Positions 1-64,000 of a DNA stretch of 64,000 nucleotides are shown here, one piece after another. The translations under genes were made by a program, and so were the position numbers. The notes under the pieces are model-generated. The model had not been told where the DNA came from. It saw only the letters and a program-made list of their open reading frames with translations, and did not search any database. This DNA is from an uncultured Verrucomicrobiota bacterium. GTDB lineage: Bacteria; Verrucomicrobiota; Kiritimatiellia; RFP12; UBA1067. Within the stretch, counting starts at the first letter, position 1. Each line of letters starts with the position of its first letter. The DNA is taken from the NCBI GenBank assembly GCA_947305775.1, contig CAMZEN010000007.1:61-64060 (forward strand), read 5' to 3'.

Positions 1-307
1 TGAGTTCTTGACCTGGACCTCTCACACAAACATCTTCTTTGTCTTCCGCGTCCCTTCCGAACCCTCTCACATGGGAGAGGATCAAGGGACACGCCTCAAG
101 CATCTGTTATCAAAGACCGTCATCCACCTTTTCAGGCGAACAGGTGGGTAGTATACCAAAAAACTGGTCGGGTGCGCAAGGGGGTATTTTAAAAATTTTT
201 GCGAATGGGGGAAACACTACTTCGACTGACGTGGACGACTCTCTTATTTTCTGTTGTGTGTGGCGCAAGGTATACCGTGCCAATAACAGCAACGAGAGCA
301 CAGATGC

Positions 308-1372
308 ATGATCGCTTTACGGCGATACGGGAAAAATGATATACTATGTATCATTATGCAATTCGACGTTTCGTACAGAAGCAAGGATGGACAACTGGAA
401 ATGGTGCGCATCGAGGCGGAGTCTCGTCAGGCGCTTTTTCCTGAACTCGCCAAACGTGGCATTTCGGCGATTCGCATACAGGACGCTACCGGGAAAGGCA
501 AACCCACCAAAGCCCGTCTGTCCAAGTCTGCCGGACACGCGAGGTCTTCCTCGCTCATGCGCGGCTTTCTGGCCGGAGCAATTGTGGTAGTCGCCGCATT
601 CGGCATATGGTATATAATAATAGGATTAAGGGATAAGGCTCAACAAACGGACAACGGCACAGAGAAGCCCGCAAAGATTGCCGAGGTCACGCCAGCCATT
701 GTGGCCAAGCCGAAGGCCGAAGAGCCAGCGCCTGAGCCAACACCAACAAAGCCAGAGCCTCCTCCTTTCGTAAAACGCCCTGGAGCGTTGCAACTTCCGA
801 ACGGGACGGTGATCACCTTCCGCCCTCCGCCACCTGGACAGGAGAAGACCGTCTGGGTGCATGGGCGAAAATACATAGCAGATTCGGAAGGCAACTTCTA
901 CGATGCCTCGCCTGTTCCAACCTTCGACAACCGCTTTGAGAACACAATGGAAGCCATGAGCGCGGTTGGCGGAGGTGTTTTGCCCGCTGCCGCACTGTCG
1001 ATTCCAAAGGATGATATAGTCAAGTATCTCTCCAGCCCCATCGTCATCAATGACAATGACTCGGAGGATATAGTCGAGAAGAAGATTGCCACCGCCGAAA
1101 TGAAGGAACTCCTGAAGGACTATATCAAGGACGGCGGCAATTGGGAAGACTTCGTTATGGAACTCAGCAATATCAAACGCAACGAACGCATGCTGCAGTC
1201 TCAGGCGATATCCGAAATCGCCAAGATGCTACGCGAGGGCGACGAGGAAGGCGCCCAAATGTATCGAGCCAGAGTTGACGAGTTCATGAAGTCCAAAGGC
1301 TATCGCGGTCTGAAAGTCCCGGAAAAGTGGGGACTGGGCGAACTGCCCGTTTCCGACGATGGCAATGAATGA
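308..1372 (+). CDS. hypothetical membrane-anchored protein with Pro/Glu-rich linker
   Basis: Long ORF containing one hydrophobic segment (FLAGAIVVVAAFGIWYIIIGL) followed by a PKAEEPAPEPTPTKPEPPP linker and an acidic C-terminal domain. The start is uncertain; alternative ATGs lie near 353 and 556. No recognisable family. Confidence 0.45.
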   Translation: MIALRRYGKNDILCIIMQFDVSYRSKDGQLEMVRIEAESRQALFPELAKRGISAIRIQDATGKGKPTKARLSKSAGHARSSSLMRGFLAGAIVVVAAFGIWYIIIGLRDKAQQTDNGTEKPAKIAEVTPAIVAKPKAEEPAPEPTPTKPEPPPFVKRPGALQLPNGTVITFRPPPPGQEKTVWVHGRKYIADSEGNFYDASPVPTFDNRFENTMEAMSAVGGGVLPAAALSIPKDDIVKYLSSPIVINDNDSEDIVEKKIATAEMKELLKDYIKDGGNWEDFVMELSNIKRNERMLQSQAISEIAKMLREGDEEGAQMYRARVDEFMKSKGYRGLKVPEKWGLGELPVSDDGNE

Positions 1373-1420
1373 CGCGACGAGGTGCTTTTGAAACTCTATC
1401 AAACCATAGGAGAAAAGAAA

Positions 1421-2209
1421 ATGAAGAAACTGATATCTGCCCTTACAGTAGTCGCAATCAGCTTGGTGTTCGCTGCAGACAAGGCGCCGACACAAGAAGA
1501 AGTCAAGAACATGTCTCCCGAAGAGCGCAAGGCTCTGTTCGAGCAGCGCACGGGTGGCATGGTTCGCCACGAAGCCGAGGGGCCGGCGATTGTTGTCGTC
1601 GACGCCCGTGCCACACCCGGCAAAGCTCTTGCACACTTCGAGCGCGAGAACATCAAGGCATATGGCTCGACGCCTGGTCTTCCGGTAAAGACATACGCCG
1701 CTCCCGTACAAGGTGAACCGATTTCCGCCGCACAAGACATTCTTGCAAAGGAAAGCGGCGCGATGGCGATTGTTATCGTCAATGGCGGAGCAGCAACACC
1801 TGGATTAACCGTATGCCCCGAAGACCGCGTCGCGGCCATCAACGCCGACCGCTACGACAACAACGAGATTCTGCTTCTTAAAGAAATATGGCGCACGATA
1901 GGTTTTATCGGTGGCGTCGGCTTCTCGCAGTATAGCGCCGATCCTATGCAGGCTGTCTATTCCAAAGAAGACCTTGAGTCGATGCAGGGGACGGCACTTC
2001 TGCCGACTTCGCTCAATGCGCTTCGCACCTTCAACAAGCGCTTTGGAATCACCCCAGCGTATTCGCTTCCCTACATTGCCGCCGTCCGCAAGGGCTGGGC
2101 TCCAGCCCCTACGAACGACAACCAAAAGGCAATATGGGAGAAGTTCCAGGCTGAAAAAGAGCGCGGCCCGTCGAATCCAATCCTGATTCCACCGCCCAGC
2201 AAGAAGTAG
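1421..2209 (+). CDS. hypothetical secreted protein
   Basis: ATG is preceded by a GGAGAAAAG ribosome-binding site. N-terminal signal peptide MKKLISALTVVAISLVFAA. The ORF runs 263 codons to a stop at 2209. No family recognised. Confidence 0.55.
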   Translation: MKKLISALTVVAISLVFAADKAPTQEEVKNMSPEERKALFEQRTGGMVRHEAEGPAIVVVDARATPGKALAHFERENIKAYGSTPGLPVKTYAAPVQGEPISAAQDILAKESGAMAIVIVNGGAATPGLTVCPEDRVAAINADRYDNNEILLLKEIWRTIGFIGGVGFSQYSADPMQAVYSKEDLESMQGTALLPTSLNALRTFNKRFGITPAYSLPYIAAVRKGWAPAPTNDNQKAIWEKFQAEKERGPSNPILIPPPSKK

Positions 2210-2212
2210 TCC

Positions 2213-3046
2213 GTGGCGAAGTTCACATACGTTTACCGTTCCTCAGATGGCGTCCGCCACGAGGAACAGATGACAGCCGGCTCGCGGGACGAGGCGTTTG
2301 CCTTGCTCCGTGAGCGTGGCATTAAGGCCATCAAGGTAATCGCCGCCGACGGTTCGAAGGCAAACGGCGAGATGATCGGGGTCCGAAAGCGTTATGTCGC
2401 GCTTGTATCCATCGTTGCCGCCGCCGTTGCGTCCTGTATCGCCTACTGGGGTGGGACCCGCGTCGGCGCGAACAAGCCAACCGAGGTCGTCTTGACGACT
2501 GATAATGGCTCCGTGAAAGTAAAAGCGTTGATCGCCCAGCCCCTTGCCCGACAGGAAATCCCAGGCAGCAGGGCAAGGATTGACGACCTTCCAGCAACGC
2601 TTTTCAAACATCCAGCCGAGGCGTTTCTTGCGCGTTTCGCCGAACCTGGCCGACCATTGCCCGATGCTGCCGAGACGCCGTCAGACGCCGATTTTCGCGC
2701 CGCTATAGCCGAGCCTATATACTTCGCTTCTAATGAACTGACCGAGCACATAGACCTTAAGCGCATCGTTGCAGGCATCAAGCGCGAGATGGCGGCCTAT
2801 CTTGACGGTGGGGGCACTGTGGAGGCCTACATCGTAGAGCTCGTCAAACGGCAGAAAATGGAGATCGTCTATCGCGAGAACGCTGAAAAGCGTCTCGAGA
2901 CGTTGCTCGATTCCGAAAAGAGCACCGAGGATGTATATGCATATTGGCTCAAGGCGAACGCCCAGCTTCAGGCAATGGGCATATATCCGCTCGTTCTGCC
3001 CGATTCCCTCCGCAAATACCAATTGAACATGGATTTTGACGAATAG
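2213..3046 (+). CDS. hypothetical single-pass membrane protein
   Basis: GTG start immediately after the upstream stop. The N-terminus (FTYVYRSSDGVRHEEQMTAGSRDEAFALLRERGIKAIKV) resembles the N-terminal cytoplasmic module of T2SS/T4P GspF-like proteins. One transmembrane helix (VALVSIVAAAVASCIAYW). 277 aa. Confidence 0.45.
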   Translation: MAKFTYVYRSSDGVRHEEQMTAGSRDEAFALLRERGIKAIKVIAADGSKANGEMIGVRKRYVALVSIVAAAVASCIAYWGGTRVGANKPTEVVLTTDNGSVKVKALIAQPLARQEIPGSRARIDDLPATLFKHPAEAFLARFAEPGRPLPDAAETPSDADFRAAIAEPIYFASNELTEHIDLKRIVAGIKREMAAYLDGGGTVEAYIVELVKRQKMEIVYRENAEKRLETLLDSEKSTEDVYAYWLKANAQLQAMGIYPLVLPDSLRKYQLNMDFDE

Positions 3047-3100
3047 CCGTGATTCCCTTTATACTGCCTCGCTTCATTTCCTAACAAAAGGAGGCAGAAA

Positions 3101-4048
3101 ATGGGGAGAATCATCCCGACTATTAAAATGGTGCTGGAGCACTATCCGAAATGTGCAGCCATTGAGCGCTTGCGCATGGAACGACCGAGCGAAAAAACGG
3201 TCTCGAACGTTACAGGTGCTCTTGTAAGGCTCTGCCGGCTTGGAGAAATCTCCTTGGACGAGCCTGTCGTCGTCTTCACCAGAAAACGTCTGGAACGTGT
3301 GTTCGACGGTGCAAGGCGCGACGGGCTCTCCCCCGTCACCATCTGGAGCTACATACTCTCGCTTCGGGCCATCTTCGCCAAATGGACGCGCCCGTATTAC
3401 GCAGACAAGAAGTGGACGGTTCCGGCGATTGAGCTACCCTCGTGCCGCCGTAAGGCTCCGCGCTATGTCCGCCCGGATTCAACTGTCCTCGCCAAGGTCA
3501 AGGAATGGTATGCATCCCTTGAAACTCGCCAAGACCCTCGCGAATGGGTGCTGGCAACGCTTATGCTGGAGTTCGCCATGCGAAACGGTGACGCAGAGGC
3601 TCTACGCTGGTCTGATTTTCGCAAGAAGGCCGGCACAACCATCCTCTGCTATACGCCGCACAAGACTCGACTATCATCGGGTCGCACAGTTGCCTGGCCC
3701 GTCCATCCAGACATCCTTGCACGGCTAGAGACATACCATGCTGCCGGCATCCCATACAACAAGCGCAGGGGTTGGTCAAAGAACGAAGACCGCGACTCCC
3801 GACTTGTTGTTCCCTGTGCCCGCGACGTCTTCGTGCGTCTCAACAAAGAACTGCGCGAGAAAAAGATATTCACCGGACACAAGGGCTGCTACGAACTCCG
3901 CAAGATTTGCATAGACCACATCTACCAGAAGTTCGGGGTAGAGGCGGCCTCTTCAATCTCCGGCGACGACATCCACACCGTCATGCACTATTACGCCGAT
4001 CCAAGCGCGGTCACGCAAGTCGGTGTCCGCGTCCTAGAACTTCTGTAG
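3101..4048 (+). CDS. tyrosine-type site-specific recombinase/integrase (phage integrase family)
   Basis: N-terminal SAM-like core-binding region. The conserved Arg box (AMRNGDAEALRWSDF) and a C-terminal H-x-x-LRK...H...Y region (TGHKGCYELRKICIDHIYQKFG ... ISGDDIHTVMHYY) are consistent with the R-K-H-R-H-Y catalytic signature. An RBS (AAAGGAGG) lies upstream. Confidence 0.55.
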   Translation: MGRIIPTIKMVLEHYPKCAAIERLRMERPSEKTVSNVTGALVRLCRLGEISLDEPVVVFTRKRLERVFDGARRDGLSPVTIWSYILSLRAIFAKWTRPYYADKKWTVPAIELPSCRRKAPRYVRPDSTVLAKVKEWYASLETRQDPREWVLATLMLEFAMRNGDAEALRWSDFRKKAGTTILCYTPHKTRLSSGRTVAWPVHPDILARLETYHAAGIPYNKRRGWSKNEDRDSRLVVPCARDVFVRLNKELREKKIFTGHKGCYELRKICIDHIYQKFGVEAASSISGDDIHTVMHYYADPSAVTQVGVRVLELL

Positions 4049-4131
4049 TGAAGAGCAAACCGCCCTTCTCTCATCACGATTTCTTTGTTCTGCCGGACAG
4101 GGTGAAAAGCCCTACAAAAAGGAACAAGACA

Positions 4132-4839
4132 ATGAAGAAACTCATGATTGCAGCAGCGGTTATGGCCGCAGGCGTCGCGATGGCAGATGGAATCGTCAGC
4201 TCGGATGTAGTCGGCTACCAGACTAAGACGGTGACGACAGGGTTCTCACTTCAGACCCCTACGTTCACTGATGTCGGCGTGGATGGCTATGACCTTGCAA
4301 ACTTCAAGTTTGTCGATGGTGCTGGTGATGGAACTGAGACGATTCAGGTCCTTGACGCAAACGGTGTCAACAATGAAACTTGGACTTGGCTCAACGGAAA
4401 CGTGGGCATGGCTGACGGTTGGTATGATTTCATTACCTGGGATCCGATTGTAGCCACTATCGTCCCTGGTGATGGCTATCTCATGAACGTTTCGGCCGAC
4501 GTTGATATGCAGTTCGCCGGTCAGGTCAAAAATGGTAAGACCACAGTGACGATTCCGGCAGGGTTCTTCATCGTCGGTAACTGCACACCTTCGCCTGTTA
4601 GCATTCAGGATCTAAAGCTCGTTAATGCTGCTGGTGACGGAACCGAAACAATTCAGGTGCTTGATGAAAATGGTGTCAACAATGAGACCTGGACATGGCT
4701 CAACGGTAATGTTGGAATGGCTGACGGTTGGTACGATTTCATTACTTGGGAACCAATCGTTGCGACCATTGCGCCCGGCGAGGCTTTTCTCTTGAATGTG
4801 TCGGCTGATGTCGATATGGAGGTGCCTTCAGTCCTCTAA
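4132..4839 (+). CDS. secreted tandem-repeat protein, paralog A1 (signal peptide plus two ~95-aa internal repeats)
   Basis: ATG at 4132 with RBS AAAGGAAC. Signal peptide MKKLMIAAAVMAAGVAMA. An internal duplication (…GAGDGTETIQVLD(A/E)NGVNNETWTWLNGNVGMADGWYDFITW…VSADVDM…) occurs twice. The conserved 42-nt leader begins at TTCTGCCGGACAG. Confidence 0.7.
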   Translation: MKKLMIAAAVMAAGVAMADGIVSSDVVGYQTKTVTTGFSLQTPTFTDVGVDGYDLANFKFVDGAGDGTETIQVLDANGVNNETWTWLNGNVGMADGWYDFITWDPIVATIVPGDGYLMNVSADVDMQFAGQVKNGKTTVTIPAGFFIVGNCTPSPVSIQDLKLVNAAGDGTETIQVLDENGVNNETWTWLNGNVGMADGWYDFITWEPIVATIAPGEAFLLNVSADVDMEVPSVL

Positions 4840-4893
4840 AGGATTTTGGTGTGCGGCATAGGGTCGCATGCTTATAAAAGGAAAACAATCAAA

Positions 4894-5436
4894 ATGAAGA
4901 AACTAATGATATTGGTTGCGGCGGCATCCCTCGCAGGGCTTGTCAATGCTGCAACCTGCAACTGGTCAGGGTCTGCTGTCGCTCTCAAGTCTGCGACAGA
5001 TGATCCAACTAAGTATACGGTCTATCTGCTTGATGCTACGGTGACCGACGCTTCGACGATGGCGGGGTACCTCACCAATGGTGACACCTCCTACCTCGCC
5101 GCCGCTACGGTCACAACTACAGCCGGCATCGCAGTTGGCTCGCCAGCTACGGCTGCTCGTTGGGGCAAGAATGGCTTCGGCAGCTATACGGCTGGTGATG
5201 CTTACACGTATTACACAGTAATCTTCAATGATGCGGTCGATAGCGCCGACTACTTCATGATCACGGCTGAGAAGGCCGCAACCGTGCCTTCGTCTGGTTC
5301 GCTTGCAATGTCGTTCGGCTCGCAGGCCAGCAACTCGTGGGTTGCGATGGGATCTTCCCCCGTCCCGGAGCCGACTTCGGGTCTCCTCATGCTCCTCGGC
5401 ATGGCTGGCTTGGCGCTCCGCCGTCGCCGCGCGTAA
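4894..5436 (+). CDS. PEP-CTERM sorting domain-containing protein, paralog B1
   Basis: RBS AAAAGGAAAAC then ATG. Signal peptide MKKLMILVAAASLAGLVNA. C-terminal VPEPTSGLLMLLGMAGLALRRRRA is a canonical PEP-CTERM sorting signal: PEP motif, transmembrane helix, Arg cluster. Confidence 0.75.
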   Translation: MKKLMILVAAASLAGLVNAATCNWSGSAVALKSATDDPTKYTVYLLDATVTDASTMAGYLTNGDTSYLAAATVTTTAGIAVGSPATAARWGKNGFGSYTAGDAYTYYTVIFNDAVDSADYFMITAEKAATVPSSGSLAMSFGSQASNSWVAMGSSPVPEPTSGLLMLLGMAGLALRRRRA

Positions 5437-5455
5437 TCTGATTCAATCAGTTCGC

Positions 5456-5490
5456 AACAAGAAGCCGCACTCATCCGAGCGCGGCTTTCT
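5456..5490 (+). terminator. GC-rich hairpin (REP-like) plus T-run downstream of B1
   Basis: GAAGCCGCACTCatccGAGCGCGGCTTTCTTATTG. The inverted repeat AAGCCGC…GCGGCTT is followed by a T-rich tract. The same hairpin family recurs at 6816-6847 and 10062-10096. Confidence 0.5.
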
Positions 5491-5548
5491 TATTGATTCG
5501 TGAGGTGGCTTGTGGCATTGGCGGACGACATGGTATAATACGGTTGGA

Positions 5549-6805
5549 ATGCGTTTAGAGTACTCGAGAACGGGAAAGCAGTTCTTTTTCGTCACGCTTG
5601 GCGTAGCCGAAAGACGATCTGTGCTTTCGCAACTTGGCGACGAAAAGAGCCGCCCAGAGCTGACCGAACTTGGCGAGCTGGTGAAGGCTGCGCTAAGAGC
5701 GGTGCACCGTGTTTGGTCGGCGGCGACTGTAAGCAACTACGTGATAATGCCCGACCATATCCATTATCTTCTTATAGTCGATTACGACCGAGACAAGTCG
5801 ATAAGCCCGCTATTTATCGCTCACCGTATCGCTGACGCGGTTGAAATGGCCGTCGCCAGAGGATTGGAACGAACGGGGGCTTGCGCCCCCGCACCCCCAG
5901 CGATGCCACCATCGCTAGCGACTCGCGCCCCAGCACTCCAAGCGATGCCACTACCATTGGCGACTCGCGCCCCAGCGCCTCCAACCGAGGGCGAGGCATT
6001 GAGAAAGCGACTGGCCGAGGAGCGCGTAGCAAAGATGGTCGCGCTCTTTAAAGTCGCCATAAAGGCCGCCAATCGCCGCGCAGCCGCTGGCTTGCTGAAG
6101 GTCGATAGTGGGCTTTGCTTCGGCGAGGCGGCTGGCTATAGCGCGGCGGCAGCTGGCGAAACGGCTGGGGGTGCGGGGGCGCGAGCCCCCGTCCGTTCCG
6201 TCGTCTTCGCCCGCGATTGCTACATTGAGCTTTCTTTTGACTCGCGCCAGCTAAAGGCCATTCGCAACTACATAAAGCTCAACCCAGCGCGCGCCCTTTG
6301 GAAGCTTCGCAACCCCGACCTCTTTCTACGCCATCGCGCAATAAAGGCGCATCGCCTCGCGCCGCTTGCGCCATTGAGCTTTGACGGCATTGGCGCCCTC
6401 ACCCTGCTAGGCTCGCCTTTTTTGTTTCATGTGCGGCTCACGCTAAAGAAGACAGTAGCCGAGCATGCCGTAGCCATAGAGGAGGTCGTCGAGAATGCGC
6501 GACGCGGAATGGTGCCGGTATCGGGCTTCATCTCGCCAGGCGAAAAAGAGGCGCTTAAGCGTCTCAAGGCCGAGCCTCGCGCACGCTTCGTGAAGCTTTT
6601 GCCTTATGCGTTGCCGTCGCGCTACGACCCCTCTGCCGAAGACAGCCGCGAAATCGCCGCAGGGAGAATGCTCATTCTCTCGCCATTTAGCGACACGCCG
6701 GCCATCTCGTCGGTTGAGATGAAGCGCGAGCCATCGGCAGCCCACGCCTTCCGTCGTAACTGCCTAGCCATGAACGACATCGCCGCAAAGCTTTGCAGTG
6801 AATAA
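5549..6805 (+). CDS. IS200-like / REP-associated tyrosine transposase (RAYT-like, Transposase_17 HUH Y1) with in-frame low-complexity insertion and C-terminal extension
   Basis: N-terminal region matches the RAYT pattern (…SRTGKQFFFVTLGVAERRSVL…ELV…YVIMPDHIHYLLIV, the HUH motif). A downstream catalytic-Tyr helix (KAIRNYIKLNPARALW) is present. 5876-6190 is a 315-bp in-frame segment bounded by 24-bp inverted repeats and containing a 42-bp tandem duplication. The ORF could begin at 5510; 5549 gives an RAYT-like N-terminus. A TATAAT box lies 8 nt upstream. Confidence 0.65.
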   Translation: MRLEYSRTGKQFFFVTLGVAERRSVLSQLGDEKSRPELTELGELVKAALRAVHRVWSAATVSNYVIMPDHIHYLLIVDYDRDKSISPLFIAHRIADAVEMAVARGLERTGACAPAPPAMPPSLATRAPALQAMPLPLATRAPAPPTEGEALRKRLAEERVAKMVALFKVAIKAANRRAAAGLLKVDSGLCFGEAAGYSAAAAGETAGGAGARAPVRSVVFARDCYIELSFDSRQLKAIRNYIKLNPARALWKLRNPDLFLRHRAIKAHRLAPLAPLSFDGIGALTLLGSPFLFHVRLTLKKTVAEHAVAIEEVVENARRGMVPVSGFISPGEKEALKRLKAEPRARFVKLLPYALPSRYDPSAEDSREIAAGRMLILSPFSDTPAISSVEMKREPSAAHAFRRNCLAMNDIAAKLCSE

Positions 6806-6815
6806 ACAATGAAGC

Positions 6816-6847
6816 CGCACTCGAAAGAGTGCGGCTTCTTTTGCGTT
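6816..6847. terminator. bidirectional hairpin terminator / REP-like hairpin between convergent genes
   Basis: GAAGCCGCACTCgaaaGAGTGCGGCTTCTTTT lies between the stop of the plus-strand transposase-like gene (6805) and the stop of minus-strand B2 (6862). U-runs are present on both strands. Confidence 0.55.
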
Positions 6848-6861
6848 CTGACTGAATCAGA

Positions 6862-7404
6862 TTACGCGCGGCGACGACGAAGCGCCAAGCCAGCCATGCC
6901 GAGGAGCATGAGGAGGCCAGAGGTCGGCTCTGGGACGGGGGAAGACCCCATCGCAACCCACGAGTTGCTGGCCTGCGAGCCAAACGCCATCTGAAGCGAG
7001 CCCGACGAAGGCACGGTTGCGGCCTTCTCAGCCGTGATCATGAAGTAATCCGCACTATCGATCGCATCATTGAATACGACAGTATAATACGTGTAGGCAT
7101 CACCGGCGGTATAGCTGCCGAAGCCATTGTAGCCCCAGCGAGCAGCCGTAACTGGCGAGCCAACTGCGATGCCGGCTGTAGTTGTAACCGTAGCGGCAGC
7201 GAGGTAGGAGGTATCACCCTTAGCAAGGTAACCCGCCATCGTCGAAGCGTCGGTCACAGAAGCATCAAGCAGAACTACTGCGTACTTCGTTGGATCATCT
7301 GTGGCAGACTGGAGCGCGACAGCAGCTCCAGACCAGTTGCAGGTTGCAGCATTGACAAGCCCTGCGAGGGATGCCGCCGCAACAAATATCATTAGTTTCT
7401 TCAT
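6862..7404 (-). CDS. PEP-CTERM sorting domain-containing protein, paralog B2
   Basis: MKKLMIFVAAASLAGLVNAATCNWSG… ends with VPEPTSGLLMLLGMAGLALRRRRA. About 85-90% identical to B1, in inverted orientation. Confidence 0.75.
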   Translation of the reverse strand: MKKLMIFVAAASLAGLVNAATCNWSGAAVALQSATDDPTKYAVVLLDASVTDASTMAGYLAKGDTSYLAAATVTTTAGIAVGSPVTAARWGYNGFGSYTAGDAYTYYTVVFNDAIDSADYFMITAEKAATVPSSGSLQMAFGSQASNSWVAMGSSPVPEPTSGLLMLLGMAGLALRRRRA

Positions 7405-7456
7405 TTTGTTTATTTTCCTTTCCAGCATGCGACCCTATGCCGCACACCAAAATCCT

Positions 7457-8163
7457 TTAGAGGACCGAAGGCACCTCCATATCGACATCAGCCGACACAT
7501 TCATAAGGAACGCTTCGCCGGGAGCAATGGTAGCATCGATTGATTCCCAAGTGACGGAATCGTACCAGCCGTCAGCCATGCCAACGTTTCCGTTGAGCCA
7601 CGCCCAAGTTACATTGTTAACACCATTTTCATCAAGCACCTGAATAACTTCGGTGCCGTCACCTGCAGCATTAACGAGCTTCAGGCTCTGGATGCTAATA
7701 GGCATAGGCGTGCAGTTACCGGCAACGAAGAACCCCGTTGGAACCGTCACTGTGGTCTTGCCATTTTTGACCTGACCGGCGAACTGCATATCAACATCAG
7801 CAGAGACATTCATGAGATAGCCATCACCAGGAACGATAGTGGCAGCAATAGGCTCCCAAGAGACGGAATCATACCAACCGTCAGGCATGCCCACGTTTCC
7901 GTTGAGCCACGCCCATGTCTCATTGTTGACGCCGTTCGCATCGAGAACCTGAATAACTTCAGTTCCGTCGCCGGCACCATTGACAAACTTGAAGTTTGCA
8001 AGGTCATAGCCATCCACGCCGACATCAGTGAACGTAGGGGTCTGAAGTGAGAACCCTGTCGTCACCGTCTTAGTCTGGTAGCCGACTACATCCGAGCTGA
8101 CGATTCCATCTGCCATCGCGACGCCTGCGGCCATAACCGCTGCTGCAATCATGAGTTTCTTCA
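7457..8163 (-). CDS. secreted tandem-repeat protein, paralog A2
   Basis: Signal peptide MKKLMIAAAVMAAGVAMADGIVSSDVVGYQTKT. Same two-repeat architecture as A1. The conserved leader (reverse complement TTCTGCCGGACAGGGTGAAAATCCCTACAAAAAGGAACAAGACA) sits at 8164-8207. Confidence 0.7.
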
Positions 8164-8419
8164 TTGTCTTGTTCCTTTTTGTAGGGATTTTCACCCTGTC
8201 CGGCAGAAGTAAGAAATTCAGCAGTCTCCCTTGGGTCGCAATTAGGGGTTCGCTCTCAGGCGAACGACTTGGTTGCGAATGTCCGTTCAACTCTTGACTT
8301 TCCAACTCCTTTCGGTGTTTTTGTTTTCCCCCGTGTAGCACCGCGCCCACTGTCAGGATTTGCCGCTCTAGCCTTCACAAGCCATAACCTTGGTCTGATG
8401 GGCCTTTACGACAATGGGA

Positions 8420-8428
8420 ATTATACCA
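8420..8428 (-). promoter_or_regulatory. extended -10 box TGGTATAAT (minus strand) inside a conserved ~45-nt motif
   Basis: The reverse complement of 8417-8431 is GGGAATTATACCAAA→TTTGGTATAATTCCC. The adjacent GCGCAAGGGGGTATTTT block is shared with positions 172-190. Confidence 0.35.
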
Positions 8429-8674
8429 AATTCTCGAGCGGCAGCGCAAGGGGGTATTTTGAGAAATATTGCAGACCTCATAAAGAGCGGCACAGAGACA
8501 TAGCAGAAAGTTATATTCACTTGTATTTTTGCTTTGTTAGACTTCATCGGCCACTATGTGCGATTGATACAGGGTGTCGTGCGGCTTTGCACATTGCGCA
8601 CGCCGACAAATTAATGAGTGTATTTAGCCATTCTGCCGGACAGGGTGAAAAGCCCTACAAAAAGGAACAAGACA

Positions 8675-9397
8675 ATGAAGAAACTCATGATTGCAGCGGC
8701 GGTTATGGCCGCCGGAGTCGCAATGGCAGATGGAATCGTAAGCTCGGATGTCGTCGGCTATCAGACAAAGACAACCGTAAGCGGGTTCAACTTCTTTACT
8801 CCTACGTTCAAGCAGGTAGGGGCTCCTGGAAAAACATTCAACATCAATGATATCGTTCTCGATCCAACAACAGCAACTGGTTACGGCGATAACATTCAGA
8901 TTCTTGACGAAGGTGGTTCTACAGTAGCCTCATATTACTGGATTCCAGCAGGTGATATTGTTGAAACTGCTTGCTGGACTGAAGATTTTGGGACGGCGGC
9001 GGATGTTGATTTTGAATCAGGTATGAGTTTCATCGTCGATACCTCAGCACCTGTTGCAGTTACTGTTGCTGGTCAAGTACTCACGGGAGATTTGACTGTT
9101 ACAGCAAACGCTGGATTCAATTTCATTGGCAATGCGTCACCAACAGCCATTGACATTCAGAAAATCACTCTTGATCCTACAACTGCAACTGGATATGGCG
9201 ACAACATTCAGATTCTTGATGACGGTGGAGCCACAATTGCATCGTATTATTGGATTCCTGCAGGAGACATAACAGAAAGCGCCTGCAGGACTGAGGATTT
9301 TGGTACAGCCGCTACTTATTCAATTGAGTCTGGATTAGGGTTCATTGTTGATGTCGCAAACGATAATGTTACTGTGACGATCCCCATGGCTCTCTAA
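8675..9397 (+). CDS. secreted tandem-repeat protein, paralog A3 (divergent repeat domain)
   Basis: Leader and first ~35 codons are about 90% identical at DNA level to A1/A2. The sequence then diverges into a different two-fold repeat (…LDPTTATGYGDNIQILD(E/D)GG…YYWIPAGDI…EDFGTAA…). Confidence 0.7.
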   Translation: MKKLMIAAAVMAAGVAMADGIVSSDVVGYQTKTTVSGFNFFTPTFKQVGAPGKTFNINDIVLDPTTATGYGDNIQILDEGGSTVASYYWIPAGDIVETACWTEDFGTAADVDFESGMSFIVDTSAPVAVTVAGQVLTGDLTVTANAGFNFIGNASPTAIDIQKITLDPTTATGYGDNIQILDDGGATIASYYWIPAGDITESACRTEDFGTAATYSIESGLGFIVDVANDNVTVTIPMAL

Positions 9398-9451
9398 ACG
9401 ATTTTGTCCGGCAATGGGTCGGATGAATACAAAGAAAAGGAAAATAACAAA

Positions 9452-10039
9452 ATGAAAAAGATAATGCTTGCGCTCAGTATAGCGCTTACAGCAGGGGTGA
9501 TGCAGGCTGCGTCACTTAACTGGGTTGTAGCAGGAGTCACCCTGCCAGAAACAACAACACCCGCAAATGGCGTTGCTGTCTATATGTTCCTTACGGCTGC
9601 TGGTGGAAACACCTTAAGCTTCGTTCCTACTGCATCACTTACAACCGTTTCTGAGGTTGAGAGTGCTATTACAGGGGGTACATTTACCGGTGCGGGTGCA
9701 TACGTTAGTTCAACGCTGAATTCGTCAGGTGCCACTACAGCGGCAACAGGCGTCAGCACTTCTTTTGGAGCTGGCGATTCGCTCACGGCATTTGCAGTCA
9801 TTTTTGACAATGCAGATGTATCGCTAGCGACAAGCTATATGATCGCTCAAAGCGCGACTGGCGATACTGAACTTTCTCAATCGTGGACATCATCAACAGG
9901 CGCGAAAGTTCTTAACTGGGGCAACCAGACAACCAACGGCACGACCTGGACTTCAATGGCCGCCGTCCCAGAGCCGACGAGCGGATTGCTCATGCTCCTC
10001 GGCATGGCTGGCTTGGCGCTTCGTCGTCGCCGCGCGTAA
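9452..10039 (+). CDS. PEP-CTERM sorting domain-containing protein, paralog B3 (divergent mature domain)
   Basis: RBS AAAAGGAAAA. Signal peptide MKKIMLALSIALTAGVMQA. The Thr/Ser/Gly-rich middle is unlike B1/B2. The final ~75 nt encoding VPEPTSGLLMLLGMAGLALRRRRA are nearly identical to B1/B2. Confidence 0.75.
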   Translation: MKKIMLALSIALTAGVMQAASLNWVVAGVTLPETTTPANGVAVYMFLTAAGGNTLSFVPTASLTTVSEVESAITGGTFTGAGAYVSSTLNSSGATTAATGVSTSFGAGDSLTAFAVIFDNADVSLATSYMIAQSATGDTELSQSWTSSTGAKVLNWGNQTTNGTTWTSMAAVPEPTSGLLMLLGMAGLALRRRRA

Positions 10040-10061
10040 CCGTCGATTAAGCCCGACAACG

Positions 10062-10096
10062 AAAGAAGCCGCACTCCTTCGAGTGCGGCTTTTATT
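10062..10096 (+). terminator. REP-like hairpin terminator downstream of B3
   Basis: GAAGCCGCACTCcttcGAGTGCGGCTTTTATTTATTG. Perfect 11-bp stem followed by a T-run. Confidence 0.55.
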
Positions 10097-10109
10097 TATT
10101 GACCAATGA

Positions 10110-10275
10110 CTGTTTGTGGTATTGACGGGTGACATGATATAATACAAATGCAATGCGTTTAGAATACTCGAAAACCAGGAAGCGCATAACCCGTCGGCTG
10201 CACACGCATTTCGCCGCAATTGCCTCGCAATGAACGACATCGCCACGAAGCTTTGCGGTGAATATAATAAAGCCG
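10110..10275 (+). pseudogene. internally deleted remnant of the IS200/RAYT-like gene (5' ~60 bp joined to 3' ~90 bp)
   Basis: 10121-10190 aligns to 5520-5580 (…GATATAATAC…ATGCGTTTAGAATACTCGAAAAC…). 10195-10270 aligns to 6735-6805 (…CATTTCGCCGCAATTGCCTCGCAATGAACGACATCGCCACGAAGCTTTGCGGTGAATA…). Confidence 0.5.
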
Positions 10276-10309
10276 CGCTGGGGTAAGATGTGCTATAATA
10301 TGCTACATC

Positions 10310-10684
10310 ATGGAAGCAAAACCATTAGGCATAATCGCAACTGTCGCCATGCTCGTCATGAGCAACCTTTTCATGACCTTCGCCTGGTATTGGCACCTTC
10401 GGCTCCAAAAGCCCGGCGCATCACATTGGCCCCTTCTCGCCATAATATTTGTGAGCTGGCTGATCGCCCTGGTCGAATACATGATAGCCGTTCCGGCCAA
10501 CAGGGTAGGTGTAGCCTCCGGCCTTAACGTCGCGCAGCTCAAGATAATCCAGGAGGTGGTTACCGTCTGCGTATTCGTTCCGTTCATGATCCTTTTCATG
10601 GGCGAGAAATGGCGTTGGGACTACCTCTGGGCCCTTCTGTGCATGGTGGGCGCTGTCTACTTCGTCAACCGGTCCAAGCTCTAG
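10310..10684 (+). CDS. DMT-family small membrane protein (DUF486)
   Basis: 124-aa protein with four predicted transmembrane helices. The SNLFMTFAWYWHLRL motif is typical of the DUF486 family. A TATAAT box lies ~10 nt upstream of the ATG, suggesting a possible leaderless transcript. Confidence 0.65.
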   Translation: MEAKPLGIIATVAMLVMSNLFMTFAWYWHLRLQKPGASHWPLLAIIFVSWLIALVEYMIAVPANRVGVASGLNVAQLKIIQEVVTVCVFVPFMILFMGEKWRWDYLWALLCMVGAVYFVNRSKL

Positions 10685-10709
10685 CGGAAATCCGGGCGAC
10701 GACCGTCAT

Positions 10710-12203
10710 ATGCGACTCCTATCCCAACGGCTTCTTCTGATCCTCCTTCTATGCCTTGCCGCGCCGGCGTTCGCGGCGAAGCCAAAGGCCATCGTGCTCT
10801 TCTATGCCGACGATCTCGGTTATGGCGACACATCCGCATATGGCCAGGCGAAGGTGCCGACGCCAAACCTCGAGCGCCTCGCGAGCGAAGGATGCCGCTT
10901 CTGCGACGCGCATTCGGCGACGCCGATCTGCACGCCATCGCGCTTTTCGCTGCTTACCGGACGCTACGCCTTTCGCAGACCTGGAACCCGCATACTCGAC
11001 GGCGATGCAAAGCTGATCCTGCCGGTGGAGGGCTCGGGCGAAGAGAATGTTACGCTGCCCGTCCTCATGAAACGCGCCGGATACCGCACCGCCGCAATCG
11101 GCAAGTGGCACCTCGGGCTCGGCAAGGGCGACGCCCCGATCGACTGGAACGGCACCATAAAGCCCTCGCCGCGCGAGGTCGGTTTCGACAAGTCGTTCGT
11201 GATGGCCGCGACCGCAGACCGCGTCCCCTGCGTATTCGTCGAGGACGGCGCCGTGGTCGGACTTGATCCGAATGATCCGATAGAGGTTTCGTATGACAAC
11301 GCGGAGCGCAAGTGGCCGGACGAGCTCACTGCGCATTCCAACCCCGAGCTTCTTAAGGAATGGGGGCGCCCTTCCGACCGCCAGCACGACAAGACGATAA
11401 TCGACGGCATCTCACGCATCGGCCACATGCGTGGAGGCAAGTCGGCCATATGGAAGGACCAGGATATCGCCGACCGCATAACCGCAGAAGCCGAGGCGTT
11501 CATAAAGGAATCATCAGGAAAGCCCATATTCCTCTACTTCGCGACAAACGACATACATGTGCCGCGCGACCCGTCGCCGCGCTTCAGAGGCGTCAGCAAG
11601 CTCGGCATACGCGGCGACGCGACAGTGCAGATGGACGATTGCCTAGGACGGATCCGCAAGGCGCTTGCGGAAAACGGATACAACGACACCCTCTTCATAT
11701 TCACGAGCGACAACGGTCCCAAGGTGTCCGACGGCTACGAGGATGGCGCACGCGACGACTGGGCGGACGAAAACCCCGCCGCGCCCTTCCGTGGCGGCAA
11801 GTATACGGTCTACGAAGGCGGAACCAGAATGCCCATGATCGTCGCGTGGCCCGGACGCGTCAAGCCGGGGACGGAGAACCATGCATTGATCTCACAAACG
11901 GACTTCGCGCGTTCGCTTGCCAAGATAGTGGATGTCGAGGTTCCGGCAGGAGCCTGCAGCGACAGCCAGGAACTCTCATATGTCCTTCTAGGCGACAGCG
12001 AGAAAGGCAGGGAAAGCCTCGTTGAGCAACCGGCGTGGGGCGCATGGGGCTACAGGAAAGGCGCATGGAAGCTGATAGACTCCGCCGAGCCTCAACTTTA
12101 CTTCCTCGACGACGACCCTGGTGAGCGAAACAACCTCGCCAAAGAGCAGCCCGCAAAGGTGGCCGAACTGCGCGCCGAACTCCGGGCGCTGACCGCCCAA
12201 TAG
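10710..12203 (+). CDS. arylsulfatase (formylglycine-dependent sulfatase family)
   Basis: Signal peptide is present. The sulfatase signature (…LFYADDLGYGDTSAYG…ATPICTPSRFSLLTGRY…) contains the C-x-P-x-R formylglycine motif. 497 aa. Confidence 0.9.
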   Translation: MRLLSQRLLLILLLCLAAPAFAAKPKAIVLFYADDLGYGDTSAYGQAKVPTPNLERLASEGCRFCDAHSATPICTPSRFSLLTGRYAFRRPGTRILDGDAKLILPVEGSGEENVTLPVLMKRAGYRTAAIGKWHLGLGKGDAPIDWNGTIKPSPREVGFDKSFVMAATADRVPCVFVEDGAVVGLDPNDPIEVSYDNAERKWPDELTAHSNPELLKEWGRPSDRQHDKTIIDGISRIGHMRGGKSAIWKDQDIADRITAEAEAFIKESSGKPIFLYFATNDIHVPRDPSPRFRGVSKLGIRGDATVQMDDCLGRIRKALAENGYNDTLFIFTSDNGPKVSDGYEDGARDDWADENPAAPFRGGKYTVYEGGTRMPMIVAWPGRVKPGTENHALISQTDFARSLAKIVDVEVPAGACSDSQELSYVLLGDSEKGRESLVEQPAWGAWGYRKGAWKLIDSAEPQLYFLDDDPGERNNLAKEQPAKVAELRAELRALTAQ

Positions 12204-12208
12204 CAACT

Positions 12209-13183
12209 TCAGCTGCGCTGGCCGCGTTTAGACAAGGCCGCGTCGAGAACGTTGAACACACCGGCCATCAGCGCGCCGGATATCGAATGCCAGACGCACG
12301 AGACTGCGGAGGCTATCGCCACCTCGGGCAGCGCCGGAAAGTGCCGCGCCGCAAGAACCGTCGCCAGACCGGCGTTCTGCATGCCGACCTCTATCGAAAT
12401 AGTGCGACGCTTGGGCTTCGTGAATCGGGCGACGACTCCAACAAGATAGCCAAGCACATAGCCAAGCGAATTATGGAGGAAGACGCCGACAAATATCAAA
12501 GCGCCGGACGAGGCGAAGTGGTGGCCATGCGCCGAGACGACCCCGCCCACTATCGCCGCAAGGCAAAGAACGGCGACACCCGGCATGACCTTCATCGTTT
12601 CACGATATACAGCACGATGCCCGAACCATGCATTAAAGCCGAATCCCAGGGCGACCGGCATTATGGTAACGATCAAGATCGAGCGGAACATTCCGATGGC
12701 ATCCACCTCGATGCTCTCGCCCGCAAGCCACATCATAAGAAGCGGCGTCATAAGCGGCGCAACGAGAGTTGAAAGCGAGGTCATGCCCACCGAAAACGCC
12801 ACATCGCCCTTGCAAAGAAAGCTCATGATGTTCGACGAGACACCGCCCGGACAACAGCCGACCAGAATTAAACCAATGCCAACGGCTTTAGGCAGCCCCA
12901 GCCAGTGGACCAGGCACCATGCAATGAGCGGCATCAGCGTGAACTGCGCAACAGCGCCGATCAAGATATCTAATGGGCGCGATGCAAGAATGCGGAAATC
13001 CTCGCCTTTGAGCGTCATGCCCATGGAAAGCATGATCACTCCAAGAATCACGGTTTGGGTAGTGCCGCGAACCCAAGCGAACGACTCCGGCACAAAGTAT
13101 GTTGCAACGGCCACGAAACCGACAAACGCAGGGGTGTATTTGGCCAACCACGCGGAAACTATCTGCAAAACTTTCATATACAC
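12209..13183 (-). CDS. bile acid:sodium symporter (BASS) family transporter
   Basis: Polytopic membrane protein with the LILVGCCPGGVSSN motif characteristic of BASS/SBF transporters. Confidence 0.75.
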   Translation of the reverse strand: MYMKVLQIVSAWLAKYTPAFVGFVAVATYFVPESFAWVRGTTQTVILGVIMLSMGMTLKGEDFRILASRPLDILIGAVAQFTLMPLIAWCLVHWLGLPKAVGIGLILVGCCPGGVSSNIMSFLCKGDVAFSVGMTSLSTLVAPLMTPLLMMWLAGESIEVDAIGMFRSILIVTIMPVALGFGFNAWFGHRAVYRETMKVMPGVAVLCLAAIVGGVVSAHGHHFASSGALIFVGVFLHNSLGYVLGYLVGVVARFTKPKRRTISIEVGMQNAGLATVLAARHFPALPEVAIASAVSCVWHSISGALMAGVFNVLDAALSKRGQRS

Positions 13184-13211
13184 ATTAAAGCAAACAAGGT
13201 TCTAGTATAAA

Positions 13212-14294
13212 TCAGCGGCTTTCGGCCGCAAGCGCGAGGCGAAGACGCTGATCGGTATCGTTGCGCTTCAACGCATCAAGGAGGTCATCCATGTCGCCCT
13301 CAATTATCCGGTCAAGCGAATATAGCGTAAGGTCTATGCGGTGGTCGGTCATGCGGTTCTGCGGAAAGTTGTACGTTCTTATCCGCTCGGACCTGTCGCC
13401 GGACCCTCTCAGGGTAAGCCTGTCAGCGCCAAGTTTCGCCTCCTCTTCGCGCCGCTTAAGGTCGAGTATGCGCGCCTTCAACGTCGCAAAGCACTTCTCT
13501 CGGTTTCGCTGCTGCGAGCGCTCGTCCTGGCACACCGCAACAAGTCCAGTGGGCAGGTGGGTCATGCGAACCGCGCTCTCGGTCTTGTTTACGTGCTGAC
13601 CTCCAGCGCCGCCGGCGCAGAAAAGATCTATTCGAATATCCTTCTCGGGAATCTCCAGCTCGTCCTCTTCGTCCGCCTCCGGAAAGACGATCACCGTTGC
13701 GGCGGAGGTGTGGATGCGCCCCTGGGCCTCAGTCTCTGGAACGCGCTGCACGCGGTGCCCGCCAGACTCGTAGCGGAAGCGTCCATAAGCCCCTTCTCCT
13801 ATAACGGTGAATACAATCTCCTTGTATCCGTCAAGCGACGTGGCGTTGGAATGCATGACCGACACCTTCCAACCGTGCGCTTCGCAATAGCGGGAATACA
13901 TCCTGAAGAGGTCCCCGGCGAAAAGCGCGGCCTCATCCCCTCCGGTGCCGGCGCGGATCTCCATCACGGCGTTTCTCGGTTCAAACGGATCCGGCGGAAG
14001 AAGCGCCCCGAGTATCTTGTGCTCCAACTCCGGGATGGCGGCCTTTAGACTCTCAATCTCCGCCGCGGCCTCTTCCCTGAAATCCGGGTCGTCCAGAAGA
14101 GCCTCGTTGCCGCTTATATCCGAAAGCGCCTTGGTGTACGCAGCGAAATTCGCCTCTAGCTTCTTCAGAAAGGCATGATCGCGCAGCGTAGCGCGATAGC
14201 GCTTCGCATCCGACAAAACACTTGGGTCGCTCAGGTCCGACTCTACGGACGCCAAACGACCCAGAACGTTCTTTATCTTCCCGGTATCGAGCAA
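13212..14294 (-). CDS. prfA: peptide chain release factor 1
   Basis: GGQ motif (GAGGQHVNKTESAVRMTHLPTG). P-E-T tripeptide in RVQRVPETEAQGRIHTSAATV, the RF1-type PxT motif rather than the SPF of RF2. 360 aa. Confidence 0.85.
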   Translation of the reverse strand: MLDTGKIKNVLGRLASVESDLSDPSVLSDAKRYRATLRDHAFLKKLEANFAAYTKALSDISGNEALLDDPDFREEAAAEIESLKAAIPELEHKILGALLPPDPFEPRNAVMEIRAGTGGDEAALFAGDLFRMYSRYCEAHGWKVSVMHSNATSLDGYKEIVFTVIGEGAYGRFRYESGGHRVQRVPETEAQGRIHTSAATVIVFPEADEEDELEIPEKDIRIDLFCAGGAGGQHVNKTESAVRMTHLPTGLVAVCQDERSQQRNREKCFATLKARILDLKRREEEAKLGADRLTLRGSGDRSERIRTYNFPQNRMTDHRIDLTLYSLDRIIEGDMDDLLDALKRNDTDQRLRLALAAESR

Positions 14295-14297
14295 AGC

Positions 14298-14504
14298 TTA
14301 CTTGGCGAACTTCGCGTAACGCTTCTTGAACGAATCGACGCGGCCCTCGGTATCGACCATCGTCTTCTGTCCGGTGAAGTACGGATGGCACGCAGAGCAG
14401 GTGTTTACCGTCATCTCCTTCTTCGTGGAACGGGTGTGAATGACGTTGCCGCACGCGCATGTAATCGTGGCGTCGCCGTAAGCCGGATGGATGTCCTTTT
14501 TCAT
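14298..14504 (-). CDS. rpmE: 50S ribosomal protein L31
   Basis: MKKDIHPAYGDATITCACGNVIHTRSTKKEMTVNTCSACHPYFTGQ… The L31 zinc-ribbon protein, 68 aa. The longer ORF on the track is an upstream extension without support. Confidence 0.85.
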   Translation of the reverse strand: MKKDIHPAYGDATITCACGNVIHTRSTKKEMTVNTCSACHPYFTGQKTMVDTEGRVDSFKKRYAKFAK

Positions 14505-14572
14505 TTGTCTTCTTTCCCTTTCGAAAATTGAGTATATATTATACCGTTTTCTGCGCCAATGCGCAAGGGGGG

Positions 14573-15181
14573 TCATGATCCAGGATGAACGGGATGTCCA
14601 CCAGCCTTGCACAACGGGCACTCCTCGGCCGTCCAGGTCGTAGGCGTCATCTGGACGAGCGAGAACATAGGTATATCGCCAAAAGTCACCTTTCCGCCGG
14701 ACCTGTCGACAAGCAGCACGACTGCGGCGACTTCGCATCCCGCCGCCTTCACGAGATCGATTGTCTCCTGAACGCGCCCGCCTTTCGTGACGACATCCTC
14801 CGCAACGACATACCTCTCGCCTGGCTTGAGCGTGAATCTGCGCATCGCAAGAACCGTGTTTGGCTTGCCGGTTGCGTCCACACCCTCACCCTGCACCTTC
14901 TCCGCGAAAACACACTTTACGTCAAGCGCGCGAGCAACCTCGTGCCCGACAAGAATACCGCCGACGGCAGGCGAGATAACGCCGTCCACGCGCCCAAGGT
15001 CGCACCCCGCCTTGGCCTTCTCGACCACAGCATCGCAAAGCTTCGCGGCGATGCGGGGATAGCGCAGCACATTCGCACACTGGAAATACCTGTCGGAATG
15101 AAGCTTGGACCTTAGCTCGAAATGCCCGTCCAGCAATGCGCCAGTTTCCTTGAATGCCTCCAAAACCTCTTCTTGGGTCAT
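14573..15181 (-). CDS. pyrE: orotate phosphoribosyltransferase
   Basis: PRPP-binding motif YVVAEDVVTKGGRVQETIDLVKAAG. Overall type-I PRTase fold sequence. 202 aa. Confidence 0.8.
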   Translation of the reverse strand: MTQEEVLEAFKETGALLDGHFELRSKLHSDRYFQCANVLRYPRIAAKLCDAVVEKAKAGCDLGRVDGVISPAVGGILVGHEVARALDVKCVFAEKVQGEGVDATGKPNTVLAMRRFTLKPGERYVVAEDVVTKGGRVQETIDLVKAAGCEVAAVVLLVDRSGGKVTFGDIPMFSLVQMTPTTWTAEECPLCKAGGHPVHPGS

Positions 15182-15204
15182 GATGTAGTCCTTTCGTTGT
15201 TCAA

Positions 15205-15684
15205 TCAGTCAAGCCTCAACAGCTCATCCTTGGTGAAAGCCTGGGTCGGCGCCCCTTCTCCGTCAGCGCGTTCGATCATCTCCGGCACAGGCGCCCTGTA
15301 GTCCGTCGGCGGAGAGAAATCGCGCTTGGGGAAAGGTGCCGACCTTGCCGTGCGAGTCCTTATGGATATGTCCGCAACCGGATCCAACTTCGCTTCCGGT
15401 ATCTCCTCTGCGAATATGTCGAGCCTGAGCCTGCGCACGCTCTCCGCGCTAACCTGCCATGCAGAGCGCGCGGCAGCGACGATTCGCCGCTCCTCATCAC
15501 CGTCCAAGGTGACGAACGCGCATGATGCCGGTGTTTTGTCGCTCTGGGGCACCGAATGCGTAGATGGGGACAGTGCCTTGTATGGAAAAGAATAGAATAT
15601 CGCCACCGGCAAAGCGAGCGTGGCGACGAGCTGTGCGATCTCGATGCGCAGGCTTCTGCGCGGTCTGTAGACGCGGCCTCTCAT
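15205..15684 (-). CDS. hypothetical membrane protein (possibly TonB-like partner of ExbBD)
   Basis: N-terminal transmembrane helix followed by a Pro-containing region. Overlaps exbD by 4 bp. No confident family assignment. Confidence 0.35.
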   Translation of the reverse strand: MRGRVYRPRRSLRIEIAQLVATLALPVAIFYSFPYKALSPSTHSVPQSDKTPASCAFVTLDGDEERRIVAAARSAWQVSAESVRRLRLDIFAEEIPEAKLDPVADISIRTRTARSAPFPKRDFSPPTDYRAPVPEMIERADGEGAPTQAFTKDELLRLD

Positions 15685-16160
15685 TCCTTGGTGGCCTCCG
15701 CCGACTTGCTTGATACAAGGATTCGTTCAAGACCGCTGTTTCGCGCGACAGACGATATCTTCGTGATCTCTTCACAAGCCACTCGCCTGTCCGACAACAC
15801 AAGAAGAGTCTTGAAATCAATCTTTGCGGCGCGTTCCGCAAGATGCTCGCCGAAAGACGCCAAAGAGACTCCATCGTCAAGGGAATATCGCGCATCATCG
15901 AAGAAAACGCAAGTTTCATCCTGAAGCGGCAGCACGAGAGCGACAAGCGGCGTAGCCTCGCCGTCAATGGCATTCCCCTCCGGCAGGTCGAATATTATAC
16001 CCTCTGCCTTGGTGAGGGTGCCGCCGATCATGTGAAACATAAGCAGAAGCACACCCACAGTCAACCAGGGCACCGCGACATAAAAAGGCCTGAACCAGGC
16101 AGGCATATGGCGCCACATGCCCTCCGGACGCTCAGGCATCCACCCCCACGCCGACTTCAT
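15681..16160 (-). CDS. exbD: biopolymer transport protein ExbD/TolR
   Basis: Single N-terminal transmembrane helix plus periplasmic domain (…IIFDLPEGNAIDGEATPLVALVL…). 4-bp overlaps with both neighbours. Confidence 0.65.
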   Translation of the reverse strand: MKSAWGWMPERPEGMWRHMPAWFRPFYVAVPWLTVGVLLLMFHMIGGTLTKAEGIIFDLPEGNAIDGEATPLVALVLPLQDETCVFFDDARYSLDDGVSLASFGEHLAERAAKIDFKTLLVLSDRRVACEEITKISSVARNSGLERILVSSKSAEATKE

Positions 16161-16759
16161 TCGAGCCCCTTCTCGGTGAAATGGCCCACGATCTGACTCG
16201 CTGTCGCCTCCATCTCGACCACAAGCCTCTCCATCCTCAGGCGAAGCATTGCGAACATGACCGACACGGGAATGGCGACGGCAAGGCCCATGGCGGCGGA
16301 GATGGCGCTATCCATTGCAACGCCAAGCAGGTCCGCCCTGGAAACGACCTGCTCCGCATTCACCATGAGTATCGTCCTGATGAAACCGATGATCGTGCCG
16401 AACAACCCTATAAGCGGCGAGATGTTGCCTATTATGGCAAGAGTGGCAAGACGCCTGTTCAAATAGCTCGCCTCTGCACGGCCTTGCGCATCCACGGCCT
16501 CCCTGAGCGCACGGGGAGATCCGTTCCTATGACGTATAGCAGTTGCGACCACCCGCGACACCGGCACAGCCGTATCCTCGCACATTGCGAGGGCTTCATC
16601 CTCGTTGCCTCTGGAAAGGATGTTGATTATGCCCTCGACAAAGTCCTGGTAATCGATCTGCGCACGTCTAAGCTCGAAGAAACGCTCAAAAAAGACGATG
16701 AGCGCGGCCAAAGCCATGATCATCAAAATCCAGAATACGGGTCCCCCCGAAATCGTCAT
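16157..16759 (-). CDS. exbB: MotA/TolQ/ExbB proton-channel family protein
   Basis: Three transmembrane helices. The conserved C-terminal ExbB/TolQ region (…LATLAIIGNISPLIGLFGTIIGFI…) is present. Confidence 0.75.
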   Translation of the reverse strand: MTISGGPVFWILMIMALAALIVFFERFFELRRAQIDYQDFVEGIINILSRGNEDEALAMCEDTAVPVSRVVATAIRHRNGSPRALREAVDAQGRAEASYLNRRLATLAIIGNISPLIGLFGTIIGFIRTILMVNAEQVVSRADLLGVAMDSAISAAMGLAVAIPVSVMFAMLRLRMERLVVEMEATASQIVGHFTEKGLE

Positions 16760-18840
16760 AGGAACTTTCCTTTCCTCTTTATGCGATCGATCCTTCGCGC
16801 AGCCTCCGCCGCAGCCGGAACATCGCTTTTCGAAACAAGCTTAAGAACGCTTACGGCCTGCTTGTCTCTGCCGCGGCTTTCGTATTCCTCGGCCAGGCGG
16901 AACGCGGCGCGGGCGAAGTCCGCCTTGGCGGTGTCGTCATATCTGAACCCGTTCTTGCGTCCGGCGCGGTAAGCGATCACAACCTGCGTATAGTACTGGT
17001 CTATGGCCTCGTCGAGACGCTTCAGGCGTTCAAGGGTTTTGCCGATCTTGAACGAAATCGACAGTCGCTCGGTCGGGGTGAGATTCTCGCCAAGAACGAC
17101 GGTCCTGTAAGCTTCCAAGGCGGCCACGTACCTTTCGGTGTTGTCCGCGCCCATGGCGAATAGCGCATCCGCCCTCAATATCTGGGCGCGAAGGCGATCC
17201 GCCGCCGTCACACCGGGCACAAGCGCAACCCGCTCAAGCACCAGAATCGCCTCGCCAAAGCGTGCGAGCTCGATAAGGGCCTCGCCCTGCACGAGAAAAC
17301 CCTGCGCCTTGGCCTCGGAATCCGGATACTTCGCCGCAAGCGTGCCGACCGTAGACACAGCCCGCTGATAGTCGCTTTCGGCGAACGCGGCGCGTGCAGC
17401 CCACACAAGCGCAACCGGCGCATATGCGGCCTCGGGCTCAAGCGCGGCATAGTCGGCAAACAGCACGGACGCATCATGCCATCTCGACTTGTTGTATGCA
17501 AACTTCGCAAGCCAGAGCGTCGCTTCGGCGCGCAACGACAGCGGAACCGAAATGTCGTTGGCGAGAATCTTGGCGTGGCGTTCCGCCTCATCGTCGCGTC
17601 CCTGTCCGTAAAGGCAAAGCACCACATAGTAGTCCATCCTCGGCCGTCTTGCGGAATCTTCTGCAGCGATCTTCTCGAACTTGCGCTGCGCATCGGCAAA
17701 CTTGTACTCGCTGTAGAGGGTGCGACCTTCATCCTCAAGCTCTTGCATCTTCAGGAGTCCGGCGAGCTTTTTGGCCGCCTCAGTGTCGGGATAGTCGCGC
17801 CGGACGGCGCGGTAGCGCTCCATAGCCTCGGCGCCGCGCCCAAGCGACGCAAGCGAGTCGCCGGCCTTGACGAGCGCAGTTGCCCTGACGGCCCTGTTCG
17901 TAGTCAGTTCAGCGGCACGGTCGAAAGCGACAAGCGCCTCCTCGTTTCGGCCAAGCTTCGACAACGCCCAGCCGCGTCCTTCCTGGAACGACGCATCCTT
18001 GGCGATATCGGGCCACGTCTCCAGCGCTTCGGCGAAAGTCCGGGCCGCCTCCGTCCATTCACCACGATCCAGGCGCGACTCGGCAAGCGCAATGAACACA
18101 TCGCGAGCGCCATCGGCGTCGGGAGAATCCATTACAAGCTTGCTTACCATTTTCGCGCCTTCGTCGAATGTAGTAGGATCCTTCAGCATCGCCACGCCAA
18201 GATGAAAACCGCACAACCGCTTGAGGTCTGGATCGCTCAGCTTTACGTACACCTCCATGAGCGCCCCGATGTCGCCAAGCCTGACCGCCGCCGCAACCCG
18301 CATCTGCTCGGATGCGCCGCTTCGAGCGACCCGGCCCCATATCTCCTCCGCACCTTTGTCGTTCGACATTGCAGAAAGCGCCTCGGCACGCAGCATGTCG
18401 GTCTCTACATCATTACCGCCTTCGGCATCAAGTATCTTAATGGCCCCTTCCGCGTCCCCGCCCGACAATGCCATCTCCGCCCGGAGCCGTGCAGATGTAT
18501 GGATGTTCGCCGCGTTGGAGAACTTGGTCTCGGCGAGGATCTTGGACGCCTCGTCGCGTGCGCCAAGACGCACCAGCGCGGAGGCGCGATAGCACAGGAA
18601 CTCTTCTCCGGTCGGATTGCCAAAGCCCTCAAGAGCCTTCATTACATCGGGCCATCTGCCCTCTCTTGCGAAGCTTTCCAACACGATGAGCTTCGCCTCG
18701 TCGCTGTCGTCTTCCTGCGCATGAGCCCTGGCGACACTCCAAAGTCCGTCGCGCAACGCCTCGCGGGCGACATCAAGACCGTCCGCAAACGCCGCGAACG
18801 CCACGCCCAAGGCAAGCAAAGCTGGAAGAGCGGCCTTCAC
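16756..18840 (-). CDS. tetratricopeptide-repeat protein (secreted)
   Basis: Signal peptide MKAALPALLALGVAFAAFA. Ala/Leu/Glu-rich TPR-like repeats run through all 694 aa. Co-oriented and overlapping with exbB. Confidence 0.6.
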   Translation of the reverse strand: MKAALPALLALGVAFAAFADGLDVAREALRDGLWSVARAHAQEDDSDEAKLIVLESFAREGRWPDVMKALEGFGNPTGEEFLCYRASALVRLGARDEASKILAETKFSNAANIHTSARLRAEMALSGGDAEGAIKILDAEGGNDVETDMLRAEALSAMSNDKGAEEIWGRVARSGASEQMRVAAAVRLGDIGALMEVYVKLSDPDLKRLCGFHLGVAMLKDPTTFDEGAKMVSKLVMDSPDADGARDVFIALAESRLDRGEWTEAARTFAEALETWPDIAKDASFQEGRGWALSKLGRNEEALVAFDRAAELTTNRAVRATALVKAGDSLASLGRGAEAMERYRAVRRDYPDTEAAKKLAGLLKMQELEDEGRTLYSEYKFADAQRKFEKIAAEDSARRPRMDYYVVLCLYGQGRDDEAERHAKILANDISVPLSLRAEATLWLAKFAYNKSRWHDASVLFADYAALEPEAAYAPVALVWAARAAFAESDYQRAVSTVGTLAAKYPDSEAKAQGFLVQGEALIELARFGEAILVLERVALVPGVTAADRLRAQILRADALFAMGADNTERYVAALEAYRTVVLGENLTPTERLSISFKIGKTLERLKRLDEAIDQYYTQVVIAYRAGRKNGFRYDDTAKADFARAAFRLAEEYESRGRDKQAVSVLKLVSKSDVPAAAEAARRIDRIKRKGKFL

Positions 18841-19752
18841 CTATATCACAGCCCCCATGTAGCCCATCTCTTCGAGTATCTTCGGGTTCTTCATCCAGTT
18901 AGGCTCGACCTTCACCCAAAGCTCAAGCGAAACCTTGACGCCGAAGACTTCAGAAAGCTCCTTCTCCGCCGCCTTGCGCGCACCCTTGATGGTCTGGGCC
19001 GACCGCCCGATGACAATAGGTTTCTGCGAAGGACGATTGACAAGCACGTCAACCGCGACGGCCCAGCGCCCGTTGCCTTCGGCTATTTCCTTGACCCTAA
19101 CGCCAAGCTCGTGCGGCAGCTCCTGATGGAGTTTTGAAAGGAACTTCTCGCGCACGGTGTCGGCTATCGCGAGCTTGCGCGGATAGTCAGTTACGACATC
19201 CTCCGGGAAAAGAGGCTCTCCCTCTTGAGCAAAGTCGAACAACGCATCCATCACGCCTTTCGCGCCGTCGTCGGTCAGGGCGCAGCAATCGACCCACACC
19301 GGCTTCACAGGAGACGGCTGCGGCGTTGTCGACGCCTCTTTCCAAGCTTCGCGGAACATGGATGAGAAGAATGGTTTCGCGTCACATTTGTTCAAGACGA
19401 ACACCACCCTGTCCGGGGCCTCCTTGGCCACGCGCTGCATCCACCCGACATCCTCAAGCTGAGGTTCCTGCGAGGCGTCAAACACGACGCATGTTATGTC
19501 GGTGCCGGCGGCGCTCCTCCTGGCCATGCGGTTAAGCAGCGTCCCAAGGGTGCCGACCGCCTTGTGCAGACCAGGAGTGTCCAGAAGGACGAGCTGCCCG
19601 CGCGGATCGGCCACTATGCCGCGCACCGTGTTGCGCGTCGTCTGCTCGACCGGCGAGACGATCGACACCTTCTCGCCGACAAGCCTGTTGACGAGAGTCG
19701 ATTTGCCCGCGTTAGTGCGGCCGACAACACCTACTATGGCAACCTTTGACAT
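18841..19752 (-). CDS. era: GTPase Era
   Basis: G1 motif GRTNAGKST, DTPG, NKCD and a C-terminal KH domain (…ELWVKVEPNWMKNPKILEEMGY). Confidence 0.85.
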   Translation of the reverse strand: MSKVAIVGVVGRTNAGKSTLVNRLVGEKVSIVSPVEQTTRNTVRGIVADPRGQLVLLDTPGLHKAVGTLGTLLNRMARRSAAGTDITCVVFDASQEPQLEDVGWMQRVAKEAPDRVVFVLNKCDAKPFFSSMFREAWKEASTTPQPSPVKPVWVDCCALTDDGAKGVMDALFDFAQEGEPLFPEDVVTDYPRKLAIADTVREKFLSKLHQELPHELGVRVKEIAEGNGRWAVAVDVLVNRPSQKPIVIGRSAQTIKGARKAAEKELSEVFGVKVSLELWVKVEPNWMKNPKILEEMGYMGAVI

Positions 19753-19756
19753 GCGC

Positions 19757-21433
19757 TCAAGGCACCGGGAAATCGGCCACCAACGCCCTGGCCGCGCTCT
19801 TTACGCGCTCCTGGACGGCAGTGTCGCCTATATTGTCCAGCACGTCGGCGATCCAGGTTCCGATCTTGATCATCTCGGCCTCCTTCATGCCGCGAGTCGT
19901 GACGGACGCTGTGCCTACACGAATGCCGGAAGTCTTGAAAGGCGACTCCGTATCATACGGAATGGTGTTCTTGTTGACGACTATGCCAGCCGCGTCCAGC
20001 GCTGCCGCGGCGTCCTTGCCGGTCATGCCGTGCGAATGGACGTCAACGAGGAAGAGATGGTTGTCCGTGCCGCCGGAAACGATGCGGTAGCCGCGATCCT
20101 GGATCGTCTTGCAGAGCACCTGGCAGTTCTTCACGATCTGCGCGGCATAGGCCTTGAACTCCGGCTGCATCGCCTCGCGGAAGCACACGGCCTTGGCCGC
20201 GATGACGTTTTCGAGCGGACCGCCCTGCATGCCCGGGAACACGGCGCTGTCGAGCGCCTTGGCATACTTCTCCTTGCAGAGCACAAGTCCGCCGCGAGGT
20301 CCGCGCAGAGTCTTGTGGGTCGTCGTCGTGACGAAGTCGGCATATGGCACTGGCGACTCGTGCTGCCCGCCGGCGACGAGACCGGCGATGTGGGCCATGT
20401 CAACCATCATTATGCAACCGACCTTGTCGCAGATCTCACGGATGCGCTTGAAGTCGATCTTGCGCGGATACGCGCTGGCGCCAGCAAGCAGTATCTTCGG
20501 CTTAACCTCGAGGGCCTGCCTCTCGAGCGCATCGTAATCGAGCGTCTCGGTCGTCTTGTCCACAGTGTACGGAACTATGTTGTACAGCTTGCCGGAGAAG
20601 TTCACAGGCGAACCGTGGGAGAGGTGTCCACCCTGATCCAGCGACATCGAAAGTATCGTGTCGCCCGGCTTGATCGTCGCGAAGTATACCGCCATGTTCG
20701 CAGAGCTGCCGCAATGAGGCTGGACGTTCGCGTGTTCTGCGCCGAAAAGCTCGCATGCGCGCTTGCGGGCCAGCTCCTCGACCGCGTCGACCGGCACACA
20801 GCCGGAATACCAGCGCTTCCCCGGATAGCCTTCGGCATACTTGTTGGTGAGAACGCTGCCTGTTGCCTCGCGGCACGCCCTGCTGCAGAAGTTCTCGGAC
20901 GCTATGAGGTTGATTTCGGTGTCTTCCTGCTCTGTCTGCGCCTTGATCGCGGCGAACACGTCGGGATCGTCGCGCATAAGGCCAGAAACGTCGCTCAGAC
21001 GGCATGCGCGTTCAAGCTTGATGCGACGGCGCACATGGCGCTCGCTTTCGTCGACGGGCGTGGATATGAACGTCTTCGCTATTTCAACAGCATATTCGGG
21101 CGAAACGAAGTCCGCACCAAGGCAAAGCACATTGGCGCCATTGTGCTGACGGGTCACCGTAGCCGTCTCCGTAGTGGGGCAAATGGCCGCGCGCACGTTC
21201 TGGAAACGGTTTGCGCACATGCCCATGCCAATTCCGCTACGGCATATCAGAATGCCGAAATCGGCTTCACCTGCAGATACAGACGTCGCAACGAGTGCTG
21301 CATAATCAGGGTAATCGCAGCTGGCACGGTCGGCAGGGCCTTTGTCGACAACCGTCGCAACAGGTGAAAGCGCTTTCACCAAAAGGGCCTTAAGGTCAAC
21401 TCCGCCGTGATCGGAGGCTATGACAATCTTCAT
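19757..21433 (-). CDS. predicted fusion: ribose-5-phosphate isomerase B (N-terminal) and serine hydroxymethyltransferase (C-terminal)
   Basis: Residues 1-~150 match RpiB/LacAB ([11 protein letters not shown]…ICRSGIGM…VLCLGADFV…). The rest matches SHMT (…INLIASENF…[17 protein letters not shown]…[13 protein letters not shown]…). The ORF is continuous, with no stop between the domains. Confidence 0.75.
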
Positions 21434-21472
21434 TTTCGATGTTTCTCCATTTCTAATTTCGCGATTTGGGAA

Positions 21473-22141
21473 TTATATTATACCAAAATTCCGTGCCTTA
21501 AGACACGTCTCCAACACGGCCGCGTCAATTGCGGACGGCACCTCTACGGGAAGAGCGTGCTCGGACCCCGCCACCATCGTTACGCACGAGTCCGGGAACA
21601 CGCTTTTCAGGAAATTGGCGTTGTCGGCGCGAACGATTCCGTCGTGCTCGCTCTGGAATATCCATACAGGACACCGCAACCGTCCGCTTGAGGCCAGATC
21701 GAGAAGCGGCTGCCTAAGATCGGTCGCCTTCAGGTATTCAAGCCCGCGCTTAAGGTTTTCATCGCTATCCATCATGTATGGATTCGGCTTGCCTTCCTGA
21801 ACCCCGAAGAACCCCTCAGCCTTTGTCATCTTTAGGCCCAGCTCAAGCGCGGCCAGGCGACGCTCGGTCATTCCGGGCCAGCATTCATCCTTCATCATGC
21901 GGGGCGTAGCGGCCACAAGAACGAGTCCCCTGACCTTCTCCGGGAACTCTATCGCCAGCCTAAGCGCACCACTGCCGCCCATCGACCAACCCACGAGCAC
22001 TGCGCCATCGACTTCGCGCATAGCCTTCTCGGGTTCGCCTGCAAGCTGCTCCATGTAGCTGAATATCCTGTCGCGCGGAAACTTGCACAGATCCCACGCC
22101 CTTTCGCTGGCCGCCCAGCCGTTGAGCACGAACGTCTTCAT
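21473..22141 (-). CDS. alpha/beta-fold hydrolase
   Basis: GWSMGG nucleophile-elbow motif. About 220 aa. Overlaps coaB by 4 bp. Confidence 0.6.
   Translation of the reverse strand: MKTFVLNGWAASERAWDLCKFPRDRIFSYMEQLAGEPEKAMREVDGAVLVGWSMGGSGALRLAIEFPEKVRGLVLVAATPRMMKDECWPGMTERRLAALELGLKMTKAEGFFGVQEGKPNPYMMDSDENLKRGLEYLKATDLRQPLLDLASSGRLRCPVWIFQSEHDGIVRADNANFLKSVFPDSCVTMVAGSEHALPVEVPSAIDAAVLETCLKARNFGII
21477..21485 (-). promoter_or_regulatory. extended -10 box TGGTATAAT upstream of rpiB-glyA
   Basis: The reverse complement of AATTATATTATACCAAAAT gives TTTGGTATAATATAATT, ~45 nt upstream of the start codon at 21433. Confidence 0.4.
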
Positions 22142-22755
22142 GCAAGACCCTCGGCGAAACGCACGATTCGCCGCGCTACGGCAAGCTTCGACATCATCGG
22201 AAGCCTCTCGACGGAGCCGTCCTTTCTAAGGAATGCAACGCGGTTTGTATCCGCACCGAACCCGGCCCCCCTCTCGGTTACGTCGTTCGCGACTATCATA
22301 TCAAGGCCCTTCTCGCGGCACTTCCGCGCGGCCTCAACCATGACATCGTTCGTTTCCGCCGCAAAACCTATCTTATGCCGGCAACGGACGCTCTTCAGGA
22401 TATCGGGATTCCTTACCAGCTTGAGAGTGCCATCCATCTCGCGCTTCTTGAGCTTCTTCGCCGCGCATTCCGCAGGGCGCCAGTCGGCCACCGCAGCAGT
22501 CGCAATGAACACATCGTCCCCGTCAAGCTCGCGCTCCACGACCGCCAGCATCTCCCTGGCGCTAGTTACATCGATCCTTCTGACGCCCTTGGGCGTCCTT
22601 AGCGCAACAGGTCCGGCGACCAGCACCACGTCGCGCCCGAGCTCAGCGGCTGCACGCGCGACGGCGAAACCCATCTTACCGGTCGAAGGGTTCGACAGGA
22701 AGCGCACCGGGTCGATGTGCTCCCTGGTCGGTCCGGCTGTCACAACATACTTCAT
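22138..22755 (-). CDS. coaB: phosphopantothenate--cysteine ligase (CoaB domain)
   Basis: VTAGPTREHIDPVRFLSNPSTGKMG is the DFP/CoaB nucleotide-binding signature. A standalone 205-aa protein. Confidence 0.75.
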   Translation of the reverse strand: MKYVVTAGPTREHIDPVRFLSNPSTGKMGFAVARAAAELGRDVVLVAGPVALRTPKGVRRIDVTSAREMLAVVERELDGDDVFIATAAVADWRPAECAAKKLKKREMDGTLKLVRNPDILKSVRCRHKIGFAAETNDVMVEAARKCREKGLDMIVANDVTERGAGFGADTNRVAFLRKDGSVERLPMMSKLAVARRIVRFAEGLA

Positions 22756-22762
22756 TGCGCCT

Positions 22763-26638
<3,876 letters not shown>

Positions 26639-26666
26639 GTGATAACTCCCTTCGAGATTGTGCTTT

Positions 26667-26675
26667 ATTATACCA
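26667..26675 (-). promoter_or_regulatory. extended -10 box TGGTATAAT upstream of purL
   Basis: The reverse complement of TTATTATACCAAAT gives ATTTGGTATAATAA, followed by the GAAGGGAG RBS before the ATG. Confidence 0.4.
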
Positions 26676-26989
26676 AATCCCGCCGCCCTGCGTTTCAAGT
26701 CAGACACAGAAATTGTAATTTGGAAAGCGCAATATCTAATCGAACACTTTTCTATGATGAAGTGCCGAAGTGGAAAAGGCGTAAGCCCACGAACCGGATG
26801 GGGATGAGAGCGAAAAGGCGCGTAACCAGCATGGCACCTAAACGCCGCCATTTACCCGTCCAGGAAAGCCTTTCCTTGGCGGGCCGTTCTTATCGGCACA
26901 ATGCCGTGAGAATAGTTGCATAGTCTACCCTACCATATCCTAATTATTCAAGCGCCGTCATGAATTGCTTCAATGAAGAACTATCGAAA

Positions 26990-27240
26990 GGGCAGGGAGA
27001 GCGGGCGAGACGCCCGCTCTCCCAAGGTAGGGGTCCGCTCTCCCAAGTAAGAGTGCATGCACTCCCAAGGCATTTATAGGCCAAATAGCACCTGTTGTGC
27101 CGCTGGTGCGCACCTCTTGATGCTCTGGTGCGCACCAGAAGTTACAAAGTACTAGTATTTTTGATCAAAAGTACTAGTACTTTTGCGCATAAGTACTAGT
27201 ACATTTGCACAAAAGTACTAGTACTTTGTAACATTTCCCC
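26990..27240. repeat. palindrome/repeat array in the purL upstream intergenic region
   Basis: Hairpin GAGAGCGGGCGagaCGCCCGCTCTC. Three copies of CTCCCAAG. Two copies of the palindrome CTGGTGCGCACC. Four direct copies of AAGTACTAGTAC(A/T)TTT at ~20-bp spacing (27150-27240). Confidence 0.6.
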
Positions 27241-27355
27241 CGCAGTGAAGGAACGCATGTCCTTGCATATCAAGCAAGGGCCTCATATTTGCGGACTTAC
27301 ATCCTAGTAAGATGCTCTGGCGGCAATGCTACAAGGACTGTACGAATTGTGACGA

Positions 27356-30300
27356 TTACTTGTCGCAACGCATCTTATCTGCGGACGAATGGGCGGTAAA
27401 CTCAGGCGCGTACATGCACTGGATCGTCGCAACCCCGCCCGAGAATTCGCCTTTATGCTGCACCCTGAACGAGGTTTCCAACACAAACGTACCCTTGTTT
27501 AGGCGATCAATATAGTAGTGGGTGGCCGTATCACGCGTAGACTGGTAGTAGCCAACGCCATCGCACCAGCGATACGACGACAGCACATCCACCGGCTCCG
27601 CGCATGCCGGTCTCTCATCCGAAATGTGCACAAACTCCAAACTTCTGTCGCTTTCGATCTCGAGCCGCGCCACGATCTCGTCGCCTTGCTCAAGCGCACC
27701 GTCGATGGAGGTCAGGCGCGTTCCTTCGGGGCCAGTCACCTTCTTGTAGTACTTTTTCTCCACGCGAAGTTCCTTGGGCTCATGCGCCCGCACCTTCAGG
27801 ACATCCTCAAAGTACGACCAATGCACGCCTCCCCATGAAACGCCCTTTCCGCCCGAACCCGTAAAGGCGATCTCGCCCATCTCGGGCTTGATGGCGTCCG
27901 CGGCAAAGCGGACGGACCACATTCCCGTGCCGGACTCTACACTCTCGGGCGCGACCTTCTCGCTGCCTAGCTCAACCCCCGCAAGAGAATCTCCCGCAAG
28001 CAGGTCAGTGCCGCCGCCAAGGAGCAGCGCATAGATAGCGTCCGCCGTCGCGGCAGTCGTCGTCCAGTCCTGCGTCTGATTCTGCTTCAGTATCCACACG
28101 TTGCACGCATCCGCCGCTTCTTCGTCACCGGTGACCTCCCGGAACGCTTCTACGATCAGCGCCTGTGTCGAGACCGGGGCGGCAAACACGCTGGACGAAA
28201 ATATCGATGGCCGTTTCCAGTACATGCCTAGTTCTTCAGAAACGATCCCCCGCTCCTTTATGGACGCCATGATTTCAAACGAAAGCTCGTCTTCGCCCAT
28301 CCTCTTAAGCGCAATCGCCGCGAGCGCCTGCGACTCGAGGCCTAGATCCATCCACGACTCCCTTAGATGATCGACGAACAGCTGCGCCAATGTCTTGTCC
28401 TTTGCCGAGGCGACACCAGCGAACGAATGCAGGTAGAGCCAGCGAACGTCGAATCCGTTTATGCGGAAAGGCAGGTTTTCCTTTAAGAGACGCATCTTGA
28501 CGCGGTCCGAAACCTCATAGTCCAACGACTCCAGCGCAGACTCAAAGAAGTCTGGGTGGTCAAGCCCGGTTAGATGCCTTAGCCTCGCAAAGCCTGTAAG
28601 GATGTAGAGCGTAATGCCATCGGATGAAGGTCCGCCAGGAAACCACGGCCAGCGTCCGTCCGCATTGCGCGCAACGCGCAGCTTCTCAATGCATCTGGTT
28701 TGCTCTTCCTTAAGACTATCCTTTCCAAACAGCGCACCCAACCTTGCGCGCGCCGCCTTCTCATGCTCCATGTCGCGAATCCACGGAGTACGTTCGAGCG
28801 CAATCGCCTTAAGGTGCGGGTTTGTCTCTAGCGGACTCTTGAGCGCCTCCGCCCCCGCAGCCTTCCATGCGTCGAATGTAGCCCGTATACGCGGGTCGGA
28901 GTTCGCTATGTAACTGCAAAGCGCATTCGCGTAAAAGCGGCTGAAGGTCTGTTCGCAGCACTCGTGCGGAAACTCCATCAGATAAGGAAGCGACAGAACC
29001 GCATACCATGCAGGATTCGACACGACGCGCACGGTAAGGTCCTGATGGCGGATCGTATCGGAGCCACCGCTCAACACAAGGTTCTCCAGCCTGAACGACT
29101 TCGTCTCACCGCCGCGGGCGTTAAGCTGGACCGCCTCCCGAACGAACATCCGCCGCGCAAGGACCGGAAGTACGCCTTCCTCGCCGTCGGCGAACGACTC
29201 GCCCTTGGCTTTCGCAACATACTTTAAGTACCCGCAACCGTCGGGAATCGCAACCGAGAAACCAAATGTCTTGGATTCGTGTGGCTTGAGCTCGAAGGCC
29301 TGAGAAGGCGGCTGCGGGAACTTGCCGCGACTTGCGGCGGCGGCATCCAGCTCCTCAAGCTGCAAAGAGACCTCGCCCTTCTGCGGAGCGTCTTCGGTGT
29401 TCGTGACCTTGACGGCAAAGATGAAGTCGTCACCCTCGCGGGCAAAGCGCGGCGCATTGGGTTCGCACATGAGCGGCTTCGCCGTCACGATTTCCTCGTT
29501 GCGGTATACTCCGCCATTGAGCGCATTATCGTGCGCGACCATCAGAAACTTCCAGCCCGTAAGTGCATCTGGCGCAGCAAAGGTAAACGACACGTTCCCG
29601 TCCGCGTCGGTCTCGAGATCTGGGAAGAAGAACGCCGTCTCCTGAAGATTCCTTCTGTGCGATTCCATCTCTTGAGGTCCGTCGTCCTCGGACGCGATGG
29701 GTGCGCGCGCGCGCATCTTTTCCATCATAACGCCATTCTCGGCAGAATCAGGCTCTTCACAAACCTCACACTCCATGAGGCAGTCTTCGTCGCCCCCCAT
29801 AAGCGCCCCACCGCAGGCAGCCGTCGCAAAACCTTTTGTCATGCGCCTCGAACGGAGCATCGGGTTGGGTAGCGTACGCCAGAAAGGCCACGTCACGTCG
29901 ACCGCATGATGAAACCCGTTCTTGAACGATCCGCCAATGGACGAGAGCCATACAGTTGAATTCTGGATTATAGGCGATCCGATGTAGCGCGGCCAGAGAG
30001 TGAAGTGCCGCGAAAAGCCAAGCGCTACATCGTGCCACCTGTACTCGTCCAACGAGCGGTCGTACATGAAGGCAAGGACCTCGGCCGGACCCGACACCTT
30101 GAACTTCCAGGTCTCCTCTTTGCCGGGGTAGAGTCTCTTGGTCAGATGTTCGACGGCAATATCAAGGTTCTTGTTGTCCCACGGCACATTTACCGTGCAG
30201 TGGTCGTGGTAGATGCGGTTTTCGCGCACGAATGTGGTCTCCACGCGAATCTCGCCGCGATGTTCATCCCCGACAGGGAGTTCATACAGCCATTTCGGGC

Positions 30301-33250
30301 TTTCACCTGAAACGACCGAATCAAGCAGAGTCTTTCCGTTGTTCTTCACCTTCACGCGGCAGTAGCCTGTATCGTATCCGGTACCCCAATACACCCGCAT
30401 CACATCACCGACCTTGACGGTATTCTTCTCGACGCGGCAGAAATCAGGGATGTTGAGCCCTAACGAATCTGCCGCCGCGTCGAACACGCAGAAGTTGTCG
30501 AAATCCTTGACCGTCCTGCCGTTGGGATCCATCGCCTCGAAGACCATCCTGTATGCGCCAACGCCAAGCTTAAGCTCCATCGTCCACGTTTCGGACTTGT
30601 CGCTGTTCGCATTGAGCGAAACGACTTCGTCACCGACTTCCCACGCCTCGTATTTCCACGGGCCCTTCCTTTCGTCGTCATAGCCATAGCGTCCCGATCC
30701 CGCGGGCTTGCGCACAGGCTTATCCGGCGCCTTGAGCCGAAACACCTTGAGCAATCCGTTTACCGGAACTTCCGTTCCTGCAAGTGAGCGAAGCGCGACT
30801 TTCGCCGCAATGCCTTTGCCGGCCTCATGCCAGTCACCCTCCGTCCAGACGCTCGCACGCCACGCAACGGTACCGATCTCAAACGATTCACTGGCGGTGC
30901 GCGTCTCACCAGTTCCGTCTGTGACGGACACGGTGATGGTGAAGTCGAACGATGGATCGCCCGAAAGGTCGGCGGTCGGCGACGCCTCCGGCGTAAAGAC
31001 CACGTTGAACGCTCCATTCTCGTCGGTCTGCGATTCACCCTTCGCGACAAAGTTATCGCCATCTTCGCGTTCGCCAAAGCCAAGTCGGCTCCACCAGTCG
31101 GGATAGCGCGTCGAACGCTCGACATGCCATTCCACCTTCGCATCCTGAACGGGCAGGCCAGAGTACGTGAGCGCCTTGCCGACCACCGTGACGGGGGCAC
31201 CCAGAGTTGCCTTGTCGGACACCTCCTCAATTTCCGTCGTGAATTTGGGACGTTTGTACTCCTCTATGTTGACATATTTTCGCGTCTCGCCGACATCGCC
31301 GTTCTCAAGAACGACACGTGCCCTTACGCCGTATCCGCCAGTAAGCCGATCGGACGGCGCAACGAAATCGCAAACGAACGATCCCCACTTGTTCGACTTG
31401 ACGCTTCTCGTCGCAACCTCCTTGCCGTTCGGGTCTGAAAGCTCAACCTTCACTGTCTCGCCAGGGAGTGTCCTGAAGTCTCGCGCTTGCGGGTCGGCAT
31501 GGTAGACGATTCCCTTAACCTTTATTTCCTGCCCGGGACGGTACAGCGACCGATCTGTAAAAAGCTCTATGTGATCAAGCGACTCCTTTTCGTCATACAT
31601 GAAGCCCGAAGCCTCTCTGCCTAGCGAAAGCACCTCTTCGCCATCCTTAACTACACGCACATGGCAGTTCAGGACACCGTTGACGCCTTTGGTCACGTCC
31701 GCCGCGAAGTACCCGTAGATGTCCGTCACATACGACTCCAGCAACTTTTCGAATCTTCCGCCTGTCTTGGGATATCCCCACAGCTCAACTTGGGCACCGG
31801 CCACAGGCTCTCCCGACTCTGCGCGGTAGACGGTTCCGCCAAAAGCTCCGTTACCGTTTTCGAGCGCGAGTGCAAGCGACGTGACGGTAACGTATTGTGC
31901 GAAGAGAGGTGCGACATTCTCGTCGAAACTGCCGCTAGGGGCGGCATAGAGAACGTAGTGCCCGGAAGGTATGTCTTGCGGCACCTGAAACTCAAACGTC
32001 TGCTCAGAATAATCCGGCTCGAGCGGAAGCGTTCGGCTCCATTCCCTCGCACCCTCACGATTCAGGTATTTGGATCGCATGGCATAGCGTCCATCCGAGC
32101 TGCAATAGAAGCCTTCGCCCATGGTTCTGTCGGCGACAAGATCTTCAAACGAGACCGGCACGAGCCTGAAATGCACCTTGGCCAGATTGCGAAGCCTTAC
32201 TTTCATGTCAGGCCATGGTACGCACCAGTTGCGCTCGACATCGACGGCAAGCTCCTTGGACTCGATCTCCGACACGATGTTCCCGCAAAGCTTTCCGCCA
32301 ATGGACTTCGGCGACTTCGCAGCATATTCTGCGGCAAGGTCATGCGCCGCGACAAGGTCTTTTCTGCCGCGCAGGATGTCAGCCTTCTTGGCGACGGCGA
32401 ACAGGGCGACCTCGGACTTTCCGTCATATCGCTTTATGAACTCGTCAATGAAACTCTCGAACACGGCATCGCGATCCCTTTGCGGCTTTGCATCGAAATC
32501 GCGAACGTATTCGGCGGCGGCAAGCTCGGCAGAGGCAAGCGCATCGACGTTGCCGTCATTTTTGTGAAAGTCGATGAGCCGCCCATATAGAGCAAGGCCC
32601 TTCTCCAACGTCTTGTCGGGTATTGTCTCGCCGTAGAACGCAATCGCGTCGCGAACGGCAAAGTCATAGAGGGTGGGACAATACGACTCCGGCAAGGTGC
32701 CCTTGTCAAAGAGCTCCTCCCAATCCGTGAGGCGCATGCCCTTAAGCTCATTTTCAAAGGCAAACACTTTCGCAAACTGCGACTTGAGGGTGTCGGCGAT
32801 CCGCTCGGGCGACCAAGGCGGCATGTTCTCCGCAGCAGCCTCGTCATCCAACTTCGTCGGAGCCGATCCGAACAAGCGCATGCGGCGCGAGTTTTCCAGA
32901 TAGGTGTGGGCCAGGTGAAGCTGCAGTACGGCTTGGAGCGGAGCAGGTTTCGAGTCGACAGACGCTGCAAGCGCAGGCAGCCAACCGGACGCATCTTCGT
33001 CCCTTAACACGCCCATCGCCTGTTCACGCAACAGGAACGCTCGCGCGGCGTCGGGCCATCGTGCGACGGCGATCGCCTCCCGCTCGATCTCGTCAACCTT
33101 ATTCGTAACTGTGCGCGGCAGTTCCTTGCGCTGCGCAATCTCGACGTCTTTCCACGCACTTGCAAAGTCATATTCCGCCATAGCAACTCCATTAAGAACC
33201 ACCGCCACGGCGAACGCCGCGGCAACTTTCATCGTAGCTTCAAGTTTCAT
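27356..33250 (-). CDS. alpha-2-macroglobulin family protein (bacterial large A2M)
   Basis: 1964 aa with a signal peptide. Repeated MG-like beta domains. Thioester-region-like motif FPHECCEQTFSR (compare GCLEQ of E. coli YfhM). Confidence 0.75.
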   Translation of the reverse strand: MKLEATMKVAAAFAVAVVLNGVAMAEYDFASAWKDVEIAQRKELPRTVTNKVDEIEREAIAVARWPDAARAFLLREQAMGVLRDEDASGWLPALAASVDSKPAPLQAVLQLHLAHTYLENSRRMRLFGSAPTKLDDEAAAENMPPWSPERIADTLKSQFAKVFAFENELKGMRLTDWEELFDKGTLPESYCPTLYDFAVRDAIAFYGETIPDKTLEKGLALYGRLIDFHKNDGNVDALASAELAAAEYVRDFDAKPQRDRDAVFESFIDEFIKRYDGKSEVALFAVAKKADILRGRKDLVAAHDLAAEYAAKSPKSIGGKLCGNIVSEIESKELAVDVERNWCVPWPDMKVRLRNLAKVHFRLVPVSFEDLVADRTMGEGFYCSSDGRYAMRSKYLNREGAREWSRTLPLEPDYSEQTFEFQVPQDIPSGHYVLYAAPSGSFDENVAPLFAQYVTVTSLALALENGNGAFGGTVYRAESGEPVAGAQVELWGYPKTGGRFEKLLESYVTDIYGYFAADVTKGVNGVLNCHVRVVKDGEEVLSLGREASGFMYDEKESLDHIELFTDRSLYRPGQEIKVKGIVYHADPQARDFRTLPGETVKVELSDPNGKEVATRSVKSNKWGSFVCDFVAPSDRLTGGYGVRARVVLENGDVGETRKYVNIEEYKRPKFTTEIEEVSDKATLGAPVTVVGKALTYSGLPVQDAKVEWHVERSTRYPDWWSRLGFGEREDGDNFVAKGESQTDENGAFNVVFTPEASPTADLSGDPSFDFTITVSVTDGTGETRTASESFEIGTVAWRASVWTEGDWHEAGKGIAAKVALRSLAGTEVPVNGLLKVFRLKAPDKPVRKPAGSGRYGYDDERKGPWKYEAWEVGDEVVSLNANSDKSETWTMELKLGVGAYRMVFEAMDPNGRTVKDFDNFCVFDAAADSLGLNIPDFCRVEKNTVKVGDVMRVYWGTGYDTGYCRVKVKNNGKTLLDSVVSGESPKWLYELPVGDEHRGEIRVETTFVRENRIYHDHCTVNVPWDNKNLDIAVEHLTKRLYPGKEETWKFKVSGPAEVLAFMYDRSLDEYRWHDVALGFSRHFTLWPRYIGSPIIQNSTVWLSSIGGSFKNGFHHAVDVTWPFWRTLPNPMLRSRRMTKGFATAACGGALMGGDEDCLMECEVCEEPDSAENGVMMEKMRARAPIASEDDGPQEMESHRRNLQETAFFFPDLETDADGNVSFTFAAPDALTGWKFLMVAHDNALNGGVYRNEEIVTAKPLMCEPNAPRFAREGDDFIFAVKVTNTEDAPQKGEVSLQLEELDAAAASRGKFPQPPSQAFELKPHESKTFGFSVAIPDGCGYLKYVAKAKGESFADGEEGVLPVLARRMFVREAVQLNARGGETKSFRLENLVLSGGSDTIRHQDLTVRVVSNPAWYAVLSLPYLMEFPHECCEQTFSRFYANALCSYIANSDPRIRATFDAWKAAGAEALKSPLETNPHLKAIALERTPWIRDMEHEKAARARLGALFGKDSLKEEQTRCIEKLRVARNADGRWPWFPGGPSSDGITLYILTGFARLRHLTGLDHPDFFESALESLDYEVSDRVKMRLLKENLPFRINGFDVRWLYLHSFAGVASAKDKTLAQLFVDHLRESWMDLGLESQALAAIALKRMGEDELSFEIMASIKERGIVSEELGMYWKRPSIFSSSVFAAPVSTQALIVEAFREVTGDEEAADACNVWILKQNQTQDWTTTAATADAIYALLLGGGTDLLAGDSLAGVELGSEKVAPESVESGTGMWSVRFAADAIKPEMGEIAFTGSGGKGVSWGGVHWSYFEDVLKVRAHEPKELRVEKKYYKKVTGPEGTRLTSIDGALEQGDEIVARLEIESDRSLEFVHISDERPACAEPVDVLSSYRWCDGVGYYQSTRDTATHYYIDRLNKGTFVLETSFRVQHKGEFSGGVATIQCMYAPEFTAHSSADKMRCDK

Positions 33251-33262
33251 GAAGTTATTATA

Positions 33263-34228
33263 TCAAAGCTTGGGAGAAAATATGCGACGTATGTTAGCCA
33301 GGCCCTCGGCGAGATCTTCGCGCGGTACGGAAGAAGATGGCTCCACGACCACATGGGCTACGTTTTCTGCAAGAAGCCTGAGCGCCGCGAAATCGACATT
33401 GCCCTTGCCTGGCGGCAGATGATCGTCGAAATAGTCCCTTACGTCGTTGAGATGCATCCCCGCAAAGGCGTTCTCGCGGCTGTCGAGGCAGGACGGCTTC
33501 TCAATCCATCCGTGCATGTACCTTACTCGGTCGTGACCGGTATCGAACCAGGCCTTTACCGGTGCATCCTTGAACTCATCCAGCAGCTCGCACATCTCCC
33601 CTTCGTCCGGAAAGCCCTCGTAGTAAGGCAGGTTCTCGAACGCCAGGGTTACGCGTTTTTCCTGAAGTATGGGCACCAACAGCGAAATCTCTTTCTTGAA
33701 ATGCTCAAGCAGCTTTGCCCCGCGCGCCTTGCGAACGGTCTTCGCTCTAGCGAGCATGCTACGGTACGCCGAGGCGTTTACGTCGTTGCCGCATTTGTTG
33801 AGGGTCGTGCGCAGCGTTCCGGAATCGTTCACGCGAAACAGGCCCGAGAATGCCACGCGTCCAGCATGCAACACTACCGTATCGGCGCCAATGTCGGCGG
33901 CAAACCGCACATTGTTGGCGATGTGGGCGCGCGCAAGCGCCCTGGCCTCGGAGTCGAAGCTTGCGAGAGTGAAAAGCTCCGGATGTCCCGACGGCGCAGA
34001 AATCGGAACCGGACAGAATGCATGGATGCTGCCGACCGGCATTTCGTCCAGCCGAGCCTTGAAACCATCGACCTGTTCGCGAGTGGTGCGGAAGCCAAGC
34101 TCCAACGCGTCGAAACCAAGCGAAAGCGCTTCGTCTACAACAGCCTCACCGCTTTTAAGGCGTGTATTGCACCAGTTTGTGGAAAGAGCTATTTTCACGG
34201 CCAAGTTATCCTGTCTGCCATGGCGCAA
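33263..34228 (-). CDS. sugar phosphate isomerase/epimerase (xylose-isomerase-like TIM barrel)
   Basis: DALELGF…VVLHAG… pattern of the AP-endonuclease-2 / TIM-barrel family. 321 aa. Confidence 0.55.
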   Translation of the reverse strand: MRHGRQDNLAVKIALSTNWCNTRLKSGEAVVDEALSLGFDALELGFRTTREQVDGFKARLDEMPVGSIHAFCPVPISAPSGHPELFTLASFDSEARALARAHIANNVRFAADIGADTVVLHAGRVAFSGLFRVNDSGTLRTTLNKCGNDVNASAYRSMLARAKTVRKARGAKLLEHFKKEISLLVPILQEKRVTLAFENLPYYEGFPDEGEMCELLDEFKDAPVKAWFDTGHDRVRYMHGWIEKPSCLDSRENAFAGMHLNDVRDYFDDHLPPGKGNVDFAALRLLAENVAHVVVEPSSSVPREDLAEGLANIRRIFSPKL

Positions 34229-35043
34229 AGCACGGCTTCATCGCCCATGTAACGTTCGGTGCGACGGCTCGCCTCCTCTACCGCTTCTATATTGCGGAAC
34301 GCCAAATGCCGCGGAAGCGCACCCGCCACCATCCAATCCCGAACAAAGCGCATGATCGTCCTGTAGAAAGCCTTGCGAACAACCGGAACATCCTCGTCCT
34401 CTGCCGCGTCCTTAAGCTCGCCAAGTATCTCCGCCAGACGACGACCTGCAAGAGCCTTTTTGAAAACACCGTCTATCCCTTTGGCGACGAACACCTCGGC
34501 GACTGCATCATATGCTTCACCCTCAAGCACTCCGGACGGCATGGGCAGGTCTATCCGCTGAGTGCGGGAGACTATCGTAGGCAATATCGAGTCCGGCCTG
34601 TCGGTCAGCAGCAGAAAGAGCGTATTGGGCGTCGGTTCCTCAAGCAGCTTAAGGAATGAATTCGCGGCAGCTGTCTCCAGACGGTCCGCTCCGACAATAA
34701 CACCGACTTTCCATCCGCCCGAAAATGCGGTCGTGGCCATCGGCGCTATCATGCGCTCGCGCATCGAATCAGTATGGATCGTCCGACTCTTGCCCTCAGG
34801 CTCAAGGTACACGATGTCGGGATGGCAGCGGTTCGCCACCTGTGTAGAGCTTTCCGGAAACAGCTTGCGAAGAACCAGCTCCGCAAACTCCATGCATCCG
34901 CCCTTCAGATCGCCGCATACAAGGTAGCCGTGCGCAGCGTGTCCGCCCTCTATCGCACGGGACACCATTTCGAACGCGTCGTGTACGGCCTGATCCATTT
35001 TTACGCCCACGCCTTGTTTACGGTCTCCAGCACACTTCTCCAC
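34195..35043 (-). CDS. holB: DNA polymerase III subunit delta-prime
   Basis: AAA+ clamp-loader features: HAYLVCGDLKGG, FLKLLEEPTPNTLFLL, SRTQRIDLPMP (SRC-like). Lies downstream of tmk. The start may be the internal MDQAVH, giving an end at 34998. Confidence 0.75.
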   Translation of the reverse strand: MEKCAGDRKQGVGVKMDQAVHDAFEMVSRAIEGGHAAHGYLVCGDLKGGCMEFAELVLRKLFPESSTQVANRCHPDIVYLEPEGKSRTIHTDSMRERMIAPMATTAFSGGWKVGVIVGADRLETAAANSFLKLLEEPTPNTLFLLLTDRPDSILPTIVSRTQRIDLPMPSGVLEGEAYDAVAEVFVAKGIDGVFKKALAGRRLAEILGELKDAAEDEDVPVVRKAFYRTIMRFVRDWMVAGALPRHLAFRNIEAVEEASRRTERYMGDEAVLCAMADRITWP

Positions 35044-35651
35044 ACATCGTCCGGTGAACCGTTCGCGTCCAACACCTTTATGCGTCCAGGATCCGCCGCC
35101 GCAAGCTCCATGAAACCAGCGCGAAGCCGCTGATGGAAGGCGTCGCCCGCCTGCTCAATGCGATCCGACACTGTGTTGGTTGCGGCCTCGCGGCGCCGCA
35201 TGCGTTCGCAGGCGACATCTGGACGCACATCCAAAAGGAGCGTAAGATCAGGAGCAAGACCATCGCACGCAAAGTCATTCATGCGCCGAAGGTCGTCCAA
35301 CCGAAGGCCCCTTCCGTAGCCCTGGTATGCAAATGTGGAGTCGCTGAAGCGGTCGCAGACGACCCATTTGCCGGCGGAAAGCGCGGGCCTTATGACGTTG
35401 CGCACAAGCTGGGCTCTCGCGGCAAGGAAAAGAAGAAGCTCGCTCCTGTCGCATGGAGGGTCCTCGCGCTCATCCTTGAGAAGCGCGCGTATCAGCTCCG
35501 CGAGGCGCGTCCCGCCAGGCTCGCGCGTCACCACAACTTCTATACCGGATGCCCGAAGATGGTCCACAAGCCGTTTCACCTGGGTGGACTTTCCGCATCC
35601 TTCTCCGCCTTCGAAAGTTATGAACCGACCTTTCATTGCGCTACACGTCAA
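35001..35651 (-). CDS. tmk: thymidylate kinase
   Basis: P-loop FITFEGGEGCGKST, then …VVTREPGG…. 216 aa. Confidence 0.9.
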   Translation of the reverse strand: MTCSAMKGRFITFEGGEGCGKSTQVKRLVDHLRASGIEVVVTREPGGTRLAELIRALLKDEREDPPCDRSELLLFLAARAQLVRNVIRPALSAGKWVVCDRFSDSTFAYQGYGRGLRLDDLRRMNDFACDGLAPDLTLLLDVRPDVACERMRRREAATNTVSDRIEQAGDAFHQRLRAGFMELAAADPGRIKVLDANGSPDDVWRSVLETVNKAWA

Positions 35652-36318
35652 TCTTAATGATCTTCCTTATCATGAGCCATCCGACCGTTATGAGGACGAG
35701 CACAACGACTATAGCAATAACGCCCGGCAGACTGCAGAAGAACGGTATCATCAATTGGGGCTTGCTTATTGTGATGATTACGCCAAGCACGAACGGCATG
35801 AGCGAAACGATTACGCCCTGCATCCTTCCCTGCGCCGTCAAAGTCTTCACCTTGCGCTCGATCTTCATGCGCCCGCGTATGGTGTCGGATATCTTGTCGA
35901 ATATCTCGGTGACGTTGCCACCAGTCTTGCGGCTGATGAGTATTGCAGTGGTCACAAGGGTTAGGTCGTCCGACCCTACCCGCTGCGAAAGCGATTCGAG
36001 TGCGTCTTCGAAGCCCATGCCAATGCGAATCTGCTGCTGAAGTATGCGAAACTCTTCACTCACCGGAGCCTCGTCAAGATCCACAACCGCATCGAACGCC
36101 TGCGATATCGAGAACCCTGCACGAAGAGCATTGGACATGGTCGCAAGCGCTTCAGGAAGCTGCAAATTGAACTTCGCCCGCCTGCGTTCGTCCAGCCATC
36201 GCGCAAGAGGAGACTCTCCGTTCTGCCAGCCCGCCTTTATCTTCACGCCGGAGGCAAAATACCAAGCAAGGCCTCCAAGGGATATTGCGAAAAGCGTTAC
36301 TATGAGCCAGACCATCAT
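35641..36318 (-). CDS. Tad/Flp pilus assembly protein TadB/TadC (T2SS-F domain)
   Basis: Membrane protein with a GspF-like region (…LPEALATMSNALRAGFSISQAF…). Follows the cpaF-like ATPase. Confidence 0.65.
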   Translation of the reverse strand: MMVWLIVTLFAISLGGLAWYFASGVKIKAGWQNGESPLARWLDERRRAKFNLQLPEALATMSNALRAGFSISQAFDAVVDLDEAPVSEEFRILQQQIRIGMGFEDALESLSQRVGSDDLTLVTTAILISRKTGGNVTEIFDKISDTIRGRMKIERKVKTLTAQGRMQGVIVSLMPFVLGVIITISKPQLMIPFFCSLPGVIAIVVVLVLITVGWLMIRKIIKIDV

Positions 36319-36331
36319 GCCTCAAACCTCA

Positions 36332-38056
36332 TCAGGTGCGCACTATGTTCACGTCTACGGACGCATCGGGGTTGAACATCCTCGGATCGACCGACAGCCC
36401 ACGTCCGGCAAGTCTGTCGAAGAACGTCGGCATCGCGCCTGTTGGCTTGAACTCGCCGATTATCTTGCCGTGATTGCCCACGCCGATCTGCTTGAACGCA
36501 AAGAGGTCCTGCATGACAATCTGGTTGCCCTCAAGTCCAGTCACCTCAGAAATCGCAACGACCTTGCGGGAGCCGTCCGACAAGCGTGACTCGTGGATGA
36601 TTATGTCAACGGCGCTGGAGATCTGTTCGCGTATGGCGCGCGATGGCAGCTCCATCCCACTCATTAGAACCATCGTCTCAAGGCGCGATATGACATCACG
36701 CGGTGAGTTTGCATGGACTGTCGTAAGTGAACCGTCATGACCTGTGTTCATCGCCTGCAGCATGTCAAGCGCTTCACCGCCACGGCATTCACCGACGATT
36801 ATGCGGTCTGGCCGCATTCTGAGGCAGTTCTTTACAAGATCACGAATCGTCACGGCACCCTTGCCCTCAATGTTCGGCGGCCGCGCCTCCAGACGTATTA
36901 CATGCGGCTGCTGAAGCCTGAGTTCGGCGGCATCCTCGACGGACACTATGCGCTCAGTTGCCGGGATGTATCCCGAAAGCAGGTTCAACAGCGTAGTCTT
37001 GCCCGATCCCGTTCCCCCTGAGACGACAATATTCTTACGCAAAAGTACGCAAAGCTTCATGAACTCGGCCATGTTGTGCGACCATGTGCCGAAGCGAATG
37101 AAATCATCCGGCGAAAGGGCCTTCTTGGCGAATTTCCTTATCGTGATCGTCGGGCCAGAAAGCGACAGCGGCGCAATGATGGCGTTTACGCGCGAACCAT
37201 CAGAAAGGCGCGCATCGACGTATGGCTGAGACTCGTCGATCCGTCGGCCGAGCGGCGATACAATGCGCTCTATGACGGCAAGCACGCTCGCGTCATCCGT
37301 AAACTGGCAGTCTGAAAGCTCAAGCCGTCCATTACGCTCAACATACACCTTGGACGGCCCGTTCACCATGATTTCGCTCACAGTGTCGTCGTCCAGAAGC
37401 TCCTCCAACGGGCCAAGCCTCATGGCTTCGTTGAAAACGTCGTACTCCAACCGGACAGGATCGATCCCGGCAGGAAGAAGCCCATTCGCCACGACCTCAT
37501 CGATGATCTGGCGTATCTTCTCCTGCGCACGCTCCTCAAGGCCCTCTCGGTCGACGCCCTGCACCGTCAACCGTTTCATGTCCATGCGCTTCAGCAATTC
37601 GCGCTGTATCTGCTCCTGCACGCTACGCCTAAGTTCTCGCATGGGATCCGGCGCTGGTCCAGACTCATCGGCATTATCCGCGCTTGAAGAAGCAACGCCC
37701 TGCCCGTCAAAGGCTGATGGTTCCTCTTCATTCTGGGCAGGCTGGGCCACCGACATGTCGGCTGCCGCGCCAGCATCTTCGCTTACGCGCAGCATGCAAG
37801 AGCCGATCTGGACTATCATGCCGCCAGTAAGCCTTACCATGCCGTCTATTGGTTCGCCATTGACGAAAGTGCCGTTGGACGAATGAAGATCCTCTATCGC
37901 GGCCTCTCCGTCGCGCACTGTGAGCATGGCATGCCGTTCGGAAACATCCTGGAACGGAAAGCATATGCGGCATGAACTGCCGCGCCCTATCATGTAGCTG
38001 CCGTCGGCAAGCTCTCGCGTCTCGCGCCGTCCCTCGACGAGAGTCGTAAGCGTCAT
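36332..38056 (-). CDS. CpaF/TadA-type secretion ATPase with N-terminal FHA domain
   Basis: N-terminal FHA fold (…[15 protein letters not shown]…[29 protein letters not shown]). C-terminal VirB11/CpaF ATPase with Walker A ([15 protein letters not shown]) and Walker B. Confidence 0.85.
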
Positions 38057-38059
38057 GGA

Positions 38060-38869
38060 CTAGCGCCCCCCGATCCTGCGCTGGCGCTCTACGTTCAAGG
38101 CCTCCAGCTCCGCCTTGACCTTTTCGAAATCAACTTTGGGAAGCTCGCGCTCGTACCAGGTATCGTTGCGCGAACGCAACGTAAGTACGAGCCGTCCCTT
38201 CATCTGTTCGGCAAAGACCAGTATCTCCGCCTCACGCGGCGAAACCTCAAGGGTCACCGTCGCGTAGCCGCGCTCTAAATCGCCCTGACCCTGCTGAGTC
38301 TTGGCGGTGGTCTGTCCAACCGCGAGCACAAGCACGTTCTGAAGGATCGTCCGGGTCTCTATGTCGCCGTTCCTTATCTTGCCGTCGGCGCCAGGGAACG
38401 CAAACGTGCCGATCACGTCAACGTGGTCGTTTGGCCGGACCATGCCCGAAACCGATGCGGCGCCGCTGCAGTTGATCGACACGGCGCGCATCTTGGGCTT
38501 TATGTCTGCGGCAAGGCCCTTGACCGTCGGGTCTCCGCCCTCGATGTCGCTCCAGAAGACGACATCTCCGGCTGCATGGCCGAGAAGCGTACGCTTGCCA
38601 ACGACATCCTGGATGCTTTCGCGCGTGAGCGCCTGACCACGAAGGCCAAGCGCAGGTGCACGACGGACCGCCAGGTCTTCTGCCGCAAGCACCGTGCCGC
38701 CCGGGATCTCCTTGGCGAACACAAGTACGTCAATCGTTCCATAGCGCTTGCCGAGTGCGTCTTTCTGGGCCTGCACCTCGGCTTCCTTGGCGGATATGTA
38801 GAATCTCGTAAGGACCGCCGCAACAAGTCCGACGGCAAGGCTTATCACCAGAACGATCTTGCGCTTCAT
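38060..38869 (-). CDS. cpaB: Flp pilus assembly protein CpaB (SAF domain)
   Basis: N-terminal transmembrane helix. Domain architecture matches CpaB/RcpC. Lies immediately upstream of the cpaF-like gene. Confidence 0.7.
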   Translation of the reverse strand: MKRKIVLVISLAVGLVAAVLTRFYISAKEAEVQAQKDALGKRYGTIDVLVFAKEIPGGTVLAAEDLAVRRAPALGLRGQALTRESIQDVVGKRTLLGHAAGDVVFWSDIEGGDPTVKGLAADIKPKMRAVSINCSGAASVSGMVRPNDHVDVIGTFAFPGADGKIRNGDIETRTILQNVLVLAVGQTTAKTQQGQGDLERGYATVTLEVSPREAEILVFAEQMKGRLVLTLRSRNDTWYERELPKVDFEKVKAELEALNVERQRRIGGR

Positions 38870-38870
38870 C

Positions 38871-40634
38871 TCAGAACAGACCCTTCACTTTTCCGGTTTC
38901 GACGTCTACGCTGATCCGCCGGTAGGCAGGCGAAGCGGAGGTGCCAGGCATGAGCTTGATTTCTCCGGCGACGGGTACGATAAGTCCGGCGCCCTGATAT
39001 ATCAGAACATCCTTCACCGGCATGCGCCATCCCTTCGGACGACCAAGAAGCTTGGGATCGTGCGAGAGCGAGTATTGCGTCTTCGCGACGCATATCGGCA
39101 GCCTGGCCGTTTCGGGATTAGACTGGAAAAGCTCAAGCTTCTTCAGCGCCTCGGGTTCGAAGTCCACGCCGTCGCCGCCGTAGACCTCCTTGACCTGCTT
39201 TTCGATGCGGTCCTTGAGAGGCTCGGCGAGGTCGCAGAGGAATTCGAAGTTATTGGGTTCGTCGCAGGCGGCAAGAACGGCTTCAGCAAGTTCAAGCGCG
39301 CCATCGCCGCCCTTTAGCCAGTGGTCGCTGACGGCAAACCTGGCCCCGGCGCTCTCGGCTATGGACCTTACAAGGTCGCGCTCCGCCTGAGTATCGGTAT
39401 AGAATGCGTTTAGGCAGACTACCGGCTGAATACCCGAACGGCGAATGATGTCTATGTGGGCAAGCAGATTGTCGCAGCCCTTCTTCAGAAGCTCGAGGTT
39501 CTCCGTCGTGTACACAGGGTCCAGAGGCAGCCCGGCCTTTACGGCAGGCGCGCCGCCGTGGGCCTTCAACGCACGAACGGTTGCAACCAGCACCACAGCG
39601 TCGGGCTTCAGGCCAGAGCAACGGCACTTGATGTTCCAGAACTTCTCATAGCCCATGTCGCTGGCAAAGCCGCTCTCGGTGACAACATAATCCCCAAGCG
39701 CACAGGCCAATCGGTCGGCCACCACAGAGTTCTGCCCTATAGCTATGTTGGCAAAAGGCCCGGCATGAACGAATACGGGCTGCCCCTCGATGGACTGCAT
39801 GAGTGTAGGCTTGATGGCATTGACCAGAAGCGCACACATTGCACCGTCCACCTCGAGATCGGCCGTCATTACAGGCGCACCACTCTTGTCATATGCGACT
39901 ATGATCTTGGAAAGTCGATTCTTGAGGTCAGCCAGGTCAGAGCTCATGGCAAGAATCGCCATAACCTCCGAGGCGACAGTAATATAGAAACCGCTCGCGC
40001 AGTTGAAGCCGTCCAGCTTGCCGCCGCGTCCAATCTCGATGCTTCTCAAACCCTGTGCGCAGAAATCCATCGCCCAGCGGAACTGGATGCGGTCTGGATC
40101 GATGTCGAGACGCTTTAGGCCGCGCTCGGCGAGCCACGCATCGTCATGGTTGCGCTCATGCTGCATGCGGGCGTTAAGAGCGACCATCGCAAGGTTGTTC
40201 GCGTTGGTGATGGCGTCAATATCGCCCGTCAACCCCAGGGAAAGGGACGTCAGCGGAACGACCTGGGCAAGACCGCCGCCGGCGGCGCTGCCCTTTATGT
40301 TGAACGTAGGACCTCCCGAAGGCTGGCGCACGCATCCAACAACCTTCTTGCCGAGCTTGCCAAGCCCCTCGACAAGTCCAAGCGTCGTGGTGGTCTTGCC
40401 CTCGCCAAGCGCGGTCGGGGTTATGGCTGTAACGTCTATGTACTTGCCCTTGCGTCCTGCGCCTACACGCCGCAGCACTTTCGTCACATCGACCTTCGCG
40501 AGCACCCGTCCGTAGGGCTCCCACTCGTCGTCCTTCAGGCCAAGTTCCGCTACAAGCTCCTTGGCAGGTCTGAGGTTCTCTTCGGCAGCTTCCGCAATCT
40601 GCCAGTCCTTCATTTTGGTGGGATCAAGTTTCAT
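38871..40634 (-). CDS. fhs: formate--tetrahydrofolate ligase
   Basis: ATP-binding motif TPTALGEGKTTTTLGL and overall FTHFS sequence. 587 aa. Confidence 0.9.
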   Translation of the reverse strand: MKLDPTKMKDWQIAEAAEENLRPAKELVAELGLKDDEWEPYGRVLAKVDVTKVLRRVGAGRKGKYIDVTAITPTALGEGKTTTTLGLVEGLGKLGKKVVGCVRQPSGGPTFNIKGSAAGGGLAQVVPLTSLSLGLTGDIDAITNANNLAMVALNARMQHERNHDDAWLAERGLKRLDIDPDRIQFRWAMDFCAQGLRSIEIGRGGKLDGFNCASGFYITVASEVMAILAMSSDLADLKNRLSKIIVAYDKSGAPVMTADLEVDGAMCALLVNAIKPTLMQSIEGQPVFVHAGPFANIAIGQNSVVADRLACALGDYVVTESGFASDMGYEKFWNIKCRCSGLKPDAVVLVATVRALKAHGGAPAVKAGLPLDPVYTTENLELLKKGCDNLLAHIDIIRRSGIQPVVCLNAFYTDTQAERDLVRSIAESAGARFAVSDHWLKGGDGALELAEAVLAACDEPNNFEFLCDLAEPLKDRIEKQVKEVYGGDGVDFEPEALKKLELFQSNPETARLPICVAKTQYSLSHDPKLLGRPKGWRMPVKDVLIYQGAGLIVPVAGEIKLMPGTSASPAYRRISVDVETGKVKGLF

Positions 40635-40646
40635 GATTGTATTATA

Positions 40647-41210
40647 TCAAATCTCCGGTGCAGTCGCACCTTCGGCAGGGGAACCTTCAACGGCGACTTC
40701 ACCCAAGGTCTTGGTGCCCGAAAGCAAGGCCACAACCTGCGACTGCACCTCGGCCAGGTTCTCAAGACGTATGCGCGGATCAAGTATGACGAAAGTGTCG
40801 CCGCTTTTGCGATCCTCGTATACCCTTCGTATCGTGCCGTCTGGCTGCGGCTTTGCGTCCCTTTCGATGAGTATCTTGGAGCGCTCCAGCATCACGGCAA
40901 GCACATATACGACATTTTTCATCGCCGGGTCGTCTAGCGTGATGAGCTTCCTTATTAGCTCGCCGGCATCCTCTTTCTTGAGAGGATCCTTCTTTTCCTC
41001 CTTTACCGGCGCAAGATATACGCCATCCCACTGCGAGAACGGTTCCCAATCGCGCTCTGCCGTTTTCCAGCACTCTGGGTGGCAGTCGTAGCGCTCGTAT
41101 CCGCCGTTCGTTTCCCTAAGTGCGCTTACGACAGGAGTCTTGTCCAATAGGGGCTTTTCGCATATCGTGCAGACATGGCCCCTAGACCTTATGTTCCATT
41201 CTTGTGACAT
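40647..41210 (-). CDS. hypothetical protein (N-terminal Cys/His cluster)
   Basis: 187 aa, with CTIC…CHPEC near the N-terminus. A TATAAT box lies 6 nt upstream of the ATG, suggesting a possible leaderless transcript. Confidence 0.4.
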   Translation of the reverse strand: MSQEWNIRSRGHVCTICEKPLLDKTPVVSALRETNGGYERYDCHPECWKTAERDWEPFSQWDGVYLAPVKEEKKDPLKKEDAGELIRKLITLDDPAMKNVVYVLAVMLERSKILIERDAKPQPDGTIRRVYEDRKSGDTFVILDPRIRLENLAEVQSQVVALLSGTKTLGEVAVEGSPAEGATAPEI

Positions 41211-41218
41211 GGCGGGAA

Positions 41219-41920
41219 TTATGCCTTAAGGCTCATTTCGTCCAGGATGGCTCGTGCGGCGGCGGCGGGGTCGGGGGCGGCAAGGATCGGACGGCCGACG
41301 ACGAGGTGTGTAGAACCGTCGCGCACGGCATCCGCCGGTGTCGCGACACGCTTCTGGTCTCCAACTGCCTCGCCTGCGGGACGCACTCCTGGGGTGATAA
41401 AAAGCGTGCCTGGCGCCAACGTCTTAGAAAGGGCACCCACTTCCATAGGCGAACACACAAGCCCGTGAGCACCGCAACCGGTAGCAAAGTGCGCCATCGC
41501 CAAGACCTGATCTGCTGGTGTGCGACCGATTATTCCGACATCCTCCAGGTCGCTCCTGTCAAGGGACGTAAGCACCGTCACGGCGAGAATCTTCGGCCCC
41601 GCCTCGCCAAACTCGGCGGCGGCGTCTGCCGCAGCGCGGATCATCGCCTTGCCTCCGACCGAGTGTATCGTCATCAAATCGACACCAAGCTTCCCGCCCG
41701 ATCGCACTGCGCGCTCCACCGTTCTAGGTATGTCGTGGAACTTGAGGTCGAGAAACACCTTCTTTCCCAGATCCTTCACGGCCTTGACGACGTCAGGACC
41801 CTCCGCCGTGAACAGCTCTAGCCCGATCTTGTAGAACCCGACCGGGTCCCCGATGAGCTTCACCTTCTCAACGGCCTCTTCGCGCGTCTGCACATCCAGA
41901 GCGACAATCAACTCTGCCAT
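41219..41920 (-). CDS. pyrF: orotidine 5'-phosphate decarboxylase
   Basis: LIVALDV…KIGLELF…FLDLKFHDIPRTV. Classic OMPDC motifs. Confidence 0.9.
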   Translation of the reverse strand: MAELIVALDVQTREEAVEKVKLIGDPVGFYKIGLELFTAEGPDVVKAVKDLGKKVFLDLKFHDIPRTVERAVRSGGKLGVDLMTIHSVGGKAMIRAAADAAAEFGEAGPKILAVTVLTSLDRSDLEDVGIIGRTPADQVLAMAHFATGCGAHGLVCSPMEVGALSKTLAPGTLFITPGVRPAGEAVGDQKRVATPADAVRDGSTHLVVGRPILAAPDPAAAARAILDEMSLKA

Positions 41921-41940
41921 TTCATTTCCTCCGTTCTGTT

Positions 41941-43302
41941 TTAACTTGTTTTAAGACTTTTACGCACATATGCGATGCCATCCTCGCGGCATGCGAAGAC
42001 GCCATCAAGCTGTGCCTCATAGCAATCTTTCAAAATCCGCCCGAACTCCACACCCGGCCTCAAGCCCAGCGCGATGAGGTCGCGCCCCATTACCATTGGA
42101 GCCGGAGCCGAATCCGCAATCTTCATCCTCTCCGCTTCCGCCGCAAGCCACTCAAGCGCCGTCGGGTCGCTCGGGAAAGGCGGACGCCCCTCGTCGTCCG
42201 CAGCGGCGACCCTTATGAGCCTGTCGATCCTGACGACTTCGGCGGCAAGACGACGAATCGCACTCTCCCCAGCGTGCGACTTCCACATCGCAAACGGACG
42301 CATGTGGCACCTTACAAGAGGAACCACTTCCTTCAATATCCGCTCTTCGTTTGTAAGCCGCCTCAGGAACGACCTGGTTGGCTCCACGCCTGCCTCATCG
42401 TGACCCAATGAGCGAATGCGCTTCTTCCGCGGGTCGTAGCGCGTAGTGGACGGCTTGCCGAAGTCATGGCAGAGGACGGCCAGACCGACGATGATGTCGT
42501 CCGACTCTCCCTTTCTGCGCCGCGCAAAAGCGTCCAGACAGCAAAGTGTGTGGTTCCACACGTCCCCTTCCGGATGCCATTCGGGCGCCTGCTTGCATCC
42601 TATGAGCGCGTCAAGCTCGGGGTAGTACCTCACCCATCCAACGTCCTTCAGGAAATTCAGTCCGGCGGAAATCTCGATGCCTCGCGTCAGCAGTTTCGCC
42701 CATTCTTCAAAAAGCCTTTCGCTAGGGAGTCCCTCAGGCGTCATTTCGCGGCAGATGGCTATTGTCTCCGCAGCCGGTTTGAGTCCGAAGCGAGCTACGA
42801 ACTGCATGCCCCTTAACACCCTGAGAGGATCTTCGCGGAAGTGTTCCGACACATGTCTAAGGACCTTAGCCGTGAGGTCTGCACGTCCGTTCCACGGATC
42901 CACTATTTCGTCTGTAAGGGGATCACGGTAGATGGCATTCACAGTGAAGTCGCGCCGTGCAGCGGCATCCTTTACGGAGAGCGCAGGGTCGTAGTCCATG
43001 CCAAACGCCTTGTGTCCAAGGCCCAACTTTGTCTCGCGCCGCGGAATCGCAACATCGATGTCATGGCCATGAAGCTTCACGACACCGAAAGATGCGCCCA
43101 CGAGGTCAAGGTGGAACGTTTTGGCTAGAATGGCTTGTAGCTCGTCCGGGGCAATGCCAAAGACTTCGATGTCGAAATCCTTGGACTTTATCCCAAGCAG
43201 TTCGTCGCGAACGCATCCGCCGACAAGGAGTGCGCGTCCGCAATGCGCTTTCGCGATGCGCGCAACTTCGCGCACCGCCTCAATGTCGTCCATCCCAGTC
43301 AT
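41941..43302 (-). CDS. cca: CCA tRNA nucleotidyltransferase with HD domain
   Basis: Poly(A) polymerase head motif GGCVRDELLG…DFDIEV. HD motif LCHDFGK. 453 aa. Confidence 0.8.
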   Translation of the reverse strand: MTGMDDIEAVREVARIAKAHCGRALLVGGCVRDELLGIKSKDFDIEVFGIAPDELQAILAKTFHLDLVGASFGVVKLHGHDIDVAIPRRETKLGLGHKAFGMDYDPALSVKDAAARRDFTVNAIYRDPLTDEIVDPWNGRADLTAKVLRHVSEHFREDPLRVLRGMQFVARFGLKPAAETIAICREMTPEGLPSERLFEEWAKLLTRGIEISAGLNFLKDVGWVRYYPELDALIGCKQAPEWHPEGDVWNHTLCCLDAFARRRKGESDDIIVGLAVLCHDFGKPSTTRYDPRKKRIRSLGHDEAGVEPTRSFLRRLTNEERILKEVVPLVRCHMRPFAMWKSHAGESAIRRLAAEVVRIDRLIRVAAADDEGRPPFPSDPTALEWLAAEAERMKIADSAPAPMVMGRDLIALGLRPGVEFGRILKDCYEAQLDGVFACREDGIAYVRKSLKTS

Positions 43303-44507
43303 GTGCGCTTCTTGAGAACCGCAAGGGTCTCGAAGCGTGCGGTGCGCGGGAACATGTCGACCCAGCGGACAGACTCAAGGTCATATCCACGGCAGATTAT
43401 GCGCAGATCCCTCACTAGCGTTGCGGGATCGCAACTGACGTACATTACGCGCGGCGCGTGCGACGCGGCAATCCATTCAGGAACGCGCTGCTCCAATCCG
43501 CCGCGCGGCGGATCCAGAATGACCGTCGAATGTGAGCCAACCTTGATGCGCTTCAGGTTTCGCCCGACTTCCTCGGCGAAGAAGAGTCCGGCGACACCCT
43601 GAGCGGCAGCGTTCTTCTTGGCAAAGTCGATTGCCTGGCGTCCCGACTCCACACCGACGAGTCGGGGAGCGGACGCCGCCGCGGCACCTGCGCAGCAGAG
43701 ACCGAACACTCCGACTCCGCAGTAGAGGTCCAGGATGTTCGGCGCATAGCCGACGCCTTTCATGTATTCATCCACAACTGCCTTCGCAAGCGCCTCGCCT
43801 GCTACCGGGTTCACCTGATAGAAGCCGTCGGACGGCACCTCGAACACCTTGCCGCATGTGGTTTCTTTGAGTACAAGCCCTCGGGGAGCGTCGCCTATCC
43901 ACCACTGCACGCCACTTCTCGGCGTCCATCGTATGGTGACGTTGCCCTTCCGCTCAGTATCACGACGAACGGACGGTGCCCCCTGGGTAAGAAGCGTCAT
44001 CACGTGGCGACGTATCTCTGGAATCTTCGCGTTTATCTCCGGTCGGGCAAGGGGATCTTCCATCACATCGACTATCTCGTGGCTCGGCTCGATGCGGTAG
44101 CCGAGCGCCCAGCCAGTCCCCCGTTTCGCAAAGTGGTATACGACCTTGTTGCGGTAATTTGCAGGCTGCTGCTCGCACGGGATGCGCCCGAAGCTGCGCG
44201 GAGAAAGCCGGGCGCGCTCGAGCGCTTCGGCAAGCTGCGCCTCCTTTGCGTCAAGCTCCGCAGAATAGGAGAGGTTCGAGTACACCATGCCTGGAATCGG
44301 TGCGGGGCCTGTCCCTATGCGGTCCGGACTGGGCTCGACCACCTCGACGAGACGCGCTTTCACGAACTTGCGCTTCTCCTCATAGATCTCGGCCTTAACG
44401 TTTTCGCCCGCGAATGCGCCCGGCACGAACACGACGCGTCCGTCACCGAGCCTGCCGAGCCCGTCGCCGCCGTATACGCTTTTCGCTATGTAGACGGTGG
44501 AGGTCAT
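43299..44507 (-). CDS. TRAM-domain class I SAM-dependent RNA (uracil-5)-methyltransferase (RlmD/TrmA family)
   Basis: N-terminal TRAM-like beta domain. SAM motif ILDLYCGVGVFGL. Catalytic VILDPPRGG and C-terminal YVSCDP. Confidence 0.7.
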   Translation of the reverse strand: MTSTVYIAKSVYGGDGLGRLGDGRVVFVPGAFAGENVKAEIYEEKRKFVKARLVEVVEPSPDRIGTGPAPIPGMVYSNLSYSAELDAKEAQLAEALERARLSPRSFGRIPCEQQPANYRNKVVYHFAKRGTGWALGYRIEPSHEIVDVMEDPLARPEINAKIPEIRRHVMTLLTQGAPSVRRDTERKGNVTIRWTPRSGVQWWIGDAPRGLVLKETTCGKVFEVPSDGFYQVNPVAGEALAKAVVDEYMKGVGYAPNILDLYCGVGVFGLCCAGAAAASAPRLVGVESGRQAIDFAKKNAAAQGVAGLFFAEEVGRNLKRIKVGSHSTVILDPPRGGLEQRVPEWIAASHAPRVMYVSCDPATLVRDLRIICRGYDLESVRWVDMFPRTARFETLAVLKKRT

Positions 44508-44519
44508 GGGCCGATACCT

Positions 44520-44840
44520 TTACTGCGCCCAGATCTTCTCGAGCGCGTAGTATGCGCGAGCCTCGGGCGAAAACACGTGGACTACGACATCCACATAGTC
44601 TACAACAATCCACCCGCTCTCCGGATCGCCGCTCGTGCGGTAGCTCGCGACGCCAGCCGCCTTCATGACGGACTGAGACTCGGCGACAAGCGCCTTCAAG
44701 TGCGGCGCGGCGGTTCCTGTGGCAACGACAAAAAAGTCGGCGAGCGAGGACTTGCCCCTCACGTCGTAAACCTTTACATCTTCGCCCTTACGGTCCTTCA
44801 GGGCTTGTGCGATTGTTTCTGCTTGCTGTTCGACAGTCAT
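44520..44840 (-). CDS. rsfS: ribosome silencing factor RsfS (iojap family)
   Basis: …GWIVVDYVDVVVHVFSPEARAYYALEKIW… 106 aa. Confidence 0.85.
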   Translation of the reverse strand: MTVEQQAETIAQALKDRKGEDVKVYDVRGKSSLADFFVVATGTAAPHLKALVAESQSVMKAAGVASYRTSGDPESGWIVVDYVDVVVHVFSPEARAYYALEKIWAQ

Positions 44841-44861
44841 GCTGTTATTATACCAAAACTA

Positions 44862-45542
44862 TCATGCCTGCGCACCGTCCTGGCTTACGCCGACTATGCC
44901 CGTGGAGAAGCCTGTGCGCACAAAAGCATAGTTGCGCATTCCGTCTGGTGCGACAATGATCGCTCCTGCGTCGAGAAACCGCGGCCATGTATCGCGTGAC
45001 CGAACTTCATATGCTCCGCGCGTGGAAAGAAAAGCGGCGATGTACAGATCATGGGTCGCCACAATCATCAGACGGGCCCTGAAGCGCTCTAACAACCATT
45101 TCTCCATAGAGTCGGACGACTCGTGGATTTCGTTAAAGCCGCGCATGCTGCCTTTATCCATGTACTCTATGCTCGCCGGGAAAAAGTTCTCCGGCGGGGT
45201 AAACACGTGCAGCACCTCGAGAGCGTCGCGATAATAGAAGCTTTCATTGCCGAGCAGCCCGTCAACCGGTATTTCAGGCGAAGCCACACCCATCCCTTCG
45301 GCTATCAGCGCCGCCGTCATACGCGTTCTTCGCAGCGGACTTGCAATGAACTGAACAGATCCGGCAAACGGCGCAAGCGCCTCTCCGAAAAGACGCGCCG
45401 TGCGCTCGCCCTCGGCAGTAAGCGGCAACGAGTCGCCAAAGGTAGGATCGGTGGGATCCATCTTCGGCCGCTCCGCATGGCGCACCAGCAAAATGACGCG
45501 CGAGCCTTCCCGAAGGGCGCTCGCGACATCATCCAACGTCAT
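44862..45542 (-). CDS. histidine phosphatase family protein (phosphoglycerate-mutase-like)
   Basis: Catalytic RHG-type motif LLVRHAERP. Start placed at MTLDDV to avoid a 60-bp overlap with the upstream gene; the track ORF extends to 45617. Confidence 0.55.
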   Translation of the reverse strand: MTLDDVASALREGSRVILLVRHAERPKMDPTDPTFGDSLPLTAEGERTARLFGEALAPFAGSVQFIASPLRRTRMTAALIAEGMGVASPEIPVDGLLGNESFYYRDALEVLHVFTPPENFFPASIEYMDKGSMRGFNEIHESSDSMEKWLLERFRARLMIVATHDLYIAAFLSTRGAYEVRSRDTWPRFLDAGAIIVAPDGMRNYAFVRTGFSTGIVGVSQDGAQA

Positions 45543-45556
45543 TTCTGCGTTACCGG

Positions 45557-48500
45557 TCACTGCGGTTTGCGCACGATTATCGTGCGGTTTGGCCGTGCGC
45601 TGCCTAGGCGGCTCCATTCCTTCAGCAGGCCAAAATAGTCACGCGCGAACACCGTCTGGATGCGCGGTGCGCAAGTACGGGCTACATCCACCACCAACCG
45701 TCCTTCGGCGTCGACGGAAGTGCTTATGCCGTACGAGAACCATACATCGTAGAAGTTGAGCGGATTCCTGAAGTCATATCCGCGCGGCAGATGGTCGGGC
45801 ACCGTGTATCCCTCCGGGAACGTAATGGTATAACGCACCCTGCTGCCCTCCACGGCATCTACGCACAGCGGCCCCTCACGATCGACGCCAGTGAGCGGGA
45901 AGAGCGGCGTGTAGAAGTCCGGCAGGACAATCGACATCAAATCGCCCTTGACGGCCGCGAAGTGAGGAACGTTGCACGAGAACGACATCTTCGCCGGATA
46001 CGACTCGGTGTCCGTCACAAGCTCGCCCGTTGCGCTCGCCCCCTGCGCTATCGTAGCGACGAGCTCCTGTATGTGGCGTCTCCTGTCCTCCGAAAGCATT
46101 TCCGCGTACTTCTTCCGGAATGTCCCCACGCCGCCGCCCCAACGGGTGCGGACTATGTCGAAGTCGGCCGAGCCATCCTCGTGCACCGAAACCGTTACTT
46201 CGGCTGTGTAGTAGGGGTTGAACTCGACCGGCTGTTCCACAAACTCGAACGTCTCGGTCACCGGATCGAAATAGTGCGAACCGGCATATGGCGAAAGACC
46301 TATGGGCGTGTACTCGTTCTCGGTACCCACGAACGTGTTCTTTACTTTGCGGCCGAAAGGCAGAAGGCCCCAAAGCCACCCGCCCTCGTACTCGCGAACA
46401 CGGCAGAGCGGTATCGCAAACTGGCGAACGTCGGGGAACCTCGTCATGGCGACTTCCTTAAGCTGAGGGTCCATGCCGCCGTCGGAGGACGAGAATACGA
46501 CATCCGCCTCATACCCGGCGCCGCGCAGAAGCGCGCACATGGTACGGATGAAATCGAGCCGTGTAGCATAGTGCTCCTTGAGAACAACTTCTGGATCGGT
46601 AAGCTGGGCCTCGATCGGAACTTCGTACAGGGAAGGTCCGACAACGCTTATGTTCCTGGACATCCAGTCGCGTATCTCCTTGATCTGCCTGCGCTCGCCA
46701 GCAACGGGCTTCACGTCCGCCGCCTTTCTAAGCTTCTCCGCTACATTGTGGAACGAATTCGAGCTAACGTGCCATATGTCGCGCCAGAAGTCGCCGGGCG
46801 ACTCCATGGGCTCCGCCTTCAGCAACCTCGGATTGATGACGGTGCGAACATCGCCGTTGATCCTTACTGTCAGCTCGTCCGTCGGTTCGAACACGTCAAA
46901 CGCCCACCATCCGCAAAATGGCGCAGGAGCGTCCTTGACGGTATTCTTGATGACGTACTTGATCGTGCTTCCGATCTCGACAGAAGGCAGGTTCACCACC
47001 ATCTGCTTCGATGCCGGATACCGCGGCGCGGACGACGCCCACGCGCAGTCCATTACGTTGACCTCATGCTCGCTGAGGTGGGCGACCTTGCCGTCGGGGC
47101 TGGTGACGAACGCCTCAAGCACCTCAACAGTCTCCCACGTCGGATTGAACGTGAAAGTCAGCTCGGAAGAGTTCTTCTTGCCGTCGTAGGTAAGGATCTC
47201 CTTGACGACAGTGTTGGTCACAGTCCAGCTGCTGTCGCCATCCAGGTCGATCTCGGACCTGTTCACCCAATAGCGGACGTTCGCATTCGACAGGGTGTCC
47301 TTCGCGAACGATGGCCTTTCACGCTCCGAGGAATCGACGTCTTTCATAGCCACCCTGATGTTTGCGTACTCTTCCGGCGAGAACTCCACATCGTTCACGG
47401 CAACACGGCGGAACACAACCAGCTCATCTCCTTCAATCCTAAAGGTGCGATCGTACTGGTATTTGCCGCCTATGTGCTTGTCGGGGGGCAGGGTCAACGC
47501 CCTGCCGATGGAGTCGCCGAGCTTGAGGCGCAGATTCTCGACTGCGGAGGCGGTGTAGTCCACCACAAGCGGATACTTCCTCTTTTCAAGCGACGTCTTG
47601 CCGGAAAGGATCCAGCTTACCGCTCCAAGCGAAGGCGTAACAAGCGGGGCGTTAAGCTCATCGCTGAAGTCGCCGCGCGAAATGGAGTCCGTTATGCGCG
47701 AAACGATCTTGACGCCGAGCGGAACCGACATGTCGTGCAGATCTACAGGGGTGATGTCGCACTGGATGAGTTCGGCGCCCGGGAAGCGGTTGCGGAGTAT
47801 CGTCTCGAACATCTTGCGGCGGGCCTCTGGCCTGCGCCTGAGAAGCACCTGGCGGAAGATGTTGTCGTTCATGCCGTTGAAGACGAGATTCTGCGTAAGC
47901 ATGATCGCACCGTCGCTGGTGAGGGACCCGAACGCATCGACCACCAGAGCGTTGTCGGGCTCTGCTGGCGGTATGGGCGACGTCCTAAGCGTTTCTCCAT
48001 CGGGGCGCGCAACGAGGTACGACCGGTTGGAGAGGTATGCCGGCATTATATCGCGGCTCGACTCGTCCGTCGGGTCCATAAGCACGTACTTGCCGTCATG
48101 CTGGTCGTCAAGACCTGAAGATGGGTCGTAATCGGGGTTCGCCGCAGCGACGATCGCATGGTTGAAGAACGGCGAAGGAACCTCCGGATCCTTCTTGGTG
48201 CCATTGTGTATGAGAACCGGAAATGCCTCTATGCCGGCGATCCTGAGCATCGCGACGAGAAGCGCGGCCTTGTCGCGGCACACGCCGTAGCGGTTGCCGA
48301 AGGTTATGTCGACGTCGTGCGGCGCATAACCCGGAGACGTATCTTCCATGGTGAGGCCCATGTAGCGCACCTCCTGGGCGACCCACTTGTAGAGGCTCTT
48401 CACCTTGGCATCAAAGGTATCGGCACCCTGTATGACGCTGAAGACCTTGTTCGAGATTGCCTCGTTCGTCTTTAACAGGTGGGGCAGGCTGAGGTCCCAG

Positions 48501-49267
48501 TACCACTGGGAAAGGTCCTCCCACCTTTCGGCCGTCGACACCTGAATGTTCTCTACGAGCGAGTAGAAAGGCGGCGTATCGGGTTCGGAGAACGACTGCG
48601 GCGAGTTTGTGGCGCGCCACGTATGAACAACGCGGCCATCGGCGTTCGTCACATGGCTCTCCTCGACGTTGCCAAGCGGATTGCGCACAGCCATCTTCCT
48701 GAGAGGCAGATCCTTGGGCGCGGTGACGCAGTATACCGATTCCAGGATCGGACATTCCCACTCGACGATGGTCATGTCTGCGAACTGCCCGTCAACGCGC
48801 GACTTGAAAGTCGACCGCTCTATGACGGTGTGGATCGTTTCGCCAACCATCAAGCCCGGCACGCGGCAGGCTACCTTACGGTGCATGGGATCGTATATGT
48901 TCTCCGCCATGGACGAGTTGTCGGTCGTCTCCTTCATCGTGGCGGCTATGTCCACCGCACGCTCCACGCCGTTGGTGCCTATTATGCCAACAGACACAAT
49001 CTTTGCCAAACCATAGCGCGACGAATAGGCGACGGAGAGTTCGCTTTCCTCGCGGCGCCCCTTTTCGGTCAGTATCTTAACCCAATTCTCATCTTTGTTG
49101 AAGTACGTACCGTCGGTAGCGTACTCTATGTTCCGCAAGCTCTTGACAAGCACGGCATTCGCATCAGGATACTTTTCAAGGGTGATGTCATCGTCGGCGA
49201 AAACGCATGCCGAAAAAACCAATGCCGTCCAAAGAAGCACCGCTTCCTTTCTTGTCGCAGATGTCAT
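45557..49267 (-). CDS. large secreted protein with transglutaminase-like core (DUF3857-like N-terminus)
   Basis: Signal peptide is present. Transglutaminase-like motif GVCRDKAALLVAMLRIAGIEAFPV. 1236 aa. Confidence 0.55.
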   Translation of the reverse strand: MTSATRKEAVLLWTALVFSACVFADDDITLEKYPDANAVLVKSLRNIEYATDGTYFNKDENWVKILTEKGRREESELSVAYSSRYGLAKIVSVGIIGTNGVERAVDIAATMKETTDNSSMAENIYDPMHRKVACRVPGLMVGETIHTVIERSTFKSRVDGQFADMTIVEWECPILESVYCVTAPKDLPLRKMAVRNPLGNVEESHVTNADGRVVHTWRATNSPQSFSEPDTPPFYSLVENIQVSTAERWEDLSQWYWDLSLPHLLKTNEAISNKVFSVIQGADTFDAKVKSLYKWVAQEVRYMGLTMEDTSPGYAPHDVDITFGNRYGVCRDKAALLVAMLRIAGIEAFPVLIHNGTKKDPEVPSPFFNHAIVAAANPDYDPSSGLDDQHDGKYVLMDPTDESSRDIMPAYLSNRSYLVARPDGETLRTSPIPPAEPDNALVVDAFGSLTSDGAIMLTQNLVFNGMNDNIFRQVLLRRRPEARRKMFETILRNRFPGAELIQCDITPVDLHDMSVPLGVKIVSRITDSISRGDFSDELNAPLVTPSLGAVSWILSGKTSLEKRKYPLVVDYTASAVENLRLKLGDSIGRALTLPPDKHIGGKYQYDRTFRIEGDELVVFRRVAVNDVEFSPEEYANIRVAMKDVDSSERERPSFAKDTLSNANVRYWVNRSEIDLDGDSSWTVTNTVVKEILTYDGKKNSSELTFTFNPTWETVEVLEAFVTSPDGKVAHLSEHEVNVMDCAWASSAPRYPASKQMVVNLPSVEIGSTIKYVIKNTVKDAPAPFCGWWAFDVFEPTDELTVRINGDVRTVINPRLLKAEPMESPGDFWRDIWHVSSNSFHNVAEKLRKAADVKPVAGERRQIKEIRDWMSRNISVVGPSLYEVPIEAQLTDPEVVLKEHYATRLDFIRTMCALLRGAGYEADVVFSSSDGGMDPQLKEVAMTRFPDVRQFAIPLCRVREYEGGWLWGLLPFGRKVKNTFVGTENEYTPIGLSPYAGSHYFDPVTETFEFVEQPVEFNPYYTAEVTVSVHEDGSADFDIVRTRWGGGVGTFRKKYAEMLSEDRRRHIQELVATIAQGASATGELVTDTESYPAKMSFSCNVPHFAAVKGDLMSIVLPDFYTPLFPLTGVDREGPLCVDAVEGSRVRYTITFPEGYTVPDHLPRGYDFRNPLNFYDVWFSYGISTSVDAEGRLVVDVARTCAPRIQTVFARDYFGLLKEWSRLGSARPNRTIIVRKPQ

Positions 49268-49333
49268 GTTACGTTCCTTGCTCAGTGATTGTTGGTACTG
49301 GATTCCCCAAAAGAGAAAAAGATTTGTAATTGT

Positions 49334-49342
49334 ATTATACCA
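49334..49342 (-). promoter_or_regulatory. extended -10 box TGGTATAAT upstream of the 45557-49267 gene
   Basis: The reverse complement of TGTATTATACCAAATT gives AATTTGGTATAATACA, about 65 nt upstream of the start codon. Confidence 0.35.
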
Positions 49343-49437
49343 AATTTTGGCCGCGCTCGCCGAACACTATCTCGACAAAAAAAGAAATGCGCCCCCCGAG
49401 GACGGGGGACGCATTGCGTCTTTATCTACCCGCCGCC

Positions 49438-51390
49438 TTATTGGGCGAGCGCGGCGGACACGTCGGCAAGAACCTGACGCAGCGCCTTGGGGACGCGGTG
49501 GGCCGTCTTGGAGGCAACCTTGGAGTCCTTGGACGGCTTGGCGTCGTACTCGTCGTACGAGGCGCCGACCGTTGCGATCTCCTTCTTCCAGCCCTCGACG
49601 TCAACCTTGAGGATCTCCTCGAGGTCGGCCTTGACGACATGGAACTTCGCGGTCTCGTCGTTGTTCGAGAGATCGATGTCCTGCGCGAACGGGATGTTGC
49701 CGATCGGGGTCTCGTTGGCCTTCACCTGACCCTCTATGCGCTGGCAGATCCACTTGAGGACGCGGCTGTTGTCGCCGAAGCCAGGCCACATGAAGCGGCC
49801 ATCCTCGCCCTTGCGGAACCAGTTCACGAAGTATATCTTGGGCAGCTTCGTCGCATCGGCGGAGGTGCGCTCCATCTCCAGCCAGTGCTGGAAGTAGTCG
49901 CACACATTGTAGCCGAAGAACGGGAGCATCGCCATCGGGTCGCGGCGGACCTGGCCGATCTGGTCGGAGATGACGGCGGCGGTGACCTCTGAACCGGCGG
50001 CGGAACCCATGAACACGCCGTGGGTCCAGCTCTTTGCCTCGTTCACCAGAGGAATCGTCGAAGGACGGCGTCCACCGAAGAGGACCGCGTCGATCGGCAC
50101 GCCCGTGGGCTTCTTGTTGTAGAGGCCGTTGAAGCCGGCCTTGTCCAGCACGGGGCAGTTCTCGGCGGGGGCGGTGAAGCGGCTGTTCTTGTGGGCCGCC
50201 ACATAGCCGAGCTCCTTGATCTCCTTCTTGGTCATGCCGGGCTTCGGACCCATGCGATATGGATCGTCCGCGCAGACGTAGCAGGGATTGCCCTTCCAGT
50301 CGACGCCTTCCTTAGGAGCCTTGACGCCCATGTCCTCCCACCAGATGTCGCCGTCGGGCGTAAGAACGACGTTCGTGAAGATCGTGCCCTTCTTGCAGCT
50401 CTTGAGCGCGTTGGGGTTGGAATCCATGGAAGTTCCCGGCGCAACGCCGAAGAAGCCGTTCTCGGGGTTGATTGCGTAAAGACGGCCGTCGTCGCCGGGC
50501 TTGAGCCAAGCGATATCGTCGCCGATCGTCTGGAGCTTCCAGCCATCGAGCTTGGGCTGCATCATGGCGAGGTTCGTCTTGCCGCAGGCGGACGGGAACG
50601 CCGCCGTAACGTGATACTGCTTCTTCTCGGGAGAAGTGAGCGTAAGGATGAGCATGTGCTCGGCCATCCAACCCTGATCCTTGGCGAGCTTGGACGCGAT
50701 GCGGAGCGCGAAGCACTTCTTGCCGAGGAGGGCGTTGCCGCCGTAGCCGGAACCGAACGACCAGATCTCGCGGTCCTCAGGGAACTGCGTGATGTACTTG
50801 TCTTCGATCTTCTTGGCGCAGGGCCAGGAGACGTCCTTCTCGCCCTTCTTGAGAGGAGCGCCGACGGAGTGGATGCAGGGGATGAAGTCGCCATCCGTGC
50901 CGAGATGCTTGATCACGGCGTCGCCGGTGCGCGTCATGATGTTCATGTTGACGACGACGTAAGGCGAGTCGGTGATCTCGATGCCGTACTGGGTGATCGG
51001 GTTGCCGATCGGTCCCATCGCGAACGGGATGACGTACATCGTGCGGCCCTTCATGCAGCCGGTATACGCCTTCGTCATCTTCTTCTTCATCTCGACGGGA
51101 TCCATCCAGTGGTTCGTCGGGCCCGCGTCGATCTCGCGCTTGGAGCAGATGAACGTACGACCCTCGACGCGCGCAACGTCGCTCTCGTGCGAGCGGGCGA
51201 GGTAGCAATCGGGACGCTTCTTGGCGTTCAGTTTTATGAACTGCCCGTTCTTGACCATCATCTCGCAAATGGCGAGATGCTCGGCCTTCGTGCCCTTCAC
51301 GACCACGATCTTATCGGGCGTGCAGACCTTGTTCCACTTGTCAACCCATGCGAACACCTTGGCATTCGCGAACTTCGGCGTCTTGGCCAT
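49438..51390 (-). CDS. pckG: phosphoenolpyruvate carboxykinase (GTP)
   Basis: Kinase-1a motif FPSACGKTNLAM and overall GTP-PEPCK sequence. 650 aa. Confidence 0.9.
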   Translation of the reverse strand: MAKTPKFANAKVFAWVDKWNKVCTPDKIVVVKGTKAEHLAICEMMVKNGQFIKLNAKKRPDCYLARSHESDVARVEGRTFICSKREIDAGPTNHWMDPVEMKKKMTKAYTGCMKGRTMYVIPFAMGPIGNPITQYGIEITDSPYVVVNMNIMTRTGDAVIKHLGTDGDFIPCIHSVGAPLKKGEKDVSWPCAKKIEDKYITQFPEDREIWSFGSGYGGNALLGKKCFALRIASKLAKDQGWMAEHMLILTLTSPEKKQYHVTAAFPSACGKTNLAMMQPKLDGWKLQTIGDDIAWLKPGDDGRLYAINPENGFFGVAPGTSMDSNPNALKSCKKGTIFTNVVLTPDGDIWWEDMGVKAPKEGVDWKGNPCYVCADDPYRMGPKPGMTKKEIKELGYVAAHKNSRFTAPAENCPVLDKAGFNGLYNKKPTGVPIDAVLFGGRRPSTIPLVNEAKSWTHGVFMGSAAGSEVTAAVISDQIGQVRRDPMAMLPFFGYNVCDYFQHWLEMERTSADATKLPKIYFVNWFRKGEDGRFMWPGFGDNSRVLKWICQRIEGQVKANETPIGNIPFAQDIDLSNNDETAKFHVVKADLEEILKVDVEGWKKEIATVGASYDEYDAKPSKDSKVASKTAHRVPKALRQVLADVSAALAQ

Positions 51391-51458
51391 GTTTTTTACT
51401 CCTTAAGGTTGCCCCTTTTAGGGCGTGATTAAAGCATTGTGTTGATTATATCATAATA

Positions 51459-52040
51459 CTACGCATCCGCGCAACCGCAAAACGGTTCTATTCCGGAAAG
51501 AGGCGGGTGCTTCTTGTCCTTTTCGCTGAGCGTCAACGGCACACCTATCTCCGGCCACTTTATTCCGAGCGCAGGGTCGTCGAAACGCATGCCCCTGTCG
51601 GCCTCAGGATTGTAGAGGTTGTCGCATTTGTAGCTGAATAGCGTATTGTCCTCAAGCACTATGAAGCCGTGGGCGAACCCCCGAGGAATGTAGAACTGCT
51701 TCATGTTCTCGCCCGATAGCGTAACCGCCACATGCCTGCCGTATGTCGGCGAACCCTTGCGTATGTCAACTGCGACATCCCAAACGGCACCGCGTATCAC
51801 ACGCACCAGTTTGGCCTGCGTATGCGGCGCAGCCTGCCAGTGAAGTCCGCGCACAACGCCCTTCATGGAGAAGGATTCGTTGTCCTGAACAAAATCGGAC
51901 ATTATGCCGGCCGCCTTGTAGCGTGCCGCATTGTACGTTTCGCAGAAGTACCCGCGAGCATCCCTGAACACATTCGGCGTAACGATCTTTACGCCTTCGA
52001 TTTCGGTTTCAACTACTTCCATGGCAAAAAATTGTACCAT
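51459..52040 (-). CDS. rfbC: dTDP-4-dehydrorhamnose 3,5-epimerase
   Basis: RmlC cupin motifs (…RGLHWQ…QAKLVRVIRGAVWDVAVDIR…). 193 aa. An alternative start at the internal MEVVET is possible. Confidence 0.85.
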   Translation of the reverse strand: MVQFFAMEVVETEIEGVKIVTPNVFRDARGYFCETYNAARYKAAGIMSDFVQDNESFSMKGVVRGLHWQAAPHTQAKLVRVIRGAVWDVAVDIRKGSPTYGRHVAVTLSGENMKQFYIPRGFAHGFIVLEDNTLFSYKCDNLYNPEADRGMRFDDPALGIKWPEIGVPLTLSEKDKKHPPLSGIEPFCGCADA

Positions 52041-52053
52041 ATCAGGCCGCTCA

Positions 52054-52215
52054 ATGCAATACGAGTTTTATAAAATGCGCGTCTGCGCATTGCCGCGCGA
52101 CATCTTAGAGCCCGCTTGGCATGACTGGATTGTGAAGCGCGAGGACCAACTCGACGCCTTTCGCCGCTACATTCGCGAAAACCCCGCCCGCGCCAGCCGA
52201 CGCGACCGTCCTAAG
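52054..52215 (+). pseudogene. C-terminal remnant of a second RAYT/IS200-like Y1 transposase
   Basis: Translation …WHDWIVKREDQLDAFRRYIRENPARASRR matches the catalytic-Tyr helix YI(R/K)xNP(A/V)RA and parallels KAIRNYIKLNPARA in the gene at 5549-6805. The HUH region is absent. Confidence 0.4.
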
Positions 52216-52299
52216 CGTCCTACTAGCCGCCCACAACCCAACCACGACTCTCCCGCGACTCTTGGACAAAAGTGCGTGCACTTTCTGGACAACACCGAA

Positions 52300-52815
52300 A
52301 AAGCGGGGACAGTCCCCGCACTCACCCAAACCTTTGCGACCTTCGCGAACTTCGCGTGAGTCCACACCCGCCCCAAAAAGCGGGGACAGTCCCTTGATTC
52401 GCGCGGCACACTTATTGCAATAAGTGTTCCAAGACTTCATTGTTCTGCCCGCTATTCTGCGGGTACGGATGCCAACTGAAGCCGAAAAGATGAATTTCTA
52501 TGCAATAAACCTGCCAGATACCTTCGTATCATCCAGTCCGACCTTTGTATCATCCAGTACCGACTCTGTATCATCCAGTAGGGACCTTTGTATCTTTGTG
52601 ATACACAAACAGAGAAACAAAACAGATAACAAAACAGATTTTAACAGAGAACCAATTGCCCTGGATAAAGTTGTTGAATCCATGTAGAGACTGTCCCCCC
52701 CCCCCCAAAAAAAAAAGCGGGGACAGTCCCCGCACTCACCCAAAACCTTTGCGACCTTCGCGAAGTTCGCGTGAGCTCCCACCCCCGCAAAAAGCGGGGA
52801 CAGGCACCGCAAGTT
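52300..52815 (+). repeat. composite repeat element, copy A (REP-like hairpins plus iteron core)
   Basis: Near-identical to 58860-59365. Contains four AAAAGCGGGGACAG(TCCCCGC) hairpin units. 18-bp palindrome CACTTATTGCAATAAGTG (52409-52426). Three GTATCATCCAGT iterons at 21-bp spacing (52526-52579). Inverted pair TGTATC…GATACA. C12A10 tract (52695-52716) enclosed by GACTGTCCCC/GGGGACAGTC. Confidence 0.75.
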
Positions 52816-52944
52816 CTGTGATGTCCAGAAGCTAATGCAAGATTCTCTTGCGTTTAGTTCTGAACACGACACGATCAAGCGCGGGGAGCCCCGCCTTATA
52901 ATGCCTAGCCGGTGCGGAGATGCACAGTGGTTTTGAAAACAAAA

Positions 52945-54894
52945 CTACTCGCCGAACTTGACCTTGAAGAACTGCGAGGGTGCCGCCTCGGGAGCGGCGA
53001 CCTCGAGAGTCATCTTGACCGCGCTCTTCTTCTCTTTGACAGTCACGCCGCCTGCCATCGGCGCAGCATCTTCAAGCTCGGACAGGGATCCGGCGCGGTA
53101 AACCTTGACGACATCCTCATCGACCGCCACGCCGGAAGCGTCGTTCTCGATTTCCGCAAAGATTGTGATCGTGCACTTGTCGTTCTCGACCTGCGCGAAC
53201 TTAACTACTTCCGACGCGCCGCCTGTTCCGAATGCCGGCTCGGCCACCGCGCCCGTCACCGCGACACCGTTGATTGTCACGCGAATCCCCCCTGGGATGG
53301 ACACCGCATGTGAGGTCGCGCCCTCGATGACATCGCCATCCGCTGCCGTCCAATCGGACTCAAGAAGCGAAAGGTCAGCAATCTTGCTGAATGTCGCAGT
53401 GTAAGTCGTGTTGCTCACAGCCGGTTCAATCGCAGGCGTCCAGCCAGTAAACACCCAGCGGTAAGGTGCGTCAGCCCCACCTTTCGTCGCTGCAGCGTGT
53501 GCAGGCACCGCATTGCTGGGAACGATTGTCGTCTCGATCTCCGTACCGTCTTCGTTGAGCCATGTGATATCGAACTTGTATTCCGGCTCAAAAATAAGCG
53601 TTTTCCCATCCTCGCTTTCGTACCGTATCACATTTTCGGAAATGTTTTGAGCAGCACCAACATAGACAGTAGTTTTACCGTGAATTTCGACCCTACTTAT
53701 CGTTGACTCGACCGTCAGAGTGCCGCACCAGATTGTGCCAGGATTATATAAACTAGTACCGCTAGCGACGACGGTAACCTCACCACCCTTGAACGTGACA
53801 GAAGTCGTGTAAATAGCGAAATACGAAGATGTCTCGATCTCAACAACACCACCTTCAAATACGATGCTGCTTTCAACAGAGGAATCTCTTCGACCAATTA
53901 CACCGTTGTTTACAAGTCTGCCGGTGCTCCCCTTTATCGTCAGAGTCGGTGCTGTTCCATTTACGCGAATGGCATAGTATGTAACATTTGACACTACATT
54001 CACCGTTTCGTCGGCAAGAATTATGGTGGCACTGCCGCTGCAGTCGATTGCGGGGGCATCACCTCCTTCGGGAATCGAAATCGTCGCATCCGACAAGGTT
54101 ATGGTCGCACCATCAGGAATTATAATACCGTATGACGTGGAGCCTGTCAGCACATCGCCGTTATGGACCGTGTATGTTCCGGTCAGTTCCGACAAATCGA
54201 CCGTTGTGCCGGTCGTGCCCGGATCGTCGCCTGGATCATCGCCCGGGTCTTCACCAGGATCTTCCGCCATCTTCGCCTGAGTGATGGTGACGGTTTTCCC
54301 GGCTATGTATATTGTAGCCTGGCGGGCGTCGCCAGTGTTCGCCGCGACAGTGAAGTTAACGCTTCCAGGGCCGCTTCCGCTGTTAGCCGAGAAGGTTATC
54401 CAATTGCAGGACATATAATTCTCCACAGCGTAGGTGCTTCCCCACGAAACGCCGGAATCGACCGAAACGGTCAGCGTGCCGCTTCCGCCAGATGCTTCGA
54501 ATGATGTCTTGCTGCATGATACTATTGCACTTTTGCCGGATTGTGTAATATCGCAGGCTGCGTTCCAGACGGACGTGGAACCTTGGAGCCTGAAATACAC
54601 ATGCAAAAGTCGCTCATTTACAGAGGTGCTTTTCGATACTGTCACCGTCACCGAATCGCCTATACTGATGTATTGCTTGTTGACAGAAACGCTCGAATCG
54701 GATGTAAACACATAAAGTTCAGTTGATGATGGCCATTCACCCGTGCTGGTGTATTCGCTGGTTATGGAAAAGGTGCCGCCGTTGGCCGAGACGGTTCTTG
54801 TCTTTGGCGATATTGTCCAGCCAGCAAACGATTGCAGAGCGGAGAAGACCGCCAACGAAAGACAGGCAAGTGTTGCCAGAGTCTTGTTCTTCAT
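52945..54894 (-). CDS. large secreted beta-rich (Ig-like/BACON-like) protein
   Basis: Signal peptide MKNKTLATLACLSLAVFSALQSFA. Thr/Ser/Val-rich repeated beta-strand segments. Acidic (GEDPGDDPGDDPG) linker. 649 aa. Confidence 0.5.
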   Translation of the reverse strand: MKNKTLATLACLSLAVFSALQSFAGWTISPKTRTVSANGGTFSITSEYTSTGEWPSSTELYVFTSDSSVSVNKQYISIGDSVTVTVSKSTSVNERLLHVYFRLQGSTSVWNAACDITQSGKSAIVSCSKTSFEASGGSGTLTVSVDSGVSWGSTYAVENYMSCNWITFSANSGSGPGSVNFTVAANTGDARQATIYIAGKTVTITQAKMAEDPGEDPGDDPGDDPGTTGTTVDLSELTGTYTVHNGDVLTGSTSYGIIIPDGATITLSDATISIPEGGDAPAIDCSGSATIILADETVNVVSNVTYYAIRVNGTAPTLTIKGSTGRLVNNGVIGRRDSSVESSIVFEGGVVEIETSSYFAIYTTSVTFKGGEVTVVASGTSLYNPGTIWCGTLTVESTISRVEIHGKTTVYVGAAQNISENVIRYESEDGKTLIFEPEYKFDITWLNEDGTEIETTIVPSNAVPAHAAATKGGADAPYRWVFTGWTPAIEPAVSNTTYTATFSKIADLSLLESDWTAADGDVIEGATSHAVSIPGGIRVTINGVAVTGAVAEPAFGTGGASEVVKFAQVENDKCTITIFAEIENDASGVAVDEDVVKVYRAGSLSELEDAAPMAGGVTVKEKKSAVKMTLEVAAPEAAPSQFFKVKFGE

Positions 54895-55066
54895 GTCTGT
54901 TACCCTTATACGCTTGTTCCGTTCGGCTGTTTGCCGCAGGGGTTGAACGGAAGAAGTCCCCGCGACACGTTCTGCTGAGACGGCTGGCATGACCACATCC
55001 AGACAACCAGTCGCCATACTTACATACGCATGGCGCAGGGAAAAATTATGCGGCGAGGGGAAAAAA

Positions 55067-55663
55067 CTATTCGCCGTAAGCCGACTCGACGGCGGCGATC
55101 ATGCGATCGATGCGGTGCTTTATCTGGCGAAGCGCGTTGATCTTGAGATCATGTGCGGCGGCGACCTCTTCCGCAGGGCGGCAGTCGAGTGCGTAGGCGC
55201 GATATGCCGCGACAGTGCGCGGGTCCAGCATCGTCCGCGAAAGCACATGCTCAACCGCCGCCGCATGACGCGCCGCGCGAAGGCGTACATCGACAATGGT
55301 GGCAGCGTCCATCACACCGGACTCGACCTCCAGCCCATCAATCGGCACCGTGCGCCCTTCTCCTCGCGCGGCGGCGCGTCTGTGCATATCTACGAGAAGC
55401 CGCCGCACCATCGAGTAAAGATAGCTCCTGAAGCGACCCTTCTTGCGTTTGTAGCCGCCGCCACGCAACACGTCCACAAGCCGGATCATTACTTCCTGCA
55501 CCACATCGTCGGCGTTGCTCCCATTGACGCCGCCCAGCTCATCTGCGTATCGCCTTATCACCGGCGTGTACAGCTCTGCAAAGCGCTCCCATTCCGCAGA
55601 GTCGTCGCCGTCGGCAAACTCGGATATCTTCCGCAAAAGCGTCTGAGGAGTGTCTGGCGTCAT
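55067..55663 (-). CDS. RNA polymerase sigma-70 factor, ECF subfamily
   Basis: Region-2-like DDVVQEVMIRLV…YLYSMVRRLLVDMHRR. C-terminal region-4 HTH (…HDLKINALRQIKHRIDRM). Overlaps the downstream kinase gene by 4 bp. Confidence 0.65.
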   Translation of the reverse strand: MTPDTPQTLLRKISEFADGDDSAEWERFAELYTPVIRRYADELGGVNGSNADDVVQEVMIRLVDVLRGGGYKRKKGRFRSYLYSMVRRLLVDMHRRAAARGEGRTVPIDGLEVESGVMDAATIVDVRLRAARHAAAVEHVLSRTMLDPRTVAAYRAYALDCRPAEEVAAAHDLKINALRQIKHRIDRMIAAVESAYGE

Positions 55664-57342
55664 TGTCTCTCCATGGCGAGGTCCGGCCCGATGCAGATCC
55701 GGAACAATGCATGTATCCCTTCAGGCTTGCATATCCAGCGCGCATCGTGCGCCTGACGGATAAGGCATTTGGTTCCGCCGCGCAGCGGATCGATCTCTTC
55801 TGCGGCGTACGCAAGGTCGTCGGACGAATTCACGCGGTCGAGCACGACCTGCTCGCTGTCGGTCCAGCCACATGAAATGCCCCACCCGTTGAACGCCTTG
55901 TGCGGAAGCAGGCGGATGTCGTCGCGATAAGCGACACCAGACACGTTCGTCGCTGCCTCTGCAAGGTTCCTTGTCGCACCCGCGTCCCAATACACGTCTT
56001 CGAACGCAAGCGGCCATTTGCCGCCTTCAAGAAGCGCATATTCAAGTTCCGCCTCGGTCGGAAGGCGAAAGACGTAGCCCTCGGGAAGAATGTGGCCGTA
56101 GGTGCGGTTCAGGCACCGGCAGAATTCCTCGCCTTCTGGATACCACAACCTGTATACGACATCATATTCCGGGAAGGCGGCTTCGAATGCGGCTGACGCC
56201 ATGTCGCGCTTCCGGTTGGCCTTGATTGTGCGGCACTGCCGCGCGGCAACCGGCATCGCGCCAATCCAGAACGGGCGCGTTATCGTCACCTTGTGGTCAG
56301 GCTTGTTGTTCGGCCATTGCCCGCTGGACATCATGAACGATCCTGCCGGGCACGCGCAGAAGACCATTTCGCCGCCGCCATCCAAGGCGAGCGACTTTAC
56401 GCGCGGCGTATGGAACGTTGGCGGAAGAGCCCATTCGCCTTCAGTATCGAATCGAGACAGCGACTCTGACCCGTTCGCCGGCGGATCATTTAATCGGAAC
56501 ATCACCAGACCCGCAACAACAGCAAACGCTGCAGATACCGTCAAAGCCGCCGCGATGCGCCGTCCGCGGGATGGTCGATGACCGGCCACTCCCAAGAGCT
56601 GAGGTATCGACCGACGCCAGAAATCGCCAAACGGGGCAAGCATTCCACCTACATCCACCCCCGGTTCGTACCACATGCCGGTAAGCAGCCTGAAAAACAT
56701 GACGCCTAGCGCATACCTGTCGGATTCAGGCGTCGCGGGCGCGCCGGCGCGGACCGCCGGAGAAAGGTAGAAGTATGTTCCCATCACGGGGCGCGTTCCC
56801 GTAGATTCGCCCTCAACGAACGTTGTGGTAACTTCGAGTGCGTCCTTAAGCTCTTCGCCGAAGATGCGCGAGACGCCAAAGTCGGAAAGGTGCGCATGAC
56901 CGTCGGCGTCTATGAGAACATTCTCCAGCTTGACGTCGCGATGCACCACACCGCGCCGCGCAAGGTAGGCAAGGACGCCGGAAATTTCCGCAAACCAGCG
57001 GCGGGCGTCCGCATCCGATACGGCGCCCCGCTTGCGCAAATCCTCAAGCGTAGTGGCCTCGCCATCGCGGCCAAGCACGAGATCCATCGTGAAGAACGGC
57101 TCCCCGCCGGACTCGTCCTCTCCGGCGTCGTATACTCCAACGAGGTGCGGATGGGCCAGGTGCGACAGCAACCGTGCTTCTGCACAAAAACGCTTCTTCA
57201 GAAAATCCCCGTTCTTCTTCGTCACCGAAAAGAGCTTAAGAGCAAAGCGTCGACCATTCTGGGACTCGACCTCGTATACGCGCCCCATTCCGCCTCGTCC
57301 AATGAAGCGGACGATGCGATACCTTCCTATATGACCGTCCAC
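55660..57342 (-). CDS. Ser/Thr protein kinase fused to a C-terminal FGE-sulfatase (SUMF1-like) domain
   Basis: Hanks kinase motifs (GRGGMGRVYEV, ALKLF, HRDVKLENVLID, DFGVSR). A transmembrane segment (AAALTVSAAFAVVAGLVMF). FGE-family domain (…FWIGAMPV…YRLPTEAELEYALLEGG…). Confidence 0.75.
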   Translation of the reverse strand: MDGHIGRYRIVRFIGRGGMGRVYEVESQNGRRFALKLFSVTKKNGDFLKKRFCAEARLLSHLAHPHLVGVYDAGEDESGGEPFFTMDLVLGRDGEATTLEDLRKRGAVSDADARRWFAEISGVLAYLARRGVVHRDVKLENVLIDADGHAHLSDFGVSRIFGEELKDALEVTTTFVEGESTGTRPVMGTYFYLSPAVRAGAPATPESDRYALGVMFFRLLTGMWYEPGVDVGGMLAPFGDFWRRSIPQLLGVAGHRPSRGRRIAAALTVSAAFAVVAGLVMFRLNDPPANGSESLSRFDTEGEWALPPTFHTPRVKSLALDGGGEMVFCACPAGSFMMSSGQWPNNKPDHKVTITRPFWIGAMPVAARQCRTIKANRKRDMASAAFEAAFPEYDVVYRLWYPEGEEFCRCLNRTYGHILPEGYVFRLPTEAELEYALLEGGKWPLAFEDVYWDAGATRNLAEAATNVSGVAYRDDIRLLPHKAFNGWGISCGWTDSEQVVLDRVNSSDDLAYAAEEIDPLRGGTKCLIRQAHDARWICKPEGIHALFRICIGPDLAMERQ

Positions 57343-57354
57343 GATTGACAGGTA

Positions 57355-57870
57355 TTATAGCATATCAAGCGGGAACGAACAACGGAGGAGCGGCAGAAAT
57401 GGTAAGATTTCATGCAGCCGCTTTATGTATGCTTCAGTCAAGGCGGACGTGGCGGTCATGATTATCTTATCGACTGCGCGGAAATGGTTCGCCGTCTCGA
57501 CAATATCGTCAACAGGCACGTCCGCGCCAAACTCACCTATCGTCTTCGTCTCGAAGATCCATCGTGTCTGTTCGTGCGTAAGGCGACTTCCCTCGATGTG
57601 GTTCGAGTTGTAGGTGATGTCAATTTGAAGGCGATGGTAAAGTCCGCCTGAGATGCGTGAACTTCGCTCCGCCTCCAGAACGCCGAGAACGGTTGTGGGG
57701 AATGTCCGGCGGCGCTTGCGCTCAGGCTTGGCGGCATTAGCCGGTATTCGCCATTCTCCTTGATCTAATATAGCCCCTGCTATGCGGTTGTCGGCGCAAT
57801 ACGAGCGTACCTGACGGGGTGTTATTCCCCATTTTGCGGCAATCTCTTCTATAGTCATAAAATCCATCAA
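57355..57870 (-). CDS. HTH domain plus Fic N-terminal fragment (3'-truncated Fic-family ORF)
   Basis: N-terminal MerR/excisionase-like HTH (TIEEIAAKWGITPRQVRSYC). Then the Fic N-region motif YNSNHIEGSRLTHEQTRWIFE. Ends before any HPFx(D/E)GNGR motif. Confidence 0.5.
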   Translation of the reverse strand: MMDFMTIEEIAAKWGITPRQVRSYCADNRIAGAILDQGEWRIPANAAKPERKRRRTFPTTVLGVLEAERSSRISGGLYHRLQIDITYNSNHIEGSRLTHEQTRWIFETKTIGEFGADVPVDDIVETANHFRAVDKIIMTATSALTEAYIKRLHEILPFLPLLRCSFPLDML

Positions 57871-58273
57871 AAAGCCTCCTTCGTGTTTTGCGGAAGTTTA
57901 TCCCCCTCAAAAGGAAGTATATCAAAGAGCAAATTGTGGGCTGATTTGCCAAGATAAACTTCCGCAGCACTCATGTATTTCATAGTTCACCTCCATGCGA
58001 AACTTTTTCCACCTGAAGCGAAATATATCCCGCGATTTTTAGGTGCTGACCCCATGGAAGTGCATGTCGGGGTGATGGCATCCACCCTGTCACCGTTGAA
58101 TCGCCGCAACCACGCTTTGATGCCGTCATACTGGGCGCGGCAGAACTTCTTGGAAACGCTCATCGCGCAACGCCCCCTCGCCGGAACCGGCATCATGCTG
58201 CGGTTCTCCACACGCTTCAGCCCCGACATGATCAAGACGGCGTATGCTCCGGTGCAGGTAAAGGCGTTGACGA

Positions 58274-58855
58274 TCATTTGATGTAACCTTTGCGCTTGTC
58301 CGCCACAACCTCCCAATGTCCACCTTTGTCAGGGCCGACGCGGCGGATGAGGTTGGCGTCTTTCAGCTTGCGGATGTTCCATCTCACGCCGTCAACTGAA
58401 AGCCCAGTAGCGTTCGCCAGCTCTGCCAAAGTGACATCCGGCATCGACTTCATGACCGACATTATTTTCTCGGTAGTTTTCTTGTCAGTCTTTGCGGCGG
58501 CAATCTCGTATGCCTTGCCCTTGGCCTTGAGCGTCCGCAGAATCTTGTCGAGCATGAAATCGATGAACGGCCCGCACTCGCCGGCGGCGGTTGAGGCGCG
58601 GATTGCCTGGTAGTATTCCTGCTGGTGCGCCCAGACGATGTTCTCGACGGGCGCACCGTAGAACTCGTTGCGCCAGGAGCCGAGAAGCGCGGTCTGCCAG
58701 AGCCGCCCGGTGCGTCCGTTGCCGTCCGGGAACGGATGGATGAACTCGAACTCGTAGTGGAACACGCAGCTCTTGATCAGCACGGGGTCTTCGCTGTCCG
58801 CAAGCCATGCGAAGAGGTCTTTCACGAGCGAGGGAACGTTAATCAAGCGCGGGGA
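58274..58855 (-). pseudogene. Fic family protein, 5'-truncated at the boundary of repeat copy B
   Basis: Contains the Fic catalytic motif HPFPDGNGRTGR and a C-terminal winged-helix (…LAELANATGLSVDGVRWNIRKLKDANLIRRVG…). The expected ~80 N-terminal Fic residues are replaced by repeat sequence upstream of ~58855. Confidence 0.5.
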
Positions 58856-58859
58856 CCCA

Positions 58860-59365
58860 AAATTGAGAGCGCGAAAAGCGGGGACAGGCCCCATGTGCGT
58901 TGCGCGTGAGCCCACACCCGCCCCCAAAAGCGGGGACAAGTCCCCTGATTCGCGCAGCACACTTATTGCAATAAGTGTTCCAAGACTTCATTGTTCTGCC
59001 CGCTATTCTGCGGGTACGGATGCCAACTGAAGCCGAAAAGATGAATTTCTATGCAATAAACCTGCCAGATACCTTCGTATCATCCAGTCCGACCTTTGTA
59101 TCATCCAGTACCGACTCTGTATCATCCAGTAGGGACCTTTGTATCTTTGTGATACACAAACAGAGAAACAAAACAGATAACAAAACAGATTTTAACAGAG
59201 AACCAATTGCCCTGGATAAAGTTGTTGAATCCATGTAGAGACTGTCCCCCCCCCCCCAAAAAAAAAGCGGGGACAGTCCCCGCACTCACCCAAAACCATT
59301 GCGACCTTCGCGAACTTCGCGTGAGCCCACACCCGCCGCAAAAGCGGGGACAGGCACCGCAAGTT
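58860..59365 (+). repeat. composite repeat element, copy B
   Basis: Direct repeat of 52300-52815. Same hairpins, 18-bp palindrome (58959-58976), three iterons (59077-59130) and a C12A9 tract (59246-59266). The left-most hairpin unit is diverged. Confidence 0.75.
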
Positions 59366-59399
59366 CTCACCAACCCAGCCAACCCTTTCTTTAGGTTCG

Positions 59400-59810
59400 G
59401 GTTGGATTTACTTTCTATTCTCTTTTGTGTCTCACTGTGAGACGGTGGGGGGCTCACTGTGAGACGGTCTCCCCCTCACGAGAAGCAGGCTGCGGCCTCG
59501 CGAGGTGCACCCTAGGGGGTAGCACGGTGCGGGTCCCTAACCTGCACGCTCTCCGTCTAGGGGGTTTTTCGACTGCGACCCCCTAGGGTCAGCTCGTCAG
59601 CGAGACGCCCGCTCTCCCAGCTGAGACGCTCTCCCAGGCTGGCGGGCGCTGCGCAAAAAAGACCCTAGGGCAAATGAAAAAGACCCTAGGGCGACAGCAA
59701 AACTTCCCTACGGGAAAACGAAAAGTCCCCTAGGGCTAAATCAAATCAACAGCACGGGAAAAACAACATGGCAAAGCCAAAATTCACAAAATAGCCTCCG
59801 GGGGTCCGTC
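59400..59810. repeat. palindrome-rich noncoding region
   Basis: Two copies of CTCACTGTGAGACGGT. At least six copies of the palindrome CCCTAGGG, three of them in AAAGACCCTAGGGC context. The GAGACGCCCGCTCTCCCA block is shared with 27003-27020. No ORF with coding character. Confidence 0.55.
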
Positions 59811-60828
59811 ACAACCCGCAGATTCGCCGCATATTATCCATGAAAACATGTTTGGCGAAGCTGGAAGCATTAGCGCGACAGGCATCAACCGACCATGGGC
59901 GAGACTCGAATTCCTCTATTGCGCCGCAAAGCGATTCGACGGATTCTTCGCCGAAGAAAAGCCCGGTTTCGCCATCGCGAACGGTCTCGAGCGCACCGCC
60001 TTTGCCGAGCGCGATAACGGGCGTGCCAGCCGCCTGCGCCTCGACCGGGACAATGCCAAAATCCTCGACACCCGGAAAGAGAAGCGCCCTCGCCCCCGCA
60101 TAAATAGACCGAAGTTCGATGTTTGTGACGTTTCCGCCACCGGCAACCACAAGACGCCTGCCCATCCTGCGACATGCATCTTCAGCCAAATCCAGCCGTT
60201 TGTACGATACATTTGCGCCGACAAAGAGGTAGTAGCCTTGGTCGGACCTTTCGACATTCCGGAAGAAATCAACATCTACCGGCGGATGCACGACAACCGA
60301 ATCGCGGCCGTATATCCTCTTTATGCGATCCGCCACAAACGCGGAATTTGCGACAAACTCGTCAACACTCTCGGCGCTCTTCAGATCCTCCTTGCGGAGA
60401 TATCCGGTGAAGAGCGCCATGGCAAGTTTGCCGCCGACTCCTGCGTTCCGGTAATATTCGTCATGCATGTCCCACAAATAGCGCATTGGAGTGTGGCAAT
60501 AGCATATGTGCCGCGCACCCTTCGGCTTTCGGATGCCCTTTACAGGTCCGGATTCGCTGGAGACAATCAGGTCGTACCCGTCCAAGTCAAGCAATCTGGA
60601 CGCGATAGGCATGAGCGGGAGATACGCCTGTGGATGCCTGCGGCCAAGAGGAAGTCGCGATATCAAACTTTCCGTAACACGCCGTCCCTCGAACAGTCCC
60701 TCCATGTTCTTAGGCAGATACGCATGAGTGAAAATATCTGCCTCGGGTAGCAACTCGCCAAGCGCGGCAAGCACCTTCTCTCCGCCACGCACGTTCGTAA
60801 GCCAGTAGTGAAGAAGAGCTGTCTTCAT
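59809..60828 (-). CDS. glycosyltransferase family 4
   Basis: C-terminal GT-B EX7E region EDFGIVPVEAQAAGTPVIA. 339 aa. Confidence 0.75.
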   Translation of the reverse strand: MKTALLHYWLTNVRGGEKVLAALGELLPEADIFTHAYLPKNMEGLFEGRRVTESLISRLPLGRRHPQAYLPLMPIASRLLDLDGYDLIVSSESGPVKGIRKPKGARHICYCHTPMRYLWDMHDEYYRNAGVGGKLAMALFTGYLRKEDLKSAESVDEFVANSAFVADRIKRIYGRDSVVVHPPVDVDFFRNVERSDQGYYLFVGANVSYKRLDLAEDACRRMGRRLVVAGGGNVTNIELRSIYAGARALLFPGVEDFGIVPVEAQAAGTPVIALGKGGALETVRDGETGLFFGEESVESLCGAIEEFESRPWSVDACRANASSFAKHVFMDNMRRICGL

Positions 60829-61742
60829 GTCGAATCCCTCAAAAGGCCTGCAAGTGCGTCCGAATCCTCAACAGCGAAGAGTTTTGCCGCCGCATAGCCC
60901 TTCAGCACATCGCGATTGCCCGGACAGTCCGATGCCATAACCCTTCGCCCTCGTGCAACAGCCTCGAGCAGCAAGTAAGGCATGCCTTCCCATCTGCTCG
61001 GCGCGACAAGCGTCCTGCCGCACACCATGTACACCCCGGCGTCTGGAATCTCGCCGGCGAACTCAACAATGTCAAGAATGCCTCTCTTCGCGGCAAACTC
61101 CTTGTCCGCCGCCAAAGTCTCCCCGCCGCCTATCATTAGAACACGCTTGCCGTCCCTGCGCAAATCTTCCTGAACAGCCGCAATCGCACGCAAAAGGATG
61201 TCCTGTCCTTTCTGCAGATTGAACCGCGCTATGCATACGAACGCGAATTCATCCTTGCCGTAGCGCAAGCCCGTCGCAGGCATTGTGAACTCAGAAAGCT
61301 CCACCGTATTGGGCTCCACCGACACAGGAAGAGATGGACCATACAGTCGCTGGATATCAGCCGCGTCAGTTTCCGTAAGCGCTATCAGACCGTCGCATCT
61401 GCGGTAGAGCCAGCGTTCCAGCCAAAGGCGAAAAGTCCGCTTAAGCCGATTGGCGGCCACCTTCGGCAGAAAGTCGTATTTGCGCAGATGTATGCCGTGC
61501 ACAGTGAAAACGACCTTGCCCTTGGGCCGCGAAAATGGATTACCCAAAAGCTGCACCAACGCCTTCAGGTGGTTGACGTGTATGATTTCCGCGGCCCACT
61601 CGTCCATCTTCGCGGCGGTGCATTCGCCTCGATCCGAGAAGAACACCCGCGTCTCGTCGCCAGGATGCGCAGCGATCTGGCGACGGATATACTCCATCCC
61701 ACCACCAACCGAATCGCGGTCTATGAGATAGGCGATCTTCAT
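60825..61742 (-). CDS. glycosyltransferase family 4
   Basis: …SRWEGMPYLLLEAVARGRRVMASD… 4-bp overlaps with neighbours. Confidence 0.75.
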   Translation of the reverse strand: MKIAYLIDRDSVGGGMEYIRRQIAAHPGDETRVFFSDRGECTAAKMDEWAAEIIHVNHLKALVQLLGNPFSRPKGKVVFTVHGIHLRKYDFLPKVAANRLKRTFRLWLERWLYRRCDGLIALTETDAADIQRLYGPSLPVSVEPNTVELSEFTMPATGLRYGKDEFAFVCIARFNLQKGQDILLRAIAAVQEDLRRDGKRVLMIGGGETLAADKEFAAKRGILDIVEFAGEIPDAGVYMVCGRTLVAPSRWEGMPYLLLEAVARGRRVMASDCPGNRDVLKGYAAAKLFAVEDSDALAGLLRDST

Positions 61743-62611
61743 TTGCGAAACCTCATGGCAACGAATCCTACAACATGCTTTACAAACGAACGGACCCCGC
61801 GACGGCGAATGCTAGCAAGCACTCTGGCAAGAATTCCACTTTTGTTTGCCAAGCGAACATCCTTGGACAGAATATTGAAAGCCTCCCTGAACCTGTCGAG
61901 CTTCCCCGCGGCAGACAGACGGCGTTGAGCTTCCTCCAGTGCGTCGCGCCAGGCGTTCGGAGTTTCGTTTTTCGTCGCCTGGAGCCCACCCCCTCCATGT
62001 ATCCTATATTTATAAAAGACACGGTCGAGAACTGAAATCCTTGATGCGCGGCAAAGGGCCTCGACTGTAAAGGCCAAATCATTAGATCGCGGTATCTCCT
62101 GAAACCGAATATTCTGATCGACAATGAAAGACCTTCTAAACAGCTTGTTCCAAGGACATGTTGCGTATGCCTTCAGGAACCCATCGCTTTGCGGCAAAAC
62201 CGAAATATCTAGCGGCATCGGCGTCACCATTCCAGTGGCGTCGTCAAACTCATCTGCATTGAACACGACGATGTCGGCACCATCTCGTTCCGCAAAATCG
62301 ACAATCGACTTCTCGGCATCTTCCAGAACCACATCATCGGCATCGACAAAATGAAGCCAATTGCCCGTCGCGGCAGAAAGCCCAACATTGCGGGCGGCAC
62401 CTGCCCCGCGACCGCTTTCGCAACGCATTACTTTGACGCGGGAGTCTGCGGCGGCATAATCTTCCAGGATGGACAAAGACTCATCGGCAGAACCATTGTC
62501 CACGCAAATCACCTCGACGTCTCGCAGCGACTGCGAAAGCACCGAGTCCAGACACTCGCGGAGGTGCCGCGCGGCGTTTCGAACCGGGATTATGACGGAC
62601 ACCTGCGGCAT
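61739..62611 (-). CDS. glycosyltransferase family 2
   Basis: VSVIIPVRNAARHL…VEVICVDNGSADES…VDADD. GT-A fold with DxD motif. Confidence 0.8.
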   Translation of the reverse strand: MPQVSVIIPVRNAARHLRECLDSVLSQSLRDVEVICVDNGSADESLSILEDYAAADSRVKVMRCESGRGAGAARNVGLSAATGNWLHFVDADDVVLEDAEKSIVDFAERDGADIVVFNADEFDDATGMVTPMPLDISVLPQSDGFLKAYATCPWNKLFRRSFIVDQNIRFQEIPRSNDLAFTVEALCRASRISVLDRVFYKYRIHGGGGLQATKNETPNAWRDALEEAQRRLSAAGKLDRFREAFNILSKDVRLANKSGILARVLASIRRRGVRSFVKHVVGFVAMRFRK

Positions 62612-63546
62612 AAGACCCCGAATGCATGTTTGACCATGTAGACGAACCCACGACAGCGAAATCGAATGTACAGTCTGTACATGCGTTCCTTCAACGAAGG
62701 CACGGTCCCTTCCAACCTATGTATCTGCAAAAGATAGACAGCGCGACGCTCCTTTAGGGCAAGCATCAATCGCCGATTCAACCCGCCGCGCTCCAACAAC
62801 CCGCAGACTTCATCGTAACACATACGATAGCCGTCGAGATGACGGGGCGACGATATGGACGCCATCGAACTTCCCTCGTGGACCTTGCGGCGGTACAATC
62901 GCCATGGCCTGTGGCTGGTGCGTGCGGCGGCAATCATCACCCGCGTCATGAAAATGTCATCTTCGTGGAATATTCTGCAATTGGGGAATCGGATGCCGCA
63001 CTTTGACAAGAATTCCCGACGAAAAAGAGCTATCCATAGGCACACGCAATACTCATTGCGCTTCAAAAAACGGGCAAACAATTCCGATCCATCATAGATG
63101 CCCGAATAATAATTCCCTTCGCGAACATAATCCTTTGGATTAACCGATGCTTTACCGGCATCAAATCCAGCATCTACCGTGGTTTCCGCGTCGAAAAAGA
63201 GAGCATCCAACTGCCCGCGATCAGCCTCGCAAACCAGGCGTTCCAACGCATCGGCGGAGGCCAATTCGTCGTCCGCGTCCATGAAGTAGACATATTTACC
63301 GACGGCTCTTTCTAGTCCATAATTGCGAGCCATCCCCTGTCCGGAATTCTTCTGGGCAAGCAGTACTACGCGGTTGTCCTTTGCGACATACTCCGCCAGA
63401 ACCGCCGCGCTACCGTCCGTAGAGCCGTCGTCAACGCAAATGACTTCAATGTCGCGAAGCGTCTGGCCGAGAACTGAGTCAAGGCATTGTCGAAGATAGC
63501 ATCCAGCGTTGTAAACTGGAATGACTATGGATACCCTATGCGTCAA
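62590..63546 (-). CDS. glycosyltransferase family 2
   Basis: VSIVIPVYNAGCYL…IEVICVDDGSTDGS…MDADD. GT-A fold. Confidence 0.8.
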   Translation of the reverse strand: MTHRVSIVIPVYNAGCYLRQCLDSVLGQTLRDIEVICVDDGSTDGSAAVLAEYVAKDNRVVLLAQKNSGQGMARNYGLERAVGKYVYFMDADDELASADALERLVCEADRGQLDALFFDAETTVDAGFDAGKASVNPKDYVREGNYYSGIYDGSELFARFLKRNEYCVCLWIALFRREFLSKCGIRFPNCRIFHEDDIFMTRVMIAAARTSHRPWRLYRRKVHEGSSMASISSPRHLDGYRMCYDEVCGLLERGGLNRRLMLALKERRAVYLLQIHRLEGTVPSLKERMYRLYIRFRCRGFVYMVKHAFGVLCRRCPS

Positions 63547-63998
63547 TACTGCCTCCCAAAGAACACCCTGCGCAATGTGTACGCCAGACCGTTCTCATTA
63601 TAGCATTGCACTGCTCGCATGACCACGCCCGGACAGCACGACAAAATCCACTTTGGCATGTTGCCGAATTTGCAACCCACCAAATCGAGACGGAAGACGT
63701 CAGCCATACGACATATCTTCTTGAAGTCTTTCTTTCTGGACCTTTCAAGGGCTTGATCCGCGTGTCTCAACCTCTCTGCCTCGTTGACAAACGAAAGCGC
63801 ATGCTGGCGCACCCATTTTCTAGTTTCGCTCTGCTCCGGGAAGGTGGAAGCGATGTCAGAAAGCCGCTCTATCAGCGTTTTGACGACATCTAGCCGCGTT
63901 TCATTGTCAGAATGTTTCGTCATTGTCGAGTCGTCCCTTACGAGACGGAGGAAGAGTTCGTCAACGAAACACGCCACGCGCTTCGCTGCGAGCATCAC
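63543..63998 (-). CDS. hypothetical protein, N-terminally truncated by the window edge
   Basis: ORF continues beyond position 64000. No recognisable family. Confidence 0.35.
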   Translation of the reverse strand: MMLAAKRVACFVDELFLRLVRDDSTMTKHSDNETRLDVVKTLIERLSDIASTFPEQSETRKWVRQHALSFVNEAERLRHADQALERSRKKDFKKICRMADVFRLDLVGCKFGNMPKWILSCCPGVVMRAVQCYNENGLAYTLRRVFFGRQY

Positions 63999-64000
63999 CC

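Follow-up and report, generated by a model that had tools for sequence, protein, structure and literature searches.

The locus described here is probably a chromosomal multigene DNA-inversion switch, shufflon-like and comparable in type to mycoplasma vpma/vsa, in a gut or rumen member of the Kiritimatiellae. It is part of a stretch of 64,000 nucleotides, to be referred to as the window. As three gene cassettes, a single promoter and an adjoining DNA-flipping enzyme are found together, the surface coat of this organism is probably changeable by DNA inversion. Each cassette consists of a gene for a secreted protein (A) followed by one for a PEP-CTERM protein (B). The features of the locus are as follows.

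3101-4048, plus strand: Int, divergent tyrosine recombinase and candidate invertase; its stop codon is 39 nt before the A1 leader
4088-4229, plus strand: R1, 5′ block of cassette 1 (leader, ATG, signal peptide and first mature codons), the proposed recombination target
4132-4839 and 4894-5436, plus strand: A1 and B1 (ORF positions)
5461-5488, plus strand: terminator-type hairpin after B1 (repeat comparison)
5549-6805, plus strand: X, a RAYT/IS200-like gene that encodes an HUH motif, has a promoter of its own (5510-5541) and separates the convergent B1 and B2
6811-6838, either strand: bidirectional terminator hairpin common to X and B2 (terminator scan)
6862-7404 and 7457-8164, minus strand: B2 and A2 (ORF positions)
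8067-8208, minus strand: R2, 5′ block of cassette 2, in opposite orientation to R1 and R3
8209-8630, minus strand: expression-site spacer of 422 bp (promoter and ~200-nt 5′ UTR into the A2 leader)
8631-8772, plus strand: R3, 5′ block of cassette 3 (repeat comparison)
8675-9397 and 9452-10039, plus strand: A3 and B3 (ORF positions)
10064-10093, plus strand: terminator hairpin after B3 (terminator scan)
10114-10264, plus strand: internally deleted remnant of X (promoter, first codons and last ~25 codons; repeat families D6 and D7)

A sequence-only reading of this DNA had recognized the three A-B pairs, with A1/B1 and A3/B3 on the plus strand and A2/B2 on the minus strand, and the gene coordinates agree. 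It had overlooked the recombinase gene (3101-4048) and the promoter-bearing spacer (8209-8630), and these two elements explain the layout of the cassettes. The genes in the neighborhood of the array are housekeeping genes.

Cassettes 1 and 2 are inverted repeats of each other over 1.38 kb, with 90% identity (repeat comparison, pairs I1 and I2), and B2 has ~90% nucleotide identity to B1. The identity profile along the cassettes confirms the mosaic conservation that had been described. Between cassettes 1 and 2, identity is 98-100% over 4088-4300 (the first ~210 nt) and 71-98% beyond. Cassette 3 reaches 92-100% identity to the other two only at 4088-4215 and around 5370-5420. Its bodies show 28-68% identity, as compared to 92-100% within the 5′ block, and its body cannot be aligned with that of cassette 1 as DNA. 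The middle regions of A3 and B3 had been taken as unrelated to those of the other pairs. At the protein level, however, they are divergent homologs of A1 and B1, with BLASTP E values of 7e-29 for A1 and A3 (44% identity in a 200-aa alignment; 37% overall in a MAFFT alignment) and 3e-14 for B1 and B3 (37% identity, with an identical sorting tail).

A1 is a secreted protein with two tandem β-sandwich/jelly-roll domains. An internal tandem duplication of ~309-312 nt is present in each A gene (repeat families D1-D3), as the sequence-only reading had noticed. The C terminus of B combines a PEP motif with a hydrophobic helix and a basic tail (VPEPTSGLLMLLGMAGLALRRRRA), and it is recognized by the family models. 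B1 and B3 score 24.6 and 26.5 bits against PEP-CTERM in Pfam (PF07589, cut-off 20.7) and 26.7 and 26.5 bits against TIGR02595 (cut-off 16). The tail is ~80 nt long in the three B genes, of which a 32-nt stretch is exact in all three, so that the near-identical tail reported earlier is indeed common to them. B1 is a putative exosortase-sorted anchor partner of A1, and the two proteins would act jointly on the cell surface. No exosortase gene was seen in the scanned part of the 64-kb window.

At the other end of the cassettes, a leader of 44 nt (not 42 nt, the length given with the same string earlier) is found three times with at most one mismatch, at 4088-4131 (plus strand), 8165-8208 (minus strand) and 8631-8674 (plus strand), with no copy expected by chance. 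Together with 98 nt of signal-peptide and N-terminal codons it makes up a shared 5′ block of 142 nt that is 94% identical. The window thus contains an identical short 5′ site on several alternative genes and in both orientations, and we infer that crossover in this genome would fall within the 5′ block. The leader, ATG and signal peptide are complete in all three cassettes, and therefore none of them is structurally silent, unlike cassettes in the related loci L001, L064 and L072 (see below).

A promoter-like sequence, TTGCGC-N18-TGGTATAAT, is located in the spacer at about 8449 to 8415 on the minus strand, facing A2. Its assignment is based on the consensus and on homology to the expression-site promoter of the related locus L082. 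The upstream element AAAATACCCCCTTGCGC aligns with the promoter before a related A gene in L082; after this promoter come a UTR of ~250 nt and the AAAAAGGAACAAGACAATGAAGAAACTCATGATTGC start region, as in the window. Nothing comparable was seen before A1 or A3: a regular-expression scan for TTGNNN-N16-19-TANNNT gave no match upstream of A1 and, for A3, a single poor match. There is no terminator between int and A1, and read-through into A1 is possible. Judged by sequence, a single promoter appears to serve all three cassettes as the expression site of the whole array, and A2 is predicted to be the cassette that now faces it (ON). As the spacer is flanked by the inverted R2 and R3, it is a putative invertible promoter segment.

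In the proposed mechanism, cassettes with no recognizable promoters of their own would depend on the one promoter of the array, each starting with the shared 142-nt 5′ block and ending with the sorting tail and a terminator. In the arrangement sequenced, the minus-strand promoter in the spacer would drive A2/B2. Recombination between the inverted blocks R2 and R3 would flip the spacer and lead to transcription of A3/B3, and recombination between R1 and R2 would invert the 4.1-kb A1-B1-X-B2-A2 segment and bring A1/B1 to the promoter. Both inversions would likely be catalyzed by Int (3101-4048). B would presumably be sorted by exosortase, anchoring or partnering the secreted A. The outcome would be a population in which one A/B surface pair is expressed out of three that differ antigenically.

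Int is recognized by the PHROG 1 integrase family (E 3.8e-13). The match to Phage_integrase in Pfam (PF00589) has an E value of 0.0096 and a score of 16.2 bits, below the cut-off of 27.1, and the Int family profile has no match among PDB sequences at E≤1. The AF2 model (pLDDT 80.6) has a predicted two-domain fold, with an N-terminal core-binding helical domain and a C-terminal catalytic domain. The top 50 Foldseek matches to this model in the PDB are all tyrosine recombinases, each with probability 1.00, and include lambda Int (7e-6), XerA, Cre, XerH, IntI and Tn1549 Int. Candidates for the catalytic R-K-H-R-H/W-Y residues include Arg161 (in AMRNGD), Lys188 (HKT), Arg267 (YELR) and Tyr297/Tyr298, which are invariant in 44 homologs. 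By motif spacing, the first His is apparently Tyr264 and the second His/Trp apparently Asp289, with pLDDT below 50 in the nucleophile region. The gene for this recombinase adjoins the array in the window, and the linkage recurs across species, with Int homologs placed at the 5′ ends of A genes in many Kiritimatiellae.

At least 734 recombinase homologs were found, and linkage was counted in the 40 species-level loci that extend 1.5 kb or more to each side of the Int homolog. An A gene is present in 24 of the 40, and in 15 the 5′ end of an A gene is located within 600 nt of int; in roughly 40% of the species-level loci, the recombinase is next to an A gene. Wherever A adjoins int, it does so with its 5′ end, in each of 18 adjacencies (17 loci, which are all the Int loci with such an adjacency). 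In L064, the order is the same as in the window, with int, A B, B A, promoter spacer, A B, B A, and the ATG and N-terminal half of the signal peptide are found only in the A gene that faces the spacer promoter.

Alternative arrangements are observed in populations of related species. The loci L001 and L002 are from two samples, with left flanks that are 99.9% identical over 10.4 kb and arrays of 5506 nt in both, but the cassette order is a+ b+ c- d- in L001 and a+ d+ b+ c- in L002. The upstream contexts are fixed and the cassette bodies are permuted, with the junctions within a 25-nt core (GCGCGGCAGTTACTTTTGGCTTAGA). L003 groups with L002 against L001. Bodies are also exchanged at the expression site. 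An identical a-type body is fused to the expression-site 5′ end in P0012 and P0009 and occupies silent slots in P0014-P0016 and L094-L096, and the b-type body, silent in L001/L002 (P0013), is found at the expression site in L094. In seven species, the intragenomic repeat has its left boundary at the same codons of the signal peptide (motif form GCGSSGCAGT). The rearranged alleles in these relatives sustain the core of the earlier idea that conserved ends with variable cores indicate cassette recombination that varies a surface-protein family. The two cassette ends had been treated as equivalent targets; all crossovers mapped in the relatives fall in the 5′ block.

A second assembly of the window's own species was looked for and not found, and the orientation variants are from relatives; inversion in the window's own genome is inferred. 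A static cluster of paralogs, produced by local duplication and with its ends kept by purifying selection (on translation signals, signal peptide and sorting signal) and occasional gene conversion rather than programmed switching, would agree with this lack of an orientation variant of the window genome. It would also fit the three cassettes, which are all intact and translatable, and the tail, an identical and functionally constrained sorting signal. However, A1 and A3 have the non-coding leader in common at 100% identity, their bodies being unalignable as DNA, and there is only one promoter for the three cassettes. Moreover, the inverted blocks around the promoter spacer and the adjoining recombinase match the loci with documented rearrangement. 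A static cluster is quite unlikely on this evidence.

The same architecture and outcome could instead arise with inversions by RecA-dependent homologous recombination, as in the sap locus of Campylobacter fetus, with Int unrelated or serving other loci. Long repeats are present in the window: 142 nt with 94% identity, ~210 nt that are nearly exact in cassettes 1 and 2, and 1.38 kb with 90% identity. Repeats of 142-210 nt make RecA-dependent recombination feasible. All cassettes in the window have complete 5′ ends, as the sapA homologs reportedly do, and A3 departs from A1/A2 by four bases where the cross-species core is positioned (GCCGCAGGCGTCGCG vs GCCGCCGGAGTCGCA), so that the core is imperfectly kept. 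In addition, the closest homolog of Int (93% amino acid identity; L004/L005) has no A/B array beside it. On the other hand, the core shared in the relatives is only 25-60 nt, and yet the permutation is precise and conservative. A core of this size is short for RecA and characteristic of site-specific recombination. The recurrent placement of Int exactly at the 5′ ends of A genes, in 17 species-level loci, also argues against an unrelated Int. The RecA explanation is considered unlikely, and Int is the likely catalyst of the inversions.

The hairpin GAAGCCGCACTC-N4-GAGTGCGGCTTC at the 3′ ends of the cassettes had been described as REP-like. A dispersed multi-copy REP repeat is rejected, as there are only three copies in the 64 kb, all at cassette 3′ ends and scanning as intrinsic terminators. 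X carries HUH and YxxxNP motifs and has a weak match to REP_Tyr_transpos in NCBIfam (E 8e-6, below the cut-off). The remnant of X after cassette 3 indicates that the duplicated unit was once A-B-X. The conserved ends could be of the REP/RAYT or mobile-element type, with X or Int mobilizing the cassettes as island cargo. The motifs of X, the hairpins on both of its flanks and the family-level resemblance of Int to phage integrases are in line with this. It is nevertheless highly improbable, given the terminator-like hairpins confined to the cassette ends and the absence of X from the equivalent position in the relatives, where the gap between the convergent B genes is only about 70-140 nt. Furthermore, none of the phage records encodes an Int relative, the surrounding genes are housekeeping genes, and neither a tRNA nor att-type direct repeats were seen in its vicinity. 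X is a passenger of the invertible segment and no part of the switch.

The closest parallel to the inversion switch is the vpma/vsp system of Mycoplasma agalactiae and M. bovis. The surface genes there have their own start codons and signal sequences, a single promoter, identical recombination sites in the 5′ UTR of every gene (-1 to -72) and terminators after the genes, and the Xer1/Mbr tyrosine recombinase gene beside the array mediates inversions that bring another gene to the promoter (PMC2268961). The layout in the window is the same, with the 5′ block starting at -44. In contrast, the window cassettes have two genes (secreted A and PEP-CTERM B) instead of one for a lipoprotein, the host is a diderm PVC-group gut bacterium, and the recombinase belongs to a separate, very divergent clade. 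In the vsa system, site-specific inversion occurs at the vrs site inside the signal-peptide codons. L001, L064 and L072 are similar, with one expression site carrying the promoter, ATG and first signal-peptide codons, and 5′-truncated silent genes starting at a short site within these codons. The vsa inversions of Mycoplasma pulmonis are mediated by the tyrosine recombinase HvsR, according to work cited in PMC2268961. The window cassettes are not truncated, and sites and cargo have no sequence homology to those of vsa.

The C. fetus sap locus has a single promoter segment between oppositely oriented cassettes with conserved 5′ ends, and simple and nested inversions choose the expressed homolog. 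They are RecA-dependent and use ~600 bp of homology at the 5′ ends; each cassette has a single gene, and a dedicated recombinase is not known beside the array. The sapA homologs reportedly keep complete 5′ ends (Dworkin and Blaser). The promoter spacer in the window is likewise positioned between oppositely oriented cassettes with shared 5′ ends, but the two-gene cassettes and adjoining recombinase have no counterpart in sap. In Bacteroides SusC/SusD-type shufflons, which include two-gene SusC/D pairs, and in the R64 shufflon (Rci), a tyrosine recombinase inverts segments and thereby places alternative bodies behind a fixed promoter or 5′ end. Their cargo, sites and recombinase clade are all different from those of the window.

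Invertible promoters are enriched next to PEP-CTERM genes in Akkermansia muciniphila (PMC11892184; Jiang et al. 2019, as cited therein). This is also phase variation of PEP-CTERM surface proteins by inversion in a gut PVC-group bacterium. However, these are small ON/OFF promoters with short inverted repeats, one per gene, and not a multi-cassette array for allele exchange. The suggestion that such variation is undescribed for PEP-CTERM proteins was therefore too broad, given these invertons (PMC11892184) and the parallel of the mechanism to vpma/vsa (PMC2268961). The mechanism is known; the genes and the bacterial group are new.

A broader reading, which we put forward tentatively and regard as doubtful, is that A and B are variable subunits of an unrecognized exosortase-dependent surface structure under a two-tiered switch. 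A would be a novel double β-sandwich subunit held by the PEP-CTERM anchor B, and recurrently linked genes for proteins of 354, 275 and 277 aa would build or export the structure. A second expression-site promoter would be located at 146-200 of the window, facing leftwards, and the block 354-275-277-int, between two cassette 5′ ends, would itself be invertible. If true, this would mean combinatorial expression from two expression sites, with the recombinase gene inside its own invertible segment.

Kiritimatiellae are abundant in rumen and gut communities and essentially uncultured. To our knowledge, nothing is known about their surface presentation or its variation. Together with its many relatives, the locus points to programmed antigenic or phase variation as a phylum-wide system, which would extend multigene inversion of the mycoplasma type to exosortase substrates and to a diderm lineage of the PVC group. 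The 5′ core is a concrete marker for inverton callers, and the switch may help explain why the contigs that carry the recombinase are mostly only 1-5 kb long. The A and B proteins are nominated as dominant exposed antigens, or as determinants of phage or host interaction, of the Kiritimatiellae.

The gene coordinates and strands bear out the arrangement proposed by a sequence-only reading of this DNA, three A-B gene pairs with the second one inverted. Each pair (cassette) encodes a secreted protein with two beta-sandwich domains (A) and a PEP-CTERM protein (B). The recombinase gene next to the first cassette and the single promoter of the array were overlooked in that reading.

Features of the cassette array and its left flank (window positions)
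308-3046, genes of 354, 275 and 277 amino acids
3101-4048, plus strand, Int ORF (divergent tyrosine recombinase), stop codon 39 nt upstream of the A1 leader
4088-4229, sequence repeat, 5' block of cassette 1 (R1)
4132-4839, plus strand, A1
4894-5436, plus strand, B1
6862-7404, minus strand, B2
7457-8164, minus strand, A2
8067-8208, sequence repeat, 5' block of cassette 2 (R2)
8209-8630, 422-bp spacer between the divergent A2 and A3
8631-8772, sequence repeat, 5' block of cassette 3 (R3)
8675-9397, plus strand, A3
9452-10039, plus strand, B3

All three cassettes have a complete leader, an ATG and a signal peptide. The near-identical leader reported for the A genes is present in three copies with at most one mismatch each (0 expected by chance), although its length is 44 nt rather than 42. 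Together with 98 nt coding for the signal peptide and the N terminus it forms a common 5' block of 142 nt, with 94% identity, and the region from -44 to +22 is exactly the same in A1 and A3. At the cross-species core position, a short shared site in the 5' end of A, four bases differ between A3 and A1/A2. At the other end, one PEP-CTERM signal terminates all three B proteins, confirming the common tail; a 32-nt stretch is exact in all three, and B1 and B3 are above the Pfam and TIGRFAM PEP-CTERM cut-offs. A GC-rich hairpin, positive in a scan for intrinsic terminators, is located 3' of every cassette. It had been called REP-like. As it is confined to the cassette ends, with no further copy within the 64 kb, and scans as a terminator, we assign it as the cassette terminator, and a REP/RAYT reading is rejected.

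As an inverted repeat, cassettes 1 and 2 match over 1.38 kb with 90% identity. The mosaic conservation described earlier holds for this pair, with 98-100% identity in the first ~210 nt and 71-98% further on. Cassette 3 matches the other two at the DNA level only in the 5' block and the tail. Its central regions, once thought unrelated, nonetheless encode homologous proteins (E values of 7e-29 for A3 and A1, and 3e-14 for B3 and B1). The closest relative of A1 is a 5'-truncated cassette (L093, 83% nucleotide identity), with the similarity beginning at position 4174. Directly upstream of this truncated A cassette, four tandem repeats of 22-23 nt (AAGTCTACCGCGCCAGACTTCC) lie in positions 1-110 of the ENA contig.

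The spacer has inverted copies of the 5' block on both sides. Judged by sequence, its minus strand carries the array's one convincing promoter, TTGCGC-N18-TGGTATAAT, at about 8449. In the orientation sequenced it points toward A2/B2. A generic sigma-70 scan missed it because TTGCGC fits TTGACA at 3 of 6 positions; it was revealed by homology and a relaxed regular expression. The element upstream of it, AAAATACCCCCTTGCGC, can be aligned to the promoter preceding a related A gene from a different species (L082, a JGI contig), where a UTR of ~250 nt leads from the promoter to a start region the same as that of the window. When metagenomes were scanned with the leader and start region, this contig was the sole match; it was used for promoter comparison. 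Upstream of A1 a relaxed scan found no -35/-10 pair, and upstream of A3 only a poor one. A known RNA element in the 5' UTR was rejected, as the FMN match is below threshold (25.8 vs 66.2 bits) and was taken as chance.

Promoters of the form TTGCGC-N17-19-TATAAT are also found at 14566 and 51474 (both minus strand), one of them upstream of a release-factor gene (PCRF/RF-1 domain). TTGCGC may be the preferred -35 hexamer of this organism, overlooked by a TTGACA-based scan. A second expression-site promoter, AAAATACCCCCTTGCGC-N18-TATACT, is located at 146-200 (minus strand), with an upstream element identical to that at 8449, and points leftwards off the window edge. Judging from this motif, a further A/B expression site probably lies just beyond the left edge; if so, the 354-275-277-int block would be placed between two cassette 5' ends.

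Int matches the integrase family PHROG 1 with an E value of 3.8e-13, and its score is under the Pfam cut-off. No sequence-level relative was found in the PDB. The structural matches of its AlphaFold model (pLDDT 80.6) are all tyrosine recombinases, including lambda Int, XerA, Cre and XerH. A phage origin was rejected, as tblastn gave no match for Int in 50,697 phage records. There are no PHROG matches for A, B, X (the gene between B1 and B2) or the 354/275/277 genes. A1 follows int without an intervening terminator, and read-through from int into A1 could occur.

These features suggest a switch. In its current state, transcription would run from the promoter at about 8449 (minus strand) through the UTR and leader into A2 and B2, ending at the terminator. 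Recombination between R2 and R3 would flip the 422-bp spacer and turn on A3/B3, and recombination between R1 and R2 would invert 4.1 kb and place A1/B1 behind the promoter. Int presumably catalyzes these events; we infer inversion in this genome, the pairing of Int with these sites and the exact crossover point. The window repeats are also long enough for RecA, and the sap locus of C. fetus is a RecA-dependent analogue.

At least 734 Int homologues were found, from Kiritimatiellae of guts and rumens wherever the source gives a name. Their contigs are mostly very short; the best 120 are mostly on contigs of 1-5 kb despite many-member clusters, consistent with assemblies breaking at an invertible locus that is heterogeneous and rich in repeats. 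Among species-representative genomes, a scan gave 73 loci, of which 40 have 1.5 kb or more of sequence to either side of int. An A gene is present in 24 of these 40, with its 5' end within 600 nt of int in 15. Among all Int loci with such an adjacency, the A end adjoining int is the 5' end in 18 of 18 cases (17 loci). A human-gut MAG (L064) has the layout of the window: int, A B, B A, promoter spacer, A B, B A. Here the ATG and first half of the signal peptide are found only in the A gene facing the spacer promoter; in the remaining three, the gene sets in abruptly with the core GCGGCGCAGTACAGGCCGACGG. In seven species, the intragenomic repeat has its left boundary at the same signal-peptide codons (motif form GCGSSGCAGT). 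In another locus (L065), inverted copies of the A 5' core flank int (9872-9934 and 10932-10993), and the recombinase gene is therefore within a potentially invertible segment.

The closest Int homologue (P0072, 93% amino acid identity) is from another species, with about 83% nucleotide identity. It has an AAA_14/DUF4143 gene 3' of int in place of A/B, and no A/B array adjoins it. Exact-protein look-ups with Int and A2 gave no other assembly of the window's species, and A2 (P0001) is known from a single 69-kb contig.

Rearrangement is observed in relatives. Two contigs from different samples (L001 and L002) are 99.9% identical across 10.4 kb of left flank and have arrays of equal length (5506 nt). 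One has the cassettes in the order a+ b+ c- d-, the second has a+ d+ b+ c-. The bodies are permuted, the upstream contexts are unmoved, and all junctions lie within the 25-nt core GCGCGGCAGTTACTTTTGGCTTAGA. Two nested inversions between oppositely oriented cores would explain this difference. Misassembly is unlikely, since a 25-nt repeat is far below the assembler k-mer size (k141). In addition, the a-type body is fused to the expression-site 5' end (MKTLMIAASAVLC followed by AAVTFG...) in L001-L003, and the identical body is in a silent slot (MVG followed by AAVTFG...) in P0014-P0016 and L094-L096. For the b-type body, the silent copies are those of L001/L002, and the copy in L094 occupies the expression site.

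Multi-contig comparisons for P0071 and P0058 showed no clean inversion and were not used as evidence for it. Cassette content differs between strains here, with breakpoints at the repeat of the post-B terminator, or other neighboring genes are present. In the P0071 species (L083-L086), strains vary in the B/A cassette that comes after a terminator-region repeat of 40 nt (L083 17459-17498, with an inverted copy at 476-515), a hint that exchange or replacement of cassettes takes place at the 3' boundary too.

The gene X (5549-6805), inserted between the convergent B1 and B2, encodes a RAYT/IS200-like protein with the HUH motif 'HIH' and 'YIKLNPARA', and has an extended -10 promoter to itself. 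Downstream of B3, at 10114-10264, lies a copy with an internal deletion that leaves the first ~12 and last ~25 codons, and the ancestral duplicated unit was therefore A-B-X. Within X, a 36-nt inverted repeat (5866-5901 and 6164-6199, 94% complementary) encloses a 262-nt low-complexity insert, including a 42-nt tandem repeat (5880-5963). When this insert is inverted in silico, the downstream frame is kept and one stop codon arises. Either an intragenic inverton or an inserted element could account for it.

The 354/275/277 genes of the window have no Pfam matches; the 277-aa type carries a T2SSF_N tag in precomputed data. They recur beside A/B and int across Kiritimatiellae, often within an A-B-354-275-277 operon and as inverted pairs that converge (L016, L042, L046, L058), and their order relative to int varies among species.

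The known systems closest to this layout are vpma of M. agalactiae and vsp of M. bovis. There the promoter is unique, the 5' UTR of each gene contains an identical recombination site, terminators are present, and the array adjoins the gene for the tyrosine recombinase Xer1, for which the requirement was shown genetically (PMC2268961). With their complete 5' ends, the window cassettes are vpma-like rather than vsa-like; relatives with 5'-truncated silent cassettes resemble vsa/HvsR of M. pulmonis. The earlier view that such variation is not described for PEP-CTERM proteins was too broad, as invertible promoters adjoining PEP-CTERM genes have been reported in Akkermansia (PMC11892184). No publication was found that connects Kiritimatiellae with phase variation, or PEP-CTERM proteins with shufflons. 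We consider it very likely that the gene family containing this locus is an inversion switch, and reasonably likely that the locus in the window is itself such a switch and active. The type of mechanism is known; its novelty here lies in the recombinase clade, the two-gene PEP-CTERM cargo and the phylum.

Follow-up and report, generated by a model that had tools for sequence, protein, structure and literature searches.

The gene and its flanks

The 64-kb stretch of DNA analysed here (the window) carries at 5549..6805, on the forward strand, a gene for a Y1 HuH protein of the RAYT class whose C-terminal domain is DprA-like. The open reading frame is intact and runs from an ATG at 5549 to a TAA at 6803-6805, encoding a protein of 418 aa for which 664 homologues were found. 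The length of 431 aa given in an earlier note on this DNA had to be corrected, since it requires a TTG at 5510 which lies inside a promoter-like site, and since the orthologues all begin with MRLEY or MKLEY. The promoter-like site in question (5512..5539, forward strand) consists of GTGGCA and TATAAT with a spacing of 16 nt and a TG preceding the -10 hexamer, and stops 9 nt 5' of the ATG, which resembles a leaderless arrangement. The sequence TGGTATAAT recurs 9-10 nt 5' of the start codon in the orthologues L002, L003, L048, L051 and L054, and TGCTATAAT is present 9 nt 5' of the start codon in L013. Downstream of the gene, a terminator-like bidirectional hairpin (6811..6838, not assigned to a strand) is common to the gene and a convergent PEP-CTERM gene. 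A general association of the family with PEP-CTERM genes was rejected, as such neighbours occur only in the closest relatives. Comparison of the flanking synteny with these closest relatives yielded no clear element boundaries, and homology stops near the promoter and the stop codon. An open reading frame resembling a tyrosine recombinase is located nearby, at 3101-4048.

The public source annotation appears to be limited to the C-terminal 256 aa of the 418-aa protein and, thus, the HuH domain and the repeat are absent from the protein collection that was searched. Each MAG was observed to harbor several distant paralogues and decayed family copies. The latter are common (L015, L016, L018, L055, L056 and a remnant in the window at 10153-10265), and the presence of multiple and decayed copies suggests that the family has some mobility.

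Domains of the encoded protein

The HuH motif, PDHIH, is located at aa 68-72 (5750..5764, forward strand), and the catalytic tyrosine helix motif, YIKLNP, with the tyrosine Y241, at 6269..6286 (forward strand). In an alignment of 55 family and paralogue sequences, M67, P68, D69, H70 and H72 as well as Y241, I242 and N245 are invariant, and P246 is present in at least 90%. The arrangement Y---NP is the signature of class 2 (TnpAREP) (PMC6006769). Structural modeling by AF2 based on a shallow alignment (A1) resulted in an unusable model with a pLDDT of 48.6, whereas addition of paralogues raised the pLDDT of the 418-aa protein to 81.6. In this model, PDHIH sits on strand 70-78 and YIKLNP on helix 232-254. 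For the N-terminal core, Foldseek retrieved TnpA of ISDra2 (2xma/2xm3, E ~1.4e-3) and IS608 (2vjv), 2ec2 from S. tokodaii and, at an E-value of 0.069 and a probability of 0.96, the RAYT of E. coli (4er8), and the N-terminal part is predicted to adopt an IS200/RAYT-like core fold. The HMM comparison proposed in the earlier note gave no Pfam match for the window protein, and the NCBIfam profile REP_Tyr_transpos matched aa 10-78 only, at 25.9 bits and thus below its cut-off of 80. Profile scores of insert-free relatives likewise ranged from 13.6 to 21 bits versus a cut-off of 23, and a profile search against PDB sequences returned nothing meaningful. A precomputed match to PF01797 (Y1_Tnp) is present on some paralogues, one of which has been named RayT by JGI. 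The motifs and the predicted fold support the assignment of the 418-aa protein as a Y1 HuH (RAYT/IS200-like) enzyme with conserved catalytic residues.

The C-terminal extension, previously estimated at ~170 aa, is real and represents the best-conserved region of the protein. The residues S325, G326, F327, I328, S329, G331 and E332 are invariant among the 55 family and paralogue sequences. Within this extension, a DprA-like domain of the Rossmann type (~aa 262-418; 6332..6802, forward strand) was identified by Foldseek against the PDB, with H. pylori DprA (4ljr_A) matching at an E-value of 7.1e-5, a probability of 1.0 and a TM-score (target) of 0.47 over 158 alignment columns with 22% identity. 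Further matches were S. pneumoniae DprA (3uqz), 3maj and ShosA (8zva). The predicted fold of the domain is, therefore, DprA-like, and it is plausible that the domain adds single-strand DNA binding to the enzyme. At the level of sequence profiles, no Pfam match to DprA was obtained with the full protein or with aa 248-418 alone, nor was there a PADLOC match. A text search of the literature found no paper that mentions DprA together with both IS200 and HuH.

Inverted hairpin arms between the HuH and tyrosine motifs

The earlier note had described a RAYT/IS200-like protein with an in-frame insert, bounded by inverted repeats, between the HuH and Tyr motifs, and this was confirmed by comparison with insert-free relatives: the HuH-to-Y spacing amounts to 169 aa versus 62 aa in insert-free paralogues and ~61 aa in L010. 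The additional segment thus comprises about 107 residues, close to the ~110 Ala/Pro-rich residues initially counted. The 24-bp inverted repeats are real and differ by a single mismatch, but the true arms are longer and cover 36 nt each (5866-5901 and 6164-6199), 34/36 positions being complementary. The 24-mer itself occurs exactly twice in the 64-kb window, at 5875-5898 (+) and, with the one mismatch, at 6167-6190 (-). No significance can be attached to the insert length of 315 bp, a multiple of 3; the outer edges of the 24-mers span 316 bp.

Both arms, the left at aa 106-118 and the right at aa 206-217, fall into the interval from H72 to Y241 and are translated in frames offset by one, the palindromic core yielding G-A-R-A-P in each. 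The left REP-like arm (5866..5901, forward strand) is composed of the foot GGAACGAA, a hairpin with a 7-bp stem at 5874-5891 (CGGGGGC-TTGC-GCCCCCG) and the tail CACCCCC. It encodes ERTGACAPAPPA, and model confidence is low for aa 109-133. The right REP-like arm (6164..6199) carries the left-arm motif on the bottom strand, again with a 7-bp stem (6174-6191, CGGGGGC-GCGA-GCCCCCG), and encodes AGGAGARAPVRS when read on the top strand. The family motif can be written as GGAACGGA-CGGGGGC-loop-GCCCCCG-(A/C)ACCCC. At least five consecutive Watson-Crick pairs are present in 60 of 63 distinct motif instances, with 27 different loops, and the foot GGAACGGA is kept in 40; the canonical GT[AG]G foot is absent from the motif. 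Changes on both sides of the stem are found in L047 (GGGGGA/TCCCCC), L014 (GGGGCC/GGCCCC) and L011 (GGGGA/TCCCC). The folding free energy of 5860-6205 lies far below that of shuffled sequences both as DNA (z = -7.6) and as RNA (z = -9.2), and a search of Rfam gave no match.

Adjacent to the left arm, TRF identified a tandem array at 5883..5988 (forward strand) with 2.5 copies and 82% matches. The period of 42 bp agrees with the tandem duplication reported earlier at 5899-5982, the extent does not. The array repeats the left arm's 3' half, GCGCCCC(C/A)GCAC(C/T)CC, and encodes a Pro/Ala-rich linker which differs in length among close orthologues. It is followed by the inter-arm core (5987..6085, forward strand), for which the model gives a long alpha-helix spanning aa 147-179 with a block pLDDT of 86-96. 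M163 and A174 inside this helix, and L183, G188, F191 and G192 just past it, are invariant in the close set. The model shows the arm-encoded segments as disordered linkers which are rich in Pro/Ala on the left side and in Gly/Ala on the right side, and the inserted helix is conserved and confidently modelled.

Conservation of the arms and copies outside the reading frame

The inverted motif pair recurs at this position in all full-length members of the family that were examined, down to ~51% amino acid identity, the carriers being Kiritimatiellia/Lentisphaerae MAGs from gut and rumen. The synonymous-codon entropy amounts to 0.50 bit for the arms and to 1.09 bit for the remainder of the gene (Mann-Whitney p = 4e-5), with the gene-wide minimum at aa 207-216 in the right arm, and in an amino-acid-matched permutation the observed arm value was reached in 0/20,000 draws. 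The codon of R212 in the hairpin loop remains variable. This pattern of codon use indicates that the arms are under purifying selection at the nucleotide level. In L042, L043 and L046, the inverted arms match perfectly; those of the L003 clade differ from each other by an indel and are each individually conserved. Strict arm-to-arm covariation was looked for among the orthologues and not found, and the (A/C)ACCCC position is mixed in L001, L002, L040, L047, L048, L050 and L051, which means that long-range pairing of the arms is not clearly under selection. Our case is therefore built on conservation of the individual sites and of the local hairpins rather than on long-range pairing.

Copies of the motif were also searched for with a strict pattern; a looser one was discarded, as most of its matches in distant paralogues were noise. 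Upstream of the promoter, a (+) copy is present in L002, L003, L004, L048, L051, L054 and L013, whilst L010 and L017 have a (-) copy downstream of the stop codon. In L007, a complete second motif pair together with 33-nt tandem repeats is located just past the stop codon. The copies upstream of the promoter argue for a role at the level of DNA, not of mRNA. All strict-pattern matches within the 537 kb of sequence that were fetched fall inside a family gene or no more than 300 nt away from one; none was remote from family genes, and the 64-kb window contains no copies elsewhere. Thus, a dispersed REP population, a hallmark of classical RAYT systems, was not seen in ~0.5 Mb. A paralogous subfamily possesses a different hairpin, GGCCGATC-ACAG-ATCGGCC-ATCAGCACT, pairs of which are located in the same loop inside the genes; in L032, it is additionally found at the gene's 3' end and, in frame, within an adjacent epimerase gene. 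As judged from sequence, the type of hairpin is specific to the subfamily.

Discussion

We consider it likely that the arms represent an inverted doublet of the enzyme family's own cognate REP-like hairpins which was fixed within the reading frame, at a position that encodes a surface loop. In such a scenario, a REPIN-like doublet would have entered the gene of its own enzyme in an ancestor of the Kiritimatiellia/Lentisphaerae subfamily, at the surface loop between helix 87-103 and strand 220-229, and would have stayed in frame ever since. The interior of the insert has turned into the conserved alpha-helix, the arms with the tandem half-site copies code for disordered linkers, and each arm is preserved in the DNA as a 6-7 bp G/C hairpin with the 5' foot GGAACGGA and the 3' tail (A/C)ACCCC. 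In analogy to TnpAREP and IS200/IS605 TnpA, the folded hairpin of the single strand would be the binding site of the enzyme, with cleavage and rejoining of the strand beside it. Recognition would concern the top strand at the left copy and the bottom strand at the right one, and the DprA-like domain probably contributes to the binding of single-stranded DNA. We infer that the doublet arrived by insertion, that the protein binds or cleaves the arm hairpins, and that a selective benefit maintains the doublet. The idea of a small inverted-repeat element is supported by the occurrence of the hairpin motif outside the reading frame in relatives and by the separate hairpin type of the paralogues. 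An insertion that is recent or disruptive is not, as orthologues down to ~51% identity share the site and the interior has become a conserved helix. The probable cognate, REP-like nature of the arms and the published tnpAREP precedent (PMC6006769) had not been part of the earlier note.

A further-reaching, rather doubtful variant is that the in-gene doublet is a functional cis-module, i.e., that the RAYT-DprA fusion acts on its own gene and that there are no dispersed REPs. The inter-arm segment might then be excised or re-inserted, the number of tandem half-sites might change and thereby remodel the linker of the enzyme, or the enzyme might regulate itself through binding to the single-stranded coding DNA of its gene. 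In this case, a self-contained unit would be formed by the enzyme together with its only substrates.

Several explanations do not invoke a cognate hairpin. Pairing between the arms or local RNA hairpins may control translation, stability or RNase processing of the mRNA, with no link to the DNA specificity of the enzyme. The very stable RNA fold of 5860-6205 (z = -9.2), the constrained synonymous sites and the right-arm hairpins of L001 and L004, which keep their pairing on the sense strand via G-T wobbles, are in line with such an element. However, the wobble of L007 is on the antisense strand, the motif is also found 5' of the promoter-like TGGTATAAT in seven loci and past the stop codon in others, and thus beyond the coding part of this mRNA, the L003-clade arms are conserved one by one in spite of the indel between them, and no Rfam family was matched; we therefore regard an mRNA element as improbable. 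Selection on the codons also bears on the view that the segment is a native low-complexity linker, the inverted repeat of the DNA being a by-product of amino acid composition and GC-rich codon use. It is true that the arms encode Pro/Ala- and Gly/Ala-rich disordered segments and that the palindromic core gives G-A-R-A-P in both, but a 24-mer match was obtained in 0/100 shuffles, identical amino acids are far less restricted in their codons in other parts of the gene than in the arms, and the motif occurs in non-coding DNA as well. The earlier note had named orthologues with the linker but no inverted repeat in their DNA as a refutation of an insertion; the orthologues share the linker and keep the inverted repeat of the DNA as well. 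We give a native linker hardly any weight.

Recombination between the arms could, alternatively, flip the inter-arm segment and thereby switch the gene off or recode it. Such an intragenic inverton might be expected from arms that match at 34/36 positions in the window and perfectly in L042, L043 and L046, from a downstream frame that would be preserved upon inversion and from the recombinase-like open reading frame at 3101-4048. It appears highly unlikely and was rejected, as inversion introduces a stop codon into the gene of the window and interrupts 16/22 orthologues by stops, and a single orientation is found in all ~30 assembled loci and 30 aligned homologous proteins; in addition, the L003-clade arms are not identical to each other. 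Finally, the common occurrence of decayed family copies might indicate that the transposase gene is now a pseudogene, inactivated by a MITE-like insertion of recent date. This can be practically dismissed given an intact reading frame with invariant catalytic residues and an insert which is common to orthologues at 51-82% identity and includes a conserved helix.

In-frame REP insertions between HuH and Y are known from tnpAREP subclass 2.4 and some members of 2.8, and atypical REPs without GT[AG]G from subclass 2.6 and class 3 (PMC6006769). An association with REPs is, according to the same paper, lacking in subclasses that have large C-terminal domains, and this speaks against a doublet of cognate hairpins, as do the lack of further copies in the window and of remote ones in ~0.5 Mb, the missing GT[AG]G foot, the low profile scores of the window protein and the lack of strict covariation between the arms. 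In-frame hairpins in RAYT genes are, therefore, already known, and what is new is the lineage and some unusual features. Given the precedent set by Quentin et al. 2018 (PMC6006769), the present case is a variant of a described arrangement. Similar to subclasses 2.4 and 2.8, enzyme-associated hairpin repeats are located inside the reading frame of the enzyme and also next to the gene. The differences from the subclass 2.4 insertions are the Kiritimatiellia/Lentisphaerae lineage, the short G/C stem lacking a GT[AG]G foot, the lack of a dispersed genomic population in the sequence covered here, and a doublet which is deeply conserved with constraint on synonymous sites and a conserved helix as its interior. 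In addition, subclass 2.4 is without a core extension and the family described here has the large DprA-like C-terminal domain, which argues against membership in that subclass.

Cognate co-evolution of TnpAREP and REP and processing of REPs in vitro have been published (PMC8266576). With the REPIN-RAYT/REPtron systems (PMC3116915, PMC8266576) the family shares the Y1 HuH and Y---NP motifs, the cognate hairpin in inverted doublets and a hairpin type that varies between enzyme subfamilies. Classical REPINs are extragenic, number tens to hundreds of copies and surround a RAYT that is present only once, whereas all copies found here are in or beside a family gene. The core fold and, in analogy, the logic of recognizing hairpins on single-stranded DNA are predicted to resemble those of IS200/IS605 TnpA (IS608, ISDra2). 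In those elements, however, the tyrosine motif is Y---Q instead of Y---NP and the hairpins are direct and at the element ends, whereas they are inverted and inside the reading frame here, and we found neither tnpB nor defined element boundaries. The C-terminal domain is likewise predicted to share its fold with DprA and the DprA-like ShosA, but differs in that it has no sequence-level match in Pfam or PADLOC and is fused to a Y1 HuH domain.

Among domesticated transposases in co-evolution with the hairpins on which they act, the REP/REPIN-RAYT systems are a leading example, and how this linkage persists is debated. If confirmed, the present case would add a new phylum and a new domain architecture to those known for in-frame REP insertions, and it would imply that such insertions can be maintained by selection, beyond being merely tolerated. 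With respect to the fate of such doublets, the decayed copy L015 has lost the inter-arm segment, leaving the perfect palindrome GGAACGGACGGGGGC-GCGA-GCCCCCGTCCGTTCC. This deletion could be due to simple slippage between the palindromic cores, and its product matches the origin proposed for 'double foot' REPs, namely a central deletion between an inverted dimer (PMC6006769).

The RAYT-like gene and its inverted repeat

The RAYT-like gene occupies positions 5549-6805 (+) and encodes 418 aa, with the HuH motif (PDHIH) at nt 5750-5764 (+) and the tyrosine motif (YIKLNP) at nt 6269-6286 (+). The 431 aa given in an earlier note would require a TTG lying within the promoter-like site 5512-5539, and the orthologues all begin at ATG. 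The extended -10 promoter-like site, TGgTATAAT (window 5512-5548), ends 9 nt before the ATG, suggesting that the mRNA may be leaderless or near-leaderless; orthologues repeat this 9-nt spacing. As previously claimed, the gene contains a segment bounded by inverted repeats. The 24-mer by which it had been recognized has exactly two sites in the 64-kb window, 5875-5898 (+) and 6167-6190 (-, one mismatch), and the full repeat is longer, 36 nt rather than 24 (5866-5901 and 6164-6199, 34/36 complementary), each arm having its own 7-bp hairpin, CGGGGGC-loop-GCCCCCG. The 42-bp tandem duplication reported within the segment was recovered by TRF as an array of 2.5 copies at 5883-5988, and folding, proposed as a check for the RNA, yielded far greater stability than in shuffled sequences (z = -7.6 for DNA, -9.2 for RNA). 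The segment length of 315 bp, which had been stressed as a multiple of three, has no meaning since the two arms are in reading frames shifted by one relative to each other.

Conservation of the insert and its arms

All 30 aligned close homologues (63-78% identity in the homologue search) keep the arm-encoded peptides ERTGA.AP.PP and GGAGARAPVRS with a conserved core in between; the low-complexity stretches around this core vary in length. In the DNA, loci with as little as about 51% identity have the inverted pair GGAACGGA-CGGGGGC-loop-GCCCCCG-(A/C)ACCCC in the same position. The earlier interpretation as an inverted-repeat element is thus partly supported, with the refinement that the insertion is not recent, given this sharing; nor do the orthologues have the same linker without a DNA-level repeat, as they keep both. 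The HuH and Y motifs are 169 aa apart in the window protein; in paralogues lacking the insert the spacing is 62 aa, and in L010, a relative that also lacks it, about 61 aa. The structure model places the insert after helix 87-103 and before strand 220-229. Model confidence is low in two segments only, 109-133 and 184-217, to which the arms map, and a helix spanning residues 147-179 is modeled with confidence.

Synonymous codon use varies less in the arms (entropy 0.50 bit) than in the remainder of the gene (1.09 bit; p = 4e-5). The gene-wide minimum is at aa 207-216, and none of 20,000 amino-acid-matched permutation draws was as low as the observed value. Loop codon R212 stays variable, as expected for a hairpin. 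In blastn comparisons between orthologues, homology ends at the left arm and restarts exactly at the right arm, the DNA between them being the fastest evolving. Of 63 distinct motif instances, 60 form a stem of 5 bp or more; across the set the foot is conserved and the loop occurs in 27 versions. A few stems are altered on both sides. Judged from these nucleotide patterns, the repeat is more than coding. Strict co-variation between the arms was not found among the compared loci, and in the L003 clade the arms differ by an indel, yet each is conserved across species. Each copy thus behaves as a conserved single site, and pairing between the arms does not appear to be what selection keeps.

Motif copies outside the gene and in paralogues

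In 537 kb of fetched sequence, matches to the strict motif pattern occur only inside family genes or at most 300 nt away. At seven loci a (+) copy precedes the promoter-like TGGTATAAT (TGCTATAAT for L013); in L002, L004, L048 and L051 tandem GAGGCCCCGCACCC half-sites follow this copy. L013 has its (+) copy ahead of the start and a further, (-) copy within the gene, and in L010 and L017 a (-) copy is located just downstream of the stop. L007 carries a complete second inverted pair directly after the stop, an extragenic G/C hairpin doublet (2735-2977) in the gap separating the RAYT-like gene from a convergent one, with four to five tandem repeats of 33 nt inside the doublet. In L015 the inter-arm segment is gone and a single perfect palindrome remains.

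Many paralogues have repeat-rich insertions in the same loop. Those of L026, L029 and L032 contain in-gene inverted pairs with a hairpin of a different type; in L032, this element also occurs at the gene's 3' end, and a REPIN-like inverted pair of this paralogue-specific hairpin (7198-7332) lies in frame in a neighboring NAD-dependent epimerase/dehydratase gene (7050-8138), just after the GxxGxxG motif. By these comparisons, the two enzyme subfamilies have hairpins of different types, and such elements can land in frame in coding DNA.

The protein family

Matches to sequence profiles are weak: the NCBIfam REP_Tyr_transpos match covers aa 10-78 only and is under its cut-off (E 7e-6), and Pfam gave no match to the 418-aa protein. 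Insert-free relatives show sub-threshold Y1_Tnp matches across the core, and in the paralogous subfamily some members have precomputed PF01797 and one is named RayT by JGI. Based on the Y---NP signature, the protein is placed in class 2 (TnpAREP) of the TnpAY1 classification of Quentin et al. 2018 (PMC6006769). Structural modeling from a 55-sequence alignment (pLDDT 81.6, pTM 0.75) predicts an N-terminal half resembling ISDra2, IS608, S. tokodaii TnpA and E. coli RAYT 4er8 and a C-terminal domain resembling DprA (H. pylori 4ljr, E 7e-5). No variation occurs, across the family and its paralogues, at the HuH histidines, at Y241/N245 or at a set of C-terminal positions. The family is small (778 representatives at E <=1e-3 among 1.84 billion) and its sequences come from rumen and gut MAGs of Kiritimatiellia/Lentisphaerae; a role as a defense system found no support in PADLOC.

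In the protein collection the full protein is absent, and a single entry matches exactly: P0062, a 256-aa product (NCBI/ENA) beginning at M163. The HuH half and the repeat thus seem to be missing from the source annotation. Many family fragments among the database representatives P0246-P0303 end near aa 106-120 or start near aa 206-220, i.e. at the arms. This pattern suggests frequent breaks at the repeat in assemblies or gene calls, one possible cause being population heterogeneity there.

Interpretation and precedent

The simplest account takes the in-gene pair for a REPIN-like doublet of REP-like hairpins cognate to the enzyme. The doublet would have become fixed, in frame, in the enzyme's own gene at a surface loop, and nucleotide-level selection would have maintained it since; binding or cleavage by the RAYT-like protein is what we infer. 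The observation is confirmed, and in-frame REP insertion in tnpAREP genes has already been published: in subclass 2.4 and some of 2.8, REPs reside within the gene, generally between HuH and Y, and an inverted dimer with a central deletion yields 'double foot' REPs (PMC6006769). For other RAYTs, cognate co-evolution of TnpAREP and REP and in vitro processing are established (PMC8266576). The present case shares the in-frame position between HuH and Y. It differs in its phylum, in a G/C hairpin without the GT[AG]G foot, in that no dispersed copies were seen in the 537 kb scanned, in the predicted DprA-like domain, in the deep conservation of the doublet and in an insert interior that, according to the model, may have been exapted as a helix.

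A linker arising by chance or composition is contradicted by the 24-mer, which has no match in any of 100 shuffles, by the permutation result (0/20,000) and by the motif's presence in non-coding DNA, and a recent disruptive insertion by the orthologues carrying the pair at the same site. A reading of the repeat as an mRNA element is weakened by the motif copies that lie outside the coding sequence, either before the promoter-like site or beyond the stop, and by Rfam, which holds no matching family. An inverton is likewise weakened, as inversion yields stop codons and one orientation only was observed.

Genomic surroundings

The RAYT-like gene is exactly central in a 1.42-kb inverted duplication (4079-5499 and 6800-8217, 89% identity) whose arms are two-gene cassettes converging on it, the second gene of each encoding a PEP-CTERM protein. 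Downstream of a third PEP-CTERM gene, a decayed copy from this gene family (10153-10265) shares the terminator, promoter and start (ATGCGTTTAGAATACTCG) with the intact locus, joined to the gene's last ~75 nt, with about 1.16 kb of the interior deleted. Tyrosine-recombinase/integrase-like ORFs are found close to the gene, both in the window (3101-4048, weak Pfam Phage_integrase match, E 0.0096) and in L004 (4569-6053), where two small ORFs just upstream are a candidate toxin-antitoxin-like pair. A 467-bp direct repeat (52298-52817 and 58903-59367, 97% identity), with shorter copies of 93-94 nt, is unrelated to the in-gene repeat.

What the first reader, a model, noticed from the sequence alone, without database searches (positions are those of the whole stretch)
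10062..10275. Deletion derivative of the RAYT-like element retaining both ends and REP-like hairpins
Downstream of B3 the same hairpin (AAGCCGCACTC-n5-GAGTGCGGCTT) is followed by ~60 bp matching the 5' end of the gene at 5520-5580. That is fused directly to ~90 bp matching its 3' end at 6735-6805. In the full copy the hairpin occurs at both flanks (5459-5486 and 6819-6845). A unit with REP-like hairpin, transposase ends and a deleted interior is what a non-autonomous MITE-like derivative of an IS200/IS605 or REP/RAYT system looks like. It also shows that the A-B-RAYT module was the duplicated unit.
Basis: seen in the sequence. Interest (0 to 1): 0.55.

Follow-up and report, generated by a model that had tools for sequence, protein, structure and literature searches.

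The report
Decayed relic of HUH-DprA-like gene
The short stretch is a broken, non-coding leftover of a second copy of an unusual transposase-like gene, and I found no evidence that it is a miniature mobile element; the hairpin beside it is the transcription terminator of the neighbouring surface-protein gene.

Summary
The core observation holds. Window 10114-10183 matches the promoter and first 10 codons of the gene at 5549-6805. It is fused at a GAAGC microhomology to 10179-10279, which matches the last 26 codons. About 1.14 kb is missing.

- The parent protein does have an IS200/RAYT-type HUH-tyrosine fold, but it is fused to a DprA-like domain.
- The AAGCCGCACTC hairpin is the intrinsic terminator of the PEP-CTERM genes. 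It also follows such genes where no HUH gene is present.
- It occurs only three times in 64 kb.
- The relic keeps only one full hairpin. The right one is a half arm.
- The two halves of the relic are out of frame and the stop codon is mutated.
- No second copy of the junction was found in the window, in about 50 related loci or in JGI metagenomes.
- Decayed copies in other genomes each have a different junction.
- The retained 3' codons differ from the full copy mainly at synonymous sites, so the second copy was long functional and was deleted recently.

Verdict: an ordinary pseudogene scar. The uncharacterised parent family, with a conserved intragenic G-rich inverted repeat, is the more interesting item.

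The parts
9452..10039 (+). B3, PEP-CTERM surface-protein gene (ORF from 9404; likely start ATG 9452)
   Evidence: Pfam PEP-CTERM 26.2 bits, above the cutoff of 20.7. The last 80 nt are 86-90% identical to B1 and B2.
10064..10093 (+). Intrinsic terminator of B3: 13-bp stem, 4-nt loop, then TTTTATTTATT
   Evidence: Called as terminator-like. Folds at -22.2 kcal/mol, z -7.2. The same hairpin type follows PEP-CTERM genes that lack an HUH gene.
10094..10152 (+). Relic of the HUH gene's upstream region, with extended -10 TGATATAAT at 10133-10141
   Evidence: Aligns with the upstream regions of six homologous genes, and the TGnTATAAT is invariant.
10153..10183 (+). First ~10 codons of the HUH gene (MRLEYSKTRK)
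   Evidence: 70 nt (10114-10183) are 80% identical to 5510-5579. Translation.
10179..10183 (+). Deletion junction, GAAGC microhomology
   Evidence: Both flanks of the missing 5580-6720 carry AAAGC/GAAGC.
10188..10265 (+). Last ~26 codons of the HUH gene, out of frame with the 5' part, stop TAA changed to TAT
   Evidence: Ten synonymous versus two non-synonymous codon differences to 6731-6802.
10266..10279 (+). Half arm (AAAGCCGCGCT) of the hairpin that once followed the gene
   Evidence: Collinear with 6806-6821. No stem-loop remains (z +0.8).
5549..6805 (+). Intact parent gene: 418-aa Y1-HUH domain, variable loop and DprA-like domain. Promoter 5512-5539.
   Evidence: AlphaFold model has pLDDT 82.9. 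Foldseek hits are IS200/IS605 TnpA structures for the N-terminus and DprA/ShosA for the C-terminus. H70, H72 and Y241 are invariant in 55 homologues. Promoter.
5462..5487 (+). Terminator hairpin of B1
   Evidence: -20.1 kcal/mol, z -4.8.
6811..6838 (.). Bidirectional terminator hairpin shared by the HUH gene (+) and B2 (-)
   Evidence: Called on both strands. z -6.3 and -7.6.
4079..5499 (+). Left arm of the 1.42-kb inverted repeat (A1 4132-4839, B1 4894-5436, terminator)
   Evidence: 89% complementary to 6800-8217.
6800..8217 (-). Right arm of the inverted repeat (B2 6862-7404, A2 7457-8164)
8675..9397 (+). A3, partner gene of B3. Its leader 8631-8772 is 94% identical to those of A1 and A2.
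   Evidence: A1/A3 47% aa identity, B1/B3 37%.
5866..6199 (+). Intragenic 36-bp inverted repeat of G-rich hairpins (5866-5901 / 6164-6199) bracketing the variable loop
   Evidence: Present in 21 of 31 full-length homologues. Folds as a long stem, z -6.3.

Best explanation
Window 10094-10279 is a dead relic (pseudogene scar) of a second copy of a Y1-HUH/DprA-like gene. That copy once sat downstream of the PEP-CTERM gene pair A3-B3, just as the intact copy sits downstream of A1-B1.

Shown:
- A single deletion of about 1.14 kb between two GAAGC/AAAGC pentamers removed codons 11-390. This includes the HUH motif, the catalytic tyrosine and the whole DprA-like domain.
- The two remaining halves are out of frame, and the stop codon has mutated.
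- The hairpin on the left is the rho-independent terminator of B3.

Inferred:
- The deletion arose by replication slippage or illegitimate recombination.
- A further deletion removed everything to the right of the loop of the downstream hairpin. That probably took out a convergent B-A pair like B2-A2.
- The second copy was a working gene for most of the time since it diverged from the first, because most differences are synonymous. The inactivation is therefore recent.
- The relic does nothing now, except perhaps contribute promoter-like hexamers upstream of the DUF486 gene.
For: - Homology and junction.
- Frame and stop.
- Ten synonymous versus two non-synonymous codon differences in the 24 retained 3' codons.
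- Hairpins score as terminators with T-runs on the PEP-CTERM gene strand.
- Empty sites: in L050, modules 1 and 3 are 80% identical over 1.48 kb up to and including the hairpin and T-run. Only module 1 is followed by the HUH gene. L047_Bb has the window-type hairpin after a PEP-CTERM gene with no HUH gene. PEP-CTERM genes in other loci also end with a GC hairpin plus T-run.
- Copy number: 3 hairpins in 64 kb, all at PEP-CTERM gene ends. One relic.
- No solo-end copies in about 50 related loci apart from other decayed genes.
- The junction is absent from JGI metagenomes.
- Independently decayed copies with different junctions occur in L031, L032, L033 and L037.
- The family is mostly one locus per species genome.
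Against: - The complete source genome could not be searched, so distant copies of the relic cannot be excluded.
- Only one occupied/empty pair (L050) defines where the HUH unit starts.
- L047 keeps a weak hairpin upstream of the HUH gene without a co-directional PEP-CTERM gene. The hairpin may therefore also travel with, or matter to, the HUH gene.
- Two independent breakpoints fall in the middle of a hairpin (relic right end; L038 left end). This could hint at hairpin-directed cleavage, although hairpins are also general deletion hotspots.
Confidence: 0.72

Rival explanations
1. First reader's reading. The unit is a MITE/PATE- or REPIN-like non-autonomous element. It keeps the ends and hairpins recognised by the HUH transposase of the full copy and can be mobilised in trans.
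For: - The parent protein has the IS200/IS605 TnpA fold with intact HUH and Tyr motifs.
- The left hairpin is perfect and identical in stem to the hairpin at 6812-6837.
- In IS200 the left-end hairpin also acts as a terminator (own knowledge), so a terminator shape does not by itself exclude an element end.
Against: - Only one complete hairpin is left.
- The hairpins are present at empty sites and belong to the PEP-CTERM genes.
- The right-hand hairpin is absent wherever no convergent PEP-CTERM gene exists (L038, L047, L049).
- Single copy, with a unique junction.
- The ends are only about 80% identical to the resident full copy.
- The synonymous excess shows the divergence predates the deletion.
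- Other decayed copies have different junctions.
Confidence: 0.06
2. The second copy did not arise by duplication of an A-B-HUH module. The HUH unit (promoter plus gene, about 1.3 kb, without hairpins of its own) is, or was, mobile. It inserted independently just 3' of the T-run of PEP-CTERM-type terminators, and the copy behind B3 then decayed.
For: - The occupied/empty pair in L050 has homology ending right after the T-run.
- The gene lies in different contexts in close relatives: between PEP-CTERM genes (window, L050), between convergent T2SSF_N-like genes (L041), and next to toxin-antitoxin genes (L038, L042).
- A3/B3 are only 47%/37% identical to A1/B1, while the HUH remnants are about 80% identical at DNA level.
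- The relic's 3' part is nearer to the L038 gene (89%) than to the resident copy (82%).
Against: - Mostly one locus per genome.
- No terminal repeats, target duplication or conserved target motif could be defined.
- The 73-nt comparison (89% versus 82%) is not statistically decisive.
- The modules are mosaics with conserved ends, which recombination could also explain.
Confidence: 0.15
3. The relic is retained because it has been exapted. Its extended -10 (10133-10141) and the TATAAT created at the former stop codon (10263-10268) drive or tune the downstream DUF486 gene (10310-10684).
For: - The promoter scan reports 10240-10268 (10/12 matches).
- TGATATAAT is conserved with the active-looking promoters of the homologues.
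- The relic lies 30 nt upstream of the DUF486 start, on the same strand.
Against: - The DUF486 gene has its own TGCTATAAT at 10293-10301, 8 nt before its ATG.
- There are no expression data.
- Promoter-like hits in the region are no more frequent than in shuffles (3 found versus 5.8 expected).
Confidence: 0.07

Closest known systems
IS200/IS605 TnpA (Y1 HUH transposases; PDB 2xm3, 2vjv, 2ec2, 2f4f)
   Same: - The N-terminal ~105 residues superpose on these structures (TM 0.5-0.59 normalised to the target, rmsd 2.3-3.6 A).
- An HUH motif (MPDHIH) and a single tyrosine on a C-terminal helix (RxYIxxNP) are invariant.
- There are weak Pfam Y1_Tnp hits, and one above the cutoff in a distant family member.
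   Different: - 418 aa rather than ~130-150.
- A ~110-residue variable loop is inserted in the HUH domain, and a ~160-residue DprA-like domain is appended.
- No tnpB.
- No subterminal hairpins belonging to the unit.
- Mostly single copy.
REP-associated tyrosine transposases (RAYT/TnpAREP; PDB 4er8; Bertels et al. 2017, PMC5581495)
   Same: - HUH-Y1 fold.
- Usually one copy per genome.
- Associated with short GC-rich hairpins, here G-rich hairpins inside and beside the gene.
- Weak NCBIfam REP_Tyr_transpos match (E 8e-6).
   Different: - Score 25.8 bits against a cutoff of 80.
- Foldseek match to 4er8 is only E 0.046.
- The hairpin named in the finding is not dispersed (3 per 64 kb).
- Genome-wide dispersal of the G-rich hairpin was not tested.
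- There is an extra DprA-like domain.
DprA (DNA processing protein A) and ShosA
   Same: The C-terminal ~160 residues match H. pylori DprA (4ljr, 5mll; E 3e-4 to 8e-4, 20% identity) and ShosA 8zva (E 1.4e-4).
   Different: - No Pfam or PDB sequence-level hit.
- Fused to an HUH nuclease.
- No SAM or winged-helix DprA accessory domains were detected.
Non-autonomous derivatives of IS200/IS605 (PATEs/MITEs) and REPINs
   Same: Short, non-coding, derived from a Y1-transposase gene, and next to a hairpin.
   Different: - Those elements keep both functional ends and occur in many near-identical copies (own knowledge; REPINs: PMC5581495).
- This is a single copy with one hairpin, which belongs to the neighbouring gene.
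Rho-independent (intrinsic) terminators
   Same: An 11-13 bp GC-rich stem, a 4-nt loop and a T-rich tail, 25-30 nt after the stop codon of each PEP-CTERM gene. Bidirectional between the convergent genes.
   Different: None seen. This is what the hairpins look like.

Membership tests
IS200/IS605 insertion sequence | Y1 HUH transposase fold with HUH motif and catalytic Tyr | tested here: met
   Foldseek hits to ISDra2, IS608 and IS200 TnpA. H70, H72 and Y241 are invariant in 55 sequences. This applies to the full copy only; the relic lacks all of it.
IS200/IS605 insertion sequence | Subterminal hairpins at both ends that are part of the element | tested here: not met
   The left hairpin is present at empty sites. 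The right hairpin occurs only where a convergent PEP-CTERM gene exists.
IS200/IS605 insertion sequence | Several copies per genome, or insertion polymorphism | tested here: inconclusive
   36 loci in about 32 species genomes, and one MAG with 4. One full copy and one relic in this window. The source genome was not available.
IS200/IS605 insertion sequence | Conserved 4-5 nt target 5' of the left end | tested here: inconclusive
   Only one occupied/empty pair. The boundary follows GGCTTTGTTT, the terminator T-run.
REP/RAYT system | Protein reaches the family model (NCBIfam REP_Tyr_transpos) | tested here: not met
   25.8 bits against a cutoff of 80, covering only profile positions 9-66 of 146.
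REP/RAYT system | Gene flanked by REP hairpins that are dispersed at high copy in extragenic space | tested here: not met
   This result is for the AAGCCGCACTC hairpin: 3 copies in 64 kb, all PEP-CTERM terminators. For the G-rich hairpin the test is inconclusive: 2 copies in the window, both intragenic, and tandem copies beside the gene in other genomes.
REP/RAYT system | Single copy per genome | tested here: met
   Mostly one locus per species genome. MAGs are incomplete.
MITE/PATE/REPIN-like non-autonomous element | Both element termini retained | tested here: not met
   The right hairpin is reduced to one arm and does not fold.
MITE/PATE/REPIN-like non-autonomous element | Multiple copies sharing the same internal structure | tested here: not met
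   No other copy in the window, in related loci or in JGI metagenomes. Other decayed copies have different junctions. Whole-genome test not possible.
Intrinsic terminator | GC-rich stem-loop followed by a T-run just after a stop codon | tested here: met
   Conserved with compensatory stem changes among homologous PEP-CTERM gene ends.
PEP-CTERM proteins (B1-B3) | C-terminal PEP-CTERM sorting signal | tested here: met
   Pfam PF07589 at 24.5-26.2 bits, above the cutoff of 20.7. TIGR02595 at 26.5 bits, above 16.
DprA family | Sequence match to the DNA_processg_A model, or a DprA structure match | tested here: inconclusive
   Fold match only. No Pfam or PDB sequence hit.

The most novel reading that the evidence does not exclude
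The 418-aa HUH-DprA-like protein is a domesticated single-strand DNA nuclease/recombinase whose cognate sites are hairpins. These could be the G-rich hairpins that form a conserved inverted repeat inside its own gene and arrays beside it, or the terminator hairpins between convergent surface-protein modules.

Its activity would generate the palindromic A-B->gene<-B-A layouts, the hairpin-centred breakpoints and the mosaic PEP-CTERM modules. That would make it a new kind of hairpin-directed rearrangement system for surface-protein loci in gut Kiritimatiellae. The relic would then be the remains of a second such centre.
Probability: 0.1. Interest if true: 0.65.

Novelty: new variant of a known kind. 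Interest (0 to 1): 0.27.

Why it matters
The relic itself matters little. It is a gene scar, and it shows that a terminator hairpin next to a transposase-like fragment can look like a miniature mobile element.

The parent gene is of moderate interest.
- It is a conserved but unannotated family: no Pfam, NCBIfam or PDB sequence hit above threshold, and 111 clusters at E <= 1e-30.
- It joins an IS200/RAYT-type HUH nuclease to a DprA-like ssDNA-binding domain.
- It carries a conserved intragenic pair of G-rich hairpins.
- It sits in variable, toxin-antitoxin- and integrase-rich islands between surface-protein genes of rumen and gut Kiritimatiellae.
- In the source record it is annotated only as a 256-aa C-terminal fragment.

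Tried and rejected
- Exact look-ups of the window's own proteins (P0062 and the DUF486 protein) in the contig index found nothing. The cluster look-up gave no accession. The source genome therefore could not be named or scanned.
A genome-wide hairpin count was then no longer possible.
- The junction 24-mer scan of metagenomes found nothing. A degenerate 3'-end pattern found only 2 contigs.
- The first structure model, from 16 sequences, was too poor (pLDDT 52). It was replaced by a 55-sequence model.
- PDB sequence searches found nothing useful.
- Rfam and tRNA scans of the window were empty.
- A literature search for an HUH-DprA fusion, or for PEP-CTERM in Kiritimatiellae, found nothing relevant.
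- A 23-nt identity at 15031-15053 looked like a further relic. It lies in a phosphoribosyltransferase gene (peptide IAAKLCD) and was rejected as coincidence.
- I considered an att-site-type 3' duplication made by an integrase, as in L046. I rejected it for the relic because the relic also carries the promoter and the first 10 codons.
- I checked for a small ORF in the frame of the relic's 3' part. No start codon is available.

Full report
**What is in the sequence**

The window carries three pairs of genes, A then B.
- A1-B1 is at 4132-5436 on the + strand.
- A2-B2 is at 8164-6862 on the - strand.
- A3-B3 is at 8675-10039 on the + strand.

Every B protein ends in a PEP-CTERM sorting signal (Pfam and TIGRFAM hits above cutoff).

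Between the convergent B1 and B2 lies a 418-aa gene (5549-6805, +). A 1.42-kb inverted repeat at 89% identity (4079-5499 / 6800-8217) surrounds it.

Downstream of B3, BLASTN shows two matches:
- 9960-10183 = 5357-5579 (77%, E 7e-41).
- 10179-10279 = 6721-6821 (79%, E 4e-18).

So the promoter and first 10 codons of the 418-aa gene are joined to its last 26 codons. The join is at a GAAGC/AAAGC pentamer present at both deletion edges, and 5580-6720 is missing.

**Corrections to the observation**
- The hairpin loop is 4 nt.
- The hairpins of the full copy are at 5462-5487 and 6812-6837.
- The relic keeps one complete hairpin (10066-10091). At its right end only one arm remains (AAAGCCGCGCT, 10269-10279), and that stretch does not fold better than shuffled sequence (z +0.8).
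- From ATG 10153 the relic reads MRLEYSKTRKRITRRLHTHFAAIASQ and then stops.
- The 3' part (PSAAHAFRRNCLAMNDIATKLCGE) is in another frame. It has no usable start codon, and its stop codon has become TAT.

It is a pseudogene.

**What the hairpins are**

All three are GC-rich stems of 11-13 bp with a 4-nt loop. On the strand of the adjacent B gene each is followed by a T-rich tail. The one at 6811-6838 is called as a terminator on both strands.

The motif occurs only three times in 64 kb, always 25-30 nt after a PEP-CTERM stop codon.

Related contigs supply 'empty sites'.
- In L050, modules 1 and 3 are 80% identical over 1.48 kb, up to and including the hairpin and T-run. Only module 1 is followed by the HUH gene. 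Homology ends right after GGCTTTGTTT.
- L047_Bb has the window-type hairpin after a PEP-CTERM gene with nothing HUH-like behind it.
- PEP-CTERM genes elsewhere also end in a GC hairpin plus T-run.
- A hairpin downstream of the HUH gene exists only where a convergent B gene supplies it (window, L001, L050). It is absent in L038, L047 and L049.

The hairpins are therefore terminators of the PEP-CTERM genes. They are not REP-like ends of an element.

One caveat: L047 keeps a weak hairpin upstream of the HUH gene without a co-directional B gene.

**What the parent gene is**

Pfam finds nothing for the whole protein. NCBIfam REP_Tyr_transpos matches weakly (25.8 bits, cutoff 80). With the variable loop removed, Pfam Y1_Tnp matches weakly (E 0.009).

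A 55-sequence AlphaFold model (pLDDT 82.9, pTM 0.71) matches two kinds of structure.
- The N-terminus matches IS200/IS605 TnpA structures (ISDra2, IS608, S. tokodaii, IS200; TM about 0.5-0.59 normalised to the target). It matches RAYT 4er8 more weakly.
- The C-terminus matches DprA (H. pylori, E about 3e-4, 20% identity) and ShosA.

The HUH histidines (H70, H72) and Y241 in RxYIxxNP are invariant. A distant family member (P0376) scores above the Pfam Y1_Tnp cutoff.

The family has over 660 close homologues with no annotation. It has 111 clusters (50% identity) at E <= 1e-30.

In species-representative genomes it occurs in gut and rumen Kiritimatiellae and relatives, mostly at one locus per genome. 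'RAYT-like' is thus right at the level of fold. It fails as family membership: the architecture (HUH domain, ~110-residue variable loop, DprA-like domain) is not that of a RAYT or an IS200 TnpA.

**Is the relic a miniature mobile element?**

The tests available all say no.
- It is single in the window.
- Its junction 24-mer is absent from JGI metagenomes.
- In about 450 kb around homologous genes there are no solo-end copies other than other decayed genes.
- Those decayed genes each have a different set of deletions (L031, L032, L033, L037). That is what independent decay gives, not amplification of one derivative.
- Its ends are only about 80% identical to the resident full copy.
- In the 24 retained 3' codons there are 10 synonymous and 2 non-synonymous codon differences. 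Most of the 18-20% divergence therefore accumulated while this copy was still a selected, working gene, and the deletion is recent.

The best reading is as follows. A second copy of the gene, in the same position behind a PEP-CTERM gene pair, was inactivated by a microhomology-mediated deletion. It then lost what lay to its right, from the hairpin loop onward.

The half arm at 10269-10279 suggests that this second locus also had a downstream hairpin. It was probably a convergent B-A pair. If so, the duplicated unit was the whole A-B->gene<-B-A palindrome, not just A-B-gene. That step is inference.

**Origin of the second copy**

Module duplication and independent insertion behind a B-type terminator cannot be separated with the data.
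- For insertion: there is one occupied/empty pair. The gene's contexts vary among close relatives: PEP-CTERM genes in the window and L050, convergent T2SSF_N-like genes in L041, and toxin-antitoxin genes in L038 and L042. A3/B3 are far more diverged from A1/B1 (47% and 37% aa) than the HUH remnants are.
- Against insertion: mostly one locus per genome, and no definable termini, target duplication or target motif.

**Comparison with what is known**

The relic is an ordinary pseudogene scar. The hairpins are ordinary terminators.

The parent gene resembles RAYTs in fold, in low copy number and in its association with GC-rich hairpins (defining features from PMC5581495). It differs in domain architecture and in failing the family model.

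I found no paper describing an HUH-DprA fusion. That is weak negative evidence only.

**Verdict**

The MITE/REP interpretation is not supported. Interest in the finding as stated is low.

The parent family, and its conserved intragenic inverted repeat of G-rich hairpins, deserve a separate look.
- The repeat is at 5866-5901 / 6164-6199.
- It is present in 21 of 31 full-length homologues.
- It folds as a long stem, z -6.3.

Noticed in passing
window 5866-5901 and 6164-6199; L005 3026-3214, L012 2751-2952, L016 2015-2299, L036 6337-6431, L027: A 36-bp inverted repeat of G-rich hairpins (GGAACGRACGGGGGC-n4-GCCCCCGCACCCCC) lies inside the HUH-DprA-like gene and brackets its variable loop. The same repeat sits at the same place in 21 of 31 full-length homologues. 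Similar hairpins stand in tandem just outside the gene in several genomes. This is a better REP candidate than the hairpin in the finding.
   Followed up: partly
window 4079-5499 / 6800-8217; L050 1-4300; L041 5900-7400; L042: The gene sits at the centre of inverted repeats made of whatever flanks it: A-B PEP-CTERM modules in the window and L050, a 143-bp relic of these in L001, and convergent copies of a T2SSF_N-like gene in L041. The cause is unknown.
   Followed up: partly
window 5549-6805: The source record's protein (P0062, 256 aa) starts at M163, so the HUH domain is not annotated. The whole 418-aa reading frame is conserved in hundreds of homologues.
   Followed up: yes
window 8067-8208 vs 8631-8772 vs 4088-4229: The leaders and signal-peptide regions of A1, A2 and A3 are 94% identical, and the PEP-CTERM tails 86-90%. 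The middles of A3/B3 are only 36-47% identical in protein to A1/B1. These are mosaic modules with conserved ends, and A2 and A3 are arranged divergently.
   Followed up: partly
L003 7286-8623, L004 7289-8755, L005 4569-6050, L031 10860-12134, L050 7337-7846, L046: A tyrosine integrase gene lies 56 nt downstream of the HUH gene in three genomes, and in the same island in two more. In L046 the integrase stop codon abuts the last ~60 codons of an HUH gene, and TTAAGGGCTTTCCGCC is repeated 330 nt apart. This may be an integration site in or beside the gene.
   Followed up: partly
L038, L042, L047, L001 flanks: Close homologues sit among PhD/PIN, RelB/PIN_3, HicAB and HipA-type toxin-antitoxin genes, DUF3800 and DUF4160/DUF2442. 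This is a variable island context.
   Followed up: no
window 5531-5539, 10133-10141, 10293-10301; most loci: An extended -10 (TGnTATAAT) lies about 8-12 nt before the ATG of the HUH gene in most homologues, and also before the DUF486 gene. This suggests leaderless or very short-leader mRNAs in this lineage.
   Followed up: no
window 10263-10268: The relic's former stop codon (GAATAA) has become GAATATAAT, creating a TATAAT hexamer 42 nt upstream of the DUF486 start.
   Followed up: no
window 15031-15053: There is a 23-nt exact identity to the 3' end of the L038 HUH gene. It lies inside a phosphoribosyltransferase gene (peptide IAAKLCD) and was judged coincidental.
   Followed up: yes
window 4306-4512/4615-4821, 7475-7681/7784-7990, 8841-9000/9153-9312: Each A gene contains an internal tandem duplication of ~309-312 nt, with 76-79% identity between the two halves.
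   Followed up: no
L021, L024, L027, L034 (contig starts): Several MAG contigs break inside the gene at the G-rich hairpin region. This suggests the repeat confounds assembly, and that the gene's copy number in MAGs may be under-counted.
   Followed up: no

Follow-up and report, generated by a model that had tools for sequence, protein, structure and literature searches.

Two near-identical direct repeats flank a 6-kb segment in the 64-kb stretch of DNA analysed here (hereafter, the window), and they raise the question of whether repeat, cassette, and repeat form a single composite module that moves or amplifies as a unit, as a reading of the sequence alone had proposed, or whether they are a scar left by recombination and insertion at dispersed short repeats.

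Extent and identity of the repeat pair

Each copy was compared with the whole window by blastn, which aligned 52353-52817 with 58903-59367 in direct orientation over 467 columns (97.4% identity, 774 bits), at a start-to-start spacing of 6550-6551 bp and with no third copy in the 64 kb; a repeat search and MAFFT agreed on the pair. The sequence-only reading had claimed >95% identity over ∼480 bp at 52300-52815 and 58860-59365, bracketing 52945-58855. The pair, the bracketing, and, essentially, the identity (over a measured 465 bp) were borne out, whereas the left limits had been set slightly too far left: beyond 52353, the two sides have in common only a degenerate hairpin unit (52298-52352 versus 58872-58902), which carries an internal deletion on the right.

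A base-by-base global alignment showed 12 differences in total, of which 5 fall in 52353-52405, 7 in 52707-52817, and none in the 301 bp between them (52406-52706), every difference being confined to the outer parts. The chance that none of 12 randomly placed differences would fall within such a block is (164/465)^12, or ∼4e-6. The copies share with direct-repeat amplicons a length of a few hundred base pairs at high identity, and their perfect block is long enough to serve homologous recombination, as had been supposed.

Each repeat is a mosaic of hairpin units and a low-GC core

Both repeats are non-coding mosaics in which a core of ∼315 bp, designated K, lies between two ∼100-nt hairpin units, designated U. 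K-left (52397-52711), which ends in C12A10 and contains a 20-bp perfect palindrome at 52408-52427, has a GC content of 0.46-0.48 in windows over the core versus ∼0.55-0.63 in neighbouring genes. K-right (58948-59261) is the same save for one A fewer in the A-run.

The window contains four U copies, all at this locus. U1 (52298-52396) comprises GCGGGGACAGTCCCCGC, a 55-nt spacer, and a second hairpin; U2 (52712-52817) and U3 (59262-59367) are complete; and U0' (58872-58947), delimited by the repeat search, MAFFT, and global alignment, has the internal deletion. The hairpins within U stand in direct orientation, 77 nt apart, and fold as three separate local hairpins (z=-3.0 for U1), while the folding of U0' is no better than that of shuffles (z=-0.9). 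The units are 6-7% apart in every pairing, with U1 and U2 92.5% identical over 93 nt, and U3 94.1% identical to U2 and 94.6% to U1. U2 has its ortholog in another contig, as the only unit after a related operon (L012, positions 4634-4728; 98.9% identity), and U is absent at the corresponding point in two further contigs (L013 and L014), which makes it an insertion relative to both. On the minus strand, the hairpins and T-runs have the form of an intrinsic terminator, which in U2 is GCGGGGACTGTCCCCGC followed by T10, and U1 and U3 are terminator-like on the same strand. All of the local genes lie on the minus strand, and the U hairpins would insulate the operon transcriptionally.

U may be regarded as a REP-like unit that acts, or at least reads, as a terminator. 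It resembles the REP/BIME and REPIN-RAYT systems in (i) its mosaic make-up of short, GC-rich extragenic palindromes next to gene ends, (ii) its terminator-like character, (iii) its insertion in one lineage and absence from a sister lineage, and (iv) a possible adjacent RAYT remnant. However, its hairpins are direct and are not the inverted pair, forming one long hairpin, that is the defining feature of REPINs (PMC3337134), its four copies in the window are all local, and the RAYT match is below threshold. That match, which the sequence-only reading had taken as a RAYT remnant abutting the left repeat, is at best a putative C-terminal remnant of ∼36 codons with the N-terminal part missing (52093-52200, plus strand): residues 55-90 of the ORF align with C-terminal positions 101-136 of 146 in the NCBIfam REP_Tyr_transpos profile at E=0.097 (the profile cut-off being 80 bits), and neither Pfam nor PDB lent support.

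We consider it highly improbable that this arrangement is an assembly artefact, whether a wrongly duplicated repeat or a misjoin at one. Short contigs with K relatives (L001 and L015-L017) end at or near the element, and such repeats therefore do break assemblies, but the copies here differ at 12 positions, their left hairpin units are structurally different, all four repeat junctions are unique sequence, and the junction of the operon with U2 is independently confirmed by L012.

The core resembles an origin within an initiator gene

A segment of K-left (52475-52676, plus strand) matches the middle of an O-like replication-initiator gene, covering the end of the winged helix-turn-helix (wHTH) domain and the linker. 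Its nucleotide identity is 86-91% to L001, L015, L016, and L017, and 86-93% across five contigs. Residues 84-143 of an intact 226-aa initiator (P0142) matched K by tblastn with 72% amino acid identity (E=1.5e-18), in the frame of an 87-aa ORF at 52424-52687, and the translated ORF, used as a query, found P0019-P0021; P0020 contains an HTH_36 domain (E=1.7e-11), and its PHROG matches are to replication-initiation and O-like families (best E=1.6e-11). These alignments show K to be homologous to the post-wHTH linker of the initiator gene.

Within this segment lies an iteron array (52520-52594) with a 21-bp period repeated 3.5 times, the core GTATCATCCAGT, and a TRF score of 108, which closes with the short palindrome TGTATC-TTTGT-GATACA. 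The iteron motif occurs six times in the window, always within the two repeats, versus 0.8 expected. The array is followed by an A-rich tract (52607-52639) in which TRF found a 12-bp repeat, AAACAGATAACA, 2.7 times, so that K presents tandem iterons and then an A/T-rich tract. Compared with its relatives in other contigs, the iteron array has 0 substitutions over 74 nt and the A-rich tract 1 in 59 nt, as against 9 in 42 nt for the adjoining coding part of K. The relatives have three iterons (L001 and L015-L017), two (L021), or one (P0143).

K relatives occur at five unrelated loci in related bacteria, intact in L021, a rumen metagenome contig, and decayed at the four others. In L021, the P0142 gene, with its iterons in the linker just past the wHTH domain, is followed by an overlapping 251-aa gene whose product matches a PHROG DnaC-like helicase loader (E=1e-17) as well as DnaI/primosome chains in PDB (E=0.003-0.01). 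This pair is like the lambdoid O/P module in that (i) the initiator bears a winged-helix domain at its N terminus (HTH_36; PHROG 'replication initiation O-like'), (ii) the iterons lie in the coding sequence just past that domain and precede an A/T-rich tract, and (iii) the loader gene comes directly after the initiator; an origin inside the O gene has been described for lambda and Stx phages (PMC7466680). It differs in that the initiator is much smaller, the loader is DnaC/DnaI-like and not lambda-P-like, no phage genes surround the module in L021, no viral homologue was found in IMG/VR contigs, and only the origin part, a relic and putative origin, is left in the window. As a by-product, the comparison uncovered a tiny initiator-loader element whose decayed copies retain their iterons, which we find more curious than the repeat-bracketed unit.

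K is filed as a relic of a putative iteron origin inside an O-like initiator gene, and not as a working module, because the cognate initiator and helicase loader are absent from the window (tblastn found no intact gene for either) and present only in L021. We read it as the fossil of a small replication module in which ∼200 bp of the central portion of a lambda-O-like initiator gene survive. It is in this portion that members of the family would bear the origin (21-bp iterons, short palindrome, and A-rich tract). The rest, namely the DNA-binding and C-terminal domains together with the helicase-loader gene, has been lost from K.

The signalling operon recurs without the repeats

Most of the intervening 6.1 kb is taken up by three minus-strand genes. 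They encode (i) a Ser/Thr protein kinase with a C-terminal FGE-sulfatase-like domain (55660-57342; Pfam Pkinase, E=8e-34, and FGE-sulfatase, E=7.6e-8), whose gene overlaps by 4 bp that of (ii) a 198-aa ECF sigma factor (55067-55663; Sigma70_r2, E=2.2e-10), and (iii) a secreted BACON-like protein of 690 aa (52945-55017) with homologues at 78-97% identity, which itself has no Pfam hit and whose more distant homologues carry BACON domains (PF13004/PF19190). The order of a kinase gene overlapping an ECF sigma gene, and then a secreted protein, is that of the Ser/Thr-kinase-linked ECF modules of PVC bacteria, although the FGE-sulfatase-like sensor and the BACON-like partner are here identified at the domain level only; kinase-associated ECF groups are listed in PMC7826278. 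Comparison with L012-L014 delimits a conserved upstream region containing TATAAT (57343-57404, minus strand), with similarity ending at 57404 for L013 and L014 and at 57380 for L012.

The operon segment 52804-57404 recurs in L012, L013, and L014 at 98.6, 96.6, and 95.4% identity, each time with different flanks on both sides (three left and three right contexts), and K is absent from all three; L013 also holds a tandem paralogous set of kinase, sigma, and secreted-protein genes. These contigs are metagenomic and come from related, not identical, strains. They share only 52804-57404 (or 52717-57380), the breakpoints at 57404 or 57380 fall inside the proposed cassette, and neither the whole unit with the same ends nor a clean single-repeat allele was found among them. 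Downstream of the GT4 gene, relatives with 78-83% amino acid identity do not keep the synteny. These sequence comparisons show that the operon does not depend on the repeats.

The remaining ∼1.5 kb between the repeats holds two minus-strand Fic pseudogene fragments. Fragment B (57405-57870) retains an N-terminal HTH_17 (Pfam E=8.4e-5) and the start of the Fic region, its 3' side being cut by the operon upstream region. Fragment A (58274-58855) retains the C-terminal part of the Fic domain (Pfam positions 30-93 of 93; NCBIfam SoFic positions 173-297 of 361) and a winged HTH (HTH_24), and it is without ∼170 N-terminal residues, in agreement with the earlier view that a Fic gene is truncated with one repeat at the truncation point.

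Beyond the right repeat lie a 22-bp repeat found 2.2 times by TRF (CTCACTGTGAGACGGT..., 59431-59479) and a CCTAGG motif array (59510-59745) with five exact copies of CCCTAGGG and a 21-bp period repeated 4.1 times at 59656-59745. All five CCCTAGGG sites in the window fall within this array, versus 0.4 expected. A similar array is found after the initiator module, or what remains of it, in L001, L015, L016, and L021. In the related loci, CCTAGG clusters lie downstream of the iterons, and ∼57 kb of other related sequence contains none.

Comparison with classes of mobile elements

The locus is like a composite transposon (IS-cargo-IS) in having one repeat in two copies around accessory genes, with a gene truncated at one junction. 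Nevertheless, this class was rejected: the repeats contain no transposase or recombinase, there are no outer inverted ends and no target-site duplication, and the cargo recurs elsewhere without the repeats. The scanned ORFs of ≥78 aa inside the repeats matched no Pfam family, their sole homology being to the initiator-gene fragment. The outer flanks (...GGACAACACCG before U1 and CACCAACCCAGCC... after U3) share no duplication, and inverted repeats were found only around the left copy, where one arm is native operon flank. An integrase-mediated genomic island was also rejected; we detected no recombinase gene in 52945-58960, where Pfam and NCBIfam searches of the large and several smaller ORFs returned kinase, sigma, Fic, and HTH domains only, and ARAGORN found no tRNA or tmRNA gene in the window that could supply an att site. 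Rfam gave nothing at E≤1 in 51000-61000.

One version of the composite module would be a 6.55-kb circle, carrying one repeat and its iteron origin, that integrated in Campbell fashion and could pop out and replicate given a cognate initiator and loader in trans. The 301 bp of perfect identity bracketing the segment would suit such a circle, as would the complete-looking origin core of K (3.5 iterons, palindrome, and A-rich tract), which is better conserved than the adjoining coding part. The minimal unwinding unit reported for lambda is two iterons and an AT-rich region (PMC7466680), and intact initiator-loader modules exist in related bacteria. Yet the repeats do not form the limits of the segment common to the related genomes, truncated pseudogene fragments make up two of the four 'cargo' genes, the window is without an initiator, a loader, or a recombinase, the 6-7% divergence of the U parts is unexpected for a recent Campbell integration, and no homologue of the module was found in viral contigs. 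Furthermore, none of the five K-related loci lies beside the kinase/ECF-sigma operon; this dispersal away from the cassette, which the sequence-only reading had named as the mark of a dispersed repeat family, is seen across genomes and not within a single one. A discrete module that moves, or is built to amplify, as a unit is quite improbable on this evidence.

Another explanation, unlikely but with more in its favour, is that K or the whole U-K-U belongs to the non-autonomous transposable elements, MITE/PATE-like or REPIN-like in kind, and was inserted twice independently into hairpin-unit arrays by a Y1/RAYT-type or REP-targeting transposase encoded elsewhere, the 6-kb spacing being incidental. 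K is 100% identical between the copies amid U units that are 6-7% apart, and it is bounded by inverted hairpin halves (GGGGACAGTCCC ... GACTGTCCCC; 13 nt, 92% complementary) with A-runs on either side; a 37-nt, 78% inverted repeat bounds the whole left copy, the RAYT-like stretch adjoins U1, and U is itself an insertion relative to L013 and L014. However, what would be the left end of K has three of the 12 differences within its first 26 nt (at 52388, 52394, and 52405), and the identical tract does not match the supposed boundaries, continuing on the right into U2 as far as 52747. As for the 37-nt inverted repeat, its right arm belongs to the native operon flank and also occurs in L013 and L014, where both U and K are missing, and the RAYT match is below any threshold. 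Moreover, the hairpins of U are not inverted as they are in REPINs (PMC3337134), and neither the rest of the 64 kb nor ∼130 kb of related loci yielded further copies with the window-specific parts of K.

The repeats as a probable recombination scar

The two repeats and the 6 kb between them are probably a recombination or insertion scar at dispersed short repeats, and not a composite mobile module. The right copy would stand in its native module context, because the CCTAGG array still follows it, and the left copy would be secondary. The intervening DNA would not be cargo but a self-contained operon, found elsewhere in other strains, that became joined to two Fic pseudogene fragments. Since the U parts are 6-7% apart and K 0%, one plain duplication does not account for the pair, and either gene conversion or separate movement of K has to be added; the perfect inner 301-340 bp would most likely be the product of a recent event, either gene conversion between the two copies or the copying of K. 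The order of events given here is what we infer from the present arrangement. K occupies the same relative position in the hairpin units of both copies and is bounded by a 13-nt inverted hairpin half, and it could itself be a mobile MITE-like unit. The insertion origin proposed for the repeats survives in part, in that they are made of insertion-derived material: U is missing at the same point in two related contigs, and K is a piece of a mobile replication module.

Two direct copies, perfectly identical over 301 bp, around 6.1 kb are also the layout of deletion and amplification units between IS copies, rrn operons, or solo-LTR-type repeats, and such a length is enough for RecA-dependent pop-out deletion or unequal-exchange amplification. 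The repeats here differ from those units in that they are not IS elements, and nothing suggests their upkeep for that purpose. That RecA would delete or amplify DNA between the copies is a plausible but generic expectation, and host RecA-dependent recombination between them would be the only way in which the 6.55-kb unit could be excised or amplified.

At least five copies, each placed independently, retain the iteron-plus-A-rich core. We offer, as a speculation with little probability, that this core is under DNA-level selection after decay of the initiator, with the relics acting as origins served in trans or as decoys that titrate the initiator. Trans-served origins would depend on an intact initiator-loader element elsewhere in the genome, and recombination between the copies would then release a replicating, amplifiable 6.55-kb circle with the signalling operon. 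Decoys would instead block the replication of incoming related elements, which would resemble the inhibition phenotype of ori-lambda fragments (PMC3349717).

A pair of direct repeats with an identical centre

The near-identical direct repeats claimed in the sequence-only reading are real: blastn against the whole window aligned 52353-52817 with 58903-59367 in direct orientation, over 467 columns at 97.4% identity (774 bits), and the repeat search and MAFFT concurred. The coordinates of that reading were essentially correct, though slightly generous on the left, where only a degenerate hairpin unit is shared beyond 52353. With each copy as query, blastn found no third copy within the 64-kb window, and a sigma-70 promoter scan returned no promoter inside either repeat. 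A simple tandem duplication was rejected, because similarity ends at the repeat ends.

Compared base by base, the copies differ at 12 positions in total, five in 52353-52405, seven in 52707-52817, and none in the 301 bp of 52406-52706; the chance that 12 random differences would all miss this block is ∼4e-6. The copies are thus heterogeneous, with an identical centre and edges that are 6-7% diverged. The identical tract (301 bp, or ∼340 bp if a difference in A-run length is disregarded) begins 9 nt inside the low-GC core of the repeat, K, and extends slightly beyond K into the hairpin unit U2. That a misassembly made the bracketed arrangement is very improbable, given that (i) the copies differ at 12 positions, (ii) the junctions are unique, and (iii) a metagenome contig, L012, independently confirms the junction between U2 and the neighboring operon.

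Hairpin units flanking the repeat cores

Each copy consists of K between two ∼100-nt units, U, which comprise a hairpin GCGGGGACAGTCCCCGC, a 55-nt spacer holding a second palindrome (CGCGAA.TTCGCG), and a third hairpin, with a predicted fold of three local stem-loops (z = -3 to -4). U1 (52298-52396) and U2 (52712-52817) flank the left K, U0' (58872-58947, internally deleted) and U3 (59262-59367) flank the right one, and the window contains no U beyond these four. All pairings are ∼92-95% identical, and two units that occupy the same side of their copies are no more alike than two that do not. On the minus strand, T-runs follow the U hairpins, which our scan classed as terminator-like; they probably stop minus-strand transcription to the left and right of the operon between the copies.

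In one of three metagenome contigs carrying this operon, L012, the operon is succeeded by a lone U (98.9% identity to U2) and then immediately by an acyl-ACP thioesterase gene; L013 and L014 contain no U at all, and other sequence continues downstream of their operon. By this alignment, U is an insertion relative to L013 and L014, placed exactly after ...GGACATCACA. The left U-K-U lies between the arms of a 37-nt inverted repeat (52283-52319 and 52794-52830; 78% complementary), which includes, outside the hairpins, the motif TTCTGGACA.CAC. The right-hand motif is also present in L013 and L014, both of which are devoid of U and K, and may therefore be a preferred insertion target, not an element end. 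While U is similar to REP/BIME units, it falls short of a REPIN, which is defined as an inverted pair (PMC3337134).

K as a relic of a replication initiator gene

K (52397-52711 on the left and 58948-59261 on the right) contains a 20-bp perfect palindrome, ACACTTATTGCAATAAGTGT (52408-52427 and 58959-58978), in a part that has no counterpart in related contigs. It further contains a tandem array of 21 bp x 3.5 (52520-52594; TRF), whose core GTATCATCCAGT occurs six times in the window, always within the repeats; a short palindrome, TGTATC-TTTGT-GATACA, after this array; and an A-rich tract with a 12-bp repeat (52607-52639). At the K/U boundary, a C12 run is directly followed by A10 (A9 in the right copy; 52695-52716 and 59246-59266), a pair of hypermutable homopolymers that reads T10G12 on the minus strand, just past the terminator hairpin. 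Rfam gave no match in 51000-61000 at E<=1, so K is not a known RNA, and neither tblastx nor codon-position counts showed a sign of coding constraint on K.

This anatomy might suggest that K or U-K-U is a MITE-like element that inserted twice, as K is identical while U has diverged, a 13-nt inverted hairpin half lies at both K ends with A-runs outside, and the 37-nt inverted repeat surrounds the left copy. We consider this unlikely, since differences fall within the supposed left end, one arm of the inverted repeat is native operon flank, and the window holds no further copies.

The affiliation of K emerged from its relatives. A scan for the iteron-pair pattern over genome (one per species), metagenome, and viral collections yielded one true relative, L001, where a rumen MAG ('uncultured Lentisphaerae') matches over 201 bp with 91% identity, at a non-syntenic site ∼130 bp from the contig end; the other loci, L002-L011, were chance tandem repeats in low-GC DNA. 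With an 87-aa ORF spanning K as a protein proxy, we retrieved three predicted proteins and their contigs. One of these, P0020 (contig L016), reaches upstream into a winged-helix domain (Pfam HTH_36, E=1.7e-11) that also hit numerous PHROG families with replication-initiation or O-like annotations (best E=1.6e-11). Among protein representatives, a further search then identified an intact 226-aa version, P0142 (contig L021), to whose residues 84-143, comprising the end of the wHTH domain and a linker, the window's K aligns in frame (tblastn E=1.5e-18). The low-complexity linker (TFVSSS...) is encoded by the 21-bp repeats; the distant family members P0145-P0147 (44-49% identity) have repetitive linkers too, of different sequence. 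K is therefore a relic that descends from an O-type origin-in-gene and is predicted to work like one. It does not qualify as a working module, since both initiator and loader are missing: searches of the window found no initiator DNA-binding domain, C-terminal domain, or loader. IMG/VR gave no match to a 20-mer of K or to an alignment of the initiator family, and only generic wHTH matches came from GenBank phages and PLSDB plasmids when the initiator was run against them by tblastn.

We compared conservation across window positions 52517-52662 and the corresponding sequence in L001, L015, L016, L017, and L021. No substitution fell in the iteron array (74 nt) and a single one in the A-rich tract (59 nt), whereas the preceding 42 nt, encoding the end of the wHTH domain, showed nine; the 13-nt palindrome showed four, one of them a compensatory pair. 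Iteron number per copy is three in most, two in L021, and one in the family member P0143, and L017 lacks one 12-nt A-rich repeat. The conservation of iterons and A-rich tract relative to the wHTH-coding part points to constraint on the DNA, not the protein. This keeps alive the idea, to which we give little credence, that an initiator still binds the relics, which would then act as decoys or, with the initiator supplied in trans, as origins. The decoy version would resemble the inhibition phenotype of ori-lambda fragments (PMC3349717).

A compact initiator-loader element

In L021, the complete ∼1.9-kb unit (4440-6320) opens with three TTTTACCGCGGTAAA motifs and a promoter-like TATAAT, continues with the initiator gene and a 251-aa gene overlapping it, and closes with a TTTTACCCCTAGG array. 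The 251-aa product matched the PHROG 'DnaC-like helicase loader' (E=1e-17) and, weakly, DnaI/primosome chains in the PDB. The unit is flanked by toxin-antitoxin genes and ftsH, carries no integrase or transposase, occurs in rumen PVC metagenome contigs, and was not found in IMG/VR. Nested-deletion derivatives (L016, 1-800; L001, 7290-8000, and L017, 100-725; L015, 200-1100) lie at different loci and retain the iterons; they share the same outer arrays, and their flanks differ. Contexts of the element and its derivatives include a tRNA-like sequence (identified by eye, L015), a CAAX protease with recJ, and the toxin-antitoxin genes with ftsH. The unit looks like a discrete multi-site element. 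With an origin nested in its initiator gene and a motif array at either end, this initiator-loader unit of ∼1.9 kb is a modestly novel by-product of our analysis.

In the window, all five sites of CCCTAGGG lie within 226 bp just past the right copy (59510-59735) and partly form a tandem array of 21 bp x 4.1 (region 59510-59745). CCTAGG clusters also follow the iterons in L001, L015, L016, and L021, and ∼57 kb of other related sequence lack the motif. As the array adjoins the right copy as it does in the relatives, the right copy is still in the module's native context, whereas the left copy lacks such an array. The left-hand TTTTACCGCGGTAAA array of the intact element was not found in the window. 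CCTAGG is otherwise almost absent from the window's genome and related genomes.

An operon independent of the repeats

All genes between the copies lie on the minus strand. They encode a secreted protein of 690 aa with BACON domains in its distant homologues (52945-55017), an ECF sigma factor (55067-55663), and a Ser/Thr kinase with an FGE-sulfatase-like domain (55660-57342), the gene of which overlaps the sigma gene. These are followed by an N-terminal Fic gene fragment (to 57870; HTH_17 and the start of the Fic region) and by a C-terminal fragment of another Fic gene (58274-58855; Fic 30-93/93, SoFic 173-297/361, and a winged HTH). The ∼400 bp between the fragments (57870-58274; GC 0.44 at 57750-58049) contain short ORFs only, none with a family match.

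The three contigs, reached through homologues 89-97% identical to the 690-aa protein, match window positions 57380-52717 (L012, 98.6% identity) and 57404-52804 (L013, 96.6%, and L014, 95.4%). Past the shared segment, the flanks in all three are unrelated to the window: a paralogous kinase-sigma cluster lies upstream of the operon in L013 and L014 and something else in L012, and a tRNA-like sequence, identified by eye, follows downstream in L013. In the window, the operon adjoins the broken Fic gene at 57404. What is conserved is therefore the operon of 4.6 kb together with the region upstream of it, not the cassette of the sequence-only reading; elsewhere it has no association with K, and the operon is independent of the repeats. 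L013 carries two paralogous kinase/ECF-sigma/secreted-protein sets in tandem (628-5811 and 6347-10668), suggesting local duplication as the way in which this family of signalling modules expands.

The sequence-only reading had proposed that the repeats and the segment they bracket (52945-58855) form a composite mobile or amplifiable signalling cassette. We found none of the tested features of a composite transposon or of an integrase-type island in the whole unit, and no mobility gene was detected. The apparently complete origin core would suit such a module, including a Campbell-integrated 6.55-kb circle with K as an origin in trans; however, the operon's contexts in L012-L014, the pseudogene content, the lack of an initiator in the window, and the divergence of the U parts make it decidedly improbable.

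A 14-mer, ATCAAGCGCGGGGA, lies just inside both segment ends (52871-52884 and 58841-58854). We set it aside as an att site or microhomology junction, because its left copy lies in operon 3' flank that is contiguous in four genomes and its whole-window BLAST E-value is only 0.42; the pair could be a microhomology junction or chance.

Origin of the arrangement

To the right of the repeats lies a glycosyltransferase cluster (GT4, GT4, GT2, GT2), with best-named homologues from Kiritimatiellae, and to the left lie rmlC and PEPCK. A possible RAYT C-terminus on the left spans 36 residues (E=0.097), and a PDB search with this ORF gave no transposase match. Profile searches detected no recombinase domain, and there are no tRNA genes in the window. 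Look-ups for exact matches to the window's RmlC, GT4, and sigma proteins returned no record. In the closest long contigs, with 78-83% GT4 amino acid identity, a different gene lies downstream of GT4 in each case, and no clean empty site was definable via GT4 homologues. In two relatives (L018, 511-1065; L019, 7434-7988), rmlC heads an rmlC-rmlA-rmlB-glycosyltransferase cluster upstream of GT4; the window's rmlC (51459-52040) stands alone, downstream of the repeat region and adjoining PEPCK, possibly displaced by the same rearrangements as the repeat region.

Both repeats are non-coding and mosaic, built from hairpin units and the relic of a replication origin. We infer that the rmlC-GT4 region is a scar, in which a small initiator-loader element would have inserted and then decayed. 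U units may have inserted or spread, with recombination at these repeats, and these events together would have brought the operon beside the broken Fic genes and made the second U-K-U. The identical centre would then be a recent gene-conversion tract between two older copies, which fits better than a single recent duplication or clean transposition, because the tract is offset from the K ends; separate recent copying of K is an alternative. The copies should be adequate substrates for RecA-dependent deletion or unequal-exchange amplification, a property that is generic to such repeats and does not in itself argue for a dedicated system.

A new composite signalling cassette, mobile or amplifiable, would have been a notable find; the data, however, do not support one. 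Rather than a new kind of element, the arrangement is a further case of repeat-mediated mosaicism, with the 4.6-kb operon present at 95-99% identity in four contexts that all differ. Annotators should take care with the 87-aa ORF of each repeat, which is a gene fragment. The locus exemplifies how dispersed hairpin units and mobile-element relics reshuffle gene neighborhoods in uncultured rumen PVC bacteria (Kiritimatiellia/Lentisphaerae-like), and it points to a very small initiator-plus-loader element whose decayed derivatives keep their iterons.
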